Shown: piece by piece, positions 1 through 64,000 of the stretch
Layout: each line of letters starts with the position of its first letter
Numbering within the stretch: the first letter of the stretch is position 1
Source of the DNA: an uncultured bacterium
GTDB lineage: Bacteria > Deinococcota > Deinococci > Deinococcales > Trueperaceae
Direction of reading: 5' to 3'
Assembly: GCA_964561595.1 (NCBI GenBank)
Contig: CAZLQH010000003.1
Location: forward strand, 9,025 to 73,024
Length of the DNA stretch: 64,000 bases
Made by a program: the position numbers and the translations under genes
The notes under the pieces: model-generated
What the model was told of the DNA's origin: nothing
The model's input: only the letters and a program-made list of their open reading frames with translations
Database searches by the model: none

Positions 1-523
1 CGACGAAGCCGTACATTTCGGGCGGCGCGTGGAGCGCCTCGACGGCGGCTTCGATGGCGGCGAAGGTGGTCGGCGCCTCGAGTCCGGCCTCTTCGAACAG
101 GTCGGAACGGTAGATCAGCAGCTGCGTCCAGCCGTCGCTGGGCACCGCTGCGTAGCCGTTGGGCGTCTGCGTCAGGTTCAGCAGGCCTTGGGCGAACGTG
201 TCCGCGCCCAGCGCGTCGATCGTGGCGCTGGCGGCGTCGACGTCGAGGATGCCGGCCTCGGCCCAGCCGATCGTCTGGCTGACCGGGTGGTAGATGAGGT
301 CGGGCAGGTCGCCGGCCGAGAAGGCGGCGGTGATGCGGGTCGAGAGCTCGGACTCCTCGACCGGGATGACCTCGACGGAGATGCCGGTCTCGGCCAGGAA
401 GTCGGCGACGAGCGCTTCCTGAACCGCCATGCGCTCGGGTTGGACCTGGGTGGTCCACACCCGCAGCTGGGCGAAGGCCAGGCTGCAGGACAGGACGACG
501 AGGGTGACGAGGATGCGTTTCAT
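1..523 (-). CDS. Sugar-type ABC transporter substrate-binding protein (SBP family 1); C-terminal part lies outside the window
   Basis: Not in the ORF track because it runs off the edge. Reverse-strand ATG at 523..521 is preceded by GGAGGAAC. Translation MKRILVTLVVLSCSLAFAQLRVWTTQVQPERMAVQEALVADFLAETGISVEVIPV... shows a short signal peptide plus a typical SBP N-terminus. The ATG overlaps the stop of the upstream LacI-type gene (ATGA, 520-523). Confidence 0.8.
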   Translation of the reverse strand, partial: MKRILVTLVVLSCSLAFAQLRVWTTQVQPERMAVQEALVADFLAETGISVEVIPVEESELSTRITAAFSAGDLPDLIYHPVSQTIGWAEAGILDVDAASATIDALGADTFAQGLLNLTQTPNGYAAVPSDGWTQLLIYRSDLFEEAGLEAPTTFAAIEAAVEALHAPPEMYGFV

Positions 524-1566
524 GCGGGTTCCTCCTTGACGAGAGCGACGGGTTGCGGGCGGTCGTCCGAGTCGTGCCGGGTGGCGCGACGGTCGGCCAG
601 GGGGAAGAACGCGACGGAGGCGCGCTGGACCGGCTCGGGAACGAGCGTGCGCTCGCCCTGCCAGCCGTCGCCCGCGTCGGGCTCCAGGATGCGCTCGGCC
701 GCGACGCGTCCCATCTCGCGGCTGGGCTGCCGCACGGTGGTGAGGGCAGGGTCGAGGTAGGCGCTCCAGGGAAGATCGTCGAAGCCGATGACGGAGAGAT
801 CGTGGGGAAGCCGCAGCGCACGCTCGCGCGCCGCGGCGTAGAGGCCGACGGCGGTCCGGTCGTTCGAGCAGAGCACCGCGCTGAAGCCGCCGCGGCGCAG
901 CAGCTGCCGCCCCGCGTCCAGGCCGCCGGCCTCGCTGAAGTCCGCCTCCGCGACGGCGATCAGGCGCAGGCCGTGCTGCGGAGCCAGCTCGCGGAGCGCG
1001 GCCAGGCGCTCGCGTCCGTCGCGGCGCGGACCGGCCAGGTGCGCGATGTCCCGGTGGCCGTGATCGGCCAGGATCCGGAGCGCGGCGGCGATGCCGGCGC
1101 GGTTGTCGACGCGGACTTCGGGCAGCTCGGTACGTTCGTGCTCGGCGCCGACCAGCACGACCGGTGTGCCGCCGATGGCGTCGAGGATCTCGGCGTCGGG
1201 CAGCTGGCTGCCGATGAGCACGAGCCCGTCCACGCGCCTGGCGACGAGCATGCCCAGTCGGGCCCGCTCGCGCTCGGGCTCGCGGTGGTCGGTCACCACG
1301 ACCGCGTGCATGCCGCGCGCCTCGAGCGCGTCCTCGACGCCGCGCGCCACCGCGGCGTTGAGCGGTCCGACCAGGTCGGGAACCAGCACGCCGACGACGT
1401 CGCTGCGGCCGGTCACCAGGCCGCGCGCGACCTGGTTGGGCACGTACCCCAGATCACGCATCGCCCGTCGGACGGCGCGCGCGGTGGCGGGCCGTACGCT
1501 GGCGCCGTTCACGACGCGCGAGACGGTCGCGGTCGACACGCCGGCCTCACGGGCCACGTCGTGCAT
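520..1566 (-). CDS. LacI/GalR-family transcriptional regulator
   Basis: Part of ORF 520..1701(-). N-terminal HTH MHDVAREAGVSTATVSRVVNG followed by a periplasmic-binding-protein-like sugar-binding core. Start set at ATG 1566; an in-frame GTG at 1593 is an alternative. The stop overlaps the start of the downstream SBP gene. Confidence 0.85.
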   Translation of the reverse strand: MHDVAREAGVSTATVSRVVNGASVRPATARAVRRAMRDLGYVPNQVARGLVTGRSDVVGVLVPDLVGPLNAAVARGVEDALEARGMHAVVVTDHREPERERARLGMLVARRVDGLVLIGSQLPDAEILDAIGGTPVVLVGAEHERTELPEVRVDNRAGIAAALRILADHGHRDIAHLAGPRRDGRERLAALRELAPQHGLRLIAVAEADFSEAGGLDAGRQLLRRGGFSAVLCSNDRTAVGLYAAARERALRLPHDLSVIGFDDLPWSAYLDPALTTVRQPSREMGRVAAERILEPDAGDGWQGERTLVPEPVQRASVAFFPLADRRATRHDSDDRPQPVALVKEEPA

Positions 1567-1631
1567 GGTCGGTGCGCGTCCTCGCTCGCTCACGGTCCTC
1601 CGTCGCCTGCCCGAGGCGCGGACGCCTCGGA

Positions 1632-1645
1632 TGAAAACGTTTACA
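1632..1645. promoter_or_regulatory. Candidate LacI-family operator TGAAAACGTTTACA
   Basis: Near-perfect 14-bp palindrome matching the generic LacI/GalR/CcpA operator pattern TGnAAnCGnTTnCA. It lies 66-79 nt upstream of the lacI-type start on the minus strand, just downstream of a possible promoter (TTGCGC-18 nt-CATACT, plus-strand coordinates 1659-1688). A CCGAGGCG-N4-CGCCTCGG hairpin sits at 1611-1630. Confidence 0.55.
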
Positions 1646-1833
1646 TTTCCGTATCCGCAGTATGGCGCGGGGAGGCCACTCGGCGCAACCCGCCAGGACA
1701 CCGCGACGACGCCGCGCCGATGCCGCGACGACGACGCGCCGACGCGGCGCGCACGTCGGGCGCGCGAACGGGCGTGCTCAGAAGGGAACGGGCGCGTCAG
1801 AACGGCGGACGCGCGCGTCGCTCAGCGGGCCGG

Positions 1834-2466
1834 TCAGGCGTCCCACTCGAGGATCAGCAGCACCAGCCCCTCGCGCACGTCGACGACCAGCCGGTCGTGC
1901 GCGACGTTGGAGAGGCCCAGCCCCACGCCGCGCGGAAGCTCCGCATCGGTCAGCGGGTAGTCGGCCCCGGCCACGTCGACCCGTGACCGCTCGGCGACCG
2001 ACAGCAGGCTGAACACGGTGCCGTGCGGGACCTCGCCTGCGAAGCGGGCGCCCGCGGGCAGCGGGTAGGCGTCGTGGATCCCGTCCAGGAGAGACATCTC
2101 CACGCCCTGCTCGGCGTAGCGGGCGGCGATCCAGGCGGTCGCCAGCGTCTGGTCGAAGCGCCCCCCGAACGCGCCGATCACCCGGACGCTGTCCGCGCCG
2201 CGTGCCAGCGCCGCCTCGATCGCGAGCTCGAGGTCGAGGGCGTCCTTGTCGCGCGGGTGCTGCTCGGTCGGAACGTCGGGCCACACCTGCAGATCCTCGT
2301 CGCGGACCGAGTCCAGATCGCCCACCAGCAGGTCCGGCACGACCCCCAGCGGGATCGCGTGACGGAGCCCGCCGTCCGCCGCGACCACCAGGTCCGCCTC
2401 GCCGACCTTGCGCAGCAGGCGCGGGCTGGGACGCAACGGACCGCCCGCCAGCACCAGCGCGATCAC
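1834..2466 (-). CDS. thiN: Thiamine pyrophosphokinase
   Basis: Part of ORF 1834..2586(-). VIALVLAGGP...VVAADGGL...LVGDLDS...KDALDLELAI pattern of TPK catalytic plus thiamine-binding domains. The GTG start at 2466 overlaps the TGA of the upstream ABC ATPase (GTGA, 2463-2466). Confidence 0.85.
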   Translation of the reverse strand: MIALVLAGGPLRPSPRLLRKVGEADLVVAADGGLRHAIPLGVVPDLLVGDLDSVRDEDLQVWPDVPTEQHPRDKDALDLELAIEAALARGADSVRVIGAFGGRFDQTLATAWIAARYAEQGVEMSLLDGIHDAYPLPAGARFAGEVPHGTVFSLLSVAERSRVDVAGADYPLTDAELPRGVGLGLSNVAHDRLVVDVREGLVLLILEWDA

Positions 2467-3464
2467 CCCTCCACCTCGAGCACCGTCCAGGCGTCGTCGG
2501 GAACGCGCAGCCGGATCGTGTCTCCCGGCTCCGGGGGTTCCCGGAGCTCGCGGGGACGGGCCTGCCAGCGAACGCTCAGCCCCCACTGGGGCGAGGTCAG
2601 CGCCAGCTCCAGATCGGTCCCGACGCGGTGCACGCGCTGGACCTCGAACACGTGACCGTCCGGATCGGGACGCAGCCGCTCGACCCGCAGCAACGTCGTG
2701 CCCGCGAACCCCAGCTCCTTCGCCTGGCCGGCCGGGATCAGCTCGCGCAGGCCCAGGAAGCGCGCCATCCAGGCGCTGCGCGGCGCCTCGACCAGCTCGT
2801 CCGGCGTGCCCTCCTGCACGATCCGGCCGTCGTGCATCACCGCGACCCGGTCGGCCAGCGCGAACGCCTCGTTCTGATCGTGCGTGACGTGGATCGCCTG
2901 GACGTCCAGCTCGCCCAGCAGCTCGGCGAGCTCGTCCATCAGCTCGTCGCGCAGCGTCCGGTCCAGGTTGCTCAGCGGCTCGTCGAGCAGCAGCAGCGCA
3001 GGGCGCGGAGCCAGCGCACGGGCCAGCGCGACCCGCTGCTGCTGACCGCCCGACAGCGCCTGCGGGCGACGCCGCTCGAGACCCGTCAGCCCCATGACGT
3101 CCAGCAGCTCGCGGACCCTCGCCTCGCGTTCGTTCCGCGACCAGCCACGCTCCACCAGGCCGAACGCGACGTTGTCCTTCAGCGACAGGTGCGGGAACAG
3201 CGCGTAGTCCTGGAACACCATGCCGACGCCCCGTCGCTGCGGCGGAACGCCGCTCAGGTCACGCCCGTCCATGCGCAGCGATCCGGCGTCGGGCGGCTCG
3301 AGGCCGGCCACCACGCGGAGCAGCGTCGATTTCCCGCACCCCGAGGGGCCCAGGAGCGCCAGCGTCCGACCGGGCGGAACGACCAGATCGACGCCGTCGA
3401 CGGCGCGCACCTCGCCGTAGTGCCGTGCCACGCCGGACAGTTCGAGAGCCACGCGCGGCATCAT
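2463..3464 (-). CDS. thiQ: ABC transporter ATP-binding protein (thiamine importer, ThiQ-like, with C-terminal TOBE-like extension)
   Basis: Inside ORF 2463..4163(-). Start at ATG 3464 (MMPRVALELSGV...). Walker A GPSGCGKST, signature LSGGQQQRV, Walker B LLLLDEP, H-loop HVTHD. The thiamine assignment rests on operon context (thiP-like permease, TPK, riboswitch-controlled thiB). Confidence 0.85.
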   Translation of the reverse strand: MMPRVALELSGVARHYGEVRAVDGVDLVVPPGRTLALLGPSGCGKSTLLRVVAGLEPPDAGSLRMDGRDLSGVPPQRRGVGMVFQDYALFPHLSLKDNVAFGLVERGWSRNEREARVRELLDVMGLTGLERRRPQALSGGQQQRVALARALAPRPALLLLDEPLSNLDRTLRDELMDELAELLGELDVQAIHVTHDQNEAFALADRVAVMHDGRIVQEGTPDELVEAPRSAWMARFLGLRELIPAGQAKELGFAGTTLLRVERLRPDPDGHVFEVQRVHRVGTDLELALTSPQWGLSVRWQARPRELREPPEPGDTIRLRVPDDAWTVLEVEG

Positions 3465-3505
3465 ACCCGCGGCCGTACCGCGTCTCGACCCCGATCTTCG
3501 GGGGC

Positions 3506-5089
3506 TCAGATCTCGCCCGGACCGCCCAGCCGGTCCAGCAGCGCCATGATCATCGCCGTCAGCGCCATCAGGAGCAGCGCCAGCACCAGCGCCGCCGCGT
3601 AGTTCTCGGCGCCCGGCCGCCCCAGGCGCTGGTAGATCGCGATCGGCAGCGTCGCCAGCTCGGGCCGGCTCAGCACCAGCGCCGCGCCGAACTCGCCCAG
3701 CGACACCGCCACCGCGAAGCCGGCGCCGCCGATCAGGCCCGGTACCAGCGCCGGCAGGTCCACCCGCAGCGCGCGCCGCCACGGTCCCGCGCCCAGCACC
3801 GCCGCGGCTGCGGAGCGCGAGGGGGGGATTCCGCGCAGCGACGGCAGCACCGCCCGCGTCACGAACGGCGTTCCGATCAGCGCGTGCGCCAGCGCCAAGC
3901 CCCAGAACGTGCCGGTCAGCGCCGGCCAGGCAAGCAGGAAGCCCAGTCCCAGGGTGACGGCGCTGGTCGCCAGCGGCAGCAGGCTGGCCCGGTCCAGGAA
4001 GCGCCAGTCGGCCCGCACCACCGCGTACGCCAGCGCCGTGCCCACCACGGTCGCGACCAGGCCCGAGGCGCCCGCGAAGCGGAGCGAGTTCCAGGTGGCG
4101 TCCCAGGCGCTCACGACGCCCAGCAGACCGCTGGGCGCGAACGCCGCGCGCCAACCGATCCACGAGATCCCCTCCGCCCCGGGCGGCACGACCGAGCGGA
4201 TCGCGAGCGCGACCAGCGGCGCCGCCGTCAGCAGCGCCGGCGGCGCCAGCGTCAGGGCCAGCAGCCAGCGGCCCCCCCGGCCCGGTCGCGGGAGCGGACC
4301 CGCGCCGCCCAGCGGGACCGCGGCGCGGGCCTGCAGCGCCGTGTAGACGCCGCCCGCGGCCATCGCCACGACCAGCTGCAGCAGCGCGAGCGCCGCGGCG
4401 GTATCGAGCCGCAGCAGCCGCGCCACGCTGCGGTAGATCTCGACCTCCAGGGTGTCCCAGGCGCCGCCGGGCGCCAGGATCAGGATCACCCCGAACGAGG
4501 TGAAGCAGAACACGAACACCAACGCCGCCGCCGCCAGGATCGCCGGCGCCGCCAGGGGAAGCGTGACGCGCAGCGTCGTCCTGAGCGGCCCCGCGCCCAA
4601 TGTCGCCGCGGCGTCGCGAAGCCGGGGCGCGGCCGACTCCAGGAAGCCGCCCACCATCCGCACGACGACCGCATGGTTGTAGAACACGTGCGCCAGCAGC
4701 ACCAGCGTCAGGGTGTCCATCAGGTCGACCCCCAGCGCCCCGCCCGGTCCCAGCAGCGCCAGGAATCCCGCCCCCGCCACGACGGACGGCATCACGAACG
4801 GCACGGTGAACAGCGCCCGCAAGATCCGCTTGCCGGGGAACGACCAGCGCGCGAACGCCAGCGCGCCGGGAAGCCCGATCGCGACGGTGAGCACCGTCGA
4901 GAGCGTCGCCTGGAGCAGCGTGAGGCCCAGCCGCTCGCGCAGGAACGGGTCGGTGGCCAGCTCGCGCGCCGTGGCCAGCGGCTCCGCGCCGAGGCCGCGG
5001 GCCACCACGGCGACGAGGGGCACGATCAGGAGAAGCGCCAGGAAGAGCGACGCGAGGAGACCGCCGAGCCGGCCGGGGGAGAGGCGCAC
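3506..5089 (-). CDS. thiP: ABC transporter permease with duplicated transmembrane domains (ThiP-like)
   Basis: ORF 3506..5116(-), 536 aa in the track, about 12 predicted TM segments in two repeats as in ThiP/FbpB-type permeases. I place the start at GTG 5089 because a TAGACT -10 hexamer (minus strand, 5102..5097) sits 7 nt upstream. ATG 5116 is the longest-ORF alternative. Confidence 0.85.
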   Translation of the reverse strand: MRLSPGRLGGLLASLFLALLLIVPLVAVVARGLGAEPLATARELATDPFLRERLGLTLLQATLSTVLTVAIGLPGALAFARWSFPGKRILRALFTVPFVMPSVVAGAGFLALLGPGGALGVDLMDTLTLVLLAHVFYNHAVVVRMVGGFLESAAPRLRDAAATLGAGPLRTTLRVTLPLAAPAILAAAALVFVFCFTSFGVILILAPGGAWDTLEVEIYRSVARLLRLDTAAALALLQLVVAMAAGGVYTALQARAAVPLGGAGPLPRPGRGGRWLLALTLAPPALLTAAPLVALAIRSVVPPGAEGISWIGWRAAFAPSGLLGVVSAWDATWNSLRFAGASGLVATVVGTALAYAVVRADWRFLDRASLLPLATSAVTLGLGFLLAWPALTGTFWGLALAHALIGTPFVTRAVLPSLRGIPPSRSAAAAVLGAGPWRRALRVDLPALVPGLIGGAGFAVAVSLGEFGAALVLSRPELATLPIAIYQRLGRPGAENYAAALVLALLLMALTAMIMALLDRLGGPGEI

Positions 5090-5096
5090 GCCCACG

Positions 5097-5116
5097 AGTC
5101 TAGCGCCAGGTAGCAT
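5097..5116. promoter_or_regulatory. Back-to-back -10 hexamers for two divergent leaderless genes
   Basis: TAGACT on the minus strand (5102..5097) lies 7 nt before thiP GTG 5089. TAGCAT on the plus strand (5111..5116) lies 5 nt before AEC GTG 5122. No Shine-Dalgarno sequence precedes either start. Confidence 0.45.
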
Positions 5117-5121
5117 GCCGG

Positions 5122-6048
5122 GTGCCTGCGTCCCTGAAGCTGCTCGTCGACGTCGTGTCGCCGGTGTTCGCGGTCATCCTCGTCGGCGGCCTGGTCGGGG
5201 GCTGGTTCCGCCTGGACGTGCGCCACGTCAACCGCCTCGCCCTGTACGCCGCCGTGCCCGCCCTGGCGTTCCGCGCCATGGCCGAGCTGGCGCTGGGCGA
5301 GATTCCCGCGCTGCGCCTGCTGGCCGGCTACGGCCTCTTCCTCCTCGCCGCGGCCGGCCTCGCCGCGCTGGCAGGCGCACGGCTTCCCGGCTCCGCCCGG
5401 CGCGCGCTGATCGGCACCAGCGTGCTGGGGAACGCCGCGAACCTGAACCTGCCCGTCGCGCTGTTCGCGTTCGGACCCGCGGGACTGGACCGGGCGCTGA
5501 TCCTCTACCTGGCCACCTCGCTGCTGATGTTCACGATCGGGCCCGGCCTGCTGGGCGCGGCGGTGTCGCCCGGACGCGCGCTCCGCACCGTCCTCGCGTT
5601 CCCCGTGCTGTGGGCCACGCTCGCGGGGCTGCTGGTCAACGGCGCCGGCCTCGGCCTGCCGCTCGCCGCCGAGCGCGCGGTGGACCTCCTGGCCGACGCG
5701 GCCATCCCGATGGTGCTGCTCACGCTGGGCGTGCAGCTGGCGCGCGCCGGCCGCCACTGGCCCAGCGGCCGGGCGTGGGCGGGCGTGGCGCTGAAGCTGG
5801 GGGCCGGACCGTTCCTGGCGGCCGGCGCGGGCCTGGCGCTGGGGCTGACCGGGCTGGACCTCGCGATCCTCGTCCTGATCGGCGCGATGCCGACCGCGGT
5901 GAACGCCGCGATGCTCGCGATCGAGTTCGGCGGCGACGCCCGCCAGGTGGGCGACACGGTGGTGGCCGGCACCGCGACGGCGCTGATCACGTTGCCGCTG
6001 GTGCTCAGCGTGCTCTCGGGCCTGGTCGGCGGCGCACCGCCGGGGTAG
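5122..6048 (+). CDS. Auxin efflux carrier (AEC) family membrane transporter
   Basis: ORF 5122..6048(+), 308 aa, GTG start. About 10 hydrophobic segments; N- and C-terminal repeats typical of AEC/Mem_trans proteins (LLVDVVSPVFAVILVG..., GAMPTAVNAAMLA). Confidence 0.85.
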   Translation: MPASLKLLVDVVSPVFAVILVGGLVGGWFRLDVRHVNRLALYAAVPALAFRAMAELALGEIPALRLLAGYGLFLLAAAGLAALAGARLPGSARRALIGTSVLGNAANLNLPVALFAFGPAGLDRALILYLATSLLMFTIGPGLLGAAVSPGRALRTVLAFPVLWATLAGLLVNGAGLGLPLAAERAVDLLADAAIPMVLLTLGVQLARAGRHWPSGRAWAGVALKLGAGPFLAAGAGLALGLTGLDLAILVLIGAMPTAVNAAMLAIEFGGDARQVGDTVVAGTATALITLPLVLSVLSGLVGGAPPG

Positions 6049-6049
6049 C

Positions 6050-9000
6050 GTGCCCGCCATGACGGATCCGCCCCGCCACGACGGCGCAGCGCTCCTGGAC
6101 GTGATCGCACGCGTCGAGCGGGCGATCGCCTCCCGCCAGCATCCGGTCAGCGGCCTGCTCCCCGCATCGACCGCCGTGACCCGTCACGGCGACTACACCC
6201 ACGCCTGGGTACGCGACGGGGTGTACAGCATCCTGGCCGTCTGGGGCGCGGCGCGCGCCGCGCGTTCGGCCGGCCTGGAGGGCGGCCGCGTGCGCGAGCT
6301 CGAGCAGCGCACCATCGCGCTCATGCGTGGCCTGCTCCGTTCGATGATGGCGCAGGCCGATCGCGTCGAGCGCTTCAAGCAGAGTCAGGACCCCCTCGAC
6401 GCGCTCCACGCCAAGATCGATACCGCGTCCGGGACTCCGGTGGTTGCCGACGACGCGTGGGGGCATCTCCAGCTGGACGCCACCGGCCTGTTCCTGCTCA
6501 CGCTGGCGCAGATGACCGCCGGCGGCCTGCCGGTGGTGGCGACGCGCGACGAGGTGGCGTTCGTGCAGAACCTCGTCTGGTACGTGGCGCGCGCCCACAG
6601 GACGCCCGACTACGGCATCTGGGAGCGCGGCGACAAGACGAATCACGGACGTCCCGAGATCAACGCCAGCTCCGTGGCGCTGTGCAAGGCGGCGCTCGAG
6701 GCGCTCGACGGCCTGGACCTGTTCGGGGCCGAGGGGTCGCAAGCGTCCGTGATCCACGTGCTGCCCGACGACGTCGCCCGCGCCCGCGTCACGCTGGCTG
6801 CCCTCCTCCCGCGCGAGTCCGCCTCGAAGGAGACGGACGCCGCGCTGCTGAGCGCCGTGGGCTGGCCCGCCTTCGCCGTCGACGATCCCGAGCTCGTGGA
6901 GCGGACCCGGGAGACGATCGTTCGCGTCCTGGACGGTCGCTATGGGATGAAGCGCTTCCTGCGGGACGGCCACCAGACGCCGCTCGAGGAGGAGGGGCGC
7001 CTGCACTACGAGCCCGAGGAGCTCGCACGGTTCGCGGGGATCGAGTCCGAGTGGCCGCTGTTCCACGCCTTCGCCGGTCTCGAGGCCGCGTTCCGTGGCG
7101 ACTGGGACGCGGCGCGCGCCTACCGCGAGCGGCTGACGCGGGCGGCGGTTCCCGTTGGGGACGATGCGGTTCTCCCCGAGCTGTACCGCGTGCCCGAAGG
7201 CGACGTGGACGCCGAGCGCGCCGCGCCGGGATCCGCCGTCCGCGTCCCCGGCGAGAACGTTCCGCTGGTCTGGGCCGAGAGCCTGCGGGCGTTGCTGGAC
7301 CTTCTGCTCGCAGGCGCGATCCGCACCGACCAGCTCGACCCGCTGGGGCGTCACCGCCGGCGCGCGCCCGGGGGCGCGCGGGTGCAGGTCGCCGTCGTCG
7401 CCGAGGACGAGGCGGTCCGCGCGCAGCTGCACGAGCGGGGCGTGCCGGCCGAGCGGATGGGCGCCCTGGGCGACGCCCGCCTGGTCCGCGCCGCCGACGT
7501 GTCGACCGCGTACGAGCGGGTCGGGCGCCACGACGGTCTGGGGCTCACGGGACGGCCGCGGACGCGGCTGGGGAGCTTGGCGAGCGCCCGCCTCTATCGC
7601 CTGGCCGGGGCGCGCCTGGCGGTGGTGCCCGCGTTCCTGGACCGGGCCGAGTTCTACCTGGCGCTCGATCCGGACGACCTGCTACAGCGCCTGCGCGCCG
7701 AGCTCCGCTACCTGTCGCGGCACTGGACGCTGCCGGGGCGCCCCACCCTCGTTCTCTGGGTACCCCGCGACCTCCTGCAGCACGGCGAGGCGGAGCTGCT
7801 CCGCTTCGTGCGCGAGGCCGCAGCCGGCGAGGTGGACGGCGTGCCGGTCGTGCTCGGACCGCTGTCGCGCCTCGCGTTGTCGGCCAACGAGGAGCGGATC
7901 GACGACCTCGACGACTGGCGACCCGCCGAACGGCCCCTGGACGACGCCCAGCGGCGCGGGCGCGTGGCCCTGACGCCGACGGGTCCGAACGTGCCGCTGT
8001 CGCCCGAGGAGGAGCTCGCGATCGAGCTCACCGCCGACACGGACGAGCTCAGCGCGCGCCTCCGCGCCTCGACGAACGCGTACGAGCAGGCCGAGCTGCT
8101 CACCGAGCTGAGCGAGCGCCAGGGGACCGACGCGGTCCTCTGGCGCGGCGACGACGGTCCCGTCACGGTCGCGGCGCTGCTGAGCGAGCTGTACGACCGG
8201 GCCGGCGATCTGCGGCTGTGGGGCGTCGTCCGGCTGGGCGCCGCCCTGCTCGAGATGGTCGAGCCCACCCTGTCCGACGCGGCCGCGGACCTGCTGGCCG
8301 CCCAGAAGCGCCTGCTGGTGGGGAAGGCGTACGCCGACGAGGCCACCGTCGACCGCCCGCTCCCCCAAGCCGAGCTGCTCGGCCTGATCCGGCGGTTCTG
8401 CCGCGAGGACGTCCGCGACCGGGTGCTGACCCAGGAGCTGATCGTCGCGCTGGCCGGCCTGCTGCGCGAGGATCCGGAACGGTTCGAGGGCATCCGCACG
8501 TTGCGCCTGGGTCACCTGACGCTGCTGCTGGCCTCCGAGCTGGCGCACGAGGCGGACGTCCCGCAGGACGAGGGATACGAGCGCCTGGCGTCGCTGCCGC
8601 CCAGCGAGGTCCGTCGGCGGCTGCGTCGCCTGCTGCACGGCGACGAGCGGCGGTTCGACCGGCTGCTCGAGCGGCAGGAGCGTCTCGCGGCGCGCCTGCC
8701 CAGCGGCGCCGCGCCGTGGGAGAGCGTGACGACCGTGGGCGACGACGGTCCGGCCGCGCCGCCTGCCGCGGGCTGGTGGCGATGGCGCCAGCGCGAGGGA
8801 GCGCTGGCCCGCCTGCCCGACGGCTTCGCCCGGCGCGCATGGGACCTGCTACGGCGCTGCGACGGCCTGGTGATCGGCGACAAGCTCGAGCGCCGCAACC
8901 GCCTGGACAGCCGCCGCATCACGGGCGAGAGCACCGCGGGCGAGCTCAACTTCGCGCTGCGCGTCGAGCACCTGCTCCACAAGATCCCCAGCCCCGAGTA

Positions 9001-9271
9001 CCGCCAGGTGACGGTCGAGGCGATCCTGGAGCTGTCGCGACTGTTCGCCGCGTCGCCCGATCTTCGCGTGCGGGGCTCGCTGGTGATGGACGTCGTGGTC
9101 GGCCACGCGGTCCGGCGGGCGTGGCTCGGGGCCGGTCACGACGTCGCGGCGTACGAGCGCGACAAGGCGGCCGCCTGGGCCGCGTTCTACGACCTTCCGC
9201 CGGTCGCCACGCGGGAGGCGGTGCGCTCGGCGTTCGCCTCCCTGCTCGAGACGGGCGAGGCGGCCGACTAG
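6050..9271 (+). CDS. Phosphorylase kinase alpha/beta regulatory-subunit-like protein (glucoamylase/GH15-like N-terminal domain plus PHK-type C-terminal region)
   Basis: ORF 6050..9271(+), 1073 aa (GTG 6050; ATG 6059 is an alternative). Blocks recalled from animal PHKA/PHKB recur: HAWVRDGVYSILAVWG, WGHLQLDATG, GIWERGDKTN, INASSV, AALEALDGLDLFG, SVIHVL, GRYGMKRFLRDG, EWPLF, LPELYRVP, and C-terminally LNFALRVEHLLHKIPSPEYRQVTVEAILEL. Confidence 0.85.
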   Translation: MPAMTDPPRHDGAALLDVIARVERAIASRQHPVSGLLPASTAVTRHGDYTHAWVRDGVYSILAVWGAARAARSAGLEGGRVRELEQRTIALMRGLLRSMMAQADRVERFKQSQDPLDALHAKIDTASGTPVVADDAWGHLQLDATGLFLLTLAQMTAGGLPVVATRDEVAFVQNLVWYVARAHRTPDYGIWERGDKTNHGRPEINASSVALCKAALEALDGLDLFGAEGSQASVIHVLPDDVARARVTLAALLPRESASKETDAALLSAVGWPAFAVDDPELVERTRETIVRVLDGRYGMKRFLRDGHQTPLEEEGRLHYEPEELARFAGIESEWPLFHAFAGLEAAFRGDWDAARAYRERLTRAAVPVGDDAVLPELYRVPEGDVDAERAAPGSAVRVPGENVPLVWAESLRALLDLLLAGAIRTDQLDPLGRHRRRAPGGARVQVAVVAEDEAVRAQLHERGVPAERMGALGDARLVRAADVSTAYERVGRHDGLGLTGRPRTRLGSLASARLYRLAGARLAVVPAFLDRAEFYLALDPDDLLQRLRAELRYLSRHWTLPGRPTLVLWVPRDLLQHGEAELLRFVREAAAGEVDGVPVVLGPLSRLALSANEERIDDLDDWRPAERPLDDAQRRGRVALTPTGPNVPLSPEEELAIELTADTDELSARLRASTNAYEQAELLTELSERQGTDAVLWRGDDGPVTVAALLSELYDRAGDLRLWGVVRLGAALLEMVEPTLSDAAADLLAAQKRLLVGKAYADEATVDRPLPQAELLGLIRRFCREDVRDRVLTQELIVALAGLLREDPERFEGIRTLRLGHLTLLLASELAHEADVPQDEGYERLASLPPSEVRRRLRRLLHGDERRFDRLLERQERLAARLPSGAAPWESVTTVGDDGPAAPPAAGWWRWRQREGALARLPDGFARRAWDLLRRCDGLVIGDKLERRNRLDSRRITGESTAGELNFALRVEHLLHKIPSPEYRQVTVEAILELSRLFAASPDLRVRGSLVMDVVVGHAVRRAWLGAGHDVAAYERDKAAAWAAFYDLPPVATREAVRSAFASLLETGEAAD

Positions 9272-10374
9272 CGGACGTCGTCCGGCGACCTGCCCTGACG
9301 GACCACCTGCGTCCACTGCTGCAGCCAGCGGGCCTGCTGGGCCTCGATGCGTGCAGCGTCCAGCGACGCGGTCTGGGCGTCGTCGGGACGGGCCGCGAAG
9401 CGCTCGAACGCCTCGGGCAGCGCGACGTCCTCGCGGACGGGGTAGACGAACATCGAGGTGGGCACGGCGGCTTGCACCTCCTCCGAGAGGAGGAAGTCGA
9501 CCAGCTCGCGCGCCGCGTCGGGGTCCGGGCTGCCGGCCAGCACGCCCGCCGCTTCGATCTGGCGCCAGGCGCAGCCGTCGCACAGCAGGTTCCGGGTCGG
9601 CGACGCGTCGAGCTCCTCCTCCGCGAAGATCACTTCCGCCGCGGGACTGGTGGCGTACGACAGCACGATGGGCCGGTCGCCGCCGTAGCGGCTGAACGCC
9701 GTGTAGTACGCGTCGGACCAGCCCGACGTCACCCGCAGGTCGGCGTCGCGGAGGTCCGCCCAGTAGTCCAGCCAGTCGTACGAGCCGCCCTCGCCGAAGC
9801 GCGCGACGGTGACCAGCAGGAACGCCAGTCCGGGGCTGCTGGTCGCCGGGTCGCTGACCACGGTGGCGCCCGCGAACGTCTGGGTCGTCAGGTCGGTGAG
9901 GTCGGTCGGTTCCGGGAGCCCGCGCTCCTCGAGGCCGGCGACGTCGTAGTTGAACGTCACGTAGCCGACCGTGACGGGGGTGAGCAGCTCGCCGGCGAAC
10001 CGGAGCTCGTCCGGAACGGCGTCCACGCCGCTCGCGACGTACGGCTCGAACAGGTCGCGGGCGCCCTCGCGCGCGATCAGCGCGTCGTCGATGCCGAACA
10101 GCACGTCGGCGACGGGACGGCCCGAGGTCAGCAGCGCGCGGTTCACGACCTCGCCCGCGTCGCCGCCGGACACGACGCGGAGCTCCAGGTCGTGCTCGCT
10201 CTCGAAGGTCGCGACGAGCTCCTCGGGCAGGGTGAACGAGTCGTGCGTCAGCAGCGTGACGTCCTGGGCGGACGCCGTCGCGAGCGTGGCGAGGAGCGCC
10301 AACGCCCACGGAACGAGACGGCCGACGACGCGGCCGGTCGCGATGGAGGAGAGGGTTCGAACGGTGCGGCTCAT
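9268..10374 (-). CDS. thiB: Thiamine ABC transporter substrate-binding protein
   Basis: ORF 9268..10392(-). Start at ATG 10374 (MSRTVRTL..., signal peptide ending ATASAQ), preceded by GGAAGGG. Blocks resemble E. coli TbpA: DPATSSPGLAFLL, GWSDAY, IVLSYATSPA, VYPV. A TPP riboswitch lies immediately upstream. Confidence 0.9.
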   Translation of the reverse strand: MSRTVRTLSSIATGRVVGRLVPWALALLATLATASAQDVTLLTHDSFTLPEELVATFESEHDLELRVVSGGDAGEVVNRALLTSGRPVADVLFGIDDALIAREGARDLFEPYVASGVDAVPDELRFAGELLTPVTVGYVTFNYDVAGLEERGLPEPTDLTDLTTQTFAGATVVSDPATSSPGLAFLLVTVARFGEGGSYDWLDYWADLRDADLRVTSGWSDAYYTAFSRYGGDRPIVLSYATSPAAEVIFAEEELDASPTRNLLCDGCAWRQIEAAGVLAGSPDPDAARELVDFLLSEEVQAAVPTSMFVYPVREDVALPEAFERFAARPDDAQTASLDAARIEAQQARWLQQWTQVVRQGRSPDDVR

Positions 10375-10404
10375 GGGGTTCCCTTCCGTCACCAGGGAAG
10401 GGGA

Positions 10405-10505
10405 TTATGCGTCGGTCACGCTTCCTACGCCCGTACGAACGGGTTCAGGTTCGAGGGTCTGTTCTCAGCCCGTACGTGTCGGGCACCCCTGGCGACGTGC
10501 CTCAG
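10405..10505 (-). promoter_or_regulatory. TPP (THI-box) riboswitch
   Basis: Minus-strand RNA reads CACGUCGCCAGGGGUGCCCGACACGUACGGGCUGAGAACAGACCCUCGAACCUGAACCCGUUCGUACGGGCGUAGGAAGCGUG. It contains the conserved GGGGUGC, CUGAGA, ACCC, ACCUGA and GCGUAGGAA elements, with a CACG/CGUG P1 stem. Downstream, the hairpin CCCUUCC-N8-GGAAGGG can sequester the SD of thiB. Confidence 0.85.
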
Positions 10506-10543
10506 CCTAGCCCATCGCGGCCGGTGCGGCGCGTCGCACGGCG

Positions 10544-11773
10544 TCAGTCGCCGTGCGCCATGCGGGTCGTCGTCCGCGCGGTCGGGCGCAGCCCGGCGGC
10601 GATCACGATCGTGACGACGAACAGCGCGGCGGCCATCGCGAACACCGCGCGGTAGCCCAGCTCGCCGCCGCCCAGCAGCGTGGCCAGGCCGACGCCGACC
10701 AGGGGCGCGACGGCGCGGCTGGCGGACACGACGGCGTTGTCCAGCCCGAACGCCGAGCCGACCTCGGTCTGGACGGTGACGACGTTCAACAGCGCCGACA
10801 GCGACGGCATCAAGCCGCCGACGGCGACGCCGGCCAATCCGTTCAGCAGCAGCAGCTGCGCCCCGGTCTCGACGAACGCCATCGGCAGATAGAACGCGGC
10901 CGCGGCCACGGCCGATCCGATCAGCACGGTGCGGTGCCCGATCCGGTCGCCCAGGTTCCCCAGCGCGATGGCCGAGACGGTGCTGGTCGCGGCCGCGATC
11001 CCGATCACCAGGCCGGTGAACGTCGCGGTCCGGGCTTCGCTGGCCAGCAGGATCGGGATGAAGAGCGGCAGGATCGGAACCAGCACCCCTCGCCCGAGCC
11101 AGGCGGCGAAGCGGGCCCAGAACGTGCGGGCCACCCCGGGGGTCCGGAGGATGTGGCTCCAGTCCTTCGCCATTCCCGACAGCTTTCGTGCGTTCTCGGG
11201 AGGCGTGAACGCTTCGCGCACGCCGAACTGCACCAGGATCCCGCCCGCCGTCAGGAGCACGGCGGTGATGACGAACGCCGCGCGGTAGCCGACCGAGTCG
11301 GCCAGGACGCCGCCCAGCACCGGGCCCAGCGCCACGCCGCTGGTCATCGCCGTCTGGAGCGCGCCCAGCGCGAAGCCGGACCGCTCTCGCGGCGCGACGG
11401 AGGCGACCAGCGCGTTTCCCGCCGAGACGATGCCCGTCATCACCCCCTGCAGCGCACGCAGCAGGACGAGCTCCTCGGCGCTGCGCACGAACGCCATCGC
11501 CAGCACGACGGCGGCGCCGCCGAACAGGGCGCGCTGCACCATCGGTTTCCGTCCCACGCGGTCCGCGACCGCTCCCCAGACGGGGGACGCCAGCATCATC
11601 GTGATCGCCTGCGAGCTGAACACCGCGCCGGCCAGGAACACCAGGTCGAGGCCCCACGCGCTGCCCAGCGACGCGACGTAGTTGGGCAGGAACGGGAAGA
11701 TCATCGAGAAGCCGATCGCCGACAGCAGCTGGGCGACGAACATGATGATCAGGATGCGTTTCCAGTCGTTCAC
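10544..11773 (-). CDS. MFS transporter (drug/H+ antiporter-like, 12 TM)
   Basis: ORF 10544..11773(-), 409 aa, GTG start with GGAG 4 nt upstream. MNDWKRILIIMFVAQLLSAIGFSMIFPFLPNY... and a GAVADRVGRKP loop motif typical of the MFS. Confidence 0.85.
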   Translation of the reverse strand: MNDWKRILIIMFVAQLLSAIGFSMIFPFLPNYVASLGSAWGLDLVFLAGAVFSSQAITMMLASPVWGAVADRVGRKPMVQRALFGGAAVVLAMAFVRSAEELVLLRALQGVMTGIVSAGNALVASVAPRERSGFALGALQTAMTSGVALGPVLGGVLADSVGYRAAFVITAVLLTAGGILVQFGVREAFTPPENARKLSGMAKDWSHILRTPGVARTFWARFAAWLGRGVLVPILPLFIPILLASEARTATFTGLVIGIAAATSTVSAIALGNLGDRIGHRTVLIGSAVAAAAFYLPMAFVETGAQLLLLNGLAGVAVGGLMPSLSALLNVVTVQTEVGSAFGLDNAVVSASRAVAPLVGVGLATLLGGGELGYRAVFAMAAALFVVTIVIAAGLRPTARTTTRMAHGD

Positions 11774-11977
11774 GGGGCTCCGGTTCGAGGGCTCGACGGG
11801 GCGACGCTGCGCGATCCGCGTCGTCGGCGGCCCGCACCGTACGCCCGTCCACGCGCGCTACGGGTCGCGTCCGCCACCAACGCGGCGCGCTTGCGCCCGC
11901 GCCGCCGCGGCCTCGACCGCTTCCGAGGCCGGCGCAGGGGGACAATGCTCCGCCGCACGATCCGCTACGCTCGGGGC

Positions 11978-14137
11978 ATGTCCGGCACCCACGTGTTCTT
12001 CATCGCTCCGACCGGTCCCGGCTCGGGCCTCACGACCGTCAGCCTGGGCCTGGTTCGGGCCCTCGATCGGAAGGGCCTCCGCGTCGCGTTCTTCAAGCCG
12101 ATCCGCCAGCCGGGTCGCGAGGACGGCCGCGAGCTCTCCACCCACTTCGTCGCCGAGACCAGCGACATCGATCCGATCGAGCCGTTCTCCTGGCCGTACG
12201 CCGAGGAGCTGATGACGTCGGGTCGCGAGGGGCAGCTGCTCGAGGAGGTCGTCGGACGCGCTCAGGAGCGCCTCGAGGCCGCCGAGGTGGACGTGCTGAT
12301 CGTCGAGGGGCTGATCGCGACCGCCGACCATCCGGAGCTGGACACGCTGAACGAGCGCGTCGCGACCGCGTTCGACGCGGAGGTGGTGCTGGTGGGCTCG
12401 ATCGGCCGCGGCACCCCCGAAAGCCTGTCCGAGCGGATCGAGATGATGGCCCAGCACTTCGGCGGCGTGGACGACAGTCGCCTGCTGGGCGCGATCGTGA
12501 ACAAGCTCAACGCGCCCGCGCAGGAGGTCACGGCCGCCGCGCGGACGGCACGCACGGAGCCCGAGGAGGTGCTGGACGAGGTCGCCGTGCAGCGCCGCAT
12601 GGGCGTGTTCGACGACGACTTCCGCCTGATCGGCGCGATCCCGTGGGATCCGAGCCTCGTCTCGCCGCGCACGCTGGACGTCGCGCGCCAGCTGGAGGCG
12701 CGCATCCTGAACGAAGGGGAGCTGAAGCGTCGGCGACTGGTCGACGTGTCGGTGGTGGCCCGCACGGTGGCGAACATGACGCACCGGTTGCGACCCGGAG
12801 CGCTGATCATCACGCCAGGCGACCGGGACGACGTGATCCTCGCGGTCGCGATGGCGTCGCTGAACGGCGTTCCGCTGGCCGGCCTGGTGCTGACCGGCGG
12901 CATCGAGCCGGACGAGCGGATCATGAAGCTGTGCGAGCGCGCCGTGGCGGACGGCCTGCCGGTGCTGCTCGTCGAGTCCGACAGCTACGTGAGCGCCGCC
13001 CAGGCGGCCGCGATCAACCTCGAGGTCCCGCCGGACGACCTGGAGCGCATCGAGCGCGTGATGGACGAGGTCGCCTCGCACCTGGACGTCGAGTGGCTGG
13101 CCGCGCGCTGCGCGACCGACCGCGAGCCGCGGCTGTCGCCACCCGCGTTCATGCATCGGCTGGTCACGCGGGCGCGCCAGGCGGACAAGCGCATCGTGCT
13201 GCCCGAGGGCGCCGAGCCGCGGACGGTCCGCGCTGCGGTCCGCAGCCACGAGCGCGGCATCGCGCGCTGCGTGCTGATCGCGAAACCGGACGAAGTCCGA
13301 CGGGTCGCCGAGACGCAAGGCCTGGAGCTGCCCGACGAGCTCGAGATCCTGAACCCGACGGTGCATCGCCGCGAGCGCTACGTCGCGCCCATGGTCGAGC
13401 TGCGCAAGCACAAGGGCATGACGGAGCCGGTCGCTCGGCAGCAGCTCGAGGACACCGTGGTGCTGGGGACGATGATGCTGGCGCACGGCGAGGTCGACGG
13501 CCTCGTCTCGGGCGCGGTCCACACGACGGCGAACACCGTTCGGCCCGCCATGCAGCTGATCAAGACCACGCCCGAGGCCAAGCTGATCAGCTCGGTGTTC
13601 TTCATGTGCCTGCCCGATCAGGTGCTCGTCTACGGCGACTGCGCGATCAACCCCGATCCGAACGCCGAGGAGCTGGCCGACATCGCCGTGCAGTCGGCCG
13701 ACTCGGCCGTCTACTTCGGGATCGAGCCGCGGGTGGCGATGATCAGCTACTCGACCGGGGCGTCGGGCGAGGGAAGCGACGTCGAGAAGGTGCGCGAGGC
13801 GACCCGCATCGCTCAGGAGCGGCGTCCCGACTTCCTCATCGACGGCCCCCTCCAGTACGACGCGGCGTCGGTCGCGTCGGTAGCGGAGACGAAGGCGCCG
13901 GACAGCCCGGTCGCCGGCCGGGCCACCGTGCTGATCTTCCCGGACCTGAACACGGGGAACACGACGTACAAGGCGGTCCAGCGAAGCGCGAACGTGGTCT
14001 CGATCGGTCCGATGCTGCAGGGCCTGCGGCGTCCGGTCAACGACCTGTCGCGCGGCGCGCTGGTGGACGACATCGTCTACACGATCGCCCTGACCGCGAT
14101 CCAAGCCAGGCAGGCCGAGGAACGCGAAGCCGGCTGA
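11978..14137 (+). CDS. pta: Phosphate acetyltransferase, long form (N-terminal P-loop-like/DRTGG region plus PTA domain)
   Basis: C-terminal 719 codons of ORF 10553..14137(+). Start at ATG 11978 (MSGTHVFFIAPTGPGSGLTTVSLGL...), 6 nt after a TACGCT -10 hexamer. Length and layout match E. coli-type Pta (about 714 aa). C-terminal motifs: SGAVHTTANTVRPA, YGDCAINPDP. Confidence 0.9.
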   Translation: MSGTHVFFIAPTGPGSGLTTVSLGLVRALDRKGLRVAFFKPIRQPGREDGRELSTHFVAETSDIDPIEPFSWPYAEELMTSGREGQLLEEVVGRAQERLEAAEVDVLIVEGLIATADHPELDTLNERVATAFDAEVVLVGSIGRGTPESLSERIEMMAQHFGGVDDSRLLGAIVNKLNAPAQEVTAAARTARTEPEEVLDEVAVQRRMGVFDDDFRLIGAIPWDPSLVSPRTLDVARQLEARILNEGELKRRRLVDVSVVARTVANMTHRLRPGALIITPGDRDDVILAVAMASLNGVPLAGLVLTGGIEPDERIMKLCERAVADGLPVLLVESDSYVSAAQAAAINLEVPPDDLERIERVMDEVASHLDVEWLAARCATDREPRLSPPAFMHRLVTRARQADKRIVLPEGAEPRTVRAAVRSHERGIARCVLIAKPDEVRRVAETQGLELPDELEILNPTVHRRERYVAPMVELRKHKGMTEPVARQQLEDTVVLGTMMLAHGEVDGLVSGAVHTTANTVRPAMQLIKTTPEAKLISSVFFMCLPDQVLVYGDCAINPDPNAEELADIAVQSADSAVYFGIEPRVAMISYSTGASGEGSDVEKVREATRIAQERRPDFLIDGPLQYDAASVASVAETKAPDSPVAGRATVLIFPDLNTGNTTYKAVQRSANVVSIGPMLQGLRRPVNDLSRGALVDDIVYTIALTAIQARQAEEREAG

Positions 14138-14369
14138 CCCGGCACGATCGGCGGACGCCGCTGCGCCGCGCTGTCGAGCGCCTGCTGCCGCCGGGTCGCG
14201 CGACGACAGCGAGCCGCGATCGAGCCCCTTCGCCGGGACCGTCCTCATTCGCCGTGACGTGTTTCGCTGCGCATGCGCGACAACGCGTACGAGATGCGCA
14301 CGTCGCCGCGTTCGCAGCTCACGAAGCTCGTGCTGGACGCGAGGCTCGTTTCCACGTGCGCATCTTCGC

Positions 14370-14397
14370 CCTGGATTCGCGCATGTGCGAATCCAGG
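14370..14397. repeat. Perfect inverted repeat CCTGGATTCGC-GCATGT-GCGAATCCAGG
   Basis: 11-bp arms with a 6-nt centre, in the middle of the 403-nt pta/mutS2 intergenic region. No U-tract follows on either strand, so it is not a classical intrinsic terminator. Confidence 0.6.
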
Positions 14398-14540
14398 CTT
14401 CGGGAAAGACGATCGATCGGCGCGCCCGCGACGCGGGCGTGGCGCCGACCCGGCGCTCCGACCGTCCCTTGGATCGGCGCACCGACCGCTGCCGTCCGGG
14501 CTGCGGTCCCGTCGGCCCCTCGGCGGTATGCTGATCGGCC

Positions 14541-16865
14541 GTGACCATCGCCGCAGCGCTCCTCGACAAGCTGGCCTACCCACGCGTGGCGACCGCGCTG
14601 GCGGAACGTGCCGCGACGCGGCTGGGCGTCGAGCGGGCGGAAGCGCTCGCACCGCTGGAAGACCGCGCCGAGGTCGGCCGGCGCCTCGACCGGGTCGACG
14701 AGATCCTGGCCTCGAGCGAGCTCCCCCTCGGCGGTATCGAGGACGTGCGGCCGTGGCTGGCGCAGGCGCGCGACGGCCGGATGCTCGAGGGGAGCGAGCT
14801 GCTTTCGGTCGCCTACACGCTGGACGGCACGGAGCGGCTGCGTCGCGCGGTGGCCGAGAGCGACCGTCCGGCGCTGAACGCGCTCGCCGCGGAGATGGGC
14901 AGCTTCGAGGGCTGGCTCAGGATGGTGCGCGAGCGGCTGGACGGCGACGGCGAGGTGCGCGACGACGCGACGCCCAAGCTCCGCGAGATCCGGCGGCGGC
15001 TGCGGCCGCTGCGCGGCCGGATCCGCGACCGCATGCACAAGCTGCTCGAGCAGTACGCCGACGCGGTCCAGGATCCGATCGTCACGCTGCGGCGCGACCG
15101 CTACGTGATTCCGATCCGGGCGTCGGCGCAGTCGCGCGTGCCCGGCATCGCGATCGACGCCAGCGACTCGGGACGCACGGTGTTCCTGGAGCCGCAGTCC
15201 GTGGTGGCCATGAACAACGAGCTCGCGCTGCTCGAGTTCGAGGAGCGCGACGAGGTGCGCCGCATCCTGCTCGAGCTGGGCCGCCGCATCGCGGACCATC
15301 CCGAGGTGGACACCACGCTGGAGCGGGTCGCCGAGCTGGACCTCGCGAACGCGTCCGCCCGCCTGGCGGAGGACTGGGGCCTGCATCGCTGCGAGCCCGG
15401 CGACGCGGACGGCCTCGTGGCGCTCCCTGCCGCGCGTCACCCGCTGGTCGAGGCGTGCGTCCCGAACGACCTGGACCTGGACGCCGAGCGTCGGCTGCTG
15501 ATCGTCACCGGTCCGAACGCGGGTGGCAAGACGGTGCTGCTCAAGACCTTGGGGCTGGCGGTCGCGATGGCGCAGAGCGGCCTGGGCGTCGCGGCGGGCG
15601 ATCCGGCCACGCCGCCGCGGCTCCCGTGGTTCGCGACGGTGCTTGCCGACATCGGCGACGAGCAGTCGATCGAGGCGTCGTTGTCGACCTACGCCGGGCA
15701 TCTCACGAACCTCGCGAGGATCGTGCGCGAGGCCGACCCCGCTACGCTGGTGCTCATCGACGAGCTGGGCTCGGGAACCGATCCGGACGAGGGGGCGGCG
15801 CTGTCGCAGGCGATCCTCGAGGAGGTGCTCGCGACCGGGGCGCGCGGTCTGGTGACGACCCACCTCGCGCCGCTCAAGGTGTTCGCGTCGGACACGGCCG
15901 GCGTGCGGAACGCCGCGATGCGGTTCGACGTCGAGCGCCTGACGCCCACCTTCCACATGGCCGTCGGGCAGCCGGGACGCAGCTACGCGCTCGCGATCGC
16001 CGAGCGGCTGGGACTGAGGCGCGACGTGCTGGACCGGGCGTCGCGGATCCTGGGCCCGGAGGGCGAGCGTCTGGAGCGGCTGCTGGCGACGCTCGAGCGG
16101 CAGCGCGAGGAGCTGGGGGAGCGCCTGGCCGAGACGGAGAGCGCGCGCGAGGCCGCGAGGGACGAGGCCGACCTGCTGCGCACCGAGCTGGACCGACTAC
16201 GCCGCCGCGAGGACGACCTGATGGCCGAGGCGGCGGCGCGCGCGGACGCGAAGCTGCAAGAAACGCTGCAGCGGGCCACGCGGCTGACGAAGACCGCTCG
16301 CAGCGAGGAGGGCGAGGGACGCTCGCAGGCGCTCGAGGAGATCCGTCGACTACGGGCGGAGGCGCAGAAGCGGGCCAAGCCGTCGCGGCCGGCGTCGCAG
16401 GCGCCCAGCGAGCCCGCCTCGCGACTGCGTCCGGGAACGCGGGTGCGCGTGCCGGCCTACGACGCCGAAGGACCGATCGTGGAGCTGCGCGGCGACACGG
16501 TCCAGGTGCAGCTGGGCCTTCTGCGGGTGGAGGCCGGCACCGACGAGGTCGAGCCGGTCGCTCCGCCCAGCCGTCCGAAAGGCTCCGGCGGCCAGCCGGC
16601 GGCGAGCTTCGGCGTCGCGTTCGACGAGGAGCTGAACGTTCGTGGCGACCGGGTCGAGGAGGCGCTCGAGAAGATCCGCGACTTCGTGCTCGAGGCCCAG
16701 GCGATGAAGATCGGCAAGATCCGGATCCTCCACGGCAAGGGCACCGGCGCGTTGCGGGACGCCGTCCGCAGCTACCTCAAGGACGAGAAGCGGGTCGAGC
16801 GGTTCGAGGACGCCGTTCCGTACGAGGGCGGCCACGGCGTGACCGTGGCGTACCTCGACGTCTGA
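14541..16865 (+). CDS. mutS2: Endonuclease MutS2 (MutS domain III/V ATPase plus C-terminal Smr domain)
   Basis: ORF 14541..16865(+), 774 aa, GTG start 8 nt after a TATGCT hexamer. Walker A GPNAGGKT, DELGSGTDP, coiled-coil linker, and Smr end LNVRGDRVEEA...ILHGKGTGALR. Confidence 0.9.
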   Translation: MTIAAALLDKLAYPRVATALAERAATRLGVERAEALAPLEDRAEVGRRLDRVDEILASSELPLGGIEDVRPWLAQARDGRMLEGSELLSVAYTLDGTERLRRAVAESDRPALNALAAEMGSFEGWLRMVRERLDGDGEVRDDATPKLREIRRRLRPLRGRIRDRMHKLLEQYADAVQDPIVTLRRDRYVIPIRASAQSRVPGIAIDASDSGRTVFLEPQSVVAMNNELALLEFEERDEVRRILLELGRRIADHPEVDTTLERVAELDLANASARLAEDWGLHRCEPGDADGLVALPAARHPLVEACVPNDLDLDAERRLLIVTGPNAGGKTVLLKTLGLAVAMAQSGLGVAAGDPATPPRLPWFATVLADIGDEQSIEASLSTYAGHLTNLARIVREADPATLVLIDELGSGTDPDEGAALSQAILEEVLATGARGLVTTHLAPLKVFASDTAGVRNAAMRFDVERLTPTFHMAVGQPGRSYALAIAERLGLRRDVLDRASRILGPEGERLERLLATLERQREELGERLAETESAREAARDEADLLRTELDRLRRREDDLMAEAAARADAKLQETLQRATRLTKTARSEEGEGRSQALEEIRRLRAEAQKRAKPSRPASQAPSEPASRLRPGTRVRVPAYDAEGPIVELRGDTVQVQLGLLRVEAGTDEVEPVAPPSRPKGSGGQPAASFGVAFDEELNVRGDRVEEALEKIRDFVLEAQAMKIGKIRILHGKGTGALRDAVRSYLKDEKRVERFEDAVPYEGGHGVTVAYLDV

Positions 16866-16934
16866 GCGGGGTGCGCTCCCCGGCGATCGGACCTGTGCGT
16901 GCCACCGCGGCGCTGGCGCGGTAGCCTTGCCCGC

Positions 16935-17636
16935 ATGAGAGCTCCCGCCTCCTCGGCCTCGTCCTCCTCCTCGACCGCCTCGGCGAGCGGCGCGACCCGT
17001 CGTGCGCTGGTGTTCGACCTGGACGGCACGCTGATCGACAGCCTGCCCGACATCGTCTGGAGCTTTCGTGCCGCGTTCGAGGCCGAGGCCGTGCCGGCAC
17101 CCGCCGAGGCCGACGTCCGCACGCTGATCGGGCGCCCGCTCGAGGAGATGGTGGCGGCGTTCGTGAGCGACGGCTCGGACGTGACGCCGATCTGCGACGC
17201 CTACCGGCGGATCTACCCGCTCCACTTCACCGAGCGCACCCGGCCGTTCCCGGGGGCGACCGAGGTGTTGGCGGAGGTTCGGCGGCGCGGCTGGGCCACT
17301 GCGGTCGCGACGACGAAGCGGACCTCGATGGCGACCAGGCTCGTGACGGCGCTGGGGCTGGACCCGTACCTCGACCACGTTCAGGGAACCGACGATCTGC
17401 CCCACAAGCCGGCACCGGACGTGATCCACGCTGCCTTGGCGGCGCTCGGCGCCGAGGGGGCGTGGATGGTGGGCGACACGGTCAGCGATCTTCAGGCGGG
17501 CCGGGCGGCCGGTCTGCGGACCTACGCAGTCAGCTGGGGGACGCACGATGCACGGCGCCTGGCGGAGGCGGCCCCCGACGTGCTCGAGCCCGACCTGTGG
17601 CGACTGTTGGAGCTGGTGCCCGCGGCGCCCTCCTGA
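16935..17636 (+). CDS. HAD-superfamily phosphatase (phosphoglycolate phosphatase-like)
   Basis: Part of ORF 16899..17636(+). ATG 16935 lies 7 nt after a TAGCCT hexamer. Motif I VFDLDGTLIDS; motif III/IV KPAPD...VGDTVSD. An unusual Ser/Ala-rich 25-aa N-terminal extension ([15 protein letters not shown]) precedes motif I. Confidence 0.8.
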   Translation: MRAPASSASSSSSTASASGATRRALVFDLDGTLIDSLPDIVWSFRAAFEAEAVPAPAEADVRTLIGRPLEEMVAAFVSDGSDVTPICDAYRRIYPLHFTERTRPFPGATEVLAEVRRRGWATAVATTKRTSMATRLVTALGLDPYLDHVQGTDDLPHKPAPDVIHAALAALGAEGAWMVGDTVSDLQAGRAAGLRTYAVSWGTHDARRLAEAAPDVLEPDLWRLLELVPAAPS

Positions 17637-17737
17637 TCAGGAGCGATCCGGAGACCGTTCCGCGGACACGCACGTGCGACCGCGTCCCCGTCGGAGCGGT
17701 CGTTCGAAGGCCACGAGCGCCCCTGGTACCATCGCTC

Positions 17738-18424
17738 ATGGACCGACTCGAGAAGCAGTACGTCATCGACGCCCTGGCGGAAGACTCCTGGCGGATGTTC
17801 CGGATCATGGGCGAGTTCGTCCAAGGGTTCGAAGAGATGGCCGACGTCGGCAAGGCGGTCACGATCTTCGGGTCGGCGCGGCTGAAGCCCGACCACGCCG
17901 TGTACGAAAAGGCGGAAGAGCTGGCCCGGGACCTGGCCGAATCGGGCTACGCCGTCCTGACCGGGGGAGGTCCCGGCGTGATGGAGGCGGGAAACAAGGG
18001 CGCGTTCGAGGCGGGCGGACGGTCGGTGGGGCTGAACATCGCGCTGCCGCACGAGCAGGCGCCCAACGGCTATCAGACCGACGGGCTGGACTTCAAGTAC
18101 TTCTTCGTCCGCAAGGTGATGCTGGTGAAGTACTCGACCGCGTTCGTGGCGTTCCCCGGCGGCTTCGGCACGATCGACGAGCTGTTCGAGGCGCTCACGC
18201 TGATCCAGACGAAGAAGATCAAGCCGTTCCCCGTCTACCTGGTGGGCGTCGACTACTGGCAAGGCCTGATCCAGTGGCTGCAGGGCACGCTGGTCCGCCA
18301 GGGGACCGTGTCGGAGCGCGATCTGCACCTGTTCAAGGTCGTCGACGACGTCAGCGGCATCCCGGGCGAGATCGACGACTACTACCGGTCGAAGAACCAC
18401 GGCGGGTTCGATCTGCCGTACTGA
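17738..18424 (+). CDS. LOG-family protein (TIGR00730 / cytokinin riboside 5'-monophosphate phosphoribohydrolase-like)
   Basis: Part of ORF 17462..18424(+). ATG 17738 lies 5 nt after a TACCAT hexamer. Motifs TGGGPGVMEA and PGGFGTIDELFE are diagnostic of the LOG/PpnN family. Confidence 0.85.
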   Translation: MDRLEKQYVIDALAEDSWRMFRIMGEFVQGFEEMADVGKAVTIFGSARLKPDHAVYEKAEELARDLAESGYAVLTGGGPGVMEAGNKGAFEAGGRSVGLNIALPHEQAPNGYQTDGLDFKYFFVRKVMLVKYSTAFVAFPGGFGTIDELFEALTLIQTKKIKPFPVYLVGVDYWQGLIQWLQGTLVRQGTVSERDLHLFKVVDDVSGIPGEIDDYYRSKNHGGFDLPY

Positions 18425-18455
18425 CGCGCCGACGAGCGGCACGCAGCGAGATGTG

Positions 18456-18484
18456 TTGACACGAGGACACTCAGATCTTATGCT
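18456..18484 (+). promoter_or_regulatory. Sigma-70-type promoter of hsp20 (TTGACA-17 nt-TATGCT)
   Basis: TTGACA at 18456-18461 and TATGCT at 18479-18484 with an exact 17-nt spacer, about 75 nt upstream of the hsp20 ATG. An inverted repeat ACACTC-N14-GAGTGT (18467-18492) overlaps the spacer and -10. Confidence 0.55.
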
Positions 18485-18558
18485 TCGAGTGTGCGGCGTC
18501 GCGCCAGCGCCGAACGGCGCTCGCGGCGCCTCCGAACACCACTCGCAAGGAGGTTCTC

Positions 18559-19011
18559 ATGGCACTCGTCCGTACCCGCCCGATCCGCGACTGGGGCGTC
18601 GATCCCGAGGCGTTCGACTCGATCGATCGTCTGTTCGAGCGCATGTCGGCACCCGTCCTGAGCGCCACCGCGAACGCGGCGCAAGCGTCGCCGTTCGACC
18701 TGTACGAGACCGACGACGCGCTCGTGCTCGAGATGGCCGTGCCTGGCGTCTCCGCCGACCATCTCGACGTCAGCATCGAAGGGCGTCAGCTCTCGATCCG
18801 CGGCACGCTGCCCGAGGAAGACGATGGGGAGGAAGGCCGCCGGTACTGGACGCGCACCCTCCCGCGCGGCGAGATCGGCCGCACCATCAAGCTTCCCGCC
18901 GGCGTCGACGCCGAGGCCGTCACCGCACGCGTGCACGAAGGCGTGCTGACCCTCACGATGCCCAAGATCCAGGAGGCGAAGGTCAAGAAGATCGCGATCT
19001 CCCGCGACTGA
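18559..19011 (+). CDS. Small heat-shock protein (Hsp20/alpha-crystallin family)
   Basis: ORF 18559..19011(+), 150 aa, SD AAGGAGG. Alpha-crystallin domain FDLYETDDALVLEMAVPGV...LSIRG...GVLTLTMPK. Confidence 0.9.
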   Translation: MALVRTRPIRDWGVDPEAFDSIDRLFERMSAPVLSATANAAQASPFDLYETDDALVLEMAVPGVSADHLDVSIEGRQLSIRGTLPEEDDGEEGRRYWTRTLPRGEIGRTIKLPAGVDAEAVTARVHEGVLTLTMPKIQEAKVKKIAISRD

Positions 19012-19050
19012 GCCCGTCGCAGAGACGCAAAGCGCGCGATCGCTCGCACG

Positions 19051-19086
19051 CGAACGCGCCCCCGGAACCGATCGGGGGCGCGTTCG
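19051..19086. terminator. GC-rich hairpin between convergent hsp20 and ankyrin/M23 genes
   Basis: CGAACGCGCCCCC-N10-GGGGGCGCGTTCG, a 13-bp stem followed by GTCGTG. Candidate bidirectional terminator. Confidence 0.5.
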
Positions 19087-19161
19087 TCGTGCCGTGGTCG
19101 TGCGCGTCGTGCCCGCCGCGGGCCCGGAGACCGCGAGGCGCGCCGGCTCGGAAGCGCCGGC

Positions 19162-20316
19162 TCAGAACCGCAGCCCGCCGTCCGTGAACGGCGGCAGCGC
19201 CTCGAGCCCGAACACCTGCGCCGCGATGGCGTAGATCTCGGCCGGCTCGAGGCCCTGGCCGAGGTACCTCTCGTCGCCACGCCACAGCTCCACGTGCGGA
19301 TGCGGCCCGTCCTCCGTGCCCTGGACGGCCTCCGAGGTGCCCGAGTTGCCGGTGAACCCGATCACCGCTCCCTGCATCACGGGCGCGCCGGCCACGATGC
19401 CCTCCGCGACGCCGGAAAGGTGGGCGTAGCGCGTCACGAACCCACCCGCGTGGCGGATCCAGACCTGTCGCCCACGAAGCGCGTCGAGCACCTCCGGCGG
19501 CGTGTCGAGCGACCCCACGGCGCTGTCGATCAGGGCGTCGTACCCCGCCTGGTCCAGCTCGCGGTAGTCCACGTCCGCGCGGATCACCTCGCCCGACGCG
19601 GCGGCGCGTTGCGGCGTCCCGTACGCGATCTCGACACTGACCGTGCCGTCGTAGAAGTCGAACCCCTCGTGGGTGCCGTTGCGGTAGGCGCGCGGCGCGC
19701 CGGGCAGGTGGCTTGCCCGCGAGCTGATCGTGGCGCCGTCGATCGGGACCAGGTAGGCCGACGGCCAGCCGCGCGCGAACGCCTCGCCGCCCCGGAGCTC
19801 ACGAAGCGATGCGGGCCAGTCGGTCAGCTCCTCGAGTCGGGACCACAGGCCGCTGCCGCGCACGCCGGCGTTCCCTGCGGCCAGCTCCAGCGCCCTTCGG
19901 CCTTCGGCGTCGGCGACGTGCGGGTCCGAGCCGGCGTTCAGCAACAGGAGCGTGGTCGACGCGGTGGGCGCGGCGTCGGCTGCGAACATCAGCGCCGTCC
20001 AGCCGGTCTCGGACCGGGCGTGGACGTCGGCGCCCGCCGCGAGGAGGACACGGAGGGCGTCGTCGTGCCCCCCGGCGGCGGCCAGCATCAGCGCCGTCCG
20101 GCCGAACGGGTCGGCCCCGTCGAGCGGTGCGCCGCCGTCCAGGGCGAGTCGCGCTGCGGCGGGATCGCCGCTCTCGGCGGCGTCGAGCAGCACCGCCACC
20201 GGCGCCGCCTCCGCCGCGGGCGGTGACGCGCCGGGGAGGCCCACGACGCCGAAGCTCCAGAGGGCGGCGAACGCCGCGACGGAGAGGACCAGAACGATCG
20301 CGAGAGCTCGAAGCAT
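19162..20316 (-). CDS. Membrane-anchored or secreted ankyrin-repeat / M23 (LytM-type) metallopeptidase fusion protein
   Basis: ORF 19162..20316(-), 384 aa. N-terminal hydrophobic segment. Ankyrin repeats: GRTALMLAAAGGHDDALRVLLAAGADVHAR, GWTALMFAA. M23 motifs HEGFD (HxxxD) and GPHPHVE (HxH). A TAGCAT hexamer lies 6 nt upstream of the ATG. Confidence 0.85.
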   Translation of the reverse strand: MLRALAIVLVLSVAAFAALWSFGVVGLPGASPPAAEAAPVAVLLDAAESGDPAAARLALDGGAPLDGADPFGRTALMLAAAGGHDDALRVLLAAGADVHARSETGWTALMFAADAAPTASTTLLLLNAGSDPHVADAEGRRALELAAGNAGVRGSGLWSRLEELTDWPASLRELRGGEAFARGWPSAYLVPIDGATISSRASHLPGAPRAYRNGTHEGFDFYDGTVSVEIAYGTPQRAAASGEVIRADVDYRELDQAGYDALIDSAVGSLDTPPEVLDALRGRQVWIRHAGGFVTRYAHLSGVAEGIVAGAPVMQGAVIGFTGNSGTSEAVQGTEDGPHPHVELWRGDERYLGQGLEPAEIYAIAAQVFGLEALPPFTDGGLRF

Positions 20317-20415
20317 GCCGAGATGCTACCGCGGCTCCACGAGCCTCCGATGAGCCGCCCGGGCCCGCGTCGTGGGCCGCAGCAGGGGGCTACGAGGGTG
20401 ACGTATGGTGGGCGG

Positions 20416-21816
20416 ATGCGTCGGCCCTCCCTCCTCCTCGTACGTCGTGAGCTGCTGGACCTGATGGGGGTCGCGGGGCCGTTGATCCTGGCGCAGCTCG
20501 CGCAGATGAGCATGAGCTTCGTCGACACGCTGATGGCGGGACGGCTCGGCCAGGACGCCCTGGCCGGGATCGCACTGGGCAGCGTGGTCTACCAGCTGAT
20601 CACCATCGTGTCGATGGGCGTGCTGTTCTCCGTCGCGCCGCTGGTGTCGCAGGCGTTCGGCGCGGGCGACCAGGACGGGGCCGGACGGGCCGCACGTCAG
20701 GGCTTGTGGCTCGCCGCGCTGCTGTCCGTACCCGGCTTCGTGCTGTTCCGCAGCGCCGAGCCGCTCCTTCTGGCGTTGGGACAGGAGCCCGAGGCGGCGG
20801 CGCTGGCGGCCGGCTACCTGGCAGCCGCCGCGTTCGGGTTCCTGCCCTCGTTGCTGCTCACCGCGCTGCGAGGCTTCCTCGAGGGCCTCTCCGACACCCG
20901 GCCGATCATGGTCGTTCTGTTCGTCGGCATCGCGCTCAACGTGGCGGCCAACAACGCGTTCATGTTCGGCCGCTGGGGATTCCCCGAGCTGGGGCTGGTC
21001 GGAACGGGCGTCGCGACCGCCATCGTGTACACGGTGATGGCGATCGCGGCCGGCACCTACGTCGCCGTGCGCTACCGCGCGTATCGCGTGCTCCGGGGGC
21101 TGCGGCGTCCCGACCCGACCGTGCTTCGCGAGCTGTTCCGGGTGGGCTGGCCGATCGGGCTGACGCTGGGCTTCGAGGGAGGACTGTTCTCGTTCACGGC
21201 GCTGCTGATGGGCCTGTTCGGGCAGGCGGCCCTCGCGGGGCATCAGATCGCGATCCAGGCCGCTTCGGTGACGTTCATGATTCCCGTCGGACTGGCGATC
21301 GCGACCGGCGTCCGCGTCGGTCAGGCGGTCGGTCGTGGGGACACGGCCGGGGTGCGTCGCGCAGGCATGACCGGCATCGTGTCGGCGGTAGCGGTGATGC
21401 TCGGAACGGCCGCGCTGTTCCGGTTCGCACCCCGCCTGGTCGCAGCGGTGTTCCTGAACCCGGACGATCCGGCGAACGCCGACGCGATCGGCTACGCCGT
21501 GACGTTCCTGAGCATCGCGGCGCTGTTCCAGGTGGTCGACGGAATCCAGGTCGCCGCGTCGGGGGCGCTGCGCGGCCTGCGCGACACCCGCGTGCCGATG
21601 GTGATCTCGCTGGTGGCGTACTGGCTGATCGGCATGACGGTGTCGACGCTCCTGGCGTTCCCCCTGGGCTACGAGGGGCGCGGCCTGTGGGCCGGCCTCG
21701 TGGCCGGACTGGGCGTGGCCGCCGTGCTCCTGTTGCGGCGGTTCCTGCGCCTCTCGTCCCCCGCGTCGCCGTCGATGCGGCGCATGGCCACGATCGGGCG
21801 TGGGGTACACTCCTGA
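20416..21816 (+). CDS. MATE-family multidrug efflux transporter
   Basis: Part of ORF 20323..21816(+). ATG 20416 lies 6 nt after a TATGGT hexamer (MRRPSLLLVRRELLDLMGVAGPLILAQLAQMSMSFVDTLMAG...). 12 TM segments, NorM-like. Confidence 0.85.
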   Translation: MRRPSLLLVRRELLDLMGVAGPLILAQLAQMSMSFVDTLMAGRLGQDALAGIALGSVVYQLITIVSMGVLFSVAPLVSQAFGAGDQDGAGRAARQGLWLAALLSVPGFVLFRSAEPLLLALGQEPEAAALAAGYLAAAAFGFLPSLLLTALRGFLEGLSDTRPIMVVLFVGIALNVAANNAFMFGRWGFPELGLVGTGVATAIVYTVMAIAAGTYVAVRYRAYRVLRGLRRPDPTVLRELFRVGWPIGLTLGFEGGLFSFTALLMGLFGQAALAGHQIAIQAASVTFMIPVGLAIATGVRVGQAVGRGDTAGVRRAGMTGIVSAVAVMLGTAALFRFAPRLVAAVFLNPDDPANADAIGYAVTFLSIAALFQVVDGIQVAASGALRGLRDTRVPMVISLVAYWLIGMTVSTLLAFPLGYEGRGLWAGLVAGLGVAAVLLLRRFLRLSSPASPSMRRMATIGRGVHS

Positions 21817-21818
21817 GC

Positions 21819-21947
21819 GTGGGAACGCTCGCTTCGATCACCTTCTATGCCGTCATCGTCCTGGTCGCCATGACCGCAGCCGCGGGGATCTTCTCGTTTC
21901 TCGGCATCTGGCTGTCCGAACAGTCCGAGGAGGACGCAGGCCACTGA
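21819..21947 (+). CDS. Small single-pass membrane protein (42 aa)
   Basis: Tail of track ORF 20706..21947. GTG 21819 lies 7 nt after a TACACT hexamer (21806-21811). VGTLASITFYAVIVLVAMTAAAGIFSFLGIWLSEQSEEDAGH is one TM helix plus an acidic tail. Third-codon positions are about 85% G/C in this frame, while the overlapping frame of ORF 21800.. is T/A-rich at position 3. Confidence 0.5.
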   Translation: MGTLASITFYAVIVLVAMTAAAGIFSFLGIWLSEQSEEDAGH

Positions 21948-22549
21948 GTCGCGCCGGCCTCGCAGGTCGCCTCGCGACCTCGCTCCGCGCCTACCTGAAC
22001 GACCGCGCCGTCTCGTCCGGGACGGCGTACGGCGTTCTGCGCGGCGCGTTTCTGGCGACGTTCGCGGCGCAGGCGGTGGTCGCAGGGGCGGTCGCGCTCG
22101 CCGCGGTCGCACTGGCAGGCCGGAACGTCGCTCCGAGCCCGTGGATCGCGCTGGTGCTGATCGTGGCCGCGGCGGGCCAGGTCGCGGTCGGCGGCGCAAT
22201 GGGCGCTTACGGCGTGCGGCAGGCGGGCCGTCTGGCCCGCGGCCTGGCGCTGCACCGGGTCGCCGCGCGGACGGCCGACGAAACGGCGGACGCGTCGAGC
22301 GACGACGGTAGGGAAGCGGAGATCGACGAGCACCGGCGGGTTCGCGTCGCCCGTAGCTCGGCGCTGTCCCAAACGCTGCTCTCGGCGGTGTTGCTGTCGA
22401 CGCCCAGCTGGTTCGTCGCGTTCGCCTGGGCCACCGGCCAGAGCGCGATCACGCTCCTGGCGCTGCTCGCCACGGCCGCGTTCGGGATCGCGGTCGGGAC
22501 GATGCAGATCGGAGCTTTGGCGCGAGCGGTGACGTTGCGCGAACGCTAG
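21944..22549 (+). CDS. Hypothetical multi-pass membrane protein; start unresolved
   Basis: 3' part of ORF 21800..22549(+). The coding signal (GC3) in this frame begins only at about 21944. No ATG/GTG/TTG occurs between 21947 and 22074; the only candidate is a CTG at 21944 overlapping the small ORF stop (CTGA). Hydrophobic segments: VVAGAVALAAVALAG, WIALVLIVAAAG, LLSAVLLSTPSWFVAFAW, ITLLALLATAAFGIAV. Confidence 0.5.
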   Translation: MSRAGLAGRLATSLRAYLNDRAVSSGTAYGVLRGAFLATFAAQAVVAGAVALAAVALAGRNVAPSPWIALVLIVAAAGQVAVGGAMGAYGVRQAGRLARGLALHRVAARTADETADASSDDGREAEIDEHRRVRVARSSALSQTLLSAVLLSTPSWFVAFAWATGQSAITLLALLATAAFGIAVGTMQIGALARAVTLRER

Positions 22550-23103
22550 GCCCCGCTCGCGCCGCCGGCGTCGGACCCGTTTCCCGACTGCTGTTCGAAC
22601 CAGGCCCGCCAGTCCCAGCTGCTCTTGTGCACCCGCGCCAGCTGGAACGTCTCCGTGGTCTCGATGCCCGGAACCTCGTTCGGGAGTCGCTCGGACACGA
22701 ACTCGTGGAGCGCGTCGATGCTCGGATGCAAGGTCTGGATGATGAGGTCCGCCGATCCGAAGCTGCTGCCGACGAAGCGGACGTTGGGCAGCGCCGTGAG
22801 CGCCTCGGCCGCCTCCTGAGAGCGGCCCGCGCGGGTACGGATCAGCGTGATCGCCGTGACGGGCACGCCCAGCTTGAGCGGATCGCCGACAGCGGTGATG
22901 CGGATCCAGCCCGACTGCACCAGCCGCTGCACGCGCGATCGCACGGTCGCCTCGGCCACGCCGAGGTCGCGCGCGATCTCGCGGTAGGGACGTCGCCCGT
23001 CGTCTTCGAGCGCCATGATGATGCGTTGATCGAGCCGATCGAGGTCCAAGACAGCCCGCCTCCGAGTCGTCGAGTGTCGCCGCGTCGCGAGGACGCCGCG
23101 CAT
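22546..23103 (-). CDS. Lrp/AsnC-family transcriptional regulator
   Basis: ORF 22546..23103(-), 185 aa. HTH LDRLDQRIIMALEDDGRRPYREIARDLGVAEATVRSRVQRL followed by an AsnC-type ligand-binding (RAM) domain. Divergent from the peptide ABC operon. The 4-nt stop overlaps the convergent upstream gene. Confidence 0.85.
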   Translation of the reverse strand: MRGVLATRRHSTTRRRAVLDLDRLDQRIIMALEDDGRRPYREIARDLGVAEATVRSRVQRLVQSGWIRITAVGDPLKLGVPVTAITLIRTRAGRSQEAAEALTALPNVRFVGSSFGSADLIIQTLHPSIDALHEFVSERLPNEVPGIETTETFQLARVHKSSWDWRAWFEQQSGNGSDAGGASGA

Positions 23104-23127
23104 GGATGTTGCTCGACCGTATCACGG

Positions 23128-23142
23128 CTGCGCATTGCGCAG
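23128..23142. promoter_or_regulatory. Inverted repeat CTGCGCA-T-TGCGCAG, one of four TGCGCA hexamers in the Lrp/ABC divergent region
   Basis: TGCGCA occurs at 23129, 23136, 23168 and 23192 within 70 nt. The first two form a perfect 7-bp-arm palindrome about 25 nt upstream of the lrp-type ATG. Candidate operator. Confidence 0.45.
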
Positions 23143-23160
23143 CAAGATAGGGCGTGCATA

Positions 23161-23190
23161 TTGACAATGCGCAACGACACGCCGTAGTCT
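23161..23190 (+). promoter_or_regulatory. Candidate promoter of the peptide ABC operon (TTGACA-18 nt-TAGTCT)
   Basis: TTGACA at 23161-23166 and TAGTCT at 23185-23190. A TGCGCA hexamer lies in the spacer. The 5' UTR to ATG 23289 would be about 95 nt, and that ATG has a GAGGGAGG SD. Confidence 0.4.
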
Positions 23191-23288
23191 CTGCGCAAGC
23201 CGTGGCGGGGCGCGGATCTCCGGAGTCGCACGATCCGGTCCCCTCGCGTTGGCCGGGCCGCGTCTCTGCGGTCCGTGAGGGAGGTTCC

Positions 23289-24788
23289 ATGAAGCGTCTC
23301 GTCCCGATGGTGTTCCTGCTTCTCCTGCTCGGCGGCGCCTTCGCGCAGAACGACGTCCGCGTCGGCCTGGCGGAGGATCCCGACGTCCTCGACCCCGACC
23401 TGGGCCGCACCTACGTCGGTCGCATCGTGTTCGCCAGCATGTGCGACAAGCTGTTCGAGATCACGCCCGACCTGGAGATCTTCCCGCAGCTCGCCGCCGG
23501 CTTCGAGGTCGCGGACGACGGCCTCTCGATGACGATCGACGTCCGCTCCGGGGTGGTGTTCCACGACGGGACGCCGTTCGACGCCGAAGCGCTGAAGTAC
23601 AACCTCGATCGCTCCAAGACGTTGCCCGGCTCCAATCGCGCCAGCGAGCTCGCGCAGGTCCAGTCGGTCGAGATCGTCGACGCGGACACGGTGCGTCTGA
23701 ACCTGAGCCAGCCGTTCGCGCCGCTGATCGCGCTGCTCGCCGACCGCTCGGGCATGATGGTCTCGCCGACCGCCGCCGAGGAGCTGGGCGAGGAGTTCGG
23801 CCGCTCGCCCGTCTGCGCCGGCCCGTTCCGCTTCGTCGAGCGCATCGCGCAGGACCGGATCGTGCTCGAGCGCTTCGCCGACTACTGGGACGCGGACGCC
23901 GTCGCGATCGACAGCGTCACGTTCCTCCCCATCCCCGACAGCAGCGTCCGCCTGGCCAACCTGCAGGCCGGCGACCTGGAGATCATCGAGCGGGCCGCCC
24001 CGACCGACCTGGGCATCATCCGCTCCGACGACGGCCTGGCCCTCCCCAGCGCCGCCAGCCTGGGCTACCAGGGGATCACCGTCAATATCTCGAACCCGGA
24101 GCAGCGCGATCACCCGCTTTCCGCGGATCCGCGCGTGCGCGAAGCGCTCGAGCTCGCGATCGACCGCAACGTGGTCAACGACGTCGTGTTCGGCGGCGAG
24201 TTCATCGTCGGCAACCAGCCGGTCCCGCCGAGCAGCCCCTGGTACATCAGCGAGTACCCCATGACGGAGTACGACCCCGAGCGGGCGCGCGCCCTGCTGG
24301 ACGAGGCCGGCTACGACCGCGTCGCGTTCGAGCTGATGGTCGCCAACAACCCGCAGTCCGTCCGCCTGGGCGAGGTCGTCCAAGCGCTGGGCGCGCAGGT
24401 CGGCTTCGACGTCAGCGTGCGCTCGACCGAGTTCGCGACCGCCCTCGATCTGCAGGAGCAGGGCGCGTACGACACGTTCCAGGTCGGCTGGTCCGGCCGC
24501 CTCGATCCCGACGGAAACATTCACCAGTACCACACCTGCACGGGCAACCTGAACGAGACCGGGTACTGCGACGAGGAGACCACGCGCCTGCTGAACGAGG
24601 CGCGCGGCGCGACCGGCTTCGAGGCCCGCTACGAGCTGTACCGCGATGCGGCGCTGCGCTACCTGCCCAACCGCCACATCATCTACCTCTACCACCAGCA
24701 GCTGTTCTTCCCGCACACGACCGACCTGGCCGGCTTCGAGGCCTACCCCGACGGCATCATCCGCTTCCAGGGCGTGACGCTCCAGTAA
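23289..24788 (+). CDS. ABC transporter substrate-binding protein, family 5 (DppA/OppA/GsiB-like peptide binding)
   Basis: Part of ORF 23154..24788(+). ATG 23289 with an SD. Signal peptide MKRLVPMVFLLLLLGGAFAQ. Family-5 blocks: DPDLGRTYVGR, VVFHDGTPFDAEA, LERFADYWD. Confidence 0.9.
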   Translation: MKRLVPMVFLLLLLGGAFAQNDVRVGLAEDPDVLDPDLGRTYVGRIVFASMCDKLFEITPDLEIFPQLAAGFEVADDGLSMTIDVRSGVVFHDGTPFDAEALKYNLDRSKTLPGSNRASELAQVQSVEIVDADTVRLNLSQPFAPLIALLADRSGMMVSPTAAEELGEEFGRSPVCAGPFRFVERIAQDRIVLERFADYWDADAVAIDSVTFLPIPDSSVRLANLQAGDLEIIERAAPTDLGIIRSDDGLALPSAASLGYQGITVNISNPEQRDHPLSADPRVREALELAIDRNVVNDVVFGGEFIVGNQPVPPSSPWYISEYPMTEYDPERARALLDEAGYDRVAFELMVANNPQSVRLGEVVQALGAQVGFDVSVRSTEFATALDLQEQGAYDTFQVGWSGRLDPDGNIHQYHTCTGNLNETGYCDEETTRLLNEARGATGFEARYELYRDAALRYLPNRHIIYLYHQQLFFPHTTDLAGFEAYPDGIIRFQGVTLQ

Positions 24789-24849
24789 GACGCCGCACCG
24801 CACGGGCAGGGGCGGGCCGCGGCCCGCCCCTGCCCGTCCGAGGAGAGAT

Positions 24850-25800
24850 GTGCTCCCCTTCATCCTGCAGCGCGTCCTCACCGCGATCCCGACCTTGCTG
24901 ATCGTCACGGTGATGGTGTTCGGCATCCAGCGGGCCCTGCCCGGCGATCCGGCGGTCATCCTCGCCGGCGAGCAGCAGGACCCCGAGGTGATCGCCTTCA
25001 TTAGGGCCAAGTACCGGCTCGACGAGCCCGTCCCCATCCAATATCTCGCTTGGCTCGGCCAGCTCGCGCGCGGCGACCTCGGGTCGTCGATGCGCACCGG
25101 CGAGCCCGTCTCTTCGCTGATCTTCTCCAAGCTGCCCGTCACCGTCGAGCTGTCGCTGCTCTCGATCCTCGTCGCCGTCGCGATCGCCCTGCCCGCCGGC
25201 GTCGTCGCTGCCGCCCGAAAGAACAGCGCCTTGGACGTGACCGGAACGATCCTGGCGCTGTCCGGGCTGTCGATCCCGAACTTCTGGCTCGGCATCATGC
25301 TGATCCTGCTCGTGTCCGTCAACCTGGGCTGGCTGCCCGCGTCCGGCTACGTCTCGCTGTTCGACGATCCGGTCGAGAACCTCCGCCGCATGGTCATGCC
25401 CGCCTTCGTCCTGGGGACCGGCCTCGCGGCGGTGCTGATGCGTCAGATGCGCTCGGCGATGCTCGAGGTGCTGAGCCAGGACTACGTTCGCACGGCGAAG
25501 GCGAAAGGCACCTCCGCCATCACGGTGCTGATCCGCCACGCGATGCGCAACGCGCTCATCCCGGTCGTCACCATCCTGGGCCTTCAGCTGGGGACGCTGC
25601 TCTCGGGCGCCGTCCTGACCGAGCAGGTGTTCACGATTCCCGGATTCGGCAAGCTGGTCGTGGACGCCGTGTTCAACCGCGACTACGCGGTCGTGCAAGG
25701 TGTCGTGCTGTTCACCGCTACGGCATACATCGCCATCAACCTGGTCGTCGACGTGCTGTACGCGGTGCTGGATCCGCGCATCTCCGGGAGCCGGGCATGA
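24850..25800 (+). CDS. ABC peptide transporter permease (DppB/GsiC-like)
   Basis: ORF 24850..25800(+), GTG start with a GAGGAGAG SD. MLPFILQRVLTAIPTLLIVTVMVF and the EAA loop region YVRTAKAKG. Confidence 0.9.
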   Translation: MLPFILQRVLTAIPTLLIVTVMVFGIQRALPGDPAVILAGEQQDPEVIAFIRAKYRLDEPVPIQYLAWLGQLARGDLGSSMRTGEPVSSLIFSKLPVTVELSLLSILVAVAIALPAGVVAAARKNSALDVTGTILALSGLSIPNFWLGIMLILLVSVNLGWLPASGYVSLFDDPVENLRRMVMPAFVLGTGLAAVLMRQMRSAMLEVLSQDYVRTAKAKGTSAITVLIRHAMRNALIPVVTILGLQLGTLLSGAVLTEQVFTIPGFGKLVVDAVFNRDYAVVQGVVLFTATAYIAINLVVDVLYAVLDPRISGSRA

Positions 25801-26678
25801 CGCGCGCCGTCGCGACGCCACAGCCGGGGCCGCTCCGCTCGGTGCTGCGCTCGCGCCCCGTGAAGCGGCTGCTGGCTCGGCCGCTGGCCGTGATCGGGGG
25901 CGTGATCGTGCTCCTGTTCGTGGCGCTGGCCGTGTTCGCGCCCTGGATCGCTCCGTACGACCCGGCGGCGCCCGACTTCCTGGCCGTGCGGCAGCCGCCC
26001 AGCGAGGCGTACCTGCTGGGTACCGACGAGATCGGCCGGGACCTGCTCTCCCGCGTCGTGTTCGGGGCGCGCGCCAGCCTGATCGCCGGCGTGATCTCGG
26101 TCGCCATCGCGATGCTGGCCGGCGTTCCGCTGGGCCTGCTCGCCGGGTTCTACGGCGGCTGGATCGACGAGGCGATCATGCGCGTCACCGACGCGCTCCT
26201 GTCGTTTCCGTTCCTGATCCTCGCCGTGGCGCTGGCCGCCGCGCTGGGGCCGAGCCTCGAGAACGCCATGATCGCGATCGGGATCGCCGTGACGCCTACC
26301 TTCGTGCGGCTCACGCGAGGGCAGGTTCTGGCCGTGAAGGGCTCCGAGTACGTACAGGCGGCCAGGGCGCTCGGGGCGGGCGACGCCCGGATCCTGTCGT
26401 TCCACGTCCTCCCCAACGCGTTCGCGCCGATCCTCGTCCAGGCCACCGTCACGATCGCGCAGGCGATCATCGCCGAGTCGTCGCTGTCGTTCCTCGGACT
26501 CGGCGTGCAGCCGCCGGTCCCCAGCTGGGGAGGGATGCTGAACACGGCGAAGAACTTCCTGGTGCAGGCGCCGTGGATGGCGGTCTGGCCGGGCGTGTCG
26601 ATCTTCCTGACGGTGCTGGCGTTCAACCTGTTCGGCGACGGGCTGCGGGACGCGTTCGACCCGAGAGACGTCACGTGA
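25797..26678 (+). CDS. ABC peptide transporter permease (DppC/GsiD-like)
   Basis: 3' part of ORF 25050..26678(+). ATG 25797 overlaps the stop of the previous permease (ATGA). Blocks: LGTDEIGRDLLSRVVFGAR, YVQAARALGA. Confidence 0.9.
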   Translation: MTRAVATPQPGPLRSVLRSRPVKRLLARPLAVIGGVIVLLFVALAVFAPWIAPYDPAAPDFLAVRQPPSEAYLLGTDEIGRDLLSRVVFGARASLIAGVISVAIAMLAGVPLGLLAGFYGGWIDEAIMRVTDALLSFPFLILAVALAAALGPSLENAMIAIGIAVTPTFVRLTRGQVLAVKGSEYVQAARALGAGDARILSFHVLPNAFAPILVQATVTIAQAIIAESSLSFLGLGVQPPVPSWGGMLNTAKNFLVQAPWMAVWPGVSIFLTVLAFNLFGDGLRDAFDPRDVT

Positions 26679-27412
26679 GTCGCGACGACGGCCGTGACGG
26701 CGACCGCCTCCGCCCCCCGCGCCCCCTGCGCCTGCCCACCGCCGCCGACCTCGCCACCTTCTCCGTCTGCCTCCGGGGCGCCTGCGGCGGGTACGGCGTC
26801 GCCGTCGCCACCGCGCGTCCCAACGTCGGCGCGCTGGTGCCGTACGTGTCCGAGCGCGGCGCCGTGGCGACGCAGGCCCGGGTCGACACGACCCTCGGGG
26901 CGCGAACGCTGGAGCGCTTGGGTCGCGGCGAGCCGGTCGCCCAGGCGATCGACGATCTCCTCGCCGGCGATCCGGACCGTGCGCTCCGGCAGCTGCACGG
27001 CGTCGACGCGAGCGGCGTGCACGCCGTCACCGGCGAGCGCTGCGTGCCGTTCGCCGGGCACCTCGCCGGCACCGGCGTCAGCGTCGCGGGCAACATGCTC
27101 GCCGGCCCGGAGGTGCTCGCGGCGATGCTCGAGGCGGCGGCCGACGGCGCCCGGCTCGACATCGGCGAGCGGCTGCTACGCGTGCTGGAAGCCGGTCAGG
27201 CGGCGGGCGGCGACAAGCGCGGCAAGCAGTCCGCCGCCCTGCTCGCGGCGTCGCCGGAGCCGCGGCTGCACCACAACCTCCGCGTCGACGATCACCCCGA
27301 CCCCGTCGCCGAGCTGAGGCGCCTGAAAGGCGTCATGGACGAACAGACCGAGCTCCTCCGCGCCTCGTACGGAGAGGAGGGCGTCCGCCTGTTCAGCCGC
27401 GTCCGGCGCTGA
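26675..27412 (+). CDS. DUF1028-family protein (Ntn-hydrolase fold)
   Basis: 3' part of ORF 25700..27412(+). GTG 26675 overlaps the permease stop (GTGA). ATFSVCLRG..GYGVAVATA matches the DUF1028 N-terminal TFSI...GVAV pattern, but it is preceded by 27 extra residues with no alternative start codon nearby. Confidence 0.75.
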   Translation: MSRDDGRDGDRLRPPRPLRLPTAADLATFSVCLRGACGGYGVAVATARPNVGALVPYVSERGAVATQARVDTTLGARTLERLGRGEPVAQAIDDLLAGDPDRALRQLHGVDASGVHAVTGERCVPFAGHLAGTGVSVAGNMLAGPEVLAAMLEAAADGARLDIGERLLRVLEAGQAAGGDKRGKQSAALLAASPEPRLHHNLRVDDHPDPVAELRRLKGVMDEQTELLRASYGEEGVRLFSRVRR

Positions 27413-27445
27413 CCGGAGCCGCGGCGCGGGTAGACTCGCCACGCC

Positions 27446-27988
27446 ATGGAGACGCTCAAGCTGTTGTGGTCGTTCGCCAAAGTCGGTCTGTTCGGATTCG
27501 GCGGCGGTCCGTCGATGATTCCGCTCATCCAGGAGGAAGTGGTCGACGTCCAGCGTTGGCTGACGAAGGAGGAGTTCCTGGACGCGTTCGCCTTCGGCAA
27601 CGCCCTCCCCGGACCGATCGCCACGAAGATGGCCGGCTACGTCGGCTTCAAGGTCGCCGGCTGGCCGGGCGCGGCCGCCGGCCTGGTCGGCGTGACCGTG
27701 CCGACGATCCTCGCCATGATCGCGCTGGGCGGGCTGTACCTCCGCTACCGCGAGTCGCCGCTGTTCGGCGCGTTCCTGCGCGGCGTGCGGCCCGTCGTGA
27801 TCGCGTTGCTGGCGCTCGTCGTCTGGGAGTTCGCGCCCCGCGCGTTCGGAGCCCCGCCCGAGTGGCTGGCCAACTGGGCGCTCTGGGCGCTGGCCATCGG
27901 CGCGTTCGCGCTGGCCATCCGGTTCGGCGTCCATCCCGCCGTCCTCATCGTCGCCGGCGGCGTGACCGGCCTGATCTTCCTGCGCTGA
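27446..27988 (+). CDS. Short-chain (single-domain) chromate ion transporter (CHR) family protein
   Basis: ORF 27446..27988(+), 180 aa. FGFGGGPSMIPLIQEEVV...WLTKEEFLDAFAFGNALPGP is the CHR signature. A TAGACT hexamer lies 9 nt upstream of the ATG. Confidence 0.85.
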   Translation: METLKLLWSFAKVGLFGFGGGPSMIPLIQEEVVDVQRWLTKEEFLDAFAFGNALPGPIATKMAGYVGFKVAGWPGAAAGLVGVTVPTILAMIALGGLYLRYRESPLFGAFLRGVRPVVIALLALVVWEFAPRAFGAPPEWLANWALWALAIGAFALAIRFGVHPAVLIVAGGVTGLIFLR

Positions 27989-28002
27989 CCCGAAGGAGCA
28001 CC

Positions 28003-29589
28003 ATGGATCCCACCACCCCCTACCCCTCGCAACGCATGCCGGTCCTGGCGCGCAACGTCGTCGCGACCAGCCAGCCGCTGGCCGCGGCGGCGGGCCTGCG
28101 CATGCTGGCCAACGGCGGCAACGCCGTCGACGCCGCCCTGGCCACCGCGATCGCGCTCACCGTGGTCGAGCCAACCAGCAACGGCATCGGAAGCGACGCG
28201 TTCGCCATCCTCTGGGACGGCGAGCGGCTGCACGGCCTGAACGCCTCGGGTCGCAGCCCCGCCACGCTGACGCCGGAACGGTTCGCCGGCATGGACGCCG
28301 TTCCGCTCCGCGGAGAGGACACGGTCACCACGCCGGGCGCGGTGTCGTCGTGGGTCGAGCTGCATCGCCGCTTCGGCTCGCTCCCGTTCGCCGACCTGTT
28401 CGCCCCCGCCATCGGCTATGCGCGGGACGGCTTTCCCGTCTCGCCGATCACCGCCCGCGCCTGGTCGCTCTCGGAGAAGGCGTTCGGCGCGCGCCCCGAC
28501 TTCGCGCAGGCGTTCCTGCCCGGTGGGCGCGCACCGCGGGCGGGGGAGACGTGGCGCTTCCACGATCAGGCCGACACGCTGGCCACGATCGCGGAGACGT
28601 ACGGCGAAGCGTTCTACCGCGGCGCCCTGGCCGAACGGATCGCAGCGCACGTCCGGGGCGGCGGCGGTCTGCTGGACGCCTCCGATCTGGACGCGCACCG
28701 GCCGGACTGGGTCGGGACGATCTCGACCGCCTACCGCGGAACCGAGCTGCACGAGATCCCCCCGAACGGCCAGGGCCTCGCCGCGCTGATCGCGCTGGGC
28801 ATCCTGCGCCACACCGACGTCGCGGACGCGGAGCCGGACTCGGTCCATGCCGTCCACCTCCAGATCGAGGCGATGAAGCTGGCGTTCGCCGACGCGTACC
28901 GCTACGTCGCGGACCCGGACCACCTCGACGTCACGCCGGAGGAGCTGCTGGACGACGGCTACCTGGCCTCGCGGGCCGCCGAGATCGATCCGAACCGCGC
29001 GGGGGCGCCGACGTACGGCGTGCCGAAGCGGGGCGGCACGGTGTACCTGACCGCGGCCGACGCGGACGGCCGGATGGTGTCGTTCATCCAATCGAACTAC
29101 TACGGCTTCGGCTCGGGCGTGGTGGTGCCGGGAACCGGCATCTCGCTCCAGAACCGCGGCGCGGGGTTCACGCTCGAGGAGGGCCATCCGAACCGGGTCG
29201 GCCCCTCGAAGCGGCCGTTCCACACGATCATTCCCGCCTTCCTCACCGAAGGCGGCCGGCCCCGGACCAGCTTCGGCGTGATGGGCGGCCCGATGCAGCC
29301 CCAGGGGCACGTGCAGATGGTGCTGAGGACCGTGGCGTGGGGCCAGAACCCGCAGGCAGCCGCCGACGCGCCCCGCTGGCGCGTCGTCGAGGGACGCACG
29401 GTCGCGGTCGAGTCGGGCGTGCCCGCGGACGTCGTCGACGCGCTGACGGCGCTGGGGCACGACGTGACGGCCACCGCGCCCGAGGCGAGCTTCGCGTTCG
29501 GCGGCGCGCAGCTGATCGAGCGGCTGCCCGGCGGCGGCTACGCGGCCGGTAGCGATCCCCGCAAGGACGGCCTGGCGATCGGATTCTGA
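28003..29589 (+). CDS. ggt: Gamma-glutamyltransferase family protein without a signal peptide
   Basis: 3' part of ORF 27466..29589(+). ATG 28003 with a GAAGGAG SD. Blocks: VVATSQPLAAAAGLRMLANGGNAVDAALA; autoprocessing/nucleophile region RGGTVYLTAAD; GGPMQPQG. There is no hydrophobic N-terminal segment. Confidence 0.9.
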   Translation: MDPTTPYPSQRMPVLARNVVATSQPLAAAAGLRMLANGGNAVDAALATAIALTVVEPTSNGIGSDAFAILWDGERLHGLNASGRSPATLTPERFAGMDAVPLRGEDTVTTPGAVSSWVELHRRFGSLPFADLFAPAIGYARDGFPVSPITARAWSLSEKAFGARPDFAQAFLPGGRAPRAGETWRFHDQADTLATIAETYGEAFYRGALAERIAAHVRGGGGLLDASDLDAHRPDWVGTISTAYRGTELHEIPPNGQGLAALIALGILRHTDVADAEPDSVHAVHLQIEAMKLAFADAYRYVADPDHLDVTPEELLDDGYLASRAAEIDPNRAGAPTYGVPKRGGTVYLTAADADGRMVSFIQSNYYGFGSGVVVPGTGISLQNRGAGFTLEEGHPNRVGPSKRPFHTIIPAFLTEGGRPRTSFGVMGGPMQPQGHVQMVLRTVAWGQNPQAAADAPRWRVVEGRTVAVESGVPADVVDALTALGHDVTATAPEASFAFGGAQLIERLPGGGYAAGSDPRKDGLAIGF

Positions 29590-29599
29590 GCGCCGTTCC

Positions 29600-29630
29600 G
29601 CAGGCCGCGCGACATGCTCGTGCGGCCTGC
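29600..29630 (+). terminator. Hairpin after ggt
   Basis: GCAGGCCGC-N13-GCGGCCTGC, a 9-bp stem 11 nt after the stop. No U-tract. Confidence 0.4.
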
Positions 29631-29725
29631 CGTGGCACCCTCCGTGTGCGACGGGGCCGTACGAACGGTCCGGCCCGCGCATCCGCATCCGACGACGGGG
29701 CGTCCCGCCCCCGGGGAGGTTCCCC

Positions 29726-30160
29726 ATGCCCACCGCCAAGCAGGGCGACACGGTCCAGATCCACTACACCGGCAAGCTCGACGACGGCACCGTCTTCGAC
29801 AGCAGCGAGGGCCGCGAGCCGCTCGCATTCACCCTCGGCGAGGGCCAGGTCATCTCGGGCTTCGAAGAGGCCGCGATCGGCATGGAGGTCGGGGAGAGCA
29901 AGGAGACCCGTCTCGACGTCGATGACGCGTACGGCGAGCGGCGCGAGGATCTCCTGCTCGAGGTCCCGCGCGAGCAGCTGCCCGACGAGCTCGAGGTCGA
30001 CGTCGGCACGCCGCTCCAGCTCCAGCAGCCCGACGGCCGCGCGGTGCCCGTGACGGTCGCCAAGCTGGACGAGGAGCAGGTCACGCTGGACGCCAACCAT
30101 CCGCTCGCCGGTCAGCCGCTGACCTTCCAGATCACCCTGGTCGGAATCGGCGACGGCTGA
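29726..30160 (+). CDS. FKBP-type peptidyl-prolyl cis-trans isomerase (SlyD-like, with IF insert)
   Basis: ORF 29726..30160(+), 144 aa. GDTVQIHYTGKLDDGTVFDSS...GEGQVISGFEEAAIGM...LDANHPLAGQPLTFQI. SD GGGGAGG. Confidence 0.9.
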   Translation: MPTAKQGDTVQIHYTGKLDDGTVFDSSEGREPLAFTLGEGQVISGFEEAAIGMEVGESKETRLDVDDAYGERREDLLLEVPREQLPDELEVDVGTPLQLQQPDGRAVPVTVAKLDEEQVTLDANHPLAGQPLTFQITLVGIGDG

Positions 30161-30182
30161 CCCCTCGGGGCGTTGGGCCGGC

Positions 30183-30974
30183 ATGGACCTGCTCGAGCCC
30201 ACGTTGCGCCGGATCGCCTGGCTCGAAGCGGCGGCCGCGGACGCCCTGGCGCCGGCCGAGGAGGTCGTCTCCGACGGCTGGCGCCTGCGCTTCAACCGGG
30301 GCGTCACGCGCCGCGGCAACAGCGTCCTGCCCGAGGCCCGCGGTGAGCGACCGCTGGGCGCCAAGCTGAGCGAGGCCGAGACGTTCTACCGGAGGCGCGG
30401 CGTCGTGCCACGCTTCCAGCTCACCTCGGCCGCCCGTCCGGCCCGTCTGGACGACGAGCTCGCCCGCCGCGGCTGGGAGCGCGAGCCGGGCGCGACGGTG
30501 CTGCAGCACGGACTCGAGACGCTGCCCGAGGCGCCCGACGACGCCGCAGCGGGCGACGTTCGCGTGGCCGAGCGGCCGGACGCCGGCTACACCTCGGTCC
30601 AGGACGCCGTGGTGCCCGGCTCCGGCGCTTGGGCCGAGGCGAGGGCAGCGGCGCTCCACGGCGCGGGGCTGGTGCCGTGGCACCTCGACGTCCGCGGTGA
30701 CGACGGGCGCGCGGTCGCGGCCGGGCTGGCCGTGCTCGATCCTCAGCGCCGGTGCGTGGGCCTGTTCTCGCTCGCGACCGTTCCAGGCGCCCGCGGGCGT
30801 GGCCACGGACGCGCCCTCGTCGCCGCGGCGCTGCGCCGTGCGCACGCTGCCGGTGCACGCTGCGCGTACCTCCAGGTGGACGCCCGGAACGACGCGGCGT
30901 TACGCCTGTACCGGCGGCTCGGTTTCGGGGTGCATCACGCCTATCACTACCGGCGGGGCGAGTCGCCCGACTAG
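30183..30974 (+). CDS. GNAT-family N-acetyltransferase
   Basis: ORF 30183..30974(+), 263 aa. Acetyl-CoA-binding motif A ATVPGARGRGHGRALVAAAL and C-terminal NDAALRLYRRLGF. Confidence 0.8.
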   Translation: MDLLEPTLRRIAWLEAAAADALAPAEEVVSDGWRLRFNRGVTRRGNSVLPEARGERPLGAKLSEAETFYRRRGVVPRFQLTSAARPARLDDELARRGWEREPGATVLQHGLETLPEAPDDAAAGDVRVAERPDAGYTSVQDAVVPGSGAWAEARAAALHGAGLVPWHLDVRGDDGRAVAAGLAVLDPQRRCVGLFSLATVPGARGRGHGRALVAAALRRAHAAGARCAYLQVDARNDAALRLYRRLGFGVHHAYHYRRGESPD

Positions 30975-30994
30975 TCTGCGGCCGCCGCCGCGGG

Positions 30995-32008
30995 TCAGTG
31001 GAACACGCCGCCGCGTCGGCGCGCGTCCTGAAGCACGTCGGCCATGTCCAGCGCCCGGCTCGTCCCCACCACCACGCAATCCTCCGGATCGTCCGCGAGC
31101 CCCACGGGGATGTCGGTCACGCGGCTGAGGAACAGGTCCAGGTTGCGCAGCTGCGCGCCGCCGCCCGTCAGCACGATGCCGCGGTCGATCACGTCGCTGA
31201 CCAGCTCCGGGGGCGCCAGCTCGAGCACCTTGCGCAGCCCGCCGGCGATCTTGTCGAGCGAGCTCGCGAGCGCCTCGACCACGTCCGTCGTCGTGACCTG
31301 GGCGGTCTTCGGCATGCCGTCGATCAGGTCCCGGCCGCGAACCTCGATCGAGGTCGGCTCTTCTCCCGGGGCCAGCGTCGCCGCGCCGACCTCCCGCTTG
31401 ATCTGCTCCGCCGTGCGGTCGCCGATCAGCAGGTTGTGGTGGTCCTTCACCCAGCCGATGATGTCGCGGTCGAAGTGCGTGCCCGCGATGCGCAGGCTCT
31501 CGGAGACGACGATCCCGCCCATGCTGATCACCGCGAGGTCGGTCGTTCCGCCGCCCACGTCGATGACCATCGAGCCGACCGGCTCGGCGATGTCGATCCC
31601 CGCCCCGATCGCGCCGGCGACCGGCTCCTCGATCAGCAGCGCCTTGCGCGCGCCGATCTCGTGCACGGCTTGCAAAACGGCGCGCCTCTCGACCTCGGTG
31701 ATGCCCGAGGGGATGCACACCATGATCGTGGGCCGGAGGAAACGGCTGGGGCCGGTGAGGATCTTGCCGACGAACGCCTTGAGCATCCGCTCGGTCAGGG
31801 TGTAGTCGGCGATGACGCCGTCCGCCATCGGGCGGATCGCGGTGATCGAGCCGGGCGTGCGCCCCAGCATCCGATAGGCGTCCTGCCCGACGGCCTTGAT
31901 GTCGGTCGTGCCTTTGAGGACGGCGATGACGGCCGGCTCGCGGAGGACGACGCCACGGCCCTTCACGTGGATGCGTACGTTGGTGGTGCCGAGGTCGACG
32001 CCGATCAT
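30995..32008 (-). CDS. mreB: Rod-shape-determining actin homologue MreB
   Basis: ORF 30995..32008(-), 337 aa. IGVDLGTTNV, VIDVGGGTTD, IVLTGGGAQLRNLD. A TAGCGT hexamer lies 6 nt upstream of the ATG. Confidence 0.92.
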   Translation of the reverse strand: MIGVDLGTTNVRIHVKGRGVVLREPAVIAVLKGTTDIKAVGQDAYRMLGRTPGSITAIRPMADGVIADYTLTERMLKAFVGKILTGPSRFLRPTIMVCIPSGITEVERRAVLQAVHEIGARKALLIEEPVAGAIGAGIDIAEPVGSMVIDVGGGTTDLAVISMGGIVVSESLRIAGTHFDRDIIGWVKDHHNLLIGDRTAEQIKREVGAATLAPGEEPTSIEVRGRDLIDGMPKTAQVTTTDVVEALASSLDKIAGGLRKVLELAPPELVSDVIDRGIVLTGGGAQLRNLDLFLSRVTDIPVGLADDPEDCVVVGTSRALDMADVLQDARRRGGVFH

Positions 32009-32083
32009 GGCGCCACGCTACCAGACCCCTGCCTGCGCCGGATGACCGGCGACGCGCTCCGCGCGCCGTGGTAGGAGGGGAGC

Positions 32084-33040
32084 ATGAAGGCGATCGTCGA
32101 ACGAGGTGGCGCGCTCCGCTGGACCGACGCGCCCGATCCCGTCCCAGGCCCCCGCGACGCCCTGGTCCGCGTCGGCGCCGCGGGCGTCAACCGTGCCGAT
32201 CTCGCGCAACGCGCCGGACGCTACCCGCCTCCGCCCGGCGCGTCCGAGATCCTCGGCCTCGAGGTGGCGGGCGAGGTGCTCTCCGCCCCGCCGGACAGCG
32301 GCTGGCGTCCGGGCGACCGGGCCTGCGCGCTGCTTCCCGGGGGCGGCTACGCCGAGCTGGCCGCGGTCCCCGCGCGGATGCTGATGCCGGTGCCCGCCCG
32401 CCTGGACGACGTGCAGGCGGCTTCGCTGCCCGAGGTGCACCTGACGGCGTTCCTGAACCTGATCCTCGAGGCGGGGCTCCGGCCCGGCGAGCGGGCGCTG
32501 GTCCACGGTGGCGCCAGCGGCGTCGGCACCGCGGCGATCCAGCAGATCCGGGAGATCGGCGCGCACGTCGCGACCACCTCCAGCGCCGGGAAGGTGGACC
32601 GCTGCGCCGCGCTCGGGGCGGACCCAGCGCTGGACCGGCGCGACCCGGCGTGGGCTGAGCGGCTGCGAGACGCCTGGGGCTCCGTCGACGTGATCCTGGA
32701 CATGGTCGGCGCGGACACCGCGGCTGCTGCGTTCGATCTTCTGGGCACCGGTGGCAGGCTGATCTGGATCGCGACGCTGTCGGGCGCGAAGATCGAGGTC
32801 GACGTCCGGGTCGCGATGCGCAAGCGCCTGACGCTGAAGGGCTCGACGCTCCGCGCCAGGCCGCTGAACGAGAAGATCACGCTTCGCGACGCGTTCGTCG
32901 CCAGGCTCTGGCCGGCGTTGGAGGCGGGCCGCATCGTCCCGGTCGTGCACGAGGCGGTCGCCGTCGCCGAGGTCGAGCGTGCCCACGAGCTGCTGCGCGC
33001 CAACGCGACCGTCGGCAAGGTCGTGCTGCGGATGCCGTGA
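32084..33040 (+). CDS. NAD(P)H:quinone oxidoreductase (zeta-crystallin/PIG3-type MDR)
   Basis: ORF 32084..33040(+), 318 aa. GVNRADLAQRAGRYPPPPGASEILGLEVAGEV, nucleotide motif HGGASGVGTAAIQ, C-terminal GKVVL. Confidence 0.88.
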   Translation: MKAIVERGGALRWTDAPDPVPGPRDALVRVGAAGVNRADLAQRAGRYPPPPGASEILGLEVAGEVLSAPPDSGWRPGDRACALLPGGGYAELAAVPARMLMPVPARLDDVQAASLPEVHLTAFLNLILEAGLRPGERALVHGGASGVGTAAIQQIREIGAHVATTSSAGKVDRCAALGADPALDRRDPAWAERLRDAWGSVDVILDMVGADTAAAAFDLLGTGGRLIWIATLSGAKIEVDVRVAMRKRLTLKGSTLRARPLNEKITLRDAFVARLWPALEAGRIVPVVHEAVAVAEVERAHELLRANATVGKVVLRMP

Positions 33041-33058
33041 CGGACCGCGCGCGACGAA

Positions 33059-33118
33059 GAATCCCGTGGGGTCTCCGCTGGGGGGGCAGCGGGGCGCGGA
33101 GACGCGGCCACGGGATTC
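33059..33118 (+). terminator. 60-nt compound hairpin after the quinone oxidoreductase gene
   Basis: Outer arms GAATCCCGTGG / CCACGGGATTC (11 bp), inner arms GTCTCCG / CGGAGAC, and a G-rich apical loop. It starts 19 nt after the stop. No U-tract. Confidence 0.5.
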
Positions 33119-33206
33119 GCCGGCGAGCGTACCCAGGCCGGGCCGCGTCCGGGTAGGTCGCCGGTCACAGTTCGGGTCGCCGTCCGCCCCTGGTACGCTT
33201 CGGCCC

Positions 33207-33953
33207 GTGGATACGCCTCCGTTCACCCGCCTGGCCCAGGTCTACGACGCCATCATGGAGGACGTCGAGTACGACGACTGGGTCGCGTTCGTGCTCAGGC
33301 AGGCGACCGTTCGGGGCTTCGCGGGCGGGAGGCTCCTGGATCTGGGGTGCGGTACCGGGAACGCCACCGCGCCCGCGCTGGACCGGGGGTTCGAGGTCGA
33401 CGGGCTCGACGCCTCGCCGGAGATGCTCGAGGTGGCGCGGGCCAAGCTGCCGGACACCGAGTTTCACGTCGGCGACGTGCGCGACTTCGAGCTGCCGCAC
33501 CGCTACGCGTTGGTGTACTCCGTGTTCGACGCGCTCAACAACCTGCTGACGGACGAGGCGTTCGTGGCGATGGCGCGCCAGGTGCGGCGGCACCTGGAGC
33601 CGGGCGGCTGGTTCGTGTTCGACGCGAACACCCGCGCCGGTCTACGGCGTCTGTGGGAGGACGACCGCGCGGAAGGGTGGGCCGGCGAGGTGTACTACCG
33701 CTGGCTTCACCGCTACGACCCCGGCACCGACCTGGCCGTCGTCGAAGCGTTCTGCGACGGTCCGGGCGGGGCGTTCACGGAGGTGCACCAGGAGCGGCCG
33801 TACGATCCGGACGACCTCCGGCGCCTGTTGCACGATGCCGGCTTCGCTGCGGTCGAGGTGCTCGTATACCCGGACGCCGTTCCGGCGGACGCCAGCGAGC
33901 CTCGGGTCTGGACGTTCGCGCGGGCGCCCGGCCACGAAAACGAAGGTTCCTAG
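33207..33953 (+). CDS. Class I SAM-dependent methyltransferase
   Basis: Part of ORF 32979..33953(+). GTG 33207 lies 7 nt after a TACGCT hexamer. Motif I LLDLGCGTGN; post-I GLDASPEML. Confidence 0.8.
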   Translation: MDTPPFTRLAQVYDAIMEDVEYDDWVAFVLRQATVRGFAGGRLLDLGCGTGNATAPALDRGFEVDGLDASPEMLEVARAKLPDTEFHVGDVRDFELPHRYALVYSVFDALNNLLTDEAFVAMARQVRRHLEPGGWFVFDANTRAGLRRLWEDDRAEGWAGEVYYRWLHRYDPGTDLAVVEAFCDGPGGAFTEVHQERPYDPDDLRRLLHDAGFAAVEVLVYPDAVPADASEPRVWTFARAPGHENEGS

Positions 33954-33967
33954 CCGCCCCGGCCGGT

Positions 33968-34924
33968 CTACCCCTCGCCCGAAGCCTCGTTCGACCGGCT
34001 GCCCGGCTGTTCGACCGTTTCCCGGCTCGCCGCCGGTCCAGCGGGCGCCGGATCGACGCCGGCCGCCTCGCGCGCCAGGCGGGCGATGTTGCTGACGTCC
34101 TCGTCGCCGAAGCCGCGCCGGATCAGGACCGTCTCGGCCTGCTCGACCCAGGCGGCGAGCGGCAACGGCACGCCCCGCTCGCGAGCGGCGTCCAGCGCGA
34201 TGCCGAGGTCCTTGCGGTGCAGGCGCGTGCGGAATCCGAGGGGGTAGGCGCCTCGCAGCATGTTGGGACCGCGGTTCGTCAGGCCCCACGATCCCGCGGC
34301 GCCGCCCGAGAGCGCCTGCAACGCCGCCTCGGCGTCGATGCCGGAGCGCATCGCGAACGACAGTCCTTCGGCCACCGCGGCGTACGTGCCGGCGATGACG
34401 ACCTGGTTCACCGCCTTGCACAGCTGGCCGGCGCCGACGGAGCCCACCCTCGTCAAGGTCGTCCCCAGCACCGAGAGCACCGGCCTGGCCCGCTCCAGCA
34501 CCTCCTCGTCTCCGCCGATCATGATCGACAGCGTGCCGTTCGCGGCGCCTTCGCTCCCGCCGGAGCAGGGGGCGTCGAGCATGTGGACGCCCCGGCGCCG
34601 CAGAGCCTCCGCGATCTCGCGGGTGACGTCCGGCGAGATCGTGGACATGTCGATCACGATCGCGCCCTCGCCCAGCCCCTCCGCCACGCCGTCCGGACCC
34701 AGCACCACCTCTCGCACGTCGGGCGAGTCGCCGACGATCGTGACGACCATCTCCGCCCCTTCCGCCGCCTCGCGCGGGGTCGCCGCCCGAGCCGCGCCGG
34801 CGTCGGCCAGCGGCCGCTCGCGCTCGCGCGTGCGGTTGTGGACCGTGACCTCGTGCCCAGCGTCCAGCAGCCGGCGTGCCATCGGCGCGCCCATCGTTCC
34901 GAGTCCGACGAATCCCACCTTCAT
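33968..34924 (-). CDS. NAD(P)-dependent beta-hydroxyacid dehydrogenase (3-hydroxyisobutyrate / 2-hydroxy-3-oxopropionate reductase family)
   Basis: ORF 33968..34924(-), 318 aa. MKVGFVGLGTMGAPMARRL, DAPCSGGSEGA, catalytic-Lys region GAGQLCKAVNQ. The ATG overlaps the acuC stop (ATGA, 34921-34924). About 30-aa low-complexity C-terminal tail. Confidence 0.88.
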   Translation of the reverse strand: MKVGFVGLGTMGAPMARRLLDAGHEVTVHNRTRERERPLADAGAARAATPREAAEGAEMVVTIVGDSPDVREVVLGPDGVAEGLGEGAIVIDMSTISPDVTREIAEALRRRGVHMLDAPCSGGSEGAANGTLSIMIGGDEEVLERARPVLSVLGTTLTRVGSVGAGQLCKAVNQVVIAGTYAAVAEGLSFAMRSGIDAEAALQALSGGAAGSWGLTNRGPNMLRGAYPLGFRTRLHRKDLGIALDAARERGVPLPLAAWVEQAETVLIRRGFGDEDVSNIARLAREAAGVDPAPAGPAASRETVEQPGSRSNEASGEG

Positions 34925-36168
34925 GATGTTCCTTCCCGGCGCGTCGCCGCGCCCGCCCGCGTCGCGGCGCTGGCCCGCATCGTCGCGTGATCCCGCCAGA
35001 TCGGCTCCAGCACGGCCGAGAGGCGCTTGGCGACGGCGGCGTTGTGTTCCTCGACCTGCTGGCGCCTGGGTTGCTGCGGATGGTCGTCCGGACCGTCGAG
35101 CGCCCGCTCCGGGAGCGGACCCCCGGCCGCCTCGCGCCAGCGGTGCCGCCAGGCGTCCGGTAGGCGGTCCGGGACCTCCCGCCCGGTCATCGCCGACCAG
35201 GCCTGAGCCCAGGCGCGCGGCGCCACGGAGAACGCCTCGTAGCCGCCGCCGCCGGTGACGATCCAGCGACCGCCGGTGAGCTCGTCCGCCAGCGCCGCGA
35301 CGCGTCGGTAGAGGTCGCGCAGGCCTCGCAACGTGAGCGACAGGTCGGCCAGCGGATCGTCGCGGTGTGGATCGGCGCCGGCCTGCACCAGAAGCAGGTC
35401 CGGTCCGAACGCACGCAGCGCGCGGGGGACCACCTCGTCGAACGCGTCGAGGTAGCTGTCGTCCTCGGTGAACGGCTCCAGCGGGAGGTTCACCGACAGG
35501 CCCCGGCCCTCTCCGGTCCCCAGCTCGTAGCTGTGCCCGGTGCCGGGGAAGAGGTACCGGCCGGACTCGTGCAGGCTGATCGTGAGCACGTCGGCGCGAT
35601 CGTAGAACACCTGCTGGACCCCGTCGCCGTGGTGCGCGTCCAGGTCGAGGTAGGCGACGCGGAGTCCGCGGTCGGTGGCGCGCAGGATCGCCAGCGCCAG
35701 GTCGTCGTACACGCAGAAGCCCGAAGCCCGGTCGGGCATGGCGTGGTGCAGGCCTCCCGCGAAGGTCGCGGCGCGCCTCGTGCGGCCGTCCAGCACCAGC
35801 TGCATCGCGGTCACGGTGGCGGCGCAGACCGCCTCGACGCTCTGGTGCAGCCCGTCGACGACGGGCGTGTCGGCCGTCCCGAGACCGAACCGGTACGCCT
35901 CTTCGGGACGTTCGCCTCGCGAGACCCGGGCGACCATCTCGAGGTACGCGGCGTCGTGGACCCGCCCCAGCTCGCCAGGCCGAAGCGGGGTGGGCGCGAC
36001 CACCTCGTCCGCGTGGAGCAGGCCGGCGGTCTCGAGCAGGTCCTTGACGAGGGCCAGGCGGACCGGCTTGAACGGGTGGTCGGGCGACAGCGTCCAGCTC
36101 GCCAGCTCGGGGGCGTAGACGAACGCGGCGTCGAGCGTGGGCTCCGCGGACGGGTCGGCATCGCTCAC
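34921..36168 (-). CDS. acuC: Acetoin utilization protein AcuC / class I histone-deacetylase-like lysine deacetylase
   Basis: Part of ORF 34921..36576(-). GTG 36168 overlaps the acuB stop (GTGA). Motifs GGLHHA, DLDAHHGDG and GGGGY are characteristic of the Zn-dependent HDAC fold. Confidence 0.88.
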   Translation of the reverse strand: MSDADPSAEPTLDAAFVYAPELASWTLSPDHPFKPVRLALVKDLLETAGLLHADEVVAPTPLRPGELGRVHDAAYLEMVARVSRGERPEEAYRFGLGTADTPVVDGLHQSVEAVCAATVTAMQLVLDGRTRRAATFAGGLHHAMPDRASGFCVYDDLALAILRATDRGLRVAYLDLDAHHGDGVQQVFYDRADVLTISLHESGRYLFPGTGHSYELGTGEGRGLSVNLPLEPFTEDDSYLDAFDEVVPRALRAFGPDLLLVQAGADPHRDDPLADLSLTLRGLRDLYRRVAALADELTGGRWIVTGGGGYEAFSVAPRAWAQAWSAMTGREVPDRLPDAWRHRWREAAGGPLPERALDGPDDHPQQPRRQQVEEHNAAVAKRLSAVLEPIWRDHATMRASAATRAGAATRREGTS

Positions 36169-36815
36169 GTGGGCTCGGGACCGGACGACGGCTCCCGTTC
36201 CAGCGGCCAGCCGATCTCGTACCCCTCCTCGCGCAGCCAGCGCGCCAGGCCGCGCCCGTCCATCGTGCCGACGCGCAGCACGAACGCGACGACGTCCGGC
36301 TCGCTCCGGGTCGTGAGGACGCTCGCGACGTTCGCGCCGCGCGCGGCCAGCCGGTCCAGCAGCCCGGCCAGGGCGCCGGGACGGTTGGGCAGCTCGACCT
36401 CGAGGCGGGTCGACGCCCGCCCGACGCCCGTCATCTCGACCAGCGCGTCCAGAAAGTCGCTGGCCGTGACGATGCCGACCAGGTCGCCGGACTCCATGAC
36501 GGGCATCGCTCCGATGGCGTGGTGGCGCAGAACGCTGGCCGCCTCGTCGATCGGGTCCAGCGGGTGGGCCGTCCACACGAGCGTCGTCATCAACGCGCGC
36601 ACGGGATCCGAGACGCCGACGTCGGGCCGGGCCTTGGGGTGGCGGCTTCCGACGGTGCGGAGGTCACGGTCGGACACGATGCCGACGAGGCGCCCCTCGT
36701 CCAGGACGGGGAAGTGTCGTAGGCGCCGTTGCGCCATCAGGGCGGTCACGTCGCCGATCGGCTCGTCGGGGCCGATGGCGACCACCGGTCGCGTCATGAT
36801 GTCTCGTACGAGCAT
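36165..36815 (-). CDS. acuB: Acetoin utilization protein AcuB (tandem CBS domains plus ACT domain)
   Basis: Part of ORF 36165..37166(-). ATG 36815 with a GAGGAGGA SD. MLVRDIMTRPVVAI...HFPVLDEGRLVGIVSDRDL (CBS pair), then LEVELPNRPGALAGLLDRLAARGANV (ACT). Confidence 0.85.
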   Translation of the reverse strand: MLVRDIMTRPVVAIGPDEPIGDVTALMAQRRLRHFPVLDEGRLVGIVSDRDLRTVGSRHPKARPDVGVSDPVRALMTTLVWTAHPLDPIDEAASVLRHHAIGAMPVMESGDLVGIVTASDFLDALVEMTGVGRASTRLEVELPNRPGALAGLLDRLAARGANVASVLTTRSEPDVVAFVLRVGTMDGRGLARWLREEGYEIGWPLEREPSSGPEPT

Positions 36816-36852
36816 GGTCCTCCTCGGGTCGCCCCACGATAGCGCGAACCGC

Positions 36853-37440
36853 TCATGCGCCCAGTCCGCGCGGCTTCGTACGTAGCCGGTGGAACTCGCG
36901 CACGACGGCCTCGGGCGCGCCTGGGCCGATGCGCGCGACCAGGCCGTTGGCGGGATCGGCGCGCACCTCGGGGTCGCTGGTGGGCATCGGCTCCAGTCCG
37001 ACCTTGCCGTACAGGCGCTCCAGGCGGCGCTTGTACGCGAACGGTCCGAGGCCGGACCGGTCGAGGTCGTAGTGCCAGGCGTAGAGGGTGGCGAACACGA
37101 CCGTGCCGTCGTAGCGGCCGCCGGCGAACGCCCACTCGAGCATCCGCTCGGCGAGGTGCTCGCCACGGACGGCGGGCGCGACCTCGACGGCGCCGAGCTC
37201 GATCAGGCGACCGCTGCGGTCGTCGCCCCAGGTCTCGATCTCGCTGGGCGGGTGGAAGGTGACGTAGCCGACGGTACGCGTCGCGTCCTCGGCGACGACG
37301 ACGAGGCCGTGCGGGTCGGACGCGATGTCGATGAGCGCGAGGCGCTGCAGATCGGGCGGCCGGAACACGTCCAACGCGGGGTGAAGAGGAAGGGGAGGCG
37401 CGTCCGCGGTCAGCTCGCGGACGCGCGCTCCCGACGTCAT
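36853..37440 (-). CDS. acuA: Acetoin utilization protein AcuA (GNAT-type protein lysine acetyltransferase)
   Basis: Part of ORF 36853..37791(-). ATG 37440 overlaps the stop of the STAND gene (ATGA). Blocks shared with B. subtilis AcuA as I recall it: VGYVTF, LIELGAVEVAP..RG, DPEV..DPANGLVARIG, FHRLR. Confidence 0.85.
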   Translation of the reverse strand: MTSGARVRELTADAPPLPLHPALDVFRPPDLQRLALIDIASDPHGLVVVAEDATRTVGYVTFHPPSEIETWGDDRSGRLIELGAVEVAPAVRGEHLAERMLEWAFAGGRYDGTVVFATLYAWHYDLDRSGLGPFAYKRRLERLYGKVGLEPMPTSDPEVRADPANGLVARIGPGAPEAVVREFHRLRTKPRGLGA

Positions 37441-40400
37441 GCGGGGCTCTCGGCGGGGAGGGCGCCGTCTCGGGCGTGGGCGCGCCAGCGGTCGACGAGC
37501 AGGTCGCCCGGCCGGAGCAGCCCGTCGGCCGCTTCGCCCCGGAGCGGCGCGGGGAAGCGCGGGTGCGTGAGCCAGGCGGTCCGGCCGTGCGTCTCGAGCG
37601 CCTCGCCCGCCGCCCGGAGCGCGCCCGCGCGCATCGTGCTCGGAAGGTCGTCGTCCAGCAGGCGCCCGAGCGTGGCGCCGAGCGACGCCGGATCGCCGTG
37701 CGCCACGTCGATGCGAAGCGCCAAGGCACGTAGCCACGCGTGCAGGCCCGGATCGCCCGTGCTGTCGCCGACGGCCTGCAGCGCGGACCATGCCTGGTCC
37801 ACCGCTTCGCCCGCGGCGCCGGCCCGCCCGGCGCGGAGCAGCGCCGCCGCCCGGTGCACGGCCACTTCGGCGCGCAGGAAGGGGAAGCGCGAGAACCGGT
37901 CGGCGCGGTCGACCAGCGCCAGGGCATCCGGCGCCGGTTCCAGCAACGACGCGACCAGCAGCGCGCGCCGAGCCAGGGCGTCGGCAGGCCGCGTCTCCTC
38001 CTCGCCGGCCGGTACGCGGCGCGCGACGGTCTCGAGCAGCGCGCGCGCCTGCCTAAGGTCGCGACTCCGCGCGGGAGCGTCGTCCAGCTGCGGGAAGGGC
38101 GGGACCCAGGCGACGCCGAGGCCTCGGGCGGCGTAGGCGGCGCCCAGTCGAAGGACCGTCCGATCGATCCGGTAGGCGGCGTCCACCCCGTGGGCGTCGC
38201 CGTAGGCGCGATAGCGCTCCGCGGTCGACGCCAGCAGCGAGACCGCCCGGTCGTGGTCGCCGCGGGCCAGCAGCAGCAGCGCGCGTTCGTCGTCCACCCG
38301 CGCGCTCCAGAAGCCGCGTTCGATCGCGTCGCCCTCCTCCGTGTCGAGGATCGTGCGCGCGGCGGCGAAGTCGGCGTCCGCGGCGTCCAGGTCGCCGAGG
38401 CGGAGCGACAGCGTGGCGCGGCGGGCCAGGTACCGGGTGCGCTCGCTCCCGAGCGCACCGCTCCGCTGTGCCAGGCGGACCGCGTCGTCGAAGCTGGCCG
38501 AGGCGTCCGCGAAGCGGCCCAGCGACATCCGCACGTCGCCGGACTGGAACGCCAGGCGCGCGCGCACGAGGTCGTCGTCGGACTCGACGCTGGCGAACTC
38601 GCGGGCCGCCGCTTCGAGGTCGCCGCGGTCCTTGTGGATCAGGCCGGCCCACACCGCCACCTTGGCGCGCCCGAGACGCTGCGCGGCGTCGCGACCCTCG
38701 AGCGTCGCGACCTGGGGACGCGCCTCGGTCTCGACGATGCGGGCGGCTTCCTCGAGATCGCCGCGCCAACGCACGATGCTGGCGCGGACCAGCGCCGCCT
38801 CCGCCGACATCAGCGGATCGTCGCTGCCCGGCCACGAGGCGAGCAGCAGGCGGGCCGTCTCGTGGTGCCCGCGCAGCACCGAGCCTTCGGCCTGCTTGAG
38901 CACCGCCCACGCCCGGCGCCGCGCGTCCGCGGACGCTGTGAGCACGGTGAACGCGTCCAGGGCGTCGCTGTGCTGGTACGAGCCCAGCTTCACGTAGTGG
39001 CCGGCGACCTCTTCGGCCAGCCGCTCGAACGCGCCTCTGTCGCGAGGAGCGAGCTCGTCGCGTGCCGTGCGCCAGGCGCGCCGCGCCAGCGACTGGGGGA
39101 CCCCGTGCTGGCGCATCCATTCGATCAGCGCGTCCCAGTCGCGCGCTTCGTAGAGATGGTGGACGTGCCGAGCCGCGGTCTCGCCGCTGGGCGCCGCCTC
39201 CGCTTCGTCGTGGAGCCGCGCCGCGGCGGCCGCGTGGAGGCGGCGGTGACGCTGGGGGTCGTCGTTCGCCAGCCGGTCTCGGAGCGCACGGACCAAGCGA
39301 CGGGAGAAGCAACGGACCTCGTCGGCGTCGTCGCCGGGCAGCGTGTCGACGAAGGCGCGCTCGAGCTCGCTGGGCGAGCCTTGCTGGTCCGGCCTCAGCG
39401 CGCTCAGATCGGCGAGGCGGAAGGTCGGGAACTCGGGCAGCGAGATGACCGCGAGGGCCGCCAGGAAGTCGCGCAGCCGTGCGTCGCCGCCACCGATCAC
39501 GAGGTCGCTCAGCCGCGCGATGGACGCTTCCGAGGTGTCGTCTTCGGGCAGCGGGGCTCGGATCTCCGCGAGCAGGGTGAGCGTCCTCAGCTCTTCGAAC
39601 GAGCGGCCGGCCCGCTGGACGATCTCCTCCTGCTCGCCGGCGGGCAGGTGCGGCAGGCGCGCCTTGACGAAGCGGCGGGCCTCGCCCGCTGTGGGCGGCG
39701 TGAGTCTTACGGGCACGCCGAAGCCGCCGGGACGCTGAAGCGCACGGGCGGGCAGATCGGTCATCGAGACGAGGACGCTGGTCGAGGGAAGGGTCGAGAG
39801 CGGGTCGATCAGGGTGGACCAGAGCCACTCGGGCGCGCCCACGCGCGGGACCTCGGGCGTGTTCAGCCGGAGCGGCACCGCGCCCAGCGTCTGCTGGTGC
39901 GTGAGGGCCTGGGAGACGTGGAGCAGGAGGACCACGGGAGCGTCGTCGGCGCGCAGGGCGTCGAGGATCGCCCGGGCGACGTCGGCCTGGGCGTCCGCCT
40001 GGACGGCGTAGGCGCCGCCCGTGCCGATCTTGGCCAGGCGCGCCTCCATCGCGTCGCGCTCGACCCCCAGGCGCTCGCCGAGGCGGGCCAGCGTCGTTCC
40101 CAGATCGGCGCCGCCGAACTCCGCACGGATCACCTGCGCATCGGCCGCAGGTGGAACCTGGAGCGCCTGCTGGATGTAGTCGGTGAGCATCGTCTTGCCG
40201 GAGCCGGGCCGGCCGGTGACGAGGAGCTTGGGGTGCTCGCCGTCCCGTACCGAGCGGACGAACGAGCGGAACGCGCGCCGCTTCTCGCGTCCGAGGAGCT
40301 GCAGCACCTCCTGCTCGGCGCTGGCGTGCGGCGAGAGCAGAACCTCGATCTCGGGCGCGTGCAGCGGCTCGTCGCTGGCGGCGGCCCACAGCTCCCGGAG

Positions 40401-40619
40401 GATCTCGAACAGCACGCGCTTGTCGGAGAGCTTGCCCTTGTCGCGGTAGATGATGTTGCGCACGACGTTCGGGTTCGCGCCGCGCGCCTCCATCTGCCTA
40501 CGGAGCCAGTTGATGCTTCCGAGCACGCCCTGCTCGTCGCGTCTGGTGCCGACGGCGTCGCGCACCGTCTCGAAGACGGCACGCCAAGGACTGACGGTGG
40601 TTCGCGGAGTCGCGGGCAC
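37437..40619 (-). CDS. STAND-like P-loop NTPase with a long helical/TPR-like C-terminal region and a possible N-terminal HTH
   Basis: ORF 37437..40619(-), 1060 aa. GTG start 6 nt after a TAGACT hexamer. Walker A GRPGSGKT at aa 136-143. Hydrophobic strand VVLLLH (about aa 229-234) in the Walker B position without the canonical Asp. About 650 aa of Ala/Leu/Arg-rich helical repeats. In the N-terminal 130 aa, INWLRRQMEARGANPNVVRNIIYRDKGKLSDKRVLFEIL loosely resembles an XRE-type HTH. Confidence 0.8.
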   Translation of the reverse strand: MPATPRTTVSPWRAVFETVRDAVGTRRDEQGVLGSINWLRRQMEARGANPNVVRNIIYRDKGKLSDKRVLFEILRELWAAASDEPLHAPEIEVLLSPHASAEQEVLQLLGREKRRAFRSFVRSVRDGEHPKLLVTGRPGSGKTMLTDYIQQALQVPPAADAQVIRAEFGGADLGTTLARLGERLGVERDAMEARLAKIGTGGAYAVQADAQADVARAILDALRADDAPVVLLLHVSQALTHQQTLGAVPLRLNTPEVPRVGAPEWLWSTLIDPLSTLPSTSVLVSMTDLPARALQRPGGFGVPVRLTPPTAGEARRFVKARLPHLPAGEQEEIVQRAGRSFEELRTLTLLAEIRAPLPEDDTSEASIARLSDLVIGGGDARLRDFLAALAVISLPEFPTFRLADLSALRPDQQGSPSELERAFVDTLPGDDADEVRCFSRRLVRALRDRLANDDPQRHRRLHAAAAARLHDEAEAAPSGETAARHVHHLYEARDWDALIEWMRQHGVPQSLARRAWRTARDELAPRDRGAFERLAEEVAGHYVKLGSYQHSDALDAFTVLTASADARRRAWAVLKQAEGSVLRGHHETARLLLASWPGSDDPLMSAEAALVRASIVRWRGDLEEAARIVETEARPQVATLEGRDAAQRLGRAKVAVWAGLIHKDRGDLEAAAREFASVESDDDLVRARLAFQSGDVRMSLGRFADASASFDDAVRLAQRSGALGSERTRYLARRATLSLRLGDLDAADADFAAARTILDTEEGDAIERGFWSARVDDERALLLLARGDHDRAVSLLASTAERYRAYGDAHGVDAAYRIDRTVLRLGAAYAARGLGVAWVPPFPQLDDAPARSRDLRQARALLETVARRVPAGEEETRPADALARRALLVASLLEPAPDALALVDRADRFSRFPFLRAEVAVHRAAALLRAGRAGAAGEAVDQAWSALQAVGDSTGDPGLHAWLRALALRIDVAHGDPASLGATLGRLLDDDLPSTMRAGALRAAGEALETHGRTAWLTHPRFPAPLRGEAADGLLRPGDLLVDRWRAHARDGALPAESPA

Positions 40620-40796
40620 CTCCCTAGTCTATCGTGACCGGTAATCGGGTACACAATCTCGCAGACGGCGTGGGAGCGCTCGCGCCGCCGCTTTCGCAGC
40701 GCCGTCGCGCGCGGGTACACATCGCATCCAGCCGCCGCGGTCGTCCCGTCCCCGGGGCCACGGAACGGCGCGAGGGCCGGTGCTATGCTCCGCGCC

Positions 40797-41942
40797 ATGG
40801 ATCTGCTGGCCCACGCCGCCTCCGGTGCGCGCCTCACGGCCGACGAAGCGCTCGAGCTTCAAGCGGCCCCGCTGTTCGCGCTGGCGGGCGCCGCCGACGC
40901 CGTGCGGCGCCTGCGGACCGACCCGACCACCGTCACCTACCTGATCGATCGCAACGTGAACTACTCGAACGTGTGCACGATCGGCTGCGCCTTCTGCGGC
41001 TTCTACCGCACGCGTCGGCAGGCGGACGCGTACGTGCTGAGCTACGACGCCATCTCCGAGAAGCTCCGCGAGCTCGAGGCGGTCGGGGGGAGCCGCGTGC
41101 TCATGCAGGGCGGCGTGCACCCGACCCTGCCGTTCTCCTGGTACCTGGACCTGATGCGGCACCTCAAGGAGCGTCACCCGACGATCCGCGTCGAGTCGTT
41201 CAGCCCCGAGGAGATCAAGGGCATGGCGAAGCTGACCGGCATGACCCCCCTCGAGGTGCTGCGGGAGCTGGCCGCGGCCGGCCTCGACGGGCTTCCGGGA
41301 GGCGGAGGCGAGATGCTCGTCGACGACGTCCGCCACGCCAAGCACGTGTCGCCGGCGCGCATCTCGGCAGACGAGTGGATCGCCGTGATGGACGACGCCC
41401 AGTCGCTGGGGCTCTACACGACCGCGACGATGGTGATCGGCTTCGGAGAGACCGAAGCGCAACGCATCGCGAGCCTCATGCGGATCCGCGATCAGCAGGA
41501 CCGGGCGCTGTCCCGCTACGGCAGCGGCTTCTCGGCGTTCATCTCGTGGACCCTCCAGACCGAGGGCGTCCGCATCCACGGCAAGGCGCCCGGCGCCGGC
41601 CCGCACGAGTACCTGAAGAACGTCGCGACCGCCCGGCTGGTGCTCGACAACGTCGTGAACCACCAGGCGTCCTGGCCGACGATGGGCTACAAGGTCGCGC
41701 AGACGGCGCTGCACTTCGGCTGCAACGACTTCGGCAGCACGATGCTCGAGGAGAACGTGGTCTCGCAGGCGGGCGCCAGGCACCGCGCCACGCCCGAGCG
41801 CGAGATGGTGCGCCAGATCGTCGAGGCGGGCTACGTCCCCAAGCAGCGAGACAGCCTCTACGCCATCGTCGCGGTCCCCGACGTCGACGCCGTCCTCGCG
41901 CCCCCCGCGCCGGGCGCGGACGAGCCGCAGCCGGCGGCGTAG
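40797..41942 (+). CDS. Radical SAM menaquinone (futalosine pathway) enzyme of the MqnC/MqnE family
   Basis: ORF 40785..41942(+). I prefer ATG 40797 because ATG 40785 lies inside a TGcTATGCT extended -10 (40784-40789) that sits 7 nt before 40797. CxxxCxxC cluster NYSNVCTIGCAFCGFY, GG motif VLMQGGVHP, CofH/MqnC-type C-terminal domain. Confidence 0.85.
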   Translation: MDLLAHAASGARLTADEALELQAAPLFALAGAADAVRRLRTDPTTVTYLIDRNVNYSNVCTIGCAFCGFYRTRRQADAYVLSYDAISEKLRELEAVGGSRVLMQGGVHPTLPFSWYLDLMRHLKERHPTIRVESFSPEEIKGMAKLTGMTPLEVLRELAAAGLDGLPGGGGEMLVDDVRHAKHVSPARISADEWIAVMDDAQSLGLYTTATMVIGFGETEAQRIASLMRIRDQQDRALSRYGSGFSAFISWTLQTEGVRIHGKAPGAGPHEYLKNVATARLVLDNVVNHQASWPTMGYKVAQTALHFGCNDFGSTMLEENVVSQAGARHRATPEREMVRQIVEAGYVPKQRDSLYAIVAVPDVDAVLAPPAPGADEPQPAA

Positions 41943-41979
41943 GCCGGCTCCGTGACGCCGCGCCCGTGACGCCGCTCCC

Positions 41980-43152
41980 GTGAGCCTGACGCGGACGCGC
42001 CTGCGGGCGCGGGTCGTGTACGGCGGCCTCGGGACGGCGGTCGAGGATGGCGCCGCCGTGGTCCAGGACGCCGACGGCGATCGCCGTCTGCTGTACGTCG
42101 GAGACGGCGAGGAGGCGACGCGACGCTGGCCCGACGCCGACGAGGTCGACGCGGGGTTCGCGCTCTCGCCGGCGCCGGTGAACGCCCACCTCCATCTCGA
42201 TCTGACGAGCATGCCGCACGTCGAGGACGACTACGAAGCGTTCGTGCGGGCGGTCGTCCGTCACGGACGCGACGGGCGCCGCGGCGTCGAGGCGGCGCGG
42301 CGGGGCCTCGCCCAGCTCGCCGCGGCGGGCACGACGACGTTCGGCGACATCGTCGCCGACGAGGCCACCATGCGGCTTCTGCTGGCGACGCCCGGCGTCC
42401 AGGGCGTCGCGTACTGGGAGGTGTTCGCACCCGATCCCGCCGACGCGGACGCGGTGTTCGACGCCACCGTCGAACGGCTGCGCGCCTTCCGGGCGCTTCA
42501 GCGGCCGGACGGGCTCCGGGTCGGCCTGTCGCCCCACGCGCCGCACACCGTCTCGGCGCCTCTGCTCGTCCGGCTGGCGCGGCTGGCGTCGGCGAACGAC
42601 CTGCCGATGCAGATCCACGTGGCCGAGTCGCCCTCCGAGACGCGGCTCCACCGCCACGGCGACGGTCCGCTACGGGAGCTGATGGGTCCGCTCCTGAGCG
42701 ACTTCCGACCTTCGGGTCGCTCGCCGGTCGGGTACTTGGCCGAGCTCGGCGTGCTGGAGGCCCGCCCGACGCTGGTGCACGGCGTGCACGTCGACGAGGC
42801 GGACGTCCGCGCCGTTCAGCGCGCGGGAAGCGCGGTCGTGCACTGCCCTCGCTCGAACCGCTCGCTCCGGACCGGCTCGTTTCCGTGGGAGCTGTACGCG
42901 CGTCACGGGGTGAGCGTCGCGTTCGGGACCGACTCGCGCGGGTCCAGCCCGTCGCTCGACGTCCAGGAGGAGGTCGTGGCCGCGGCGCGCTGGCACGGTC
43001 GGCACGCGAATCCGGGCGCGCTGGTGCGTGCCGCGGTGAAGGGTGGACACCGTGCGCTGGGCGCCACGCCGCCCAGGGTGGGGCGCGGCGACCCCGCCGA
43101 CAGGCTCGTCGCGTGGCACGTGGGGGTGCCGGGCGGCGTGTCCGACGTATGA
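41980..43152 (+). CDS. Amidohydrolase-superfamily deaminase (candidate aminodeoxyfutalosine deaminase)
   Basis: ORF 41980..43152(+), 390 aa, GTG start. Metal-binding Hx[11 protein letters not shown], later HVAES and HGVH, and the FGTDS Asp motif of the cytosine/guanine/SAH-deaminase subgroup. The specific function is inferred from adjacency to the mqn gene. Confidence 0.8.
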
Positions 43153-43247
43153 CATCCACCGCGCTCCGCCAGGACGTATTCTCGTCCGAGTCCAGGTGCG
43201 GCGCGCGGCATCGAACGCCGGCGAAGCACGAAATCACGGGAGGAACC

Positions 43248-43574
43248 ATGAGCGAGAAGCTGATCGAACTCAACGACGACACCTTCGTCGATACCGCCAA
43301 GGAAGGCCTCGTCCTCGTCGACTTCTGGGCGCCGTGGTGCGGCCCCTGTCGGATGGTGGGCCCCGTCATCGAGGAGCTCAGCCGCGACTACGCCGGCACG
43401 GTGAAGGTCGGCAAGCTCAACGTCGACGACAACCCGCAGACCGCGATGCGGTTCCGGGTCATGTCGATCCCGACGGTGATGCTGTTCAAGGACGGCCAGC
43501 CGGTCGAGACGATCGTCGGCGCCATGCCCAAGAGCGCGTACCAGGCGCGGCTCGACAAGCACCTCCCGGCCTGA
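43248..43574 (+). CDS. trxA: Thioredoxin
   Basis: 3' part of ORF 42885..43574(+). ATG 43248 with a GGGAGGAA SD. 108 aa with the WCGPC active site and the [12 protein letters not shown] block. Confidence 0.93.
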
Positions 43575-43590
43575 TCGCCAGGTCGTGCGT

Positions 43591-43651
43591 GTTCCGGCGC
43601 ACGGCGCCGGGAACGCAGCGAAGCGGGCGGCCCCTCGGGGCCGCCCGCTTC
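43591..43651. terminator. Two tandem GC-rich hairpins between convergent trxA and the 825-aa secreted-protein gene
   Basis: GTTCCGGCGC-ACG-GCGCCGGGAAC (43591-43614, one bulge) and GAAGCGGGCGGCCC-loop-GGGCCGCCCGCTTC (43620-43651), followed by GTGTTCGT. Confidence 0.6.
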
Positions 43652-43729
43652 GTGTTCGTCCGGTCAGGGACGCTGCAGGGCCGTGACGCCGCCGCCACGG
43701 CGGTCGTCACGGCCCTGCTCGCTACCGGC

Positions 43730-46207
43730 TCACCAGTCGAACGACTGGCGGTGGACGGTCCGGATCGTGCCGTCCTCGCTGGTGGTCACGGTCCAGGACA
43801 GGCCGAGCCGCTCGGCGACGATGGCCAGCGCGTCGGGGCCGACCTCGACCAACGTCAGCAGGTCGGCGAACGGCGGCACTTCTGCCAGCGCCTCCTCGGC
43901 CGACGCGTCGGTCTCCGTCTCGGCCTCGGTCTCGGCCTCGTCCTCGGCACCGAGGTCCTCGGCGTCGTCGACGACCAGCTCGATCCGGTACGCGCCCTGA
44001 CCGCTGCCGCCCCAGGTCGTGGCGCCGATCAGGAGCTCGCGCCCGTCCGACCGGAAGCGGATCTCCGACCGGTCGGTCCATGGGGCGTCGTCGTTCTCCG
44101 CCAGGACGTTGCCGGTCTCGGCGTCGTACAGGTAGAGGAACGTATCCAGCGGCTCCGACGTCATCACGACGGACGCCTCCACGCCGGCGGGAAGCGCCGC
44201 GGGGCGCCAGAGATCGACGGTCTCGCCCATCTCGGCGAGGGTCGCGTCGGGTCCCAGCTCGGCGTCCACCGGAACGTTGGACGCCAGCGGGCGCGCCTCG
44301 ACGGGGAGCGCGTCACCGATGCCGGAGAAGCCGGTCTGCCCGCTCAGGTCGACGAGCGGCTGCTCGTCGCCGAACGAATCGAAGTCGGGCTCGTCGGTGA
44401 GCGTCTCCTCGCTGCGCGCCTCCTCGAGGGCGGCGGACAGCCCCAGCGAGATGCCCGCCGCGACCGGCTGGGTGGCCAAGCGAAGCGTGTCGGCCAGACC
44501 GGCGAGGTCGGCCCCGCCGTCCGCGTACGACCAGCCGACGCGGCCGGTGGGGGAGGCGTCGACGATCGCCGACCAGCCTTCGCCGTCGCGGCCGTCGCCG
44601 CCATCGCCTCGGGCGACGGCGAGGACGTCCGCGAACGCGGTGGAGGGCGTCGCGATCACGAGGTGGTCGTCGACGATGCCGACGGCCAGGTCCGTGGTGG
44701 GGCCGATCTGGACGCGGCGCACGGCCACGCCGTCGATCTCGGTCTCGCGGACCGAGAGCATGGTCTGCACGCCGGCGAGGTCGTCGAGGTCGGCGGCCAT
44801 CTCGTCGGTGGACGCCAGCAGCGTGGTGGCCGCCTCGGCCAGCGCGTCGAGCCCCGCCTCGGCCTCGACGGCGGAGGTCACAGGAACGATCGTCGCGGAG
44901 GCGGGCTGGAACAGCAGGTCGGAGACGGTGGGCGAGAGCGCGTCGAAGCGGACCGTGTGCGCCTCGTCGCCCAGCCAGGAGAGCAGCAGCGCGTCGAGGT
45001 CCAGGCCCGCCTCGTCCAGCAGGGTGGCACGCACGGTGGTCGGCTCGCCCATGGCGGCGCTCACGTCGCCCACGACGCCGTCCAGCCAGTCCAGCCACGC
45101 CGTCGGGCGCAGGCTCGAGCCGCTGGCCGACACCGCGTCGGCGGGCGCCCACGCCGGCTCGTTCGAGGTACAGGTCGCGCAGGTCAGCAGGTCGTACAGC
45201 GCCGCGTCGCCGCCGTCCGCGTCGGGCGCGAGCGTCGCTTCGAGCCGCCATCCCGCCTCGTCCAGCACGAGGCGCGATCCGCCGGCGCCCACGGTGCGGA
45301 GGATCGCGGCGACGCGGTCCACGGCCGCGACGACGGCCTCTTGGTCGGGCGGGATCGGGAGCGAGGAGGTCAGGACGTCGGCCAGACCGGCGACGTCGAA
45401 CAGAACGCGCGCGCCCAGCGCGGGGTCGCCCGCGACGGCCGCGGGGTGGTCCGCCAGGGACGGCTCGTCGGCCCCGGCGGCACGGCGGAGCGCGCCGCGG
45501 ACCAGGTCGGGGCGCGAGCCCGCCAGGAACAGGTCGCCCGAGCGCGCCACGACGAGCGGAAGGTCCTCGCCGTCGAACAGCACGTGCATCTCGACGCCGC
45601 CCTCGCTCCCCAATGCGTCGCCGCCGAAGCAGTCCAGCAGCGCGTCGTGCAGCGCGTCGGCCGAAGCGCGCGCGCCGTCCGCGACGCGGGCCGCCGCGAG
45701 CACGCCGGGCAGTGGCGCGAACGGATCGACGGCGACGGCCAGCAGCAGGTCGTCCGACCACACCTGCTGGCCATCCAGCCCGGCGACCGCCTCGGCAGCG
45801 GCGGGGCACGCCTCGCCCAGCGCGCCGGCGATCTCGTCGGGGGTGCCGACGTCGTCGGCCATGTCCAAGAGCCCGGGAACGAACATCGCGGCCGGACCGC
45901 CGCCGCCCAGCAGCGCCGGGGCGGAGCCGCCCAGCTCCTCGAGCACCGGCTTCAGCGCGTCCAGCGCGGCGCGTGCACGTTCGAGGTCGAGGTCTTCGAA
46001 GGCGGCATCCAGGTCGCCCGCGGGAAGCTGCCCCTGCGTCAGGCCCAGCGCCAGGACGGTCTCCGCGGGCGCGAGGCGCTCCAGCGGGACGTCGCTCTGG
46101 GCCAGGCCCGGCGACGCCAGCAGGACCAGCGTCAGGCCGACGAGCAGGGATACGATCCCGGCCGGGCGGGCGAGGCTCGAACGTTCGAAGCGTAGGTGTC
46201 GTGGCAT
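43730..46207 (-). CDS. Large acidic secreted protein of unknown function with a PPC-like (pre-peptidase C-terminal type) beta-domain
   Basis: ORF 43730..46207(-), 825 aa. SD GGAAAGGA. Signal peptide ...IVSLLVGLTLVLLASPGLAQ. Highly Asp/Glu/Ala/Leu-rich. Near aa 660-720, TFLYLYDAETGNVLAENDDAPWTDRSEIRF...GAYRIEL fits the D.DxY.F / NDD pattern of PPC-type domains. An ETEAETEAETETDA linker and a roughly 60-aa terminal domain follow. I recognised no catalytic motif. Confidence 0.8.
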   Translation of the reverse strand: MPRHLRFERSSLARPAGIVSLLVGLTLVLLASPGLAQSDVPLERLAPAETVLALGLTQGQLPAGDLDAAFEDLDLERARAALDALKPVLEELGGSAPALLGGGGPAAMFVPGLLDMADDVGTPDEIAGALGEACPAAAEAVAGLDGQQVWSDDLLLAVAVDPFAPLPGVLAAARVADGARASADALHDALLDCFGGDALGSEGGVEMHVLFDGEDLPLVVARSGDLFLAGSRPDLVRGALRRAAGADEPSLADHPAAVAGDPALGARVLFDVAGLADVLTSSLPIPPDQEAVVAAVDRVAAILRTVGAGGSRLVLDEAGWRLEATLAPDADGGDAALYDLLTCATCTSNEPAWAPADAVSASGSSLRPTAWLDWLDGVVGDVSAAMGEPTTVRATLLDEAGLDLDALLLSWLGDEAHTVRFDALSPTVSDLLFQPASATIVPVTSAVEAEAGLDALAEAATTLLASTDEMAADLDDLAGVQTMLSVRETEIDGVAVRRVQIGPTTDLAVGIVDDHLVIATPSTAFADVLAVARGDGGDGRDGEGWSAIVDASPTGRVGWSYADGGADLAGLADTLRLATQPVAAGISLGLSAALEEARSEETLTDEPDFDSFGDEQPLVDLSGQTGFSGIGDALPVEARPLASNVPVDAELGPDATLAEMGETVDLWRPAALPAGVEASVVMTSEPLDTFLYLYDAETGNVLAENDDAPWTDRSEIRFRSDGRELLIGATTWGGSGQGAYRIELVVDDAEDLGAEDEAETEAETETDASAEEALAEVPPFADLLTLVEVGPDALAIVAERLGLSWTVTTSEDGTIRTVHRQSFDW

Positions 46208-46311
46208 GGGATTCCTTTCCGTCGAGATGAGGGAAGCGCCGTCCGGCGTCGGGCGAGGGCTGCGCGAGCGACGGCGTCTTGCGACGCTAGCACGCGTCCA
46301 TCACGAGATCG

Positions 46312-46668
46312 TCAGCGCACCTCGTGCACGCCGCTGGGGTCGACGCGAAGGCCCGGCTCGCCACCGTCGCTCGTGACGGCCAGCGCGTAGTCGTCCGGAC
46401 CGTACTCGACCACCGTCCAGCGCACGCCGCGGGGAAGGGCGAGGTCGACGAGCGCTTCGGTGCCGTAGACGCCCAGCCGAAGCCGGCCGAGCTCCATCAG
46501 CAGCCACGCCTCCCAGGCGGTTCGTTCCACCGGGCCCAGCGCCCTGGCGGCCTCGGGCGGGCGGGACCCCGTGACGTCGGACGCCGGTCGCGTCGTGGTG
46601 GGGGCGCAGGCGACGCCGGCGATCAGGACCAGCGCCAGGGCCAGCGATGCGGGTCGGTTCCAGGCCAT
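46312..46668 (-). CDS. Small secreted protein or lipoprotein, unknown function
   Basis: Part of ORF 46312..47031(-). ATG 46668 lies 6 nt after a TATGAT hexamer. MAWNRPASLALALVLIAGVACAPTT has a signal sequence with Cys at position 21 (an imperfect lipobox). Confidence 0.65.
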   Translation of the reverse strand: MAWNRPASLALALVLIAGVACAPTTTRPASDVTGSRPPEAARALGPVERTAWEAWLLMELGRLRLGVYGTEALVDLALPRGVRWTVVEYGPDDYALAVTSDGGEPGLRVDPSGVHEVR

Positions 46669-46703
46669 GACCGCATCATAGAGCCGGAGCCTAGGGTCGC
46701 TGC

Positions 46704-47363
46704 TCAGATCGCGTCCTCGGGCGATACCGGGGCCAAGCCCAGGTGCACCACGTAGCGCTGCGCGCCGCGCTTGCGCTGGTAGCGCTGGAGGAGCTCGATC
46801 AGCTCGCGTTGGAGCTGCTTCGCATCGTGATAGTCCAGCTCCAGCGCGTCGCGCCAGGCCGACAGGACCGCGGGCCCCTCCGGACCTGGGGGCGCCACGT
46901 CGGCGTCGGGCCGGACGGCCATCTGGACCTGGACGCGACCGCGCTCGTCGCGGTAGATCCGCGTGCCCCACGTGCCCAGCGCCTCGCGCCGGGCACGGAC
47001 GACGGCGCGCCGGAAGAGCCGCTCGACCCACGCCTCGCGCTCGGCGAGAGCCTCTTCGAGATCGCCCGCGGCGCTGGCTTCGAACGGAACGAAGAACACG
47101 TCGGCGACCGCTCGGTAGCGGCGCATCGGACGGCCGCGCCGCGGGACGGTCTCGGCGACCTCGAGCAGTCCCGCGTCCACGAACCGTCGTACGCGACGCA
47201 GCACCGTGTTGGGCTTCTCGCCGGTCCGCCGGGCGGCCTCTCCGATCGTGAGGGCGGCGCCGAGGAACGGCGCGAGCTGCGCCCGGGTCCTGGCGCCCAA
47301 CAGCAGTCGGGCTCGCTCTTCGTCCAGAACGACGAGCGTGGAACGTGATTCAGAACGGCTCAT
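46704..47363 (-). CDS. Winged-helix (ArsR-like) DNA-binding protein with a C-terminal domain of unknown function
   Basis: Part of ORF 46704..47486(-), ATG 47363. [39 protein letters not shown] resembles an ArsR/MarR-type wHTH. A TACGCT hexamer lies 10 nt upstream. Confidence 0.75.
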
Positions 47364-47367
47364 ATCA

Positions 47368-47391
47368 CCTAGAAGCGTACGACACTCTAGG
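47368..47391. promoter_or_regulatory. Inverted repeat CCTAGA-N12-TCTAGG with central CGTACG, in the wHTH/acnA divergent region
   Basis: It lies 5 nt from the wHTH start, overlaps that gene's putative -10, and is 52 nt upstream of the acnA ATG. Candidate operator. Confidence 0.35.
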
Positions 47392-47442
47392 GGAGCCCTA
47401 CACCCGGTGCGCGCGACGCACCGTCCGCCACGAGGAGGAACG

Positions 47443-50166
<2,724 letters not shown>

Positions 50167-50203
50167 GTCCGCGCCCGAATCGCCTCGTGATCCGCGTGGA
50201 CAT

Positions 50204-50232
50204 CGCCCGGCGGCCGGCCCGGCCGCCGGGCG
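50204..50232 (+). terminator. Hairpin after acnA
   Basis: CGCCCGGCGGCCG-GCC-CGGCCGCCGGGCG, a 13-bp stem 38 nt after the stop. Confidence 0.45.
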
Positions 50233-50328
50233 GCGTCGTACCTGCCCCCGGCCGCCGCGTCGGGCCACGCGGGCGGAGTGCCGGGGATGTCACGTCGTAC
50301 CGCCTCGGGCGTGGAGTACGCTCTTGGC

Positions 50329-50748
50329 ATGCGAGAGTTCCTGGGGTTCGTCCTGTTCGCAGCGATCGTCTTCTTCGCCGTGGGCGAGACGGTGGGATGG
50401 AACGTCGGCGTCGCCGGCTCGACCCCCGTGTTCGTCTACAAGCGCGACGGCGGCGCGTCCACCGCACGACGCACGATTCAGCGCGATGCGATGCCGGTCG
50501 AGGTGGAAGGCCGGGTGCGCGACGGCCAGGTCCGGGTCCAGATCGTCTACCAGGACACCGGAAGCTTCCAGACCAACCGCTCGGCCGAGCCGCCCGAGCT
50601 CGTGTTCGAGGAGACGTACCAGCGTGGACAGCGCATCGCGATCGACGAGGTGTTCGACGAAGGGCGCGGCGAGTACACCATCGACCTCACCTTCAGCGGA
50701 GCGACCGGACTGTTCCGCGTCGTCGTGCCCGACAACAGCCAGCTCTGA
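50329..50748 (+). CDS. Hypothetical membrane-anchored protein
   Basis: Part of ORF 50278..50748(+). ATG 50329 lies 6 nt after a TACGCT hexamer. MREFLGFVLFAAIVFFAVGETVGW is an N-terminal TM anchor, followed by a soluble domain of about 110 aa. Confidence 0.6.
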   Translation: MREFLGFVLFAAIVFFAVGETVGWNVGVAGSTPVFVYKRDGGASTARRTIQRDAMPVEVEGRVRDGQVRVQIVYQDTGSFQTNRSAEPPELVFEETYQRGQRIAIDEVFDEGRGEYTIDLTFSGATGLFRVVVPDNSQL

Positions 50749-50781
50749 CCCCGGCCGGGTGCGTAGCGACGGGGCTGCGGC

Positions 50782-51954
50782 ATGACGTCGGACCGGCGTC
50801 TCGCTGCCTCGTCGCCGCGGCGTGTCGCGATACGGCGTGTCGCGATCCCGCGTGTCGTGGTCCAGAGCGTCGTGGCGGCGGCCCTGCTCGTCCTGCCCGG
50901 CTTCGGCTGGGCCGGGCAGCTCGTCCGCGTGCTGCTCGAGGACGGGCTCGCCAGCGCGGTGGTGGCGCTGAGCGGGCCCCACGAGGTCCGAACGGTGCGC
51001 GGCGTACGGAGCGGCACGGCCTCGCTGACGTGGCCGCTGGCGGTAGATGAGGGCGGCATCGTGTCGGACGGCGCCGAGGTCGGACCGTGGCTGGAGCTCC
51101 TGCCCGAGAACGGCGTCGTGCGCAGGGACGGTCGCGCCTACCGCGGGGGTCTCCGCGTCGAGGTGCACGAGGGCGCGTTGCGCATCGTCAACCTCGTCGA
51201 TCTCGAGGCGTACCTGAGGGGCGTGGTGCCCTCCGAGATGCAGGCGGAGTGGCCGATGGAGGCGCTGAAAGCGCAGGCCGTCGCCGCCCGGAGCTACACG
51301 CTGGCTTCGCTGGACCCCGGCGCGGAGTACGACGTGTGCTCCACCGACGCCTGCCAGGTCTACCGCGGGATGGAGGTCGAGCACCCGCGCAGCGACCGGG
51401 CCGTGGCGGACACCGAAGGGATCGTGATCGCCTGGGCGGGAGCGCCCGCGATCGCGTACTACCACGCCGACTCGGGCGGCTCGGTGGCCTCGTCGGCCGA
51501 GGTGTGGGGGCGCGACGTCCCCTACCTGCGTGGCCGCACCGACGTGCCGAGCGGTTCGCCGCACCGCGGCTGGACGGCGCGCATCGCGCCGTCGGCGCTG
51601 AGTGGCGCCCTGGCGAGCGAGGGACGCTCGGTCGGAACGCCGAGCGGGCTCACGATCCTGGCGCGGAGCGCCTCGGGCCGCGTGTCGCGCGCCGAGATCG
51701 CCGGCAGCGCCGGCTCGCTGGTCGTGTCGGGACCCACGCTCACGCGCGTGCTGCGGCGCGTCGGACTCAAGTCGACGCGAATCTCGAGCGTCGCCCCGCT
51801 CACCGTGCGGGGCGACGGCTGGGGCCACGGCGTGGGGATGAGCCAGTACGGCGCGCGCGCGCTGGCGGCGAGCGGCTACGACTACGGCCGCATCCTGGCG
51901 TACTACTACCCGGGGGTCGGTCTGCAGCGCAGGATCTACCGCGCCTCGAACTGA
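50782..51954 (+). CDS. SpoIID/LytB-domain protein (peptidoglycan lytic transglycosylase/amidase-enhancer family)
   Basis: ORF 50782..51954(+), 390 aa. Blocks: LEAYLRGVVPSEM, EALKAQAVAARSY, CSTDACQVY, YHADSGG, GHGVGMSQYGA. Confidence 0.85.
   Translation: MTSDRRLAASSPRRVAIRRVAIPRVVVQSVVAAALLVLPGFGWAGQLVRVLLEDGLASAVVALSGPHEVRTVRGVRSGTASLTWPLAVDEGGIVSDGAEVGPWLELLPENGVVRRDGRAYRGGLRVEVHEGALRIVNLVDLEAYLRGVVPSEMQAEWPMEALKAQAVAARSYTLASLDPGAEYDVCSTDACQVYRGMEVEHPRSDRAVADTEGIVIAWAGAPAIAYYHADSGGSVASSAEVWGRDVPYLRGRTDVPSGSPHRGWTARIAPSALSGALASEGRSVGTPSGLTILARSASGRVSRAEIAGSAGSLVVSGPTLTRVLRRVGLKSTRISSVAPLTVRGDGWGHGVGMSQYGARALAASGYDYGRILAYYYPGVGLQRRIYRASN
50818..50862 (+). repeat. 15-bp tandem repeat x3 inside the SpoIID-like signal-anchor region
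   Basis: CGGCGTGTCGCGATA / CGGCGTGTCGCGATC / CCGCGTGTCGTGGTC, encoding RRVAI-RRVAI-PRVVV. Confidence 0.6.
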
Positions 51955-51994
51955 CGGGCCCAGGCGCGAGAGGGCGCGCCGCCTCCCGGGATCG

Positions 51995-52306
51995 TCAGCC
52001 TCGCGCCAGCTTCACGGCGGCCAGCAGGTCGCCCACCTCGCCCGAGCCCGCCTCGAAGTCCGCCTGGCAGCGCCTCAGGTAGTTCTCGAGCACCGCATCT
52101 CCGGTCGCGTCCAGCGCGCTACGGACGCCGGAGAGCAGGGTCAGGATCTCGCGGCACGACCGCTCCTCGTCCACCATCCGCTGAAGCCCGCGTACCTGCC
52201 CCTCGAGCCGTTTGAGCCGGTTCAGGATGCGCTTCTTCTCGGCCGGGTCGATCGCGAACGGAACGCTGGCTCGCGGCTGGTCGGCGTTCGGGGGGATCGT
52301 GTCCAT
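51995..52306 (-). CDS. CsoR/RcnR/FrmR-family (DUF156) metal- or thiol-sensing transcriptional repressor
   Basis: Part of ORF 51995..52381(-). ATG 52306 with an AGGAGGA SD. KKRILNRLKRLEGQVRGLQRMVDEERSCREILTLLSGVRSALD..LENYLRRC aligns with M. tuberculosis CsoR as I recall it. Cys is conserved at the two Cys ligand positions, but Tyr replaces the ligand His. Confidence 0.85.
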   Translation of the reverse strand: MDTIPPNADQPRASVPFAIDPAEKKRILNRLKRLEGQVRGLQRMVDEERSCREILTLLSGVRSALDATGDAVLENYLRRCQADFEAGSGEVGDLLAAVKLARG

Positions 52307-52377
52307 CGGGTCCTCCTGATCGGGGCGGAGCGAAGGGTGGCGCGGCGCGGTGGCCGGCTTCCCGGGCGGAGCTGTCG

Positions 52378-52416
52378 ACACGACATGATACCCATGGGGG
52401 GTACCGAACGTCGTGT
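52378..52416. promoter_or_regulatory. Nested palindrome containing a CsoR-type operator (ATACCC-AT-GGGGGGTA)
   Basis: ATACCCATGGGGGGTAC at 52388-52404 fits the G/C-tract-flanked-by-TA pattern of CsoR-family operators. It is embraced by ACACGAC / GTCGTGT arms (52378-52384 and 52410-52416). It lies 82 nt upstream of the csoR-like ATG in the divergent region. Confidence 0.5.
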
Positions 52417-52471
52417 GCCGGACGTCGGTCGCATGCGTCGACCGGCCGGGGCGACCTGCTACGCTGCCCTC

Positions 52472-52528
52472 GTGATCGACGCACGAGCACAGTCGAAGCG
52501 GGGACCCTGGACGCGAGGACCGTCGTGA
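52472..52528 (+). CDS. Speculative leaderless 18-codon upstream ORF
   Basis: GTG 52472 lies 6 nt after a TACGCT hexamer (52460-52465). VIDARAQSKRGPWTRGPS; its TGA (52526-52528) overlaps the GTG (52525) of the next ORF. It may simply be 5' UTR. Confidence 0.3.
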   Translation: MIDARAQSKRGPWTRGPS

Positions 52529-52725
52529 GGGCGTACAAGGGCGTGGTGTCCGGCAACGTCGTTCGCCTCGACGAGGGCGTGCGCCTGCCCGACGGAGCGG
52601 TCGTCACCGTGACCGTGGGCGAGGCCGAGCTGGTCAGGGCCGCGTTGCGCTCGGCGCTGCGCCGCAACGCCCGGCGCCGCAGTCGTGCCCGGCTGCGGCC
52701 CACGCCGGCCGGCGGCGGCGCGTGA
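52525..52725 (+). CDS. Small protein with a DUF104/AbrB-antitoxin-like N-terminal motif and an Arg-rich tail
   Basis: ORF 52525..52725(+), 66 aa, very high GC3. YKGVVSGNVVRLDEGVRLPDGAVVTVTV resembles the Y.nGv..L.e...LpeG..V.v.v pattern of DUF104-type antitoxins. Its stop overlaps the rsmI GTG (GTGA, 52722-52725). Confidence 0.5.
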   Translation: MRAYKGVVSGNVVRLDEGVRLPDGAVVTVTVGEAELVRAALRSALRRNARRRSRARLRPTPAGGGA

Positions 52726-53558
52726 GCCGACTGATCCTCGTTCCGACGCCGATCGGCGCCCTCCACGACATCACCCTCCACGCGCTCGACGTCCTGCGGA
52801 ACGCGGACGTGGTCGCGGCCGAGGACACGCGCCGCAGCGGGAACCTGCTGACGCACCACGGCATCACGACGCCGCTCGTCCGGCTGGACGCGCACACCGT
52901 CGCCTCGCGAGGACCCGCGGTGCTGAACGATCACGCCACCGTGGCGTACGTGAGCGACGCCGGAACGCCCGGCGTCAGCGATCCCGGCGCGGACCTGCTG
53001 CGACTGGCGCTCGCCGCGGGTCACGAGGTCGAGGCGCTTCCCGGCCCGACCGCGTTCGTGCCCGCCCTCGTCCTGTCCGGCCTTCCCCTCGCGCGGTTCT
53101 CGTTCGACGGGTTCCTGCCGCGCAAGGGTGGCGCCCGCCGCAAGCGGATCGCCGCGATCGTGCGCAGGGACCATCCGACCGCGATCTACGAGGCCCCCTC
53201 GCGCGTGGCCGCGACGCTGGCGGACCTGGCCGAGGCGTGCGGCGAATCGCGGCCCGCGAGCGTGAGCCGCGAGCTCAGCAAGAAGCACGAAGAGACCGCT
53301 CGTGGCTCGCTGGCCGAGCTGGCCGCGCGGTTCGCCCGGACCTCGCCTCGCGGCGAATGCGTGATCGTCGTCGGTGGCCGCGAGGAGGAGGCGGCAGACG
53401 AGGACGCGCCAGAAGGGGACGCGCTGGCCGCCGCGCTCGCGTCGGCCGGCGTGACGGGTCGCACGCTGCGCGACGCCCTCCGAGCGCTGGGCGTGCCCCG
53501 CAACGACGCCTACCGTCTGGCGCTGGACGCGCCTGCGCCGGAGGAGCCCGGCCGGTAG
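52722..53558 (+). CDS. rsmI: 16S rRNA (cytidine1402-2'-O)-methyltransferase
   Basis: ORF 52722..53558(+), 278 aa. LILVPTPIGALHDITLHALDVLRNADVVAAEDTR, VSDAGTPGVSDPG, TAIYEAP, ELSKKHEE. Confidence 0.9.
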   Translation: MSRLILVPTPIGALHDITLHALDVLRNADVVAAEDTRRSGNLLTHHGITTPLVRLDAHTVASRGPAVLNDHATVAYVSDAGTPGVSDPGADLLRLALAAGHEVEALPGPTAFVPALVLSGLPLARFSFDGFLPRKGGARRKRIAAIVRRDHPTAIYEAPSRVAATLADLAEACGESRPASVSRELSKKHEETARGSLAELAARFARTSPRGECVIVVGGREEEAADEDAPEGDALAAALASAGVTGRTLRDALRALGVPRNDAYRLALDAPAPEEPGR

Positions 53559-53678
53559 GCCGGCGGCCGCCGCGCGGCCGGCGACCCTGCTATCCTCGTG
53601 GGCGGCGTGCTCCGCCCTGCGCGGGACGTCCGCACCAGGCTTCCCCCGCACGAGGTTTCGCGCGTACAAGGTGCCCCC

Positions 53679-56600
53679 ATGACCCAGCCCTCCTCGACCC
53701 GAAGCGTCCCCCAGGGCGCGTCCGATCCGGCTTCCGCCGCTGCCGCGACGACCTCCGTCACCGGCGTGCGGGAGCTCGGCCTGCCGTCGGTCGCGCGCCT
53801 GGCGCGCTTCGCCCGGCACCCGGGCGAAGCGCTGCTGCTGACGACCGCCGAGCGGGCGGAGCGCTTCGCGGACGCGGACGCCTATCACGTCGCGACGGCG
53901 TTCGATCCCGACCTGGACGCCTGGAGCGACCGGCCCCGGAAGGTCGTGCTCACCCTCGATCATGCGCTCCGCGCGTTTCCACGCGATCCGGAGCGGTACC
54001 GCCTGGCGTTCGAGGTGGGTGGCGCCCACCCGCGCGACGGGCTGCTCACGACCCTGGACGCGTTCGGCTACCCCCGCGACGAGACGCCCGGGACCGCCGT
54101 ACACGGTGACAGCGTCACGATCTTCCTGGCCGACGACCCCGAAGGGCCACAGCTGCGCCTCGGATTCTTCGGTGACGAGCTCGACGAGCTGCGCCTGAAC
54201 GGCCGCGAGGCGACGACGTACGTCCTTTCGCCGCGTCGCGACGCGCCGCTGTTCGAGGAGGACGAGGAAAGCTGGGACGCCAAGGTGCTCGAGGCGCTGC
54301 CCGGCACCGTCTTCCTGGACGTCCCCGAGCTGTACGCGGGGACCGCGTCGGAGCCCGAGGCCGCCTGGCTCTGGAGCCACCTGGCCGAGCGCCAGGTGGT
54401 GTCGTTCGGGCGCGATCCGCTGGCGCTCGAAGCGGCGTCGTCGTCGCTCGCTCCGCTGCCGTACTACCGGGCGCGCCTGGACGAGTTCGCGGCGGACGCC
54501 GAAGGCTGGCTGCGGGACGGGTACGCCGTCACGCTGCTGCTGCGCTTCGAGCGGACCGGTCGCTACCTGACCGAGAAGGCGATCGGGCACCTGGCCCATC
54601 GCTGGGGGAACGGCGTGTCCGACCGGAAGGGCGAGCTCACGCTGGCGCTGGCCGGCCGGCCCGAGGGCGGCTACCGCGACGACGCGCGGCGCGAGGTCGT
54701 CCTTACCGAAGACCTGCTCTACGGGCATCAGGGCGGACGGAAGCTCCGCCGGCTTCCCGGACGCGCGGTGCAGGACGCCAGTCAGCTCACCGTCGGCGAC
54801 TACCTGATCCATCCCGACCACGGCGTGGCGCTGTTCCAAGGACTCGAGTCGCGGCAGGTGCTGGGCGTCGCCCGCGACTACCTGAAGCTGCGCTACGCCG
54901 GCGAGGGCCGGCTGTTCCTGCCGGTCGAGCAGCTGCCACTGCTGCGGCGCCACCCGGGCACGTCGGACGTGCCGCCCAAGCTGTCCACGCTGGGCACGAA
55001 CGAGTGGTCGCGAGCGAAGGAGAAGGCGCGCGTCAGCGCCCAGGAGCTGGCCGCCGAGCTGATCAAGACGTACGCCAAACGTCAGGTCAGTCAGGGCACC
55101 GCGTTCCCGCCGCAGCCCGAGTGGGACCCGCTGGTCGAGAAGAACTTCCCGTTCGTGCTGACGCCCGACCAGGCGACCTCGGTGCGCGACACGCTGACCG
55201 ACATGGAGCGGTCGATCCCGATGGACCGCCTCATCAGCGGCGACGTCGGCTTCGGCAAGACGGAGGTCGCGATCCGCGCCGCGATGCGGGCGGTGGCCAA
55301 CGGACACCAGGTCGCCATGCTGGTGCCGACGACGGTGCTGGCGAAGCAGCACTACGACACGGTCGCCGAGCGGGTCGAGGGGCTTCCGGTGAACGTCGCG
55401 CTGCTGTCTCGGTTCACGAGCGACGCGGCCGCCCGTGCCGCGCTGGCGGGGCTGGCGGACGGCACGGTGGACGTCGTGATCGGCACGCACCGCCTTCTGA
55501 ACGAGGGGATCCGCTACAAGAGCCTCGGGCTGCTGATCATCGACGAGGAGCACCGCTTCGGCGTGGGGCAGAAGGAGAAGCTCAAGGCGCTGCGCGCCAA
55601 CCTCGACGTGCTGTCGCTGTCGGCCACGCCGATCCCGCGCACGCTGTACATGAGCCTGGTGGGGCTGCGCGACGTCAGTCAGATCATGACGCCGCCCGAG
55701 GGCCGCCAGCCGATCCAGACGGTGCTGCAGCCGTACGATCCGATGACGGTGCGGAGCGCGATCGTGCACGAGCTCGAGCGCGGCGGCAAGACGTACTACA
55801 TCCACGACCGGATCGGCTCGATGTCGATGCGGGCCCGCACGCTGCAGCAGCTCGTGCCCGAGGCGCGCATCGGGGTGGCGCACGGGCAGATGGCCGCGGA
55901 CGAGCTCGAGGCGATCATGCTGGGCTTCGAGGAGGGCGCGTTCGACGTGCTCCTGGCCACGACCATCGTCGAGTCGGGCCTGGACGTCGCCGGCGCGAAC
56001 ACGCTGATCATCGAGCGTGCCGACCGCCTGGGCCTGGCGCAGCTCTACCAGCTGCGCGGCCGCGTGGGGCGCCGCCAGACCGAGGCGTGGGCGTACCTGC
56101 TCTACCCCGGACGCCTCACCGAGCAGGCGCAGCGGCGGCTGTACGCGATCGCCGAGCTGAACGACCTGGGCTCGGGGCACCTGCTGGCCGAGAAGGACAT
56201 GGAGATCCGCGGCGTGGGGAACCTGCTCGGTCCCGAGCAGCACGGGCACGTCAGCGCCGTCTCGCTGGAGGTCTACACCGAGCTCCTCGCCGAGGAGGTC
56301 GCGAAGCTCAAGGGCGAGGAGAAGGCTGCGGCGCGTCCCGCCGTGTCGCTGGACCTGAACGTCGATGCCAGGCTGACGCCGGCGTACCTGCCGAACGACG
56401 ACGAGCGGATCGCGTTCTACGGACGCCTCGCGGAGGCCGAGGGCCTGGCCGAGGTGAGCCGCATCGCGCGCGAGCTTCGCTCGGCCCGCGGTCCGTTCCC
56501 GCCCGAGGTGAAGGCGTTCCTGGAGCTCGTCAAGCTGCGCCTGCTGGCCGAAGGCAAGGGCGTCGCCGCGATCAGCGAGCACATGACGGACGTCCAGGTG

Positions 56601-56771
56601 TCGTTCCGCGCCAACTTCGACGAGCTCGACTACGACCCGCGCAAGCTCAGGGACCTGCCGTTCACGGCGGAGGCGACGCGCTACCCGCCCGGCTTCTCGG
56701 TCAAGAAGCGGGGGTTGGCGTCTGCCGATCTGCCCCAGTCGCTGCAACAGCTGCTGTACGTCGTGGGCTGA
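53679..56771 (+). CDS. mfd: Transcription-repair coupling factor
   Basis: ORF 53598..56771(+). I start at ATG 53679. In-frame GTG 53598 and 53607 (the latter 10 nt after a TATCCT hexamer) are alternatives, but GC3 is weaker there. CarD/TRCF domain [17 protein letters not shown]; SF2 helicase motifs [34 protein letters not shown]; TRCF C-terminal domain. Confidence 0.9.
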
Positions 56772-56852
56772 GGCGGGCGAGCGCGTCGCGAGGCGGCCGG
56801 TACGGCGTCGCCCGCGAGCATCGTCATCGGGCGGGCACGGCGCGAACGAGAT

Positions 56853-56879
56853 CGGGTCCGCTCACGAGGAGCGGACCCG
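56853..56879. terminator. Hairpin between convergent mfd and OMP genes
   Basis: CGGGTCCGCTC-ACGAG-GAGCGGACCCG, an 11-bp perfect stem. Confidence 0.55.
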
Positions 56880-56905
56880 AAGGTTCGTCGATGTCGATCG
56901 TTCGG

Positions 56906-57388
56906 TCAGAAGTCGAAGTGGTAGTTCACGCCGAGTCGGGCGTCGAACCCGAATCCGCCTTCGTCCGTCGCATCGTCGCCATCGATGTCGAACCCGAGCG
57001 ACGGGCCGACCTCGAGAAAGACGCCGAGCTCTTCGATGCCGATGTCGCCGAGCCGGTACTCGCCACCGACGAGCGCCTTGACCGCGACGGCCTTGCCGAA
57101 CACCAAGCCGGCGCCGCCGCCGACGTACACGTTCACGGGCACCTCGCCGGTGTCGACGTCGAGGCCGTACAGCGCGTCCGCACCGAACGAAGCGCCGTCG
57201 GCGCCTGCGTAGGCGTAGCCCACGTTCACGCGGACGTCCAGGCCATCGGTGACGATGTCCTCGACGCCGAAGTGCAGCGCGGCGCCGGGGTAGCCGCCGC
57301 TCAGGCCGACCCAAGCTCCGGTCTGGGCGAACGCGGCTCCACTGCCGAGCACGAGAGCGGCCAGCAGGCCGAACAGGAGATTGCGCAT
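56906..57388 (-). CDS. Small outer-membrane beta-barrel protein
   Basis: Part of ORF 56906..57457(-). ATG 57388 with a GGAGGGA SD. Signal peptide MRNLLFGLLAALVLGSGAAFAQ. Alternating hydrophobic beta-strand pattern, Gly/Asp-rich loops, C-terminal ...GVNYHFDF. A possible TTGTGG-17 nt-TAGAGT promoter lies in the AT-richer 57389-57520 spacer. Confidence 0.75.
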   Translation of the reverse strand: MRNLLFGLLAALVLGSGAAFAQTGAWVGLSGGYPGAALHFGVEDIVTDGLDVRVNVGYAYAGADGASFGADALYGLDVDTGEVPVNVYVGGGAGLVFGKAVAVKALVGGEYRLGDIGIEELGVFLEVGPSLGFDIDGDDATDEGGFGFDARLGVNYHFDF

Positions 57389-57520
57389 GGGATCCCTCCA
57401 AAGGAACACGAGATTCAGGGCACGGATACGGCGCCCCGTCTTTCGCGACTCTAGCACGGGCCGAAAACCCCCACAAGTACGGAAATTCGCATACGAACCG
57501 ACGTAGACGGCGTTTCTGCG

Positions 57521-57871
57521 TCAGCCGCCACGGCTCCGCTCGCGGTAGCGGCGCTGTGCATCCCGCGTTCTGGGCGTGGCCTCGTTGCACGCCGGCAGCT
57601 CTCCGTGCCGCGCCAGGTGGCGGACCAGCAGGTCCGCCTCCTCGGCTTGAGGCACACGGCTCTCCGCCATGCGCCAGTACGCAGCGTGCCGAGCCACGCA
57701 GCCGTCCGCGGCGAGGTGCTGGCGGATCCGGCTCGGGACGTCGCGGGCCGACTGGCCGACGTAGATCGTCCGGCGCCGTTCGTCCGCGATCTCGTACACT
57801 CCGGGCGCCGGATCGCGACCCCGGCGCTGGGGCAACGCGCTCAACGACCGCCAGCGCGCGAAGATCGGCAC
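57521..57871 (-). CDS. GIY-YIG nuclease-family small protein
   Basis: ORF 57521..57871(-), 116 aa. The GTG start lies 1 nt after the era stop. GVYEIADERRRTIYVGQSARDVPSRIRQH matches the GIY-(9-11 aa)-YIG core plus the conserved Arg. Confidence 0.7.
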   Translation of the reverse strand: MPIFARWRSLSALPQRRGRDPAPGVYEIADERRRTIYVGQSARDVPSRIRQHLAADGCVARHAAYWRMAESRVPQAEEADLLVRHLARHGELPACNEATPRTRDAQRRYRERSRGG

Positions 57872-57872
57872 G

Positions 57873-59045
57873 TCAGCCGTCGTAGCCCAGCTCGCGCAGC
57901 GCCTCGGTGTCCATCCGCCAGTCGCGGCGGACCACGACCTCCAGATCGAGGAAGATCTTCTGGTCCAGGAAGATCTCGAGCTGCTTGCGGGCGGTCCGAC
58001 CGATCTCGCGGATCATCCGTCCGCCGTGGCCGATCACGATCGGGCGGTGCTGCGGCTTCTCGACCCAGATCTCGGCCTGGATGATGAGCGGCTGTTCCGC
58101 CTCCTCGTCCGCGTCGATCCACTCGTCCACCTTCACCGCCACGGTGTAGGGGAGCTCCTGGTAAAGGTGCGTCATGGCGCTCTCGCGGATCAGCTCGCCG
58201 GCCCACTGCTCGCGCGACTGGTCGCTCCGCAGGTTCTCGGGGAAGTAGTACGGCGACTCGGGAAGGAGGTCCAGGAGGTCGTCGCGAAGCTCGTACACCG
58301 CCTTCGGATCGTTCTGGGCCGAGAGCATGTAGCGGCGCGTGATGTTCGCTCCCAGCTCGGCGTACAGCTCCATCGCCTCCTCCGGGTACTTCGCGACGTC
58401 CAGCTTGTTGCCGATGAGGAACACCGGCGTGGCCGGATCGATGCCGCGGAGCAGGCGAGCGACGTCCCTGTCCTCGTCGCCGGGAGGTCGTCGCAGGTCG
58501 ACGACCCAGAGCACGACCTCGACGTCCGCCACCGCCCCGCGGATCTCGCGGGACATGAAGGTGTCCAGCGCGGTGCGTCCCTTGTGGAGCCCCGGGGTGT
58601 CGACGAACACCAGCTGGCGGCGGGCGGGAACGTCGGTCCAGATGCCGCGCACGCCGCGCCGGGTGGTCTGGGGCTTGGGGCTGATCGGCGCGACCTTCAC
58701 GCCCAGCACCGTGTTCAGCAGCGTCGACTTGCCGACGTTGGGCTTGCCGAGGATCGCGACGAAGCCCGACCGCATGGGGGTGACGGGCACGTCCTCGTCC
58801 GGCTCGAGCGCGTCGATGCGGACCTCGGCGTCGATCGCCGGCGTGCCCTCGCTCCGCGTCTCGACGTGGACGTCGACGCGGGCGTCGGGAATCGTCTCCT
58901 GCGCCGGCGCCTCGTCGGGAACGGCGTCGGCCCGATCTTCGGCGCCGCCGTCGACGACGCGGTTCTCGCCGTCGGGCCGGTCGCGGTCCGTCTCGTCGTG
59001 GTCGCGTGGGGTGCGTTCGTTCAGATCGTCAGCGAAGTCGGTCAT
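57873..59045 (-). CDS. era: GTPase Era with a roughly 90-aa acidic N-terminal extension
   Basis: ORF 57873..59045(-), 390 aa. Strong SD GGGAGGAAG before ATG 59045, and high GC3 throughout the extension. G1 [10 protein letters not shown]3 DTPG, G4 NKLD, C-terminal KH domain. A canonical-length Era would begin at Met91 (58775). Confidence 0.88.
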
Positions 59046-59139
59046 GACTTCCTCCCGTCGGCGCCGCGGTCTTCGTCCCCGTGCACGGAGCGCGTCCCGG
59101 TTCGGGAGTCGCGGACCGCGCCTGGGCCTGCACGACGAA

Positions 59140-59157
59140 GGGCCCCTTCCGGGGCCC
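59140..59157 (-). terminator. Hairpin downstream of tRNA-fMet
   Basis: GGGCCCC-GGAA-GGGGCCC on the minus strand, followed by TTCGTCGTG, 12 nt after the tRNA 3' end. Confidence 0.45.
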
Positions 59158-59168
59158 CTCGCGGCGGT

Positions 59169-59245
<77 letters not shown>

Positions 59246-59275
59246 GCGGCGCAAAGACAAGTATAGACGAGGCGG

Positions 59276-60166
59276 TCAAGGTACGTCAAGGCCACCGTGA
59301 TCATCGCCACGGTCATGGTCGACCGAGCCTCCCGCCGGCGTCGTTCCGGGGTACGGCTCGCCAGCGGCGCAGGCGGCGACCTCCAGGCGCAGGTCGGTGA
59401 TCGCCGGCGCGTCGCCGCAGATGGCGCAGCCGGGCCGGCGAGCCAGCACGACCCGCTGCTGCGCCCAGGCGGCCAGGTCGACGTGGAGCAGGCCGTGCGG
59501 CGCAGCGCCGCCGAGTCCCGCGACGGTGCGGATGGCCTCGAGCGCCATCCACGCGCCGATCACGCCGGCGGCCGGACCCAGCACGCCCACCTCGGCGCAC
59601 GAGGGGATGGACCGCGGCGAGGGCGGCTCGGGGTAGAGGCAGCGGTAGCACGGAGCGTCGCCCCCAGCCAGCCTCGCGACCTGACCCTCGAGCCGGGAGA
59701 CGGCGCCGAACACCAGCGGCTTGCCTTCGAGCACGCACGCGTCGCTGACCAGGTAGCGCGTCGCCGGATTGTCGCTGGCGTCGACGATGACGTCGTGATC
59801 CCGCACCAGGGCGCGACCGTTCGCCGGCTCGAACGCCTCCTCCACGCCGTGGGCGCGCAGCTCGGGATCGACCTCGCGGGCACGCTCGGCCGCCAGCGCG
59901 GCCTTGGCCCGTCCGACGTCCGCGTCGCGGTAGAGGATCTGGCGATGCAGGTCGGCACGCCGCACGACGCCCGGATCCACGACCGTGAGCCGCCCGACGC
60001 CCGACCCCGCGAGGTACGCGATCGCCGGAGAGCCCAGACCGCCCGCACCGATCACCAAAACCGACGCGTTTGCCAGCGCGGCCTGGCCCTCCGGGCCCAG
60101 CTCGGGCAAGACCAGCTGACGCGCGAACCGCTCGCGGCGGCGCTCGGGTATCGCTGCGTACAGCAT
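59276..60166 (-). CDS. ThiF/MoeB/HesA-family E1-like adenylyltransferase
   Basis: ORF 59276..60166(-), 296 aa. RFARQLVLPELGPEGQAAL, nucleotide loop VIGAGGLGSP, Zn-type Cys pairs CYRC and CAICG. Confidence 0.85.
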   Translation of the reverse strand: MLYAAIPERRRERFARQLVLPELGPEGQAALANASVLVIGAGGLGSPAIAYLAGSGVGRLTVVDPGVVRRADLHRQILYRDADVGRAKAALAAERAREVDPELRAHGVEEAFEPANGRALVRDHDVIVDASDNPATRYLVSDACVLEGKPLVFGAVSRLEGQVARLAGGDAPCYRCLYPEPPSPRSIPSCAEVGVLGPAAGVIGAWMALEAIRTVAGLGGAAPHGLLHVDLAAWAQQRVVLARRPGCAICGDAPAITDLRLEVAACAAGEPYPGTTPAGGSVDHDRGDDHGGLDVP

Positions 60167-61456
60167 CTACGTCGGGTCGGCGCCCAGCAGCTCGAGCACC
60201 AACGGTGGCGCCTCGGCGTGCTCGGCGATACGGATGGCGCCCATCAGCGCCGCGCGTGCCTCGTCGAGGCCCCGACCGTCGCGGTGGACGACCGTCGCGA
60301 CCGCCTCGCCCCGACGTACCGGGTCGCCGATCTTGGCGTGAAGCTCCACGCCGACGCCCAGGTCCACCCGATCGTCCTTCCGCGTGCGTCCCCCGCCCAG
60401 CAGCCGCACCGCCCGGCCCACGCGGAGCGCGTCCAGGTCGGCCAGCACGCCGTCCTCGGGAGCGGCGATCTCGACGCGGTCCGGCGCCAGCGCCAGCGCG
60501 TCGGGGTCGTCCAGGTCGCCTTCCTGGGCCTCGATCCAGCGGTCGAACCGGCGTCGGGCCGAGCCGTCGTCCAGCGCGGCTTCGATCCGCTCCGGGCTCG
60601 CCTCCAGGCCAGAGGCCTCCAGGACCTCCGCGGCGAGGATCACGACCAGCTCGCGCAGGTCGTCGGGGCCGCCGCCGTCCAGCGCGGCGATCGCCTCGCG
60701 CACCTCGAGCGCGTTGCCGACCGCCGAGCCCAGCGGCTGTTCCATGCCCGAGAGGACCACGCGGACGTTGCGCCCGGAGTGCCTGCCGATCGCCCGCATC
60801 GTTCGGCCCAACGCGCGGCCCTGCTCGGCGTCCGCCATGAACGCGCCGCGCCCCACCTTGACGTCCAGCACGATCGACGCGGCGCCGCCGGCCAGCTTCT
60901 TGCTCATCACGCTCGCTGCGATCAGCGGCAGCGAGGCGACCGTCGCCGTGGCGTCGCGCAGCGCGTAGAGCACCTTGTCGGCGGGCGCCATCTCGCCCGA
61001 CTGGCCCGCGACGACGACGCCGATCTCGCGCGCCTGGCGCAAGAACGCATCGTCGTGAAGCGAGGTCCGGTAGCCGGGAATGCTCTCGAGCTTGTCGACC
61101 GTTCCGCCCGTGTGCCCGAGCCCCCGACCGGACACCTTCGCGACCGTCGCGCCGCAGGCGGCCAGCAGCGGCGCCAGGACCAGCGTGGTCTTGTCGCCGA
61201 CGCCCCCCGTGGAGTGCTTGTCGACGGTGTGCGGGAGGCCCTGGAGGTCCAGCCGATCGCCGCTGGCGGCCATCGCATCCGTGAGAACGGACGTCTCCTC
61301 GTCGCTGAGACCGCGGAAGAACACGGCCATCAGCCACGCCGCCGCCTGGTAGTCGGGGATCTCGCCGCGCGCGACGCCGCCGACGAAGGCGCGCAGGTCG
61401 GTGTCGGTGTGCGTGCCGCCGTCGCGCTTCGCCTCGATGAACGTGGGTACGTGCAT
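60167..61456 (-). CDS. deoA: Thymidine / pyrimidine-nucleoside phosphorylase
   Basis: ORF 60167..61456(-), 429 aa. IEAKRDGG, VDKHSTGGVGDKT, SGRGLGHTGGTVDKLESIPG. Confidence 0.9.
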   Translation of the reverse strand: MHVPTFIEAKRDGGTHTDTDLRAFVGGVARGEIPDYQAAAWLMAVFFRGLSDEETSVLTDAMAASGDRLDLQGLPHTVDKHSTGGVGDKTTLVLAPLLAACGATVAKVSGRGLGHTGGTVDKLESIPGYRTSLHDDAFLRQAREIGVVVAGQSGEMAPADKVLYALRDATATVASLPLIAASVMSKKLAGGAASIVLDVKVGRGAFMADAEQGRALGRTMRAIGRHSGRNVRVVLSGMEQPLGSAVGNALEVREAIAALDGGGPDDLRELVVILAAEVLEASGLEASPERIEAALDDGSARRRFDRWIEAQEGDLDDPDALALAPDRVEIAAPEDGVLADLDALRVGRAVRLLGGGRTRKDDRVDLGVGVELHAKIGDPVRRGEAVATVVHRDGRGLDEARAALMGAIRIAEHAEAPPLVLELLGADPT

Positions 61457-61511
61457 GACGCCACTCTAGCGCAGCGGTAGCGAGCTCCCGTTCCCGTCGG
61501 AACGGCAGCGG

Positions 61512-63023
61512 CTACGCGTCCGAAGCGTCCCGAGCGGCGTCCGCGCCGGCGGCCCGTGCCGACAGGGCGGCGCGCGCCTCTTCGGCCTCGTTCCACGGCC
61601 GCCTGCCGTCGGCACGCTCCAGCGTCGTCTCGTGTCCCTTCCCGGCCAGCAGGACGATGTCGCCGGGACGGGCGCGACGGACCGCTTCGCGGATCGCGTC
61701 CCGCCGGTCGGCGATCCGCTGGAAGGTCACGCCCTCCTGCCCCCCCGCCGCCCGTGCGCCACCCGCGAGCTGCTGCAGGATCGTGTCGGGGTCCTCGCTG
61801 CGGGCGTCCTCCTCGGTGAAGATCGCGAGGTCCGCGCCGGCGGTCGCGGCGGCGCCCAGCGGAGCGCGCTTGCCCGGATCGCGCTCGCCGGCGGCGCCGA
61901 CCACGACGATGCGGCGGCCGCCCGCCGGCGCGGCCGCAGCCAGCGCCTTCGCCAGCGCGGGCGCCGTGTGCGCGAAGTCCACGATCACCGCGAACGGCTC
62001 GGCCTGGACGATCTGCATCCGGCCGGGCACGCCGGGAAAGGTGGCCAGACGCGCGACGGCGTCGTCGACGTCCAGGCCCTCGTGCGCCGCGGCGGCCAGC
62101 GCCGCCACGGCGTTCCAGGCGTTGTAGCCGCCCACCATGGGGAGCCGTGCTTCGTGCTCGGCCCCGTCCGGCGCGCCGACACGAAGCGAGAGACGTCCGC
62201 CCTTCGGGCTCACCGCGAGCAGCCGCCAGTCGGCGGAGGGGTGCTCGCCGTAGCTGGTCGATGCGGGCGCCTCGGCCGCGAAGAAGGCGTACGCGTCGTC
62301 GTCGCGGTTCAGGATCGCGTGCGGCGCGCGGCGCACCAGCTGCGCCTTGGCGTCGCGATAGGTGGCGAGGTCGCCGTGGAAGTCGAGGTGCTCGGGCGAC
62401 AGGTTCGTCCACACCGCCAGGGCGTACGCGACCTCGTCGAGGCGGCGAAGCGCCAGTCCGTGCGAGCTCGACTCGAGCACCACGTGGGCCGCGCCGTGAT
62501 CCACGGCCTCGGCCAGGAACGCCTGCACCACGTCCGCCTCCGGTGTCGTGAACGCGCCGGTCGTGGCGGGCTCCGTGGGCCCCAGCCGCGTCATCGCGGT
62601 CGAGGCCAGGGCGGTGGGGGACGCGCCGCTCAGCAGCCACCAGAGCAGCGCCGAGGTGGTCGTCTTGCCGTCCGTGCCGGTCACGCCGATCACGCGGGTG
62701 CGCCGCGAGGGGCGGCCGTGCACCACCGCCGCCAGGCGAGCGACGGCGGCGCGGTCGTCGGGGACGCGCAGGTACGGCACGCCCCGGAGGGCGTCGCGCG
62801 GGGGATCGTCGCGGGCGCCCGCGACCAGCGCCGCGCCCGCGTCCACCGCGTCGGCCACGAATCGGTGCCCGTCGACGCGGGCGCCGCGGCGAGCCACGAA
62901 GACGGCGCCCGGTCGGACGCGGGCGGCGTCCTGCACGACGCCGGTGACGACGGTGTCGGGCAGCGTACGGGCGACGCCTGCGAGCTCCGGGTAGGCGGAA
63001 CGGATCAGGTCGCGCAGGCGCAC
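61512..63023 (-). CDS. murE: UDP-N-acetylmuramoyl-L-alanyl-D-glutamate-diamino acid ligase
   Basis: ORF 61512..63023(-), 503 aa, GTG start. VIGVTGTDGKTTT P-loop, Mur ligase middle and C-terminal domains. The added amino acid (ornithine, Lys or DAP) cannot be told from the sequence by eye. Confidence 0.9.
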   Translation of the reverse strand: MRLRDLIRSAYPELAGVARTLPDTVVTGVVQDAARVRPGAVFVARRGARVDGHRFVADAVDAGAALVAGARDDPPRDALRGVPYLRVPDDRAAVARLAAVVHGRPSRRTRVIGVTGTDGKTTTSALLWWLLSGASPTALASTAMTRLGPTEPATTGAFTTPEADVVQAFLAEAVDHGAAHVVLESSSHGLALRRLDEVAYALAVWTNLSPEHLDFHGDLATYRDAKAQLVRRAPHAILNRDDDAYAFFAAEAPASTSYGEHPSADWRLLAVSPKGGRLSLRVGAPDGAEHEARLPMVGGYNAWNAVAALAAAAHEGLDVDDAVARLATFPGVPGRMQIVQAEPFAVIVDFAHTAPALAKALAAAAPAGGRRIVVVGAAGERDPGKRAPLGAAATAGADLAIFTEEDARSEDPDTILQQLAGGARAAGGQEGVTFQRIADRRDAIREAVRRARPGDIVLLAGKGHETTLERADGRRPWNEAEEARAALSARAAGADAARDASDA

Positions 63024-63039
63024 GTCGCGGACCCCGCCC

Positions 63040-63666
63040 TCAGCCCCGGACCAGCGGCGGCACCAGGCCGTGCGGCTCGAGCAGCGCGAACGTCCGCTGC
63101 TGATCGGCGACCGAGCCGACGAAGTCGAGGTCGTCGGCGGGAACGACGACGACCCGCGACAGCTCGTACTCGCTCACGAACGCGTCGTACAGCTCGTTCA
63201 GCCGCTCCAGGTAGCTCTCGGCGATGTCGGTCTCGTAGCCGCGACCGCGTAGCGCGATCCGCGCCTGCAAGGTCGGGACGGAGGCCCGAAGGTAGACGAG
63301 CAGGTCGGGCGGCCGCAGCGTGGCGGCGATCGCCTCGTACATCCTGCGGTAGCTCGCGTGGTCGCGGTCGTTCAGCACGCCGTCGCGCCAGAGGGCGCGC
63401 GCGAACACGGCGGCGTCCTCGTAGATCGTCCGGTCCTGGATCACGCGCTCGCCCGGATTGACCTGCCGGAGGTGCTGGCGGAGTCGCTCGGCCAGGAAGA
63501 ACATCTGGGAGTGGAACGCCCAGCGCGGCATGTCGCGGTAGAAGTCGGGCAGGTACGGATTCTCGTCGACCGACTCGTAGATCGGCTCCAGCCGGTAGCG
63601 GTCGGAGAGGAGTCGCGTCAGGCTGGACTTCCCGACGCCGATGTTTCCTGCTACGGCTACGTACAC
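63040..63666 (-). CDS. Deoxynucleoside kinase (dAK/dGK/dCK family)
   Basis: ORF 63040..63666(-), 208 aa, GTG start. P-loop AGNIGVGKSS, ERS-like motif FFLAERL, DRTIYED, LID region LRGRGYE. Confidence 0.88.
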   Translation of the reverse strand: MYVAVAGNIGVGKSSLTRLLSDRYRLEPIYESVDENPYLPDFYRDMPRWAFHSQMFFLAERLRQHLRQVNPGERVIQDRTIYEDAAVFARALWRDGVLNDRDHASYRRMYEAIAATLRPPDLLVYLRASVPTLQARIALRGRGYETDIAESYLERLNELYDAFVSEYELSRVVVVPADDLDFVGSVADQQRTFALLEPHGLVPPLVRG

Positions 63667-63672
63667 GTCTGC

Positions 63673-64000
63673 TCAGGCGACCTTGGCGAGCTGGAGAACG
63701 TCGGCCAGAACCGCGTCCCGGTCCGCTTCCGAGGCGACGAAGTCGACGTCGGACGCCTCGATCACGTGCAGCGGGTAGGGACAGTGCTCGAACCAGGCGT
63801 CGTACGCCCGGCCCAGCCGACGGAGGTACTCGGGATCCATGTCCCGCTCGAACGGTCTGGCCCGCTGCGCGATCCTGGGCAGCAGCAGCTCCGGATCGGC
63901 GCGGAGGTAGACCACCAGGTCGGGCGGCGCCAGCTTCGGCCGCAACGACCGGTACAGGTCCTGGTAGAGCTCCCACTCGTCACCCTGCAGGTTCAGCGAT
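63673..64000 (-). CDS. Second deoxynucleoside kinase paralogue; N-terminal part lies outside the window
   Basis: The track shows 63673..63945 from an internal TTG, but the frame stays open to 64000 (...LNLQGDEWELYQDLYRSLRPKLAPPDLVVYLRADPELLLPRIAQRARPFERDMDPEYL...). This matches the C-terminal half of dNK-family kinases. Confidence 0.8.
   Translation of the reverse strand, partial: SLNLQGDEWELYQDLYRSLRPKLAPPDLVVYLRADPELLLPRIAQRARPFERDMDPEYLRRLGRAYDAWFEHCPYPLHVIEASDVDFVASEADRDAVLADVLQLAKVA

Follow-up and report, generated by a model that had tools for sequence, protein, structure and literature searches.

Genomic locus

The window analysed here is a 64,000-nucleotide stretch of a Deinococcota contig (CAZLQH010000003.1), which carries an uninterrupted forward-strand open reading frame for a protein resembling the alpha and beta subunits (PHKA and PHKB) of eukaryotic phosphorylase kinase, PhK (Table 1). 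The coordinates, strand and 1073-aa length of this frame are exactly those given by an earlier, sequence-only reading of the same DNA. A database protein 100 % identical to the product is 1070 aa long, and the ATG at 6059, which gives that length, is therefore more probably the start codon than the GTG at 6050. The gene has a GC content of 73-76 %, the same as its flanks and host, and a GC3 of 0.93. No signal peptide was obvious at the N-terminus when the sequence was read by eye.

Table 1. Features at the locus, in window coordinates
Feature	Position	Strand	Basis or remark
Thiamine uptake cluster, remainder	1834..5116	-	permease 3506-5116, ABC ATPase 2586-3500, thiamin pyrophosphokinase 1834-2586
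AEC / Mem_trans family transporter	5122..6048	+	directly upstream, same strand
PhK alpha/beta-like gene	6050..9271	+	1073 aa from GTG 6050; stop TAG 9269-9271
D1, GH15-like (alpha/alpha)6 domain, aa 1-435	6050..7354	+	PHKA alignment, Foldseek
E192 codon (W191-E-R-G), predicted general acid	6623..6625	+	aligns with PHKA E185
E377 codon (L-P-E-L-Y), predicted general base	7178..7180	+	aligns with PHKA E371
D2-D4 region, aa ~436-833	7355..8548	+	collinear with PHKA 429-607, 763-973
KPBB_C (PF19292) region, aa 834-1071	8549..9262	+	Pfam; PEYRQ block inside
ThiB-like solute-binding protein	9268..10392	-	convergent with PhK-like gene
TPP riboswitch	10404..10500	-	before solute-binding-protein gene

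The forward-strand AEC and PhK-like genes separate the remainder of the thiamine cluster from its binding-protein gene. In this Deinococcota-like lineage the TPP-riboswitch-controlled uptake cluster is thus split in two, with the PhK-like gene in between and on the other strand. The ThiB-like gene, whose stop codon overlaps that of the PhK-like gene (CTAG at 9268-9271), is the sole neighbour conserved throughout the Deinococcota-like relatives. The AEC transporter gene, by comparison, had been described as a tight partner 2 nt upstream. It does lie directly upstream, at a distance of 1 nt from GTG 6050 or 10 nt from ATG 6059, but we rejected it as a functional partner, since only the closest relatives share the pairing: a 76 %-identical orthologue has two ABC-exporter genes between the AEC and PhK-like genes, and among Trueperaceae and cyanobacterial relatives the AEC gene is absent from this position. 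No protein kinase (Pkinase) or EF-hand family was found among the 30 window ORFs scanned (all but a few small ones), in line with the earlier statement that kinase and calmodulin-like partner genes are missing, and neither kind of gene recurs as a neighbour in ~170 related loci.

Homology to the PhK alpha and beta subunits

Sequence comparison, Pfam architecture and predicted fold agree and confirm what had been proposed from the sequence: the product is homologous to PhK alpha/beta over its full length, with a GH15-like N-terminal domain and the PhK-specific C-terminal region. In phmmer searches of the PDB it matched PHKA (8jfk_M) at E = 6.9e-196, in the stretches 12-608, 664-873 and 907-1022, and PHKB (8jfk_B) at E = 1e-144, in the stretches 8-863 and 908-1057. 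Both of the Pfam families that the proposal called for were matched above their cut-offs of 22 and 27 bits respectively: Glyco_hydro_15 (PF00723) at 1e-65 with 222.8 bits, and KPBB_C (PF19292) at 8.7e-74 with 248.1 bits, covering profile positions 2-236 of 238. A significant match to PHKA and PHKB was also found in the C-terminal 600 aa, and the C-terminus used alone as a phmmer query recovered PHKA at 1.3e-20 and PHKB at 2.2e-13. Since phmmer and Pfam similarity extends through this region, the resemblance is not one to a generic GH15 fold only.

The AlphaFold2 (AF2) model of the protein (pLDDT 81, pTM 0.80) gave the same picture. Foldseek aligned it to PHKA and PHKB (8jfk, 8z5r, 8jfl) over ~1080 columns, with E ~1e-60 to 1e-51 and TMq 0.65-0.70, and the phmmer stretches and Foldseek together place five domains, D1-D5, collinear with PhK alpha/beta over the full length. 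Fold comparison of the model identifies D1 as an (alpha/alpha)6 GH15 catalytic fold; D2-D4 comprise a domain of mixed alpha/beta type and a helical bundle, followed by one member of a pair of related helical domains, the other being further towards the C-terminus. The next best structures were GH15 enzymes, namely isomaltose glucohydrolase 7c24 (E 1.1e-07, TMt 0.70), dextran dextrinase 9ju0 and glucoamylase 6frv. Searching the PDB by sequence, with either D1 alone or a profile of 23 sequences, gave no match to the classical GH15 structures (E <= 1-10). With the classical enzymes (Kribbella isomaltose glucohydrolase 7c24/5Z3F, A. niger glucoamylase 6frv, dextran dextrinase 9ju0 and archaeal trehalase TreH1) the protein has in common the (alpha/alpha)6 fold and the two-glutamate inverting machinery, whereas D2-D5 are absent from them. 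Bacterial glucoamylases have an N-terminal beta-sandwich domain that is missing from the PhK-like protein.

Compared with PHKA1 (8jfk, 8z5m), the bacterial protein has the same D1-D5 order, both catalytic glutamates, the GH15 motifs and the PEYRQ block in D5. All six N-terminal blocks singled out in the sequence-only reading (WGHLQLDAT, GIWERGDKTN, AALEALD.LDLFG, GRYG..RFLRDG, EWPLF and LPELY.VP) are present and are identical or nearly so in PHKA. The 30-residue C-terminal block cited there likewise exists, in PHKA (about residues 1110-1140) rather than in PHKB, whose sequence differs at that point. D1 is 51 % identical to PHKA D1, and 62-64 % identical in cyanobacterial homologues. In overall size the protein is comparable to PHKB, as had been remarked (1073 versus 1093 aa), and the domain order is again the same (Foldseek TMq 0.67-0.69), but the D1 of PHKB is degenerate and only 40 % identical to the bacterial D1.

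The bacterial protein is ~150 aa shorter than PHKA1, in which residues ~608-762 and ~974-1050 fall unmatched between the aligned segments, and the N-terminal extension of PHKB (~30 aa, residues 1-37) has no bacterial counterpart; these are the regions that bear the phosphorylation sites. The bacterial protein has His308 where both subunits have Tyr. It also lacks the C-terminal CaaX farnesylation motif of PHKA, whose role in PhK is described in a cryo-EM paper (PMC10978961), as well as the CaaX motif of PHKB, and ends in ...LLETGEAAD with no Cys nearby.

The GH15 active site

By sequence alignment, E192 and E377 correspond to PHKA E185 and E371, which the cryo-EM study identified as the two catalytic glutamates of an apparently intact site (PMC10978961); their match to the residues of classical GH15 enzymes is taken from the superposition published there. 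Both glutamates sit within motifs that do not vary among 23 homologues (49-76 % identity) or in Gammaproteobacterial proteins (39-47 % identity): Y49, W53-V-R55-D56, W137-G-H-L-Q-x-D143, W191-E-R-G, R302-F-L-x-D306-G-H308 and P376-E377-L-Y379. PHKB, reported to be missing its catalytic residues (PMC10978961), aligns with K in place of E377, Q in place of R55 and N in place of D143. The AF2 model has low confidence in the active-site loops, with pLDDT < 50 at 41-48, 134-140, 189-201 and 299-329. The alignments show that both GH15 glutamates, and with them the complete GH15 catalytic apparatus, have been kept in the PhK-like protein.

Gene context and proposed function

Outside the Cyanobacteria and Deinococcota, the gene context is more informative than it is in the window. 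In 18 of 21 such loci, from Gammaproteobacteria, a glucokinase gene adjoins the PhK-like gene, often with overlapping codons, and it does so in three gene orders (X being the PhK-like gene): zwf-pgl-edd-glk-eda-glgB-X-glgX-malQ; glk-X-malQ-malK; and X-glk, with a spacing of -4 to +59 nt, in most Methylococcales loci and one Halothiobacillaceae locus. The other carbohydrate neighbours in these loci are malQ, glgX, glgB and malK. In the window and in cyanobacteria the neighbouring genes give no hint of a link to sugars, and 80 genome loci, mostly cyanobacterial, gave only lineage-restricted synteny (histidine kinase, MgtE, a WecB/TagA-type transferase, GAPDH and others) and no functional clue. 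The context evidence is carried over from proteins ~40-47 % identical to that of the window, but it does narrow a role that had been called unknown, by connecting the family with genes for glucokinase and for glycogen metabolism.

The tight coupling to glucokinase implies free glucose as the product, and the malQ, glgX and glgB context suggests an alpha-glucosidase that acts in the cytoplasm and releases glucose during glycogen or maltodextrin catabolism. We therefore consider it probable that the PhK-like protein is an active enzyme that frees glucose when storage glucans are broken down, and not a kinase regulator, and that it represents a stand-alone bacterial form of PhK alpha/beta, having neither partner kinase, calmodulin, prenylation motif nor phospho-regulatory loops. 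It would act as an inverting exo-alpha-glucosidase in which E192 protonates the glycosidic oxygen and E377 activates water, releasing glucose from substrates that derive from storage glucans, for example the outer chains of glycogen, maltodextrins or short branch stubs, and glucokinase would then phosphorylate the freed glucose. D2-D5 may serve in assembly or control of D1, or in polymer binding, rather than in kinase docking. The eukaryotic alpha subunit would correspondingly be a recruited copy with its active site kept, and beta a copy with the site lost.

Another way to view the protein is as a regulator or scaffold in glycogen metabolism without catalytic activity, whose GH15-like pocket, as in PhK, would only bind a glucan or small ligand while D2-D5 hold or control another enzyme, for example glycogen phosphorylase or a kinase whose gene lies elsewhere. 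With maltose, isomaltose or glycogen as substrate, neither the human PhK holoenzyme nor its alpha-gamma-delta subcomplex set glucose free, although both have the alpha site intact, and acarbose binding activates PhK (PMC10978961). Some ~640 aa of conserved non-GH15 sequence are common to the bacterial protein and this known scaffold, and a setting of glycogen genes would suit a regulator no less than it does an enzyme. However, the catalytic glutamates and their flanking motifs are invariant across phyla, whereas the non-catalytic PHKB has lost them, the glucokinase coupling implies free glucose, and neither the scanned ORFs of the window nor the ~170 loci supply the kinase or calmodulin-like gene. 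We accordingly regard a purely regulatory role as unlikely.

The negative result with human PhK also means that the family may act on something other than a plain alpha-1,4 or alpha-1,6 glucan. The protein could instead be an active GH15 hydrolase of a small alpha-glucoside, trehalose or another compatible solute, that turns over the solute after osmotic or desiccation stress. Trehalose is not one of the three compounds with which PHKA showed no activity (PMC10978961), and the nearest solved GH15 enzyme, 7c24, is a disaccharide hydrolase. Among curated models for bacteria and archaea, D1 matches only that of the archaeal trehalase TreH1 (NCBIfam, E 2.5e-07 to 8.5e-06), and this weakly: the score is 25-30 bits, where the cut-off is 820. 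Glucokinase adjacency suits such an enzyme equally well, and many carriers that bear a name belong to desiccation- or salt-tolerant taxa (Trueperaceae, Nostoc, Microcoleus, Leptolyngbya, Reinekea and Halothiobacillaceae). Against this stands the identity of the carbohydrate neighbours, which are malQ, glgX, glgB and malK and not genes for the synthesis of trehalose or other solutes, and we give this specificity a low probability, with storage-glucan breakdown the reading that we prefer.

Distribution and origin

At least 5,863 proteins in the databases belong to the family, which occurs in at least 589 species genomes, from Cyanobacteria, Deinococcota and Gammaproteobacteria, and the name 'phosphorylase kinase alpha/beta subunit' is already in use at JGI. 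Full-text searching of the literature gave no paper on bacterial PhK alpha/beta homologues. The PhK-like gene is thus an ordinary member of a known, widespread but uncharacterised bacterial family, and not a discovery.

The identity between bacterial and mammalian D1 (51-64 %) is unusually high, and could suggest that the gene came from a eukaryote by recent transfer, or entered the assembly as a contaminant, rather than being a resident bacterial gene. In a neighbour-joining tree of D1, however, the bacteria form phylum-level clades, and PHKA and PHKB form a single clade in 96 of 100 replicates. The phylogeny that had been suggested as a check for transfer thus speaks against a recent one from eukaryotes. 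The gene is uninterrupted and free of compositional anomaly, synteny is kept in relatives of 53-93 % identity, and many bacterial species genomes carry it. Composition and the absence of a plasmid match also speak against recent transfer or a mobile element, and on these data we consider recent transfer from a eukaryote, or contamination, extremely improbable. The eukaryotic pair attaches near or within the cyanobacteria in ~57 of 100 replicates, in a tree that has no outgroup and just two sequences from eukaryotes.

Implications for the family

The GH15-like domains of PhK alpha and beta were recognised some twenty years ago. In 2024, the cryo-EM study found the active site of alpha intact but without detectable activity, and called for further study (PMC10978961). 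The bacterial proteins, in which the site is invariant, which stand alone without kinase partners and which are wired to glucokinase and glycogen genes in several lineages, are for these reasons an obvious place to learn what the active site does. More tentatively, they may be still-active ancestors of the PhK alpha/beta scaffold; under this scenario, which we hold to be possible, a glucose-releasing storage-glucan enzyme was acquired once by eukaryotes, perhaps from a cyanobacterium-like donor, and was then duplicated and turned into the platform that carries the gamma kinase. In that case an orthologue from bacteria would offer a simple single-subunit system for finding the substrate of the intact but so far 'silent' human PHKA site.

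The gene in the window is itself one more member of this family. In methanotrophs, this glucokinase is held in published work to scavenge glucose that is set free from glycogen (PMC6406325, PMC8062543), and bacterial PhK-like proteins may be a missing source of that glucose. If the proposed activity is correct, an unrecognised hydrolytic route into glucokinase is possible in the glycogen catabolism of cyanobacteria, methanotrophs and Deinococcota.

A full-length phosphorylase kinase alpha/beta homologue

Pfam searches of the PhK-like protein identified Glyco_hydro_15 (PF00723, 1e-65) and KPBB_C ('Phosphorylase b kinase C-terminal domain', PF19292, 8.7e-74, aa 834-1071), both far above threshold. 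Among all PDB sequences it matched two proteins only, the alpha (PHKA; E = 6.9e-196, aligned 12-608, 664-873 and 907-1022) and beta (PHKB; E = 1e-144, aligned 8-863 and 908-1057) subunits of muscle phosphorylase kinase (PhK). An AlphaFold2 model built from 23 homologues (mean pLDDT 81, pTM 0.80) superposes on the PHKA/PHKB chains over ~1080 columns (E 1e-60 to 1e-51, TMq 0.65-0.70), the next structural matches being the GH15 enzymes isomaltose glucohydrolase (7c24), dextran dextrinase (9ju0) and A. niger glucoamylase (6frv). The Pfam families, PDB matches and superposition thus bear out the sequence-only reading, which had proposed a bacterial full-length PHKA/PHKB homologue, and the similarity is not confined to a generic GH15 fold, since KPBB_C and the PHKA/PHKB matches reach the C-terminal part. 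The N-terminal blocks quoted in that reading are all present, and identical or nearly so in PHKA; its C-terminal block exists too, but comes from PHKA, not PHKB. The reading holds in substance; its two errors are the paralogue given for this block and the AEC transporter named as partner, a pairing that is not conserved.

The gene (GC3 0.93, GC2 ~0.5) resembles other genes in the window (72.7 % GC) and agrees in composition with its flanks. No homologue was found on plasmids, and contamination or a recent transfer from eukaryote to bacterium can be excluded for practical purposes. ATG 6059 is the likelier start, because a database entry of 100 % identity has 1070 aa.

Conservation of the active site

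The N-terminal GH15-like domain (D1) is strikingly conserved in sequence: PHKA D1 shares 62-64 % identity with cyanobacterial D1 and 51 % with that of the window, but only 47 % with PHKB D1. PHKA and PHKB cluster in 96 of 100 replicates of a neighbour-joining D1 tree, and join beside or inside cyanobacteria in only ~57 of 100.

In human PhK, cryo-EM showed an apparently intact glucoamylase-type active site in alpha D1, with catalytic Glu185 and Glu371, whereas some catalytic residues are missing from beta D1 (PMC10978961). By pairwise alignment, these glutamates correspond to E192 (in GIWERG) and E377 (in LPELY) of the PhK-like protein. Both are invariant among 23 bacterial homologues (49-76 % identity), as are Y49, W53-V-R55-D56, W137-G-H-L-Q-x-D143, R302-F-L-x-D306-G-H308 and Y379, and including Gammaproteobacterial members, at only 39-47 % identity, does not break this invariance. 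We take the counterparts of these motifs to be the classical GH15 regions of Aspergillus niger glucoamylase (Y48..W52-x-R54-D55; W120-G-R-P-Q-R-D126; W178-E179-E180; R305..D309..Y311; E400). PHKB aligns K with the base Glu, Q with R55 and N with D143, the picture of a relaxed active site. His308 (nt 6971-6973) is invariant in every bacterial homologue aligned but is Tyr in PHKA and PHKB; this may be a functional difference, because the equivalent Tyr of fungal glucoamylase touches the catalytic base.

The active-site loops (residues 41-48, 134-140, 189-201 and 299-329) are the protein's best-conserved stretches, yet the least confident part of the modelled D1 (pLDDT < 50), perhaps because the 23-sequence alignment is shallow.

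Genomic neighbourhood

Features of the window
Feature	Position	Strand	Remarks
Thiamin pyrophosphokinase	1834-2586	-	
ABC ATPase	2586-3500	-	
ABC permease	3506-5116	-	
AEC/Mem_trans transporter	5122-6048	+	308 aa; upstream of PhK-like gene, same strand
PhK-like gene	6050-9271	+	1073 aa; GTG to TAG
Solute-binding protein (thiB-like)	9268-10392	-	downstream, convergent; stop codon overlaps PhK-like stop
TPP riboswitch	10404-10500	-	precedes thiB-like gene
Phosphate acetyltransferase, long form	10553-14137	+	AAA_26-DRTGG-PTA_PTB
Spurious ORF	11858-14569	-	903 aa
Ankyrin repeats + Peptidase_M23	19162-20325	-	387 aa
Large gene	37437-40628	-	1063 aa; weak AAA_16 match only
Large gene	43730-46300	-	856 aa; no Pfam match

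The AEC and PhK-like genes look to lie within a thiamine uptake cluster of the opposite strand, since the permease, ATPase and thiamin pyrophosphokinase follow further along the minus strand. The cluster (1834-10500) is thereby split, with riboswitch and thiB-like gene 4.1 kb from the other three; the divergent permease and AEC starts (5116 and 5122) are 5 nt apart.

A 93 % orthologue has an identical layout, but in a 76 % orthologue two ABC-exporter genes separate AEC from the PhK-like gene, in a 56 % relative and Trueperaceae the exporter pair is present and AEC absent, and in two 53 % relatives the upstream region is unrelated (rnpA-yidC-jag). Given this variable upstream order, the AEC transporter is not a conserved partner. 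The convergent thiB-like gene was kept in all these relatives wherever downstream sequence existed, down to 53 % identity (loci L001, L002, L003, L005, L009 and L083-L085), so that its adjacency is conserved within this lineage; a TPP riboswitch was found in three of six loci scanned. The exporter pair (ABC_membrane + ABC_tran, ~610-640 aa each), absent from the window, immediately precedes the PhK-like gene in Trueperaceae and related lineages (L001, 6320-9990; L085, 3805-7601; L003, L009 and L075).

Elsewhere in the window, no ORF at ~11900-14137 passed the initial GC3 filter. Codon-position GC nevertheless indicates a plus-strand gene in the frame of ORF 10553-14137, identified as phosphate acetyltransferase by synteny with L001 and L085; the 903-aa ORF opposite is spurious. 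Both large genes have coding-type composition. The combination of ankyrin repeats with Peptidase_M23 is, to our knowledge, uncommon in bacteria.

Association with glucokinase and the proposed function

Synteny at cyanobacterial loci was only lineage-restricted, with no sugar-related theme. Outside Cyanobacteria and Deinococcota, glucokinase adjoins the PhK-like gene in 18 of 21 loci, in three gene orders (one of the remaining three has no flanking sequence). A Gammaproteobacterial 4.6-Mb genome carries zwf-pgl-edd-glk-eda-glgB-[PhK-like]-glgX-malQ on a single strand, the genes 20-26 nt apart. In Reinekea and two further lineages the order is glk-[PhK-like]-malQ-malK beside a HexR-type regulator, and in a Halothiobacillaceae genome [PhK-like]-glk overlap by 4 nt. 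At 13 metagenomic loci, placed in Methylococcales through a 99 %-identical Methylovulum protein at one of them (L133), glucokinase lies directly downstream, at -4 to +59 nt in most. Methanotroph glucokinase has a published role in scavenging free glucose from intracellular glycogen, in papers silent on the neighbouring GH15 gene (PMC6406325, PMC8062543).

We infer that the PhK-like protein is probably an active, cytoplasmic, inverting exo-alpha-glucosidase. It would cut glucose off substrates derived from storage glucan, glucokinase would capture the glucose so released, and the remaining PhK-type domains (D2-D5) would provide assembly, control or polymer binding. One caveat is that the context evidence comes from distant family members, the gene's neighbours in the window being uninformative. 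Another is that PHKA is negative on three obvious substrates: human PhK holoenzyme and the alpha-gamma-delta subcomplex hydrolysed none of maltose, isomaltose and glycogen, and the authors left the significance of alpha D1 to be investigated further (PMC10978961). A non-catalytic, ligand-binding regulator is a rather unlikely alternative beside the invariant catalytic residues. A hydrolase for trehalose or another small glucoside is about equally unlikely; two hints in its favour are that the only NCBIfam match, a weak one, is to the archaeal trehalase TreH1, and that the closest GH15 structure is a disaccharide hydrolase.

The bacterial family and its relation to PhK

At least 5,863 proteins match the PhK-like protein at E <= 1e-5 in a word-indexed protein search, and all 120 matches listed carry PF00723 and PF19292 at 1050-1130 aa. 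The non-GH15 part alone (aa 440-1073) matched 706 clusters, 156 with E <= 1e-30, among 1.84 billion representatives of 50 %-identity clusters. In a scan of one genome per species, the family turned up in at least 589 genomes, of which the 80 with the best matches were Cyanobacteria and Trueperaceae/Deinococcota; further members occur in Reinekea, Halothiobacillaceae and Methylococcales. The nearest named homologues are from Trueperaceae (57 %), and together with MutS2 and the futalosine-pathway protein MqnC they point to a Deinococcota-like host. This large family is already labelled in databases, as 'phosphorylase kinase alpha/beta subunit' for many JGI entries, 'glycoside hydrolase family 15 protein' at NCBI and, in one record, 'Phosphorylase kinase alphabeta [Candidatus Methylobacter favarea]', and full-text searches found no paper on bacterial members. 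The protein adds a new member to a family that is known and database-labelled but experimentally uncharacterised.

Our analysis shows the PhK-like protein to be a full-length PhK alpha/beta homologue with a complete GH15 catalytic apparatus, one of a widespread bacterial family. Judged by sequence and architecture it belongs to the PhK alpha/beta family. Functionally, however, it is not a PhK regulatory subunit, because PhK has gamma (kinase) and delta (calmodulin) partners and it has none nearby (the window ORFs that were scanned yielded neither a protein kinase nor an EF-hand protein), it lacks the CaaX motif of PhK subunits, and nothing in it matches their alpha- and beta-specific regulatory segments. 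The label 'GH15 family protein' is correct for fold and catalytic residues, with enzyme activity putative. The wider interest lies in the family, whose bacterial proteins are a natural system for solving the role of the conserved PhK-alpha active site.

Follow-up and report, generated by a model that had tools for sequence, protein, structure and literature searches.

A lineage-restricted STAND-TPR protein at the head of an acuABC-dehydrogenase operon: a candidate autoregulator of a Bacillus-type acetylation switch

Bacillus subtilis GutR combines an N-terminal HTH with an NB-ARC-type NTPase and TPR repeats and activates the glucitol dehydrogenase operon, whereas in Escherichia coli MalT a LuxR-type HTH is found at the C-terminus. 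Transcriptional control is the usual role of STAND-TPR proteins with an N-terminal effector encoded near metabolic genes, as exemplified by AfsR, MalT and GutR (PMC10936776). AfsR (DNA-binding domain, NOD and TPR) binds a box overlapping the -35 element; MalT is activated by inducer plus ATP, and GutR, in work cited by the same source, binds its inducer and then ATP (PMC10936776). The acetylation switch of B. subtilis consists of AcuA, a GNAT acetyltransferase, AcuC, an HDAC-like deacetylase, and AcuB, a CBS-CBS-ACT protein which inhibits AcuC under the control of Ap4A (PMC13039410).

The window analysed here, a 64 kb stretch of DNA from a Trueperaceae-like genome (Deinococcota), brings components resembling both types of system together in five genes on the minus strand (33968-40619), the strand of every feature given below. 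The first gene encodes a 1060-aa STAND-like P-loop/TPR protein (37437-40619; GTG start, TGA stop, GC3 0.92 in the translated ORF) and is followed by acuA (36853-37440, 195 aa, a GNAT acetyltransferase of the AcuA family), acuB (36165-36815, 216 aa, CBS-CBS-ACT), acuC (34921-36168, 415 aa, a class-I-like Zn-dependent HDAC-family deacetylase) and a beta-hydroxyacid dehydrogenase gene (33968-34924, 318 aa, HIBADH/tartronate-semialdehyde-reductase family); GC3 is 0.91-0.93 in every called frame. The four downstream identities, already proposed in the original prediction, are upheld by profile and PDB matches. For AcuA the matches are B. subtilis AcuA (9g7f_C, E 1e-32) and 2q04 (E 1e-34); AcuB aligns in full length with Geobacillus AcuB (9s4w, E 5e-35) and also matches TTHA0829 (5awe, E 2e-26); and AcuC matches PF00850 (E 1e-82), its translation displaying the motifs GGLHHA, DLDAHHGDG, GADPHRDDP and GGGGY; judged by sequence, the three are genuine homologues of the Bacillus-type set. 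The dehydrogenase comprises NAD_binding_2 and NAD_binding_11 domains, and its top NCBIfam match is 2-hydroxy-3-oxopropionate reductase (285 bits, under the cut-off of 340). The absence of a nearby acsA, also claimed originally, agrees with our scans: the AMP-binding signature PS00455 occurs in no frame of the 64 kb, and the large ORFs scanned in the window gave no AMP-binding Pfam match.

Three junctions are 4-nt overlaps, which we read directly in the sequence as predicted: ATGA between the TGA of the STAND gene and the ATG of acuA (37437-37440), GTGA between the TGA of acuB and the GTG of acuC (36165-36168), and ATGA between the TGA of acuC and the ATG of the dehydrogenase gene (34921-34924). 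Between acuA and acuB, a junction missing from the original prediction, lies a spacer of 37 nt, which provides acuB with a GAGGAGG Shine-Dalgarno sequence. On account of these tight junctions and the lack of any terminator-like site in 33700-40900, the STAND gene is predicted to be co-transcribed with the downstream genes. A single transcript, as first proposed, is nonetheless probably an incomplete description. The spacer contains TATCGT (36836-36841), a -10-like hexamer (TANNNT), and a TANCNTC element recurs in 22 of 36 homologous acuA-acuB spacers versus 0.46 expected; this conserved element suggests a second, internal promoter serving acuB, acuC and the dehydrogenase gene.

The 1060-aa protein belongs to a narrow family (101 matches among 1.84 billion cluster representatives; 281 full-length homologues), which is a previously undescribed, lineage-restricted family of nucleotide-binding switch proteins; sequence places it in none of the MalT/LAL, SARP, NB-ARC or antiphage families. 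Its AF2 model (pLDDT 87.9) comprises a P-loop core of five strands, a part made of helices and a winged helix, and an arm of TPR repeats. This indicates a STAND fold and bears out the STAND-like assignment of the original prediction; the top Foldseek match is the STAND-TPR protein 6MFV (E 4e-10), and others are Avs3, Avs5 and CED-4. The Walker A motif GRPGSGKT (aa 136-143; 40191-40214) and the acid-less VVLLLH strand had both been noticed, and both are conserved: G136, G139, S140, G141, K142 and T143 are invariant in 44 homologues, and in the Walker B strand VVLLLHVSQ (aa 229-237; 39909-39935; predicted beta-strand 229-235) a His replaces the acid at position 234 in 43 of 44 close homologues. 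In the wider family this position is taken by R (13), H (12) or some other residue, but never by D/E. The NOD helical and winged-helix part (aa 311-455; 39255-39689; modelled with small beta-strands at 399-401, 424-426 and 434-437) begins around a motif, L-x-P-P-T-x-x-E-A-R-R-F (aa 306-317), of which L306, P309, E313, R315 and R316 are conserved among homologues. The remainder is a TPR-like superhelical arm, a putative sensor (aa 456-1052; 37464-39254; ~25 paired helices in the model), with a weak Pfam match to TPR_8 and Foldseek matches to TPR superhelices; the modelled paired helices span ~600 aa (aa 455-1052), close to the ~650 aa of repeats first estimated.

The N-terminal helical domain (aa 10-125; 40245-40592; separate AF2 model with pLDDT 83) is a candidate DNA-binding effector and the most conserved part of the protein, with 38 of 116 columns invariant, a mean majority-residue frequency of 0.79 versus 0.58 in the TPR part, and the invariant core GSINWLR..M..GANPNVVRNIIYRDKG. 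Its Foldseek matches are weak (best E 0.13 in a viral library, 1.3 in the PDB) and dominated by Cro/CI/HipB/EspR-type HTH proteins, so that the model weakly suggests an HTH fold. Searches with Pfam, PHROGs, PDB profiles and hhalign against XRE HTH sequences returned no DNA-binding family, and the HTH initially thought possible in the first 130 aa is thus not demonstrable.

As predicted, a leaderless-type -10 element, TAGACT (40626-40631), is separated by 6 nt (AGGGAG) from the GTG of the STAND gene (40617-40619), which is the only in-frame start preceding the conserved S10-P11-W12-R13. Of 67 homologous loci, 54 likewise have TANNNT at 6-8 nt upstream of the start codon. Such promoters are established in this phylum (PMC4007540, PMC12340547) and mostly have no -35 element (PMC12340547); a conserved box in that region therefore suggests a factor-binding site. 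Precisely there, 17 nt upstream of the -10 element, stands a TGTGTAC box (40649-40655), a candidate operator or activator site, and a distal copy follows 66 bp further upstream in the same orientation (40715-40721); both read TGTGTACCCG. These are the only two copies of the heptamer in the 64 kb, and the search of the window thus gives no sign of a regulon beyond the gene's own promoter. A (T/G)(T/G)TGTAC box occurs 17-19 nt upstream of a TANNNT -10 element in 69 of 77 loci, which range from 37% to 75% GC and include loci where all flanking genes are different; the closest relatives (L005, L006, L007 and L069) share the two-box layout, with 66-69 bp between copies. In 1.18 Mb, 68 of the 129 occurrences of T[GT]TGTAC fall within 260 bp upstream of a STAND gene, and in the per-locus listing 65 of 67 upstream copies are in the orientation of the gene. 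The position of the box in the -35 region and its gene specificity speak for transcriptional control; a factor other than the STAND protein might bind it instead, or the box might itself be an atypical -35 element.

The association of the NTPase with acu genes, which the original prediction required, extends well beyond the window. In a comparison set of ~80 species, 60 loci were informative for the downstream genes, and acu genes lie directly downstream of the STAND gene, mostly with an overlap or a gap below 20 nt, in 42 of them; nine have the dehydrogenase gene alone and nine have neither. The distance from the STAND stop to the next start is usually -4 to +20 nt in ~60 species, whichever gene follows (median to acuA, ~10 nt). 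Recurrence in dozens of species is beyond chance; the conserved order could partly be due to vertical inheritance within one family. A rival reading is that the STAND protein has a job of its own, for example as a global regulator or as a sensor for an unrelated process, and that the acu cassette and the dehydrogenase gene merely ride its promoter, through an insertion or an ancestral arrangement inherited vertically in the Trueperaceae. The wider block is indeed syntenic (amidohydrolase and MqnC upstream; methyltransferase, quinone oxidoreductase and MreB downstream), and the gene content downstream of the STAND gene differs from clade to clade, low-GC clades carrying an AhpD-like gene (with a 4-nt overlap), methylmalonyl-CoA mutase, SlpA or a convergent malate synthase. 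Such co-location without a dedicated link is nevertheless somewhat unlikely: a tight or overlapping junction has been kept or re-created after every rearrangement in nearly all lineages, attachment to acu genes survives in L026, L055, L067, L073 and L077 despite the loss of all other synteny, and co-transcribed bacterial genes are usually functionally related.

The original prediction envisaged a sensor-controlled acetylation switch acting on some other target, in which the STAND protein would act on the Acu enzymes post-translationally; it could be a sensor or scaffold recruiting or gating AcuA/AcuC through its TPR arm or N-domain, or could itself be acetylated. TPR arms typically bind proteins, an acsA target is absent nearby, and the 4-nt overlap with acuA, indicative of translational coupling, is found in the window and in L005-L007, L023, L040, L069 and L083. 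Single acu genes also keep their attachment to the STAND gene at rearranged loci: AcuC alone in L067, L073 and L077, AcuA alone in L016 and L055, and AcuB-AcuC in L026. However, nine of 12 dehydrogenase-only loci show the same 4-nt overlap between the STAND and dehydrogenase genes, which is therefore not specific to AcuA. In 18 of the 60 loci, counting adjacency at the locus only, the strongly conserved STAND gene, with its N-domain and box, persists next to no acu gene, and the cassette has been lost independently at least three times. Conversely, acuABC clusters without the STAND protein occur in other metagenomic lineages, and acuABC of B. subtilis exists and works without one (PMC13039410). 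The two parts are therefore separable and, with a box that suggests transcriptional control, a new acetylation machine is quite improbable and the predicted switch unsupported; that the STAND protein and its box are kept even at loci lacking acu genes is easier to explain for a regulator than for an obligate partner of the Acu proteins. That the gene encodes an Avs-like antiphage protein lying beside acu by chance is highly improbable, since the Avs3 and Avs5 matches reflect the common STAND-plus-repeat fold, PADLOC matches are confined to the P-loop (E >= 1e-3, 26-55 residues), a nuclease, SIR2 or TIR-type effector is absent, and the gene is single-copy in a conserved housekeeping neighbourhood in ~100 species, outside any mobile-element context and within a window of uniform composition.

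Most likely, then, the STAND protein controls the expression of the acu and dehydrogenase genes, and we give about an even chance to its full form, in which an AfsR/MalT/GutR-like regulator autoregulates a leaderless operon containing a Bacillus-type Acu switch. The acid-less Walker B strand is atypical among characterised STAND regulators and counts against this reading. We infer DNA binding by the N-domain, autoregulation, a signal and the Acu targets as follows. The N-domain would be the effector, probably a Cro/CI-like DNA-binding one, while the NOD, with its intact Walker A and its acid replaced by His/Arg, would bind nucleotide but probably scarcely hydrolyse it. The ~600-aa TPR arm may sense a ligand or protein signal, which together with the nucleotide state would release autoinhibition or drive oligomerisation; the N-domain could then bind at the -35 region of its own promoter, through the TGTGTAC box(es) that overlap it, and so set the expression level of all the operon's genes, in the manner of AfsR, MalT and GutR at their respective targets. 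Assuming the functions described in Bacillus (PMC13039410), the substrates that AcuA acetylates and AcuC deacetylates would be AMP-forming acyl-CoA synthetase(s) along with further proteins whose genes lie elsewhere, with AcuB inhibiting AcuC in a nucleotide (Ap4A)-dependent manner; the putative internal promoter would probably permit separate expression of acuB, acuC and the dehydrogenase gene.

Each of the known systems thus resembles the locus in part. The archaeal STAND-TPR protein PH0952 (6MFV) aligns over 738 columns covering NOD and TPR (E 4e-10), but with 13% identity, a different N-terminal domain and TM-scores of 0.26 and 0.38, low because the inter-domain geometry differs. Like the AfsR-type large SARPs of Streptomyces, the window protein has a small N-terminal effector, a STAND NOD and C-terminal TPR, and the promoter under control carries a conserved box that overlaps its -35 region (PMC10936776); unlike them, it has no detectable sequence relationship, no acid in Walker B, and an N-domain of another kind than their OmpR-type winged helix plus BTA (Trans_reg_C and BTAD matches are absent). 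With MalT/LAL it shares a STAND ATPase, a helical-repeat sensor and a presumed control of a metabolic operon, its best solved match likewise being of the STAND type with a TPR sensor, but it has no GerE/LuxR match and its sole non-repeat extra domain is N-terminal. GutR offers the proposed parallel of an N-terminal DNA-binding domain, STAND module, TPR repeats and adjoining dehydrogenase gene, whereas the window protein has no NB-ARC (PF00931) or HTH Pfam match, a degenerate Walker B, and a gene predicted to be co-transcribed with its presumed targets. As for AcuABC itself, the window has MqnC and an aminofutalosine-deaminase-like hydrolase in the divergent position instead of acsA, a leaderless promoter, and an operon extended by the STAND gene upstream and the dehydrogenase gene downstream, its Acu targets and Ap4A binding being putative; yet, as in B. 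subtilis and Geobacillus, three full-length homologues stand in the order A-B-C, with a 4-nt overlap between acuB and acuC (PMC13039410).

The arrangement noticed in the original prediction is confirmed, and the association between the STAND-like NTPase and the Acu module is genuine and conserved; the further suggestion of a sensor-controlled acetylation switch fared less well, the evidence favouring a STAND transcription regulator. On balance, there is about an even chance that this protein would be a transcription regulator which autoregulates a leaderless operon containing a Bacillus-type acetylation switch and a dehydrogenase. What is new is a STAND family with a degenerate Walker B and an N-terminal domain matching no family searched, and the presence of acuABC in a new operon context.

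The window has a GC content of 73%, and the called frames of the five minus-strand operon genes all have a GC3 of 0.91-0.93; these are the NTPase gene (37437-40619, 1060 aa), acuA (36853-37440, 195 aa), acuB (36165-36815, 216 aa), acuC (34921-36168, 415 aa) and the dehydrogenase gene (33968-34924, 318 aa). Direct reading of the minus strand gave an ATGA at 37437-37440, in which the NTPase stop overlaps the acuA start, a 37-nt acuA-acuB spacer with a GAGGAGG Shine-Dalgarno before acuB, a GTGA at 36165-36168 shared by acuB and acuC, and an ATGA at 34921-34924 shared by acuC and the dehydrogenase gene; the sequence 5' of the first GTG (40617-40619) is TAGACT-AGGGAG-GTG. What had originally been stated at the sequence level is thus correct throughout. 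The acuB/acuC overlap of -4 recurs in 24/37 homologous loci. At 40565-40619 (minus strand), the database protein P0001 (1042 aa), 100% identical to the NTPase, takes V19 as its start and so leaves out the conserved SPWR motif, and automatic gene callers appear to misplace the start of this leaderless gene.

The downstream genes encode a recognizable Acu module. AcuA is an AcuA-family GNAT with Pfam Acetyltransf_1 above cut-off, and phmmer aligned its residues 17-191 with the PDB entries 2q04 (E 1e-34) and 9g7f_C, the B. subtilis AcuA (E 1e-32). AcuB has a CBS-CBS-ACT organization (Pfam CBS, E 1e-29, in two stretches, plus ACT and TTHA0829-like_ACT) and is matched end to end by Geobacillus AcuB (9s4w, E 5e-35), B. 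subtilis AcuB (9qs7) and Thermus TTHA0829 (5awe). AcuC belongs to the HDAC family: PF00850 (E 1e-82) spans 297 of its 298 profile positions, the catalytic HH pair, the tyrosine of GGGGY and the D-H-D metal ligands can all be seen in the translation, and the top match among solved relatives is HDAC6, with the class I enzymes HDAC8, HDAC1 and HDAC2 among the best. The last gene encodes a HIBADH-family beta-hydroxyacid dehydrogenase which is nearest to tartronate-semialdehyde reductase, yet falls below the cut-off of that NCBIfam model. In Bacillus and Geobacillus, whose proteins are the only ones with known biochemistry, AcuA acetylates acetyl-CoA synthetase and other proteins, which are deacetylated by AcuC (PMC13039410). 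The control of AcuC by AcuB and Ap4A was first described in 2026, for Bacillus and Geobacillus proteins only, with AcuB acting as an AcuC inhibitor that binds Ap4A and is stabilised by it (PMC13039410). The AMP-binding signature expected of acsA is absent from the six frames of the whole 64 kb, and the divergent neighbours of the operon are MqnC and an aminofutalosine-deaminase-like hydrolase. A second acetyltransferase gene lies 3 kb from the operon, beside mreB (30183-30974, plus strand), and is syntenic in relatives; its product, also a GNAT, carries an Rv0428c_C-type domain and weakly matches CG3035-family N-acetylglutamate synthase.

A one-genome-per-species scan found relatives in 101 genomes, from which 80 loci were fetched (GC 37%-75%), and downstream content was assigned by tblastn with the window's proteins in the 60 loci having at least 4.5 kb downstream. 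Directly 3' of the NTPase gene, 27 loci carry AcuA-AcuB-AcuC-dehydrogenase, five AcuA-AcuB-AcuC, five AcuB-AcuC-dehydrogenase, two AcuC alone and one each AcuC-dehydrogenase, AcuB-AcuC and AcuA alone; the dehydrogenase stands alone in nine loci, and the remaining nine have none of these genes. In most loci the start of the next gene lies at -4 or at less than 20 nt from the NTPase stop, whichever of these genes comes next, and the 4-nt overlap is found in 9/12 dehydrogenase-only loci. From these locus counts and junction distances, acu genes are frequently linked to the NTPase (70%) and the link outlives some rearrangements (loci L026, L055, L067, L073 and L077), the NTPase does not depend on adjacent acu genes, and its predicted co-transcription with whatever lies downstream is a conserved trait. 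Other metagenomic lineages have acuABC clusters that lack the NTPase. Mere co-location of the NTPase and acu genes is rather unlikely: the different downstream genes of the low-GC clades would suit it, and the survival of the link through rearrangements speaks against it.

In a neighbour-joining tree, loci with only the dehydrogenase fall into at least three separate clades, and those with none of these genes are concentrated among lower-GC clades, where the next gene encodes an AhpD-like protein, a methylmalonyl-CoA mutase, an S-layer protein or a convergent malate synthase. The AhpD/carboxymuconolactone-decarboxylase-like gene occurs 3' of the NTPase in relatives of 37-43% GC (L046:3714-4328, L030:6196-6807, L038:11195-11806); in the PDB it is matched best by 6k40 (E 4e-17), and it overlaps the NTPase gene by 4 nt in L046. 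This 204-aa gene (F6) had been considered as a diverged AcuA, which was rejected given its AhpD/CMD-like nature. Loci without acu genes are often flanked by acyl-CoA/glyoxylate-related enzymes, either a convergent malate synthase or a downstream methylmalonyl-CoA mutase (L043:11408-12991, L080:11387-12970, L021:11294-12862, L082:9591-11120), and an aconitase gene lies near the main locus; a metabolic theme of this kind among the neighbours is possible. A second recurrent neighbour, found in several otherwise rearranged loci, is a divergent gene of 155-156 aa with a weak GemA match (PF06252) upstream of the NTPase (L021:7338-7805, L030:2342-2809, L082:5603-6070, L043:7318-7788, L001:7135-7602). 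In the acuA-less lineages L026 (11181-11942) and L031 (about 500 nt after the NTPase), a gap of 500-800 nt precedes acuB; no AcuA similarity was detectable in either gap, which may be what is left of a decayed acuA. A conserved 825-aa ORF (43730-46207, minus strand; GC3 0.93) with a strong coding signal separates the mqnC block from aconitase; it has no Pfam or NCBIfam match, and for its positional counterparts in relatives no more than a faint or unmarked DUF3352 hit is seen.

Upstream of the NTPase gene, a fixed layout is present in 69 of 77 loci: a (T/G)(T/G)TGTAC box, 17-19 nt, a TANNNT -10, 6-8 nt and the start codon. Leaderless promoters of this type, in which TANNNT precedes the ORF by a few bases, have been validated by experiment in this phylum, and the majority have no -35 element (PMC4007540, PMC12340547). 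Across 1.18 Mb of fetched loci, 68 of the 129 occurrences of T[GT]TGTAC fall within 260 bp upstream of the NTPase gene, and the upstream boxes have the gene's own orientation in all but two cases (65/67, per-locus listing). The window holds exactly two copies of TGTGTAC (40649-40655 and 40715-40721, 66 bp apart), both reading TGTGTACCCG and both in the intergenic region upstream of the NTPase; this two-box layout is common to the closest relatives, and no further copies that might indicate a regulon were found in the window. A generic -35 element was rejected as an explanation, TGTGTAC occurring once in most 19-kb loci and just twice in the window. Since the box is retained in loci whose flanking genes all differ, it belongs to the NTPase gene and not to the divergent mqnC, and is specific to the former. 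We suggest that the NTPase, as the putative binding factor, would autoregulate its own promoter through this box, a reading favoured by the precedent of AfsR, which acts through a box overlapping the -35 (PMC10936776). The divergent mqnC also looks leaderless (40784-40799, plus strand), with TATGCT at 40784-40789 followed after 7 nt by an ATG at 40797, which is probably the true start because the first in-frame ATG (40785) falls inside the -10; the TATGCT-N6/7-ATG arrangement is also seen in relatives, e.g. L023, L039 and L045. An Rfam scan of 33000-41500 returned nothing.

Within the operon, a scan for intrinsic terminators and consensus sigma-70 promoters returned neither, although such a scan is uninformative for the promoter type of this phylum. 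The acuA-acuB spacer contains a -10-like TATCGT (36836-36841, minus strand), and a related TANCNTC element is found in 22 of 36 such spacers against 0.46 expected, lying 15-49 nt before acuB. In the window and in loci L005 to L084 it takes the forms TATCGT, TACCAT and TAGCAT, often as GG-TANCNT-CG, and in many loci its first bases are the TAG stop of acuA. This conserved element points to a likely internal promoter for acuB-acuC-dehydrogenase, besides read-through from upstream.

The NTPase itself was not assignable to any known sequence family in Pfam, NCBIfam, PDB, PADLOC or PHROGs. Pfam gave AAA_16 at 31.4 bits, under the 32.6 cut-off, and a weak TPR_8; NCBIfam and the PDB sequences gave no match, and PADLOC and PHROGs gave P-loop-level matches only. 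When 1.84 billion cluster representatives were searched exhaustively with HMMER, only 101 hits reached E <=1e-3, the full-length ones being nearly all about 930-1100 aa long, and a word-indexed search found 281 relatives, of which the few named ones are all Trueperaceae or Deinococcales MAGs; the family is thus narrow and lineage-restricted. An actinobacterial origin of the window, initially suggested by its 73% GC, was rejected on the strength of these Trueperaceae and Deinococcales homologues. From 44 homologues, AlphaFold2 gave a confident model (mean pLDDT 87.9), which comprises a helical domain at the N-terminus (aa 10-125), a P-loop core whose strands lie at aa 131-136, 162-168, 229-235, 280-286 and 304-306, a helical and winged-helix part (about aa 311-455) and a C-terminal TPR-like arm of paired helices (about 600 aa). 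By Foldseek against the PDB, the STAND-TPR protein 6MFV came first (E 4e-10), and Avs3, Avs5 and CED-4 were found among many TPR proteins. In the model and these matches, with weak Pfam support, the core, helical and winged-helix parts follow the NOD order of STAND proteins, and the TPR-like arm and the separate 125-aa N-terminal domain correspond to a repeat sensor and an effector. Walker A (GRPGSGKT) is invariant in the 44 homologues, with G141 and K142 retained in the wider family. After the Walker B strand VVLLL, 43 of 44 close homologues have H234 and the wider family has R or H, never D/E, so that the acidic residue of the STAND consensus hhhhD(D/E) is missing. Fold, invariant Walker A and non-acidic position 234 together indicate a protein predicted to be STAND-like with a naturally degenerate Walker B, and we infer that it binds nucleotide with little or no hydrolysis.

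Conservation along the protein is highest in the N-terminal domain, where 38 of 116 columns are invariant, including GSINWLR..M..GANPNVVRNIIYRDKG. Pfam scans of 19 members returned nothing, Trans_reg_C and BTAD included, nor did PHROGs, and a profile search of the PDB sequences hit nothing but a designer PPR protein, through a spurious match of repeats. In hhalign, comparison with eight XRE HTH sequences (six natural domains and two consensus-like) gave a probability of 0.3%. Modelled separately (pLDDT 83), the domain is all-helical but for one short hairpin, and Foldseek found no significant match in the PDB or BFVD. Its non-significant matches are mostly Cro, CI, HipB and immunity-repressor proteins in the viral library (best E 0.13, probability 0.82) and include EspR, the 434 repressor, Cro, HipB and GraA in the PDB; on these structural grounds an HTH is plausible.

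A direct, protein-level acetylation switch under sensor control is distinctly improbable, being suited by the single acu genes that stay attached in rearranged genomes and ill suited by the loci in which the NTPase stands without acu genes. Its explicit form, to which we give slightly less credence still, is that the TPR arm and N-terminal domain would bind AcuA and/or AcuC, or that the NTPase would itself be reversibly acetylated, signal and nucleotide state gating which proteins are acetylated; in that case it would be the first NLR-like switch to be coupled to an acetylation/deacetylation pair in bacteria, and its P-loop, with His/Arg in place of the Walker B acid, would not hydrolyse. If the NTPase is simply an autoregulating transcription factor, the result is a useful annotation and not a new principle. 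The timing control of reversible lysine acetylation in bacteria is poorly understood. Here, a whole bacterial family has its Acu module preceded by a STAND protein that transduces signals and has a conserved promoter box of its own, and the operon offers a concrete case, open to testing, in which a signal would feed into an acetylation switch from upstream. The work also defines a STAND family that is confined to one lineage and combines a new N-terminal domain with a Walker B that is naturally degenerate. It further offers TGTGTAC as a candidate operator at a leaderless promoter; how promoters of this class are regulated has been little studied. The natural 'deletion variants', having lost acuA, acuA and acuB, or all acu genes, are a useful experimental guide.

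In the literature searched on AcuA/AcuC in Deinococcus, which yielded a general review and a B. subtilis study, no paper tying a STAND protein to acu genes was found. The operon resembles B. subtilis acuABC in gene order and in the 4-nt acuB/acuC overlap, which B. subtilis shares (PMC13039410), but the divergent acsA adjoining the Bacillus genes is absent. Antiphage Avs proteins were rejected as a parallel, given that PADLOC matched short P-loop stretches only and that the gene keeps its chromosomal surroundings in about 100 species. Unlike MalT/LAL regulators, the NTPase has no C-terminal LuxR/GerE-type HTH by Pfam or NCBIfam, its TPR-like helices running to the C-terminus; unlike GutR-like HTH(XRE)-STAND-TPR proteins, it does not match the NB-ARC-type NTPase domain (PF00931) at E 0.01 or better in Pfam. 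With the AfsR-like SARP-NOD-TPR regulators it shares a promoter box overlapping the -35 (PMC10936776 for AfsR), whereas their N-terminus of OmpR-type winged-helix and BTA domains is replaced by its own distinct domain.
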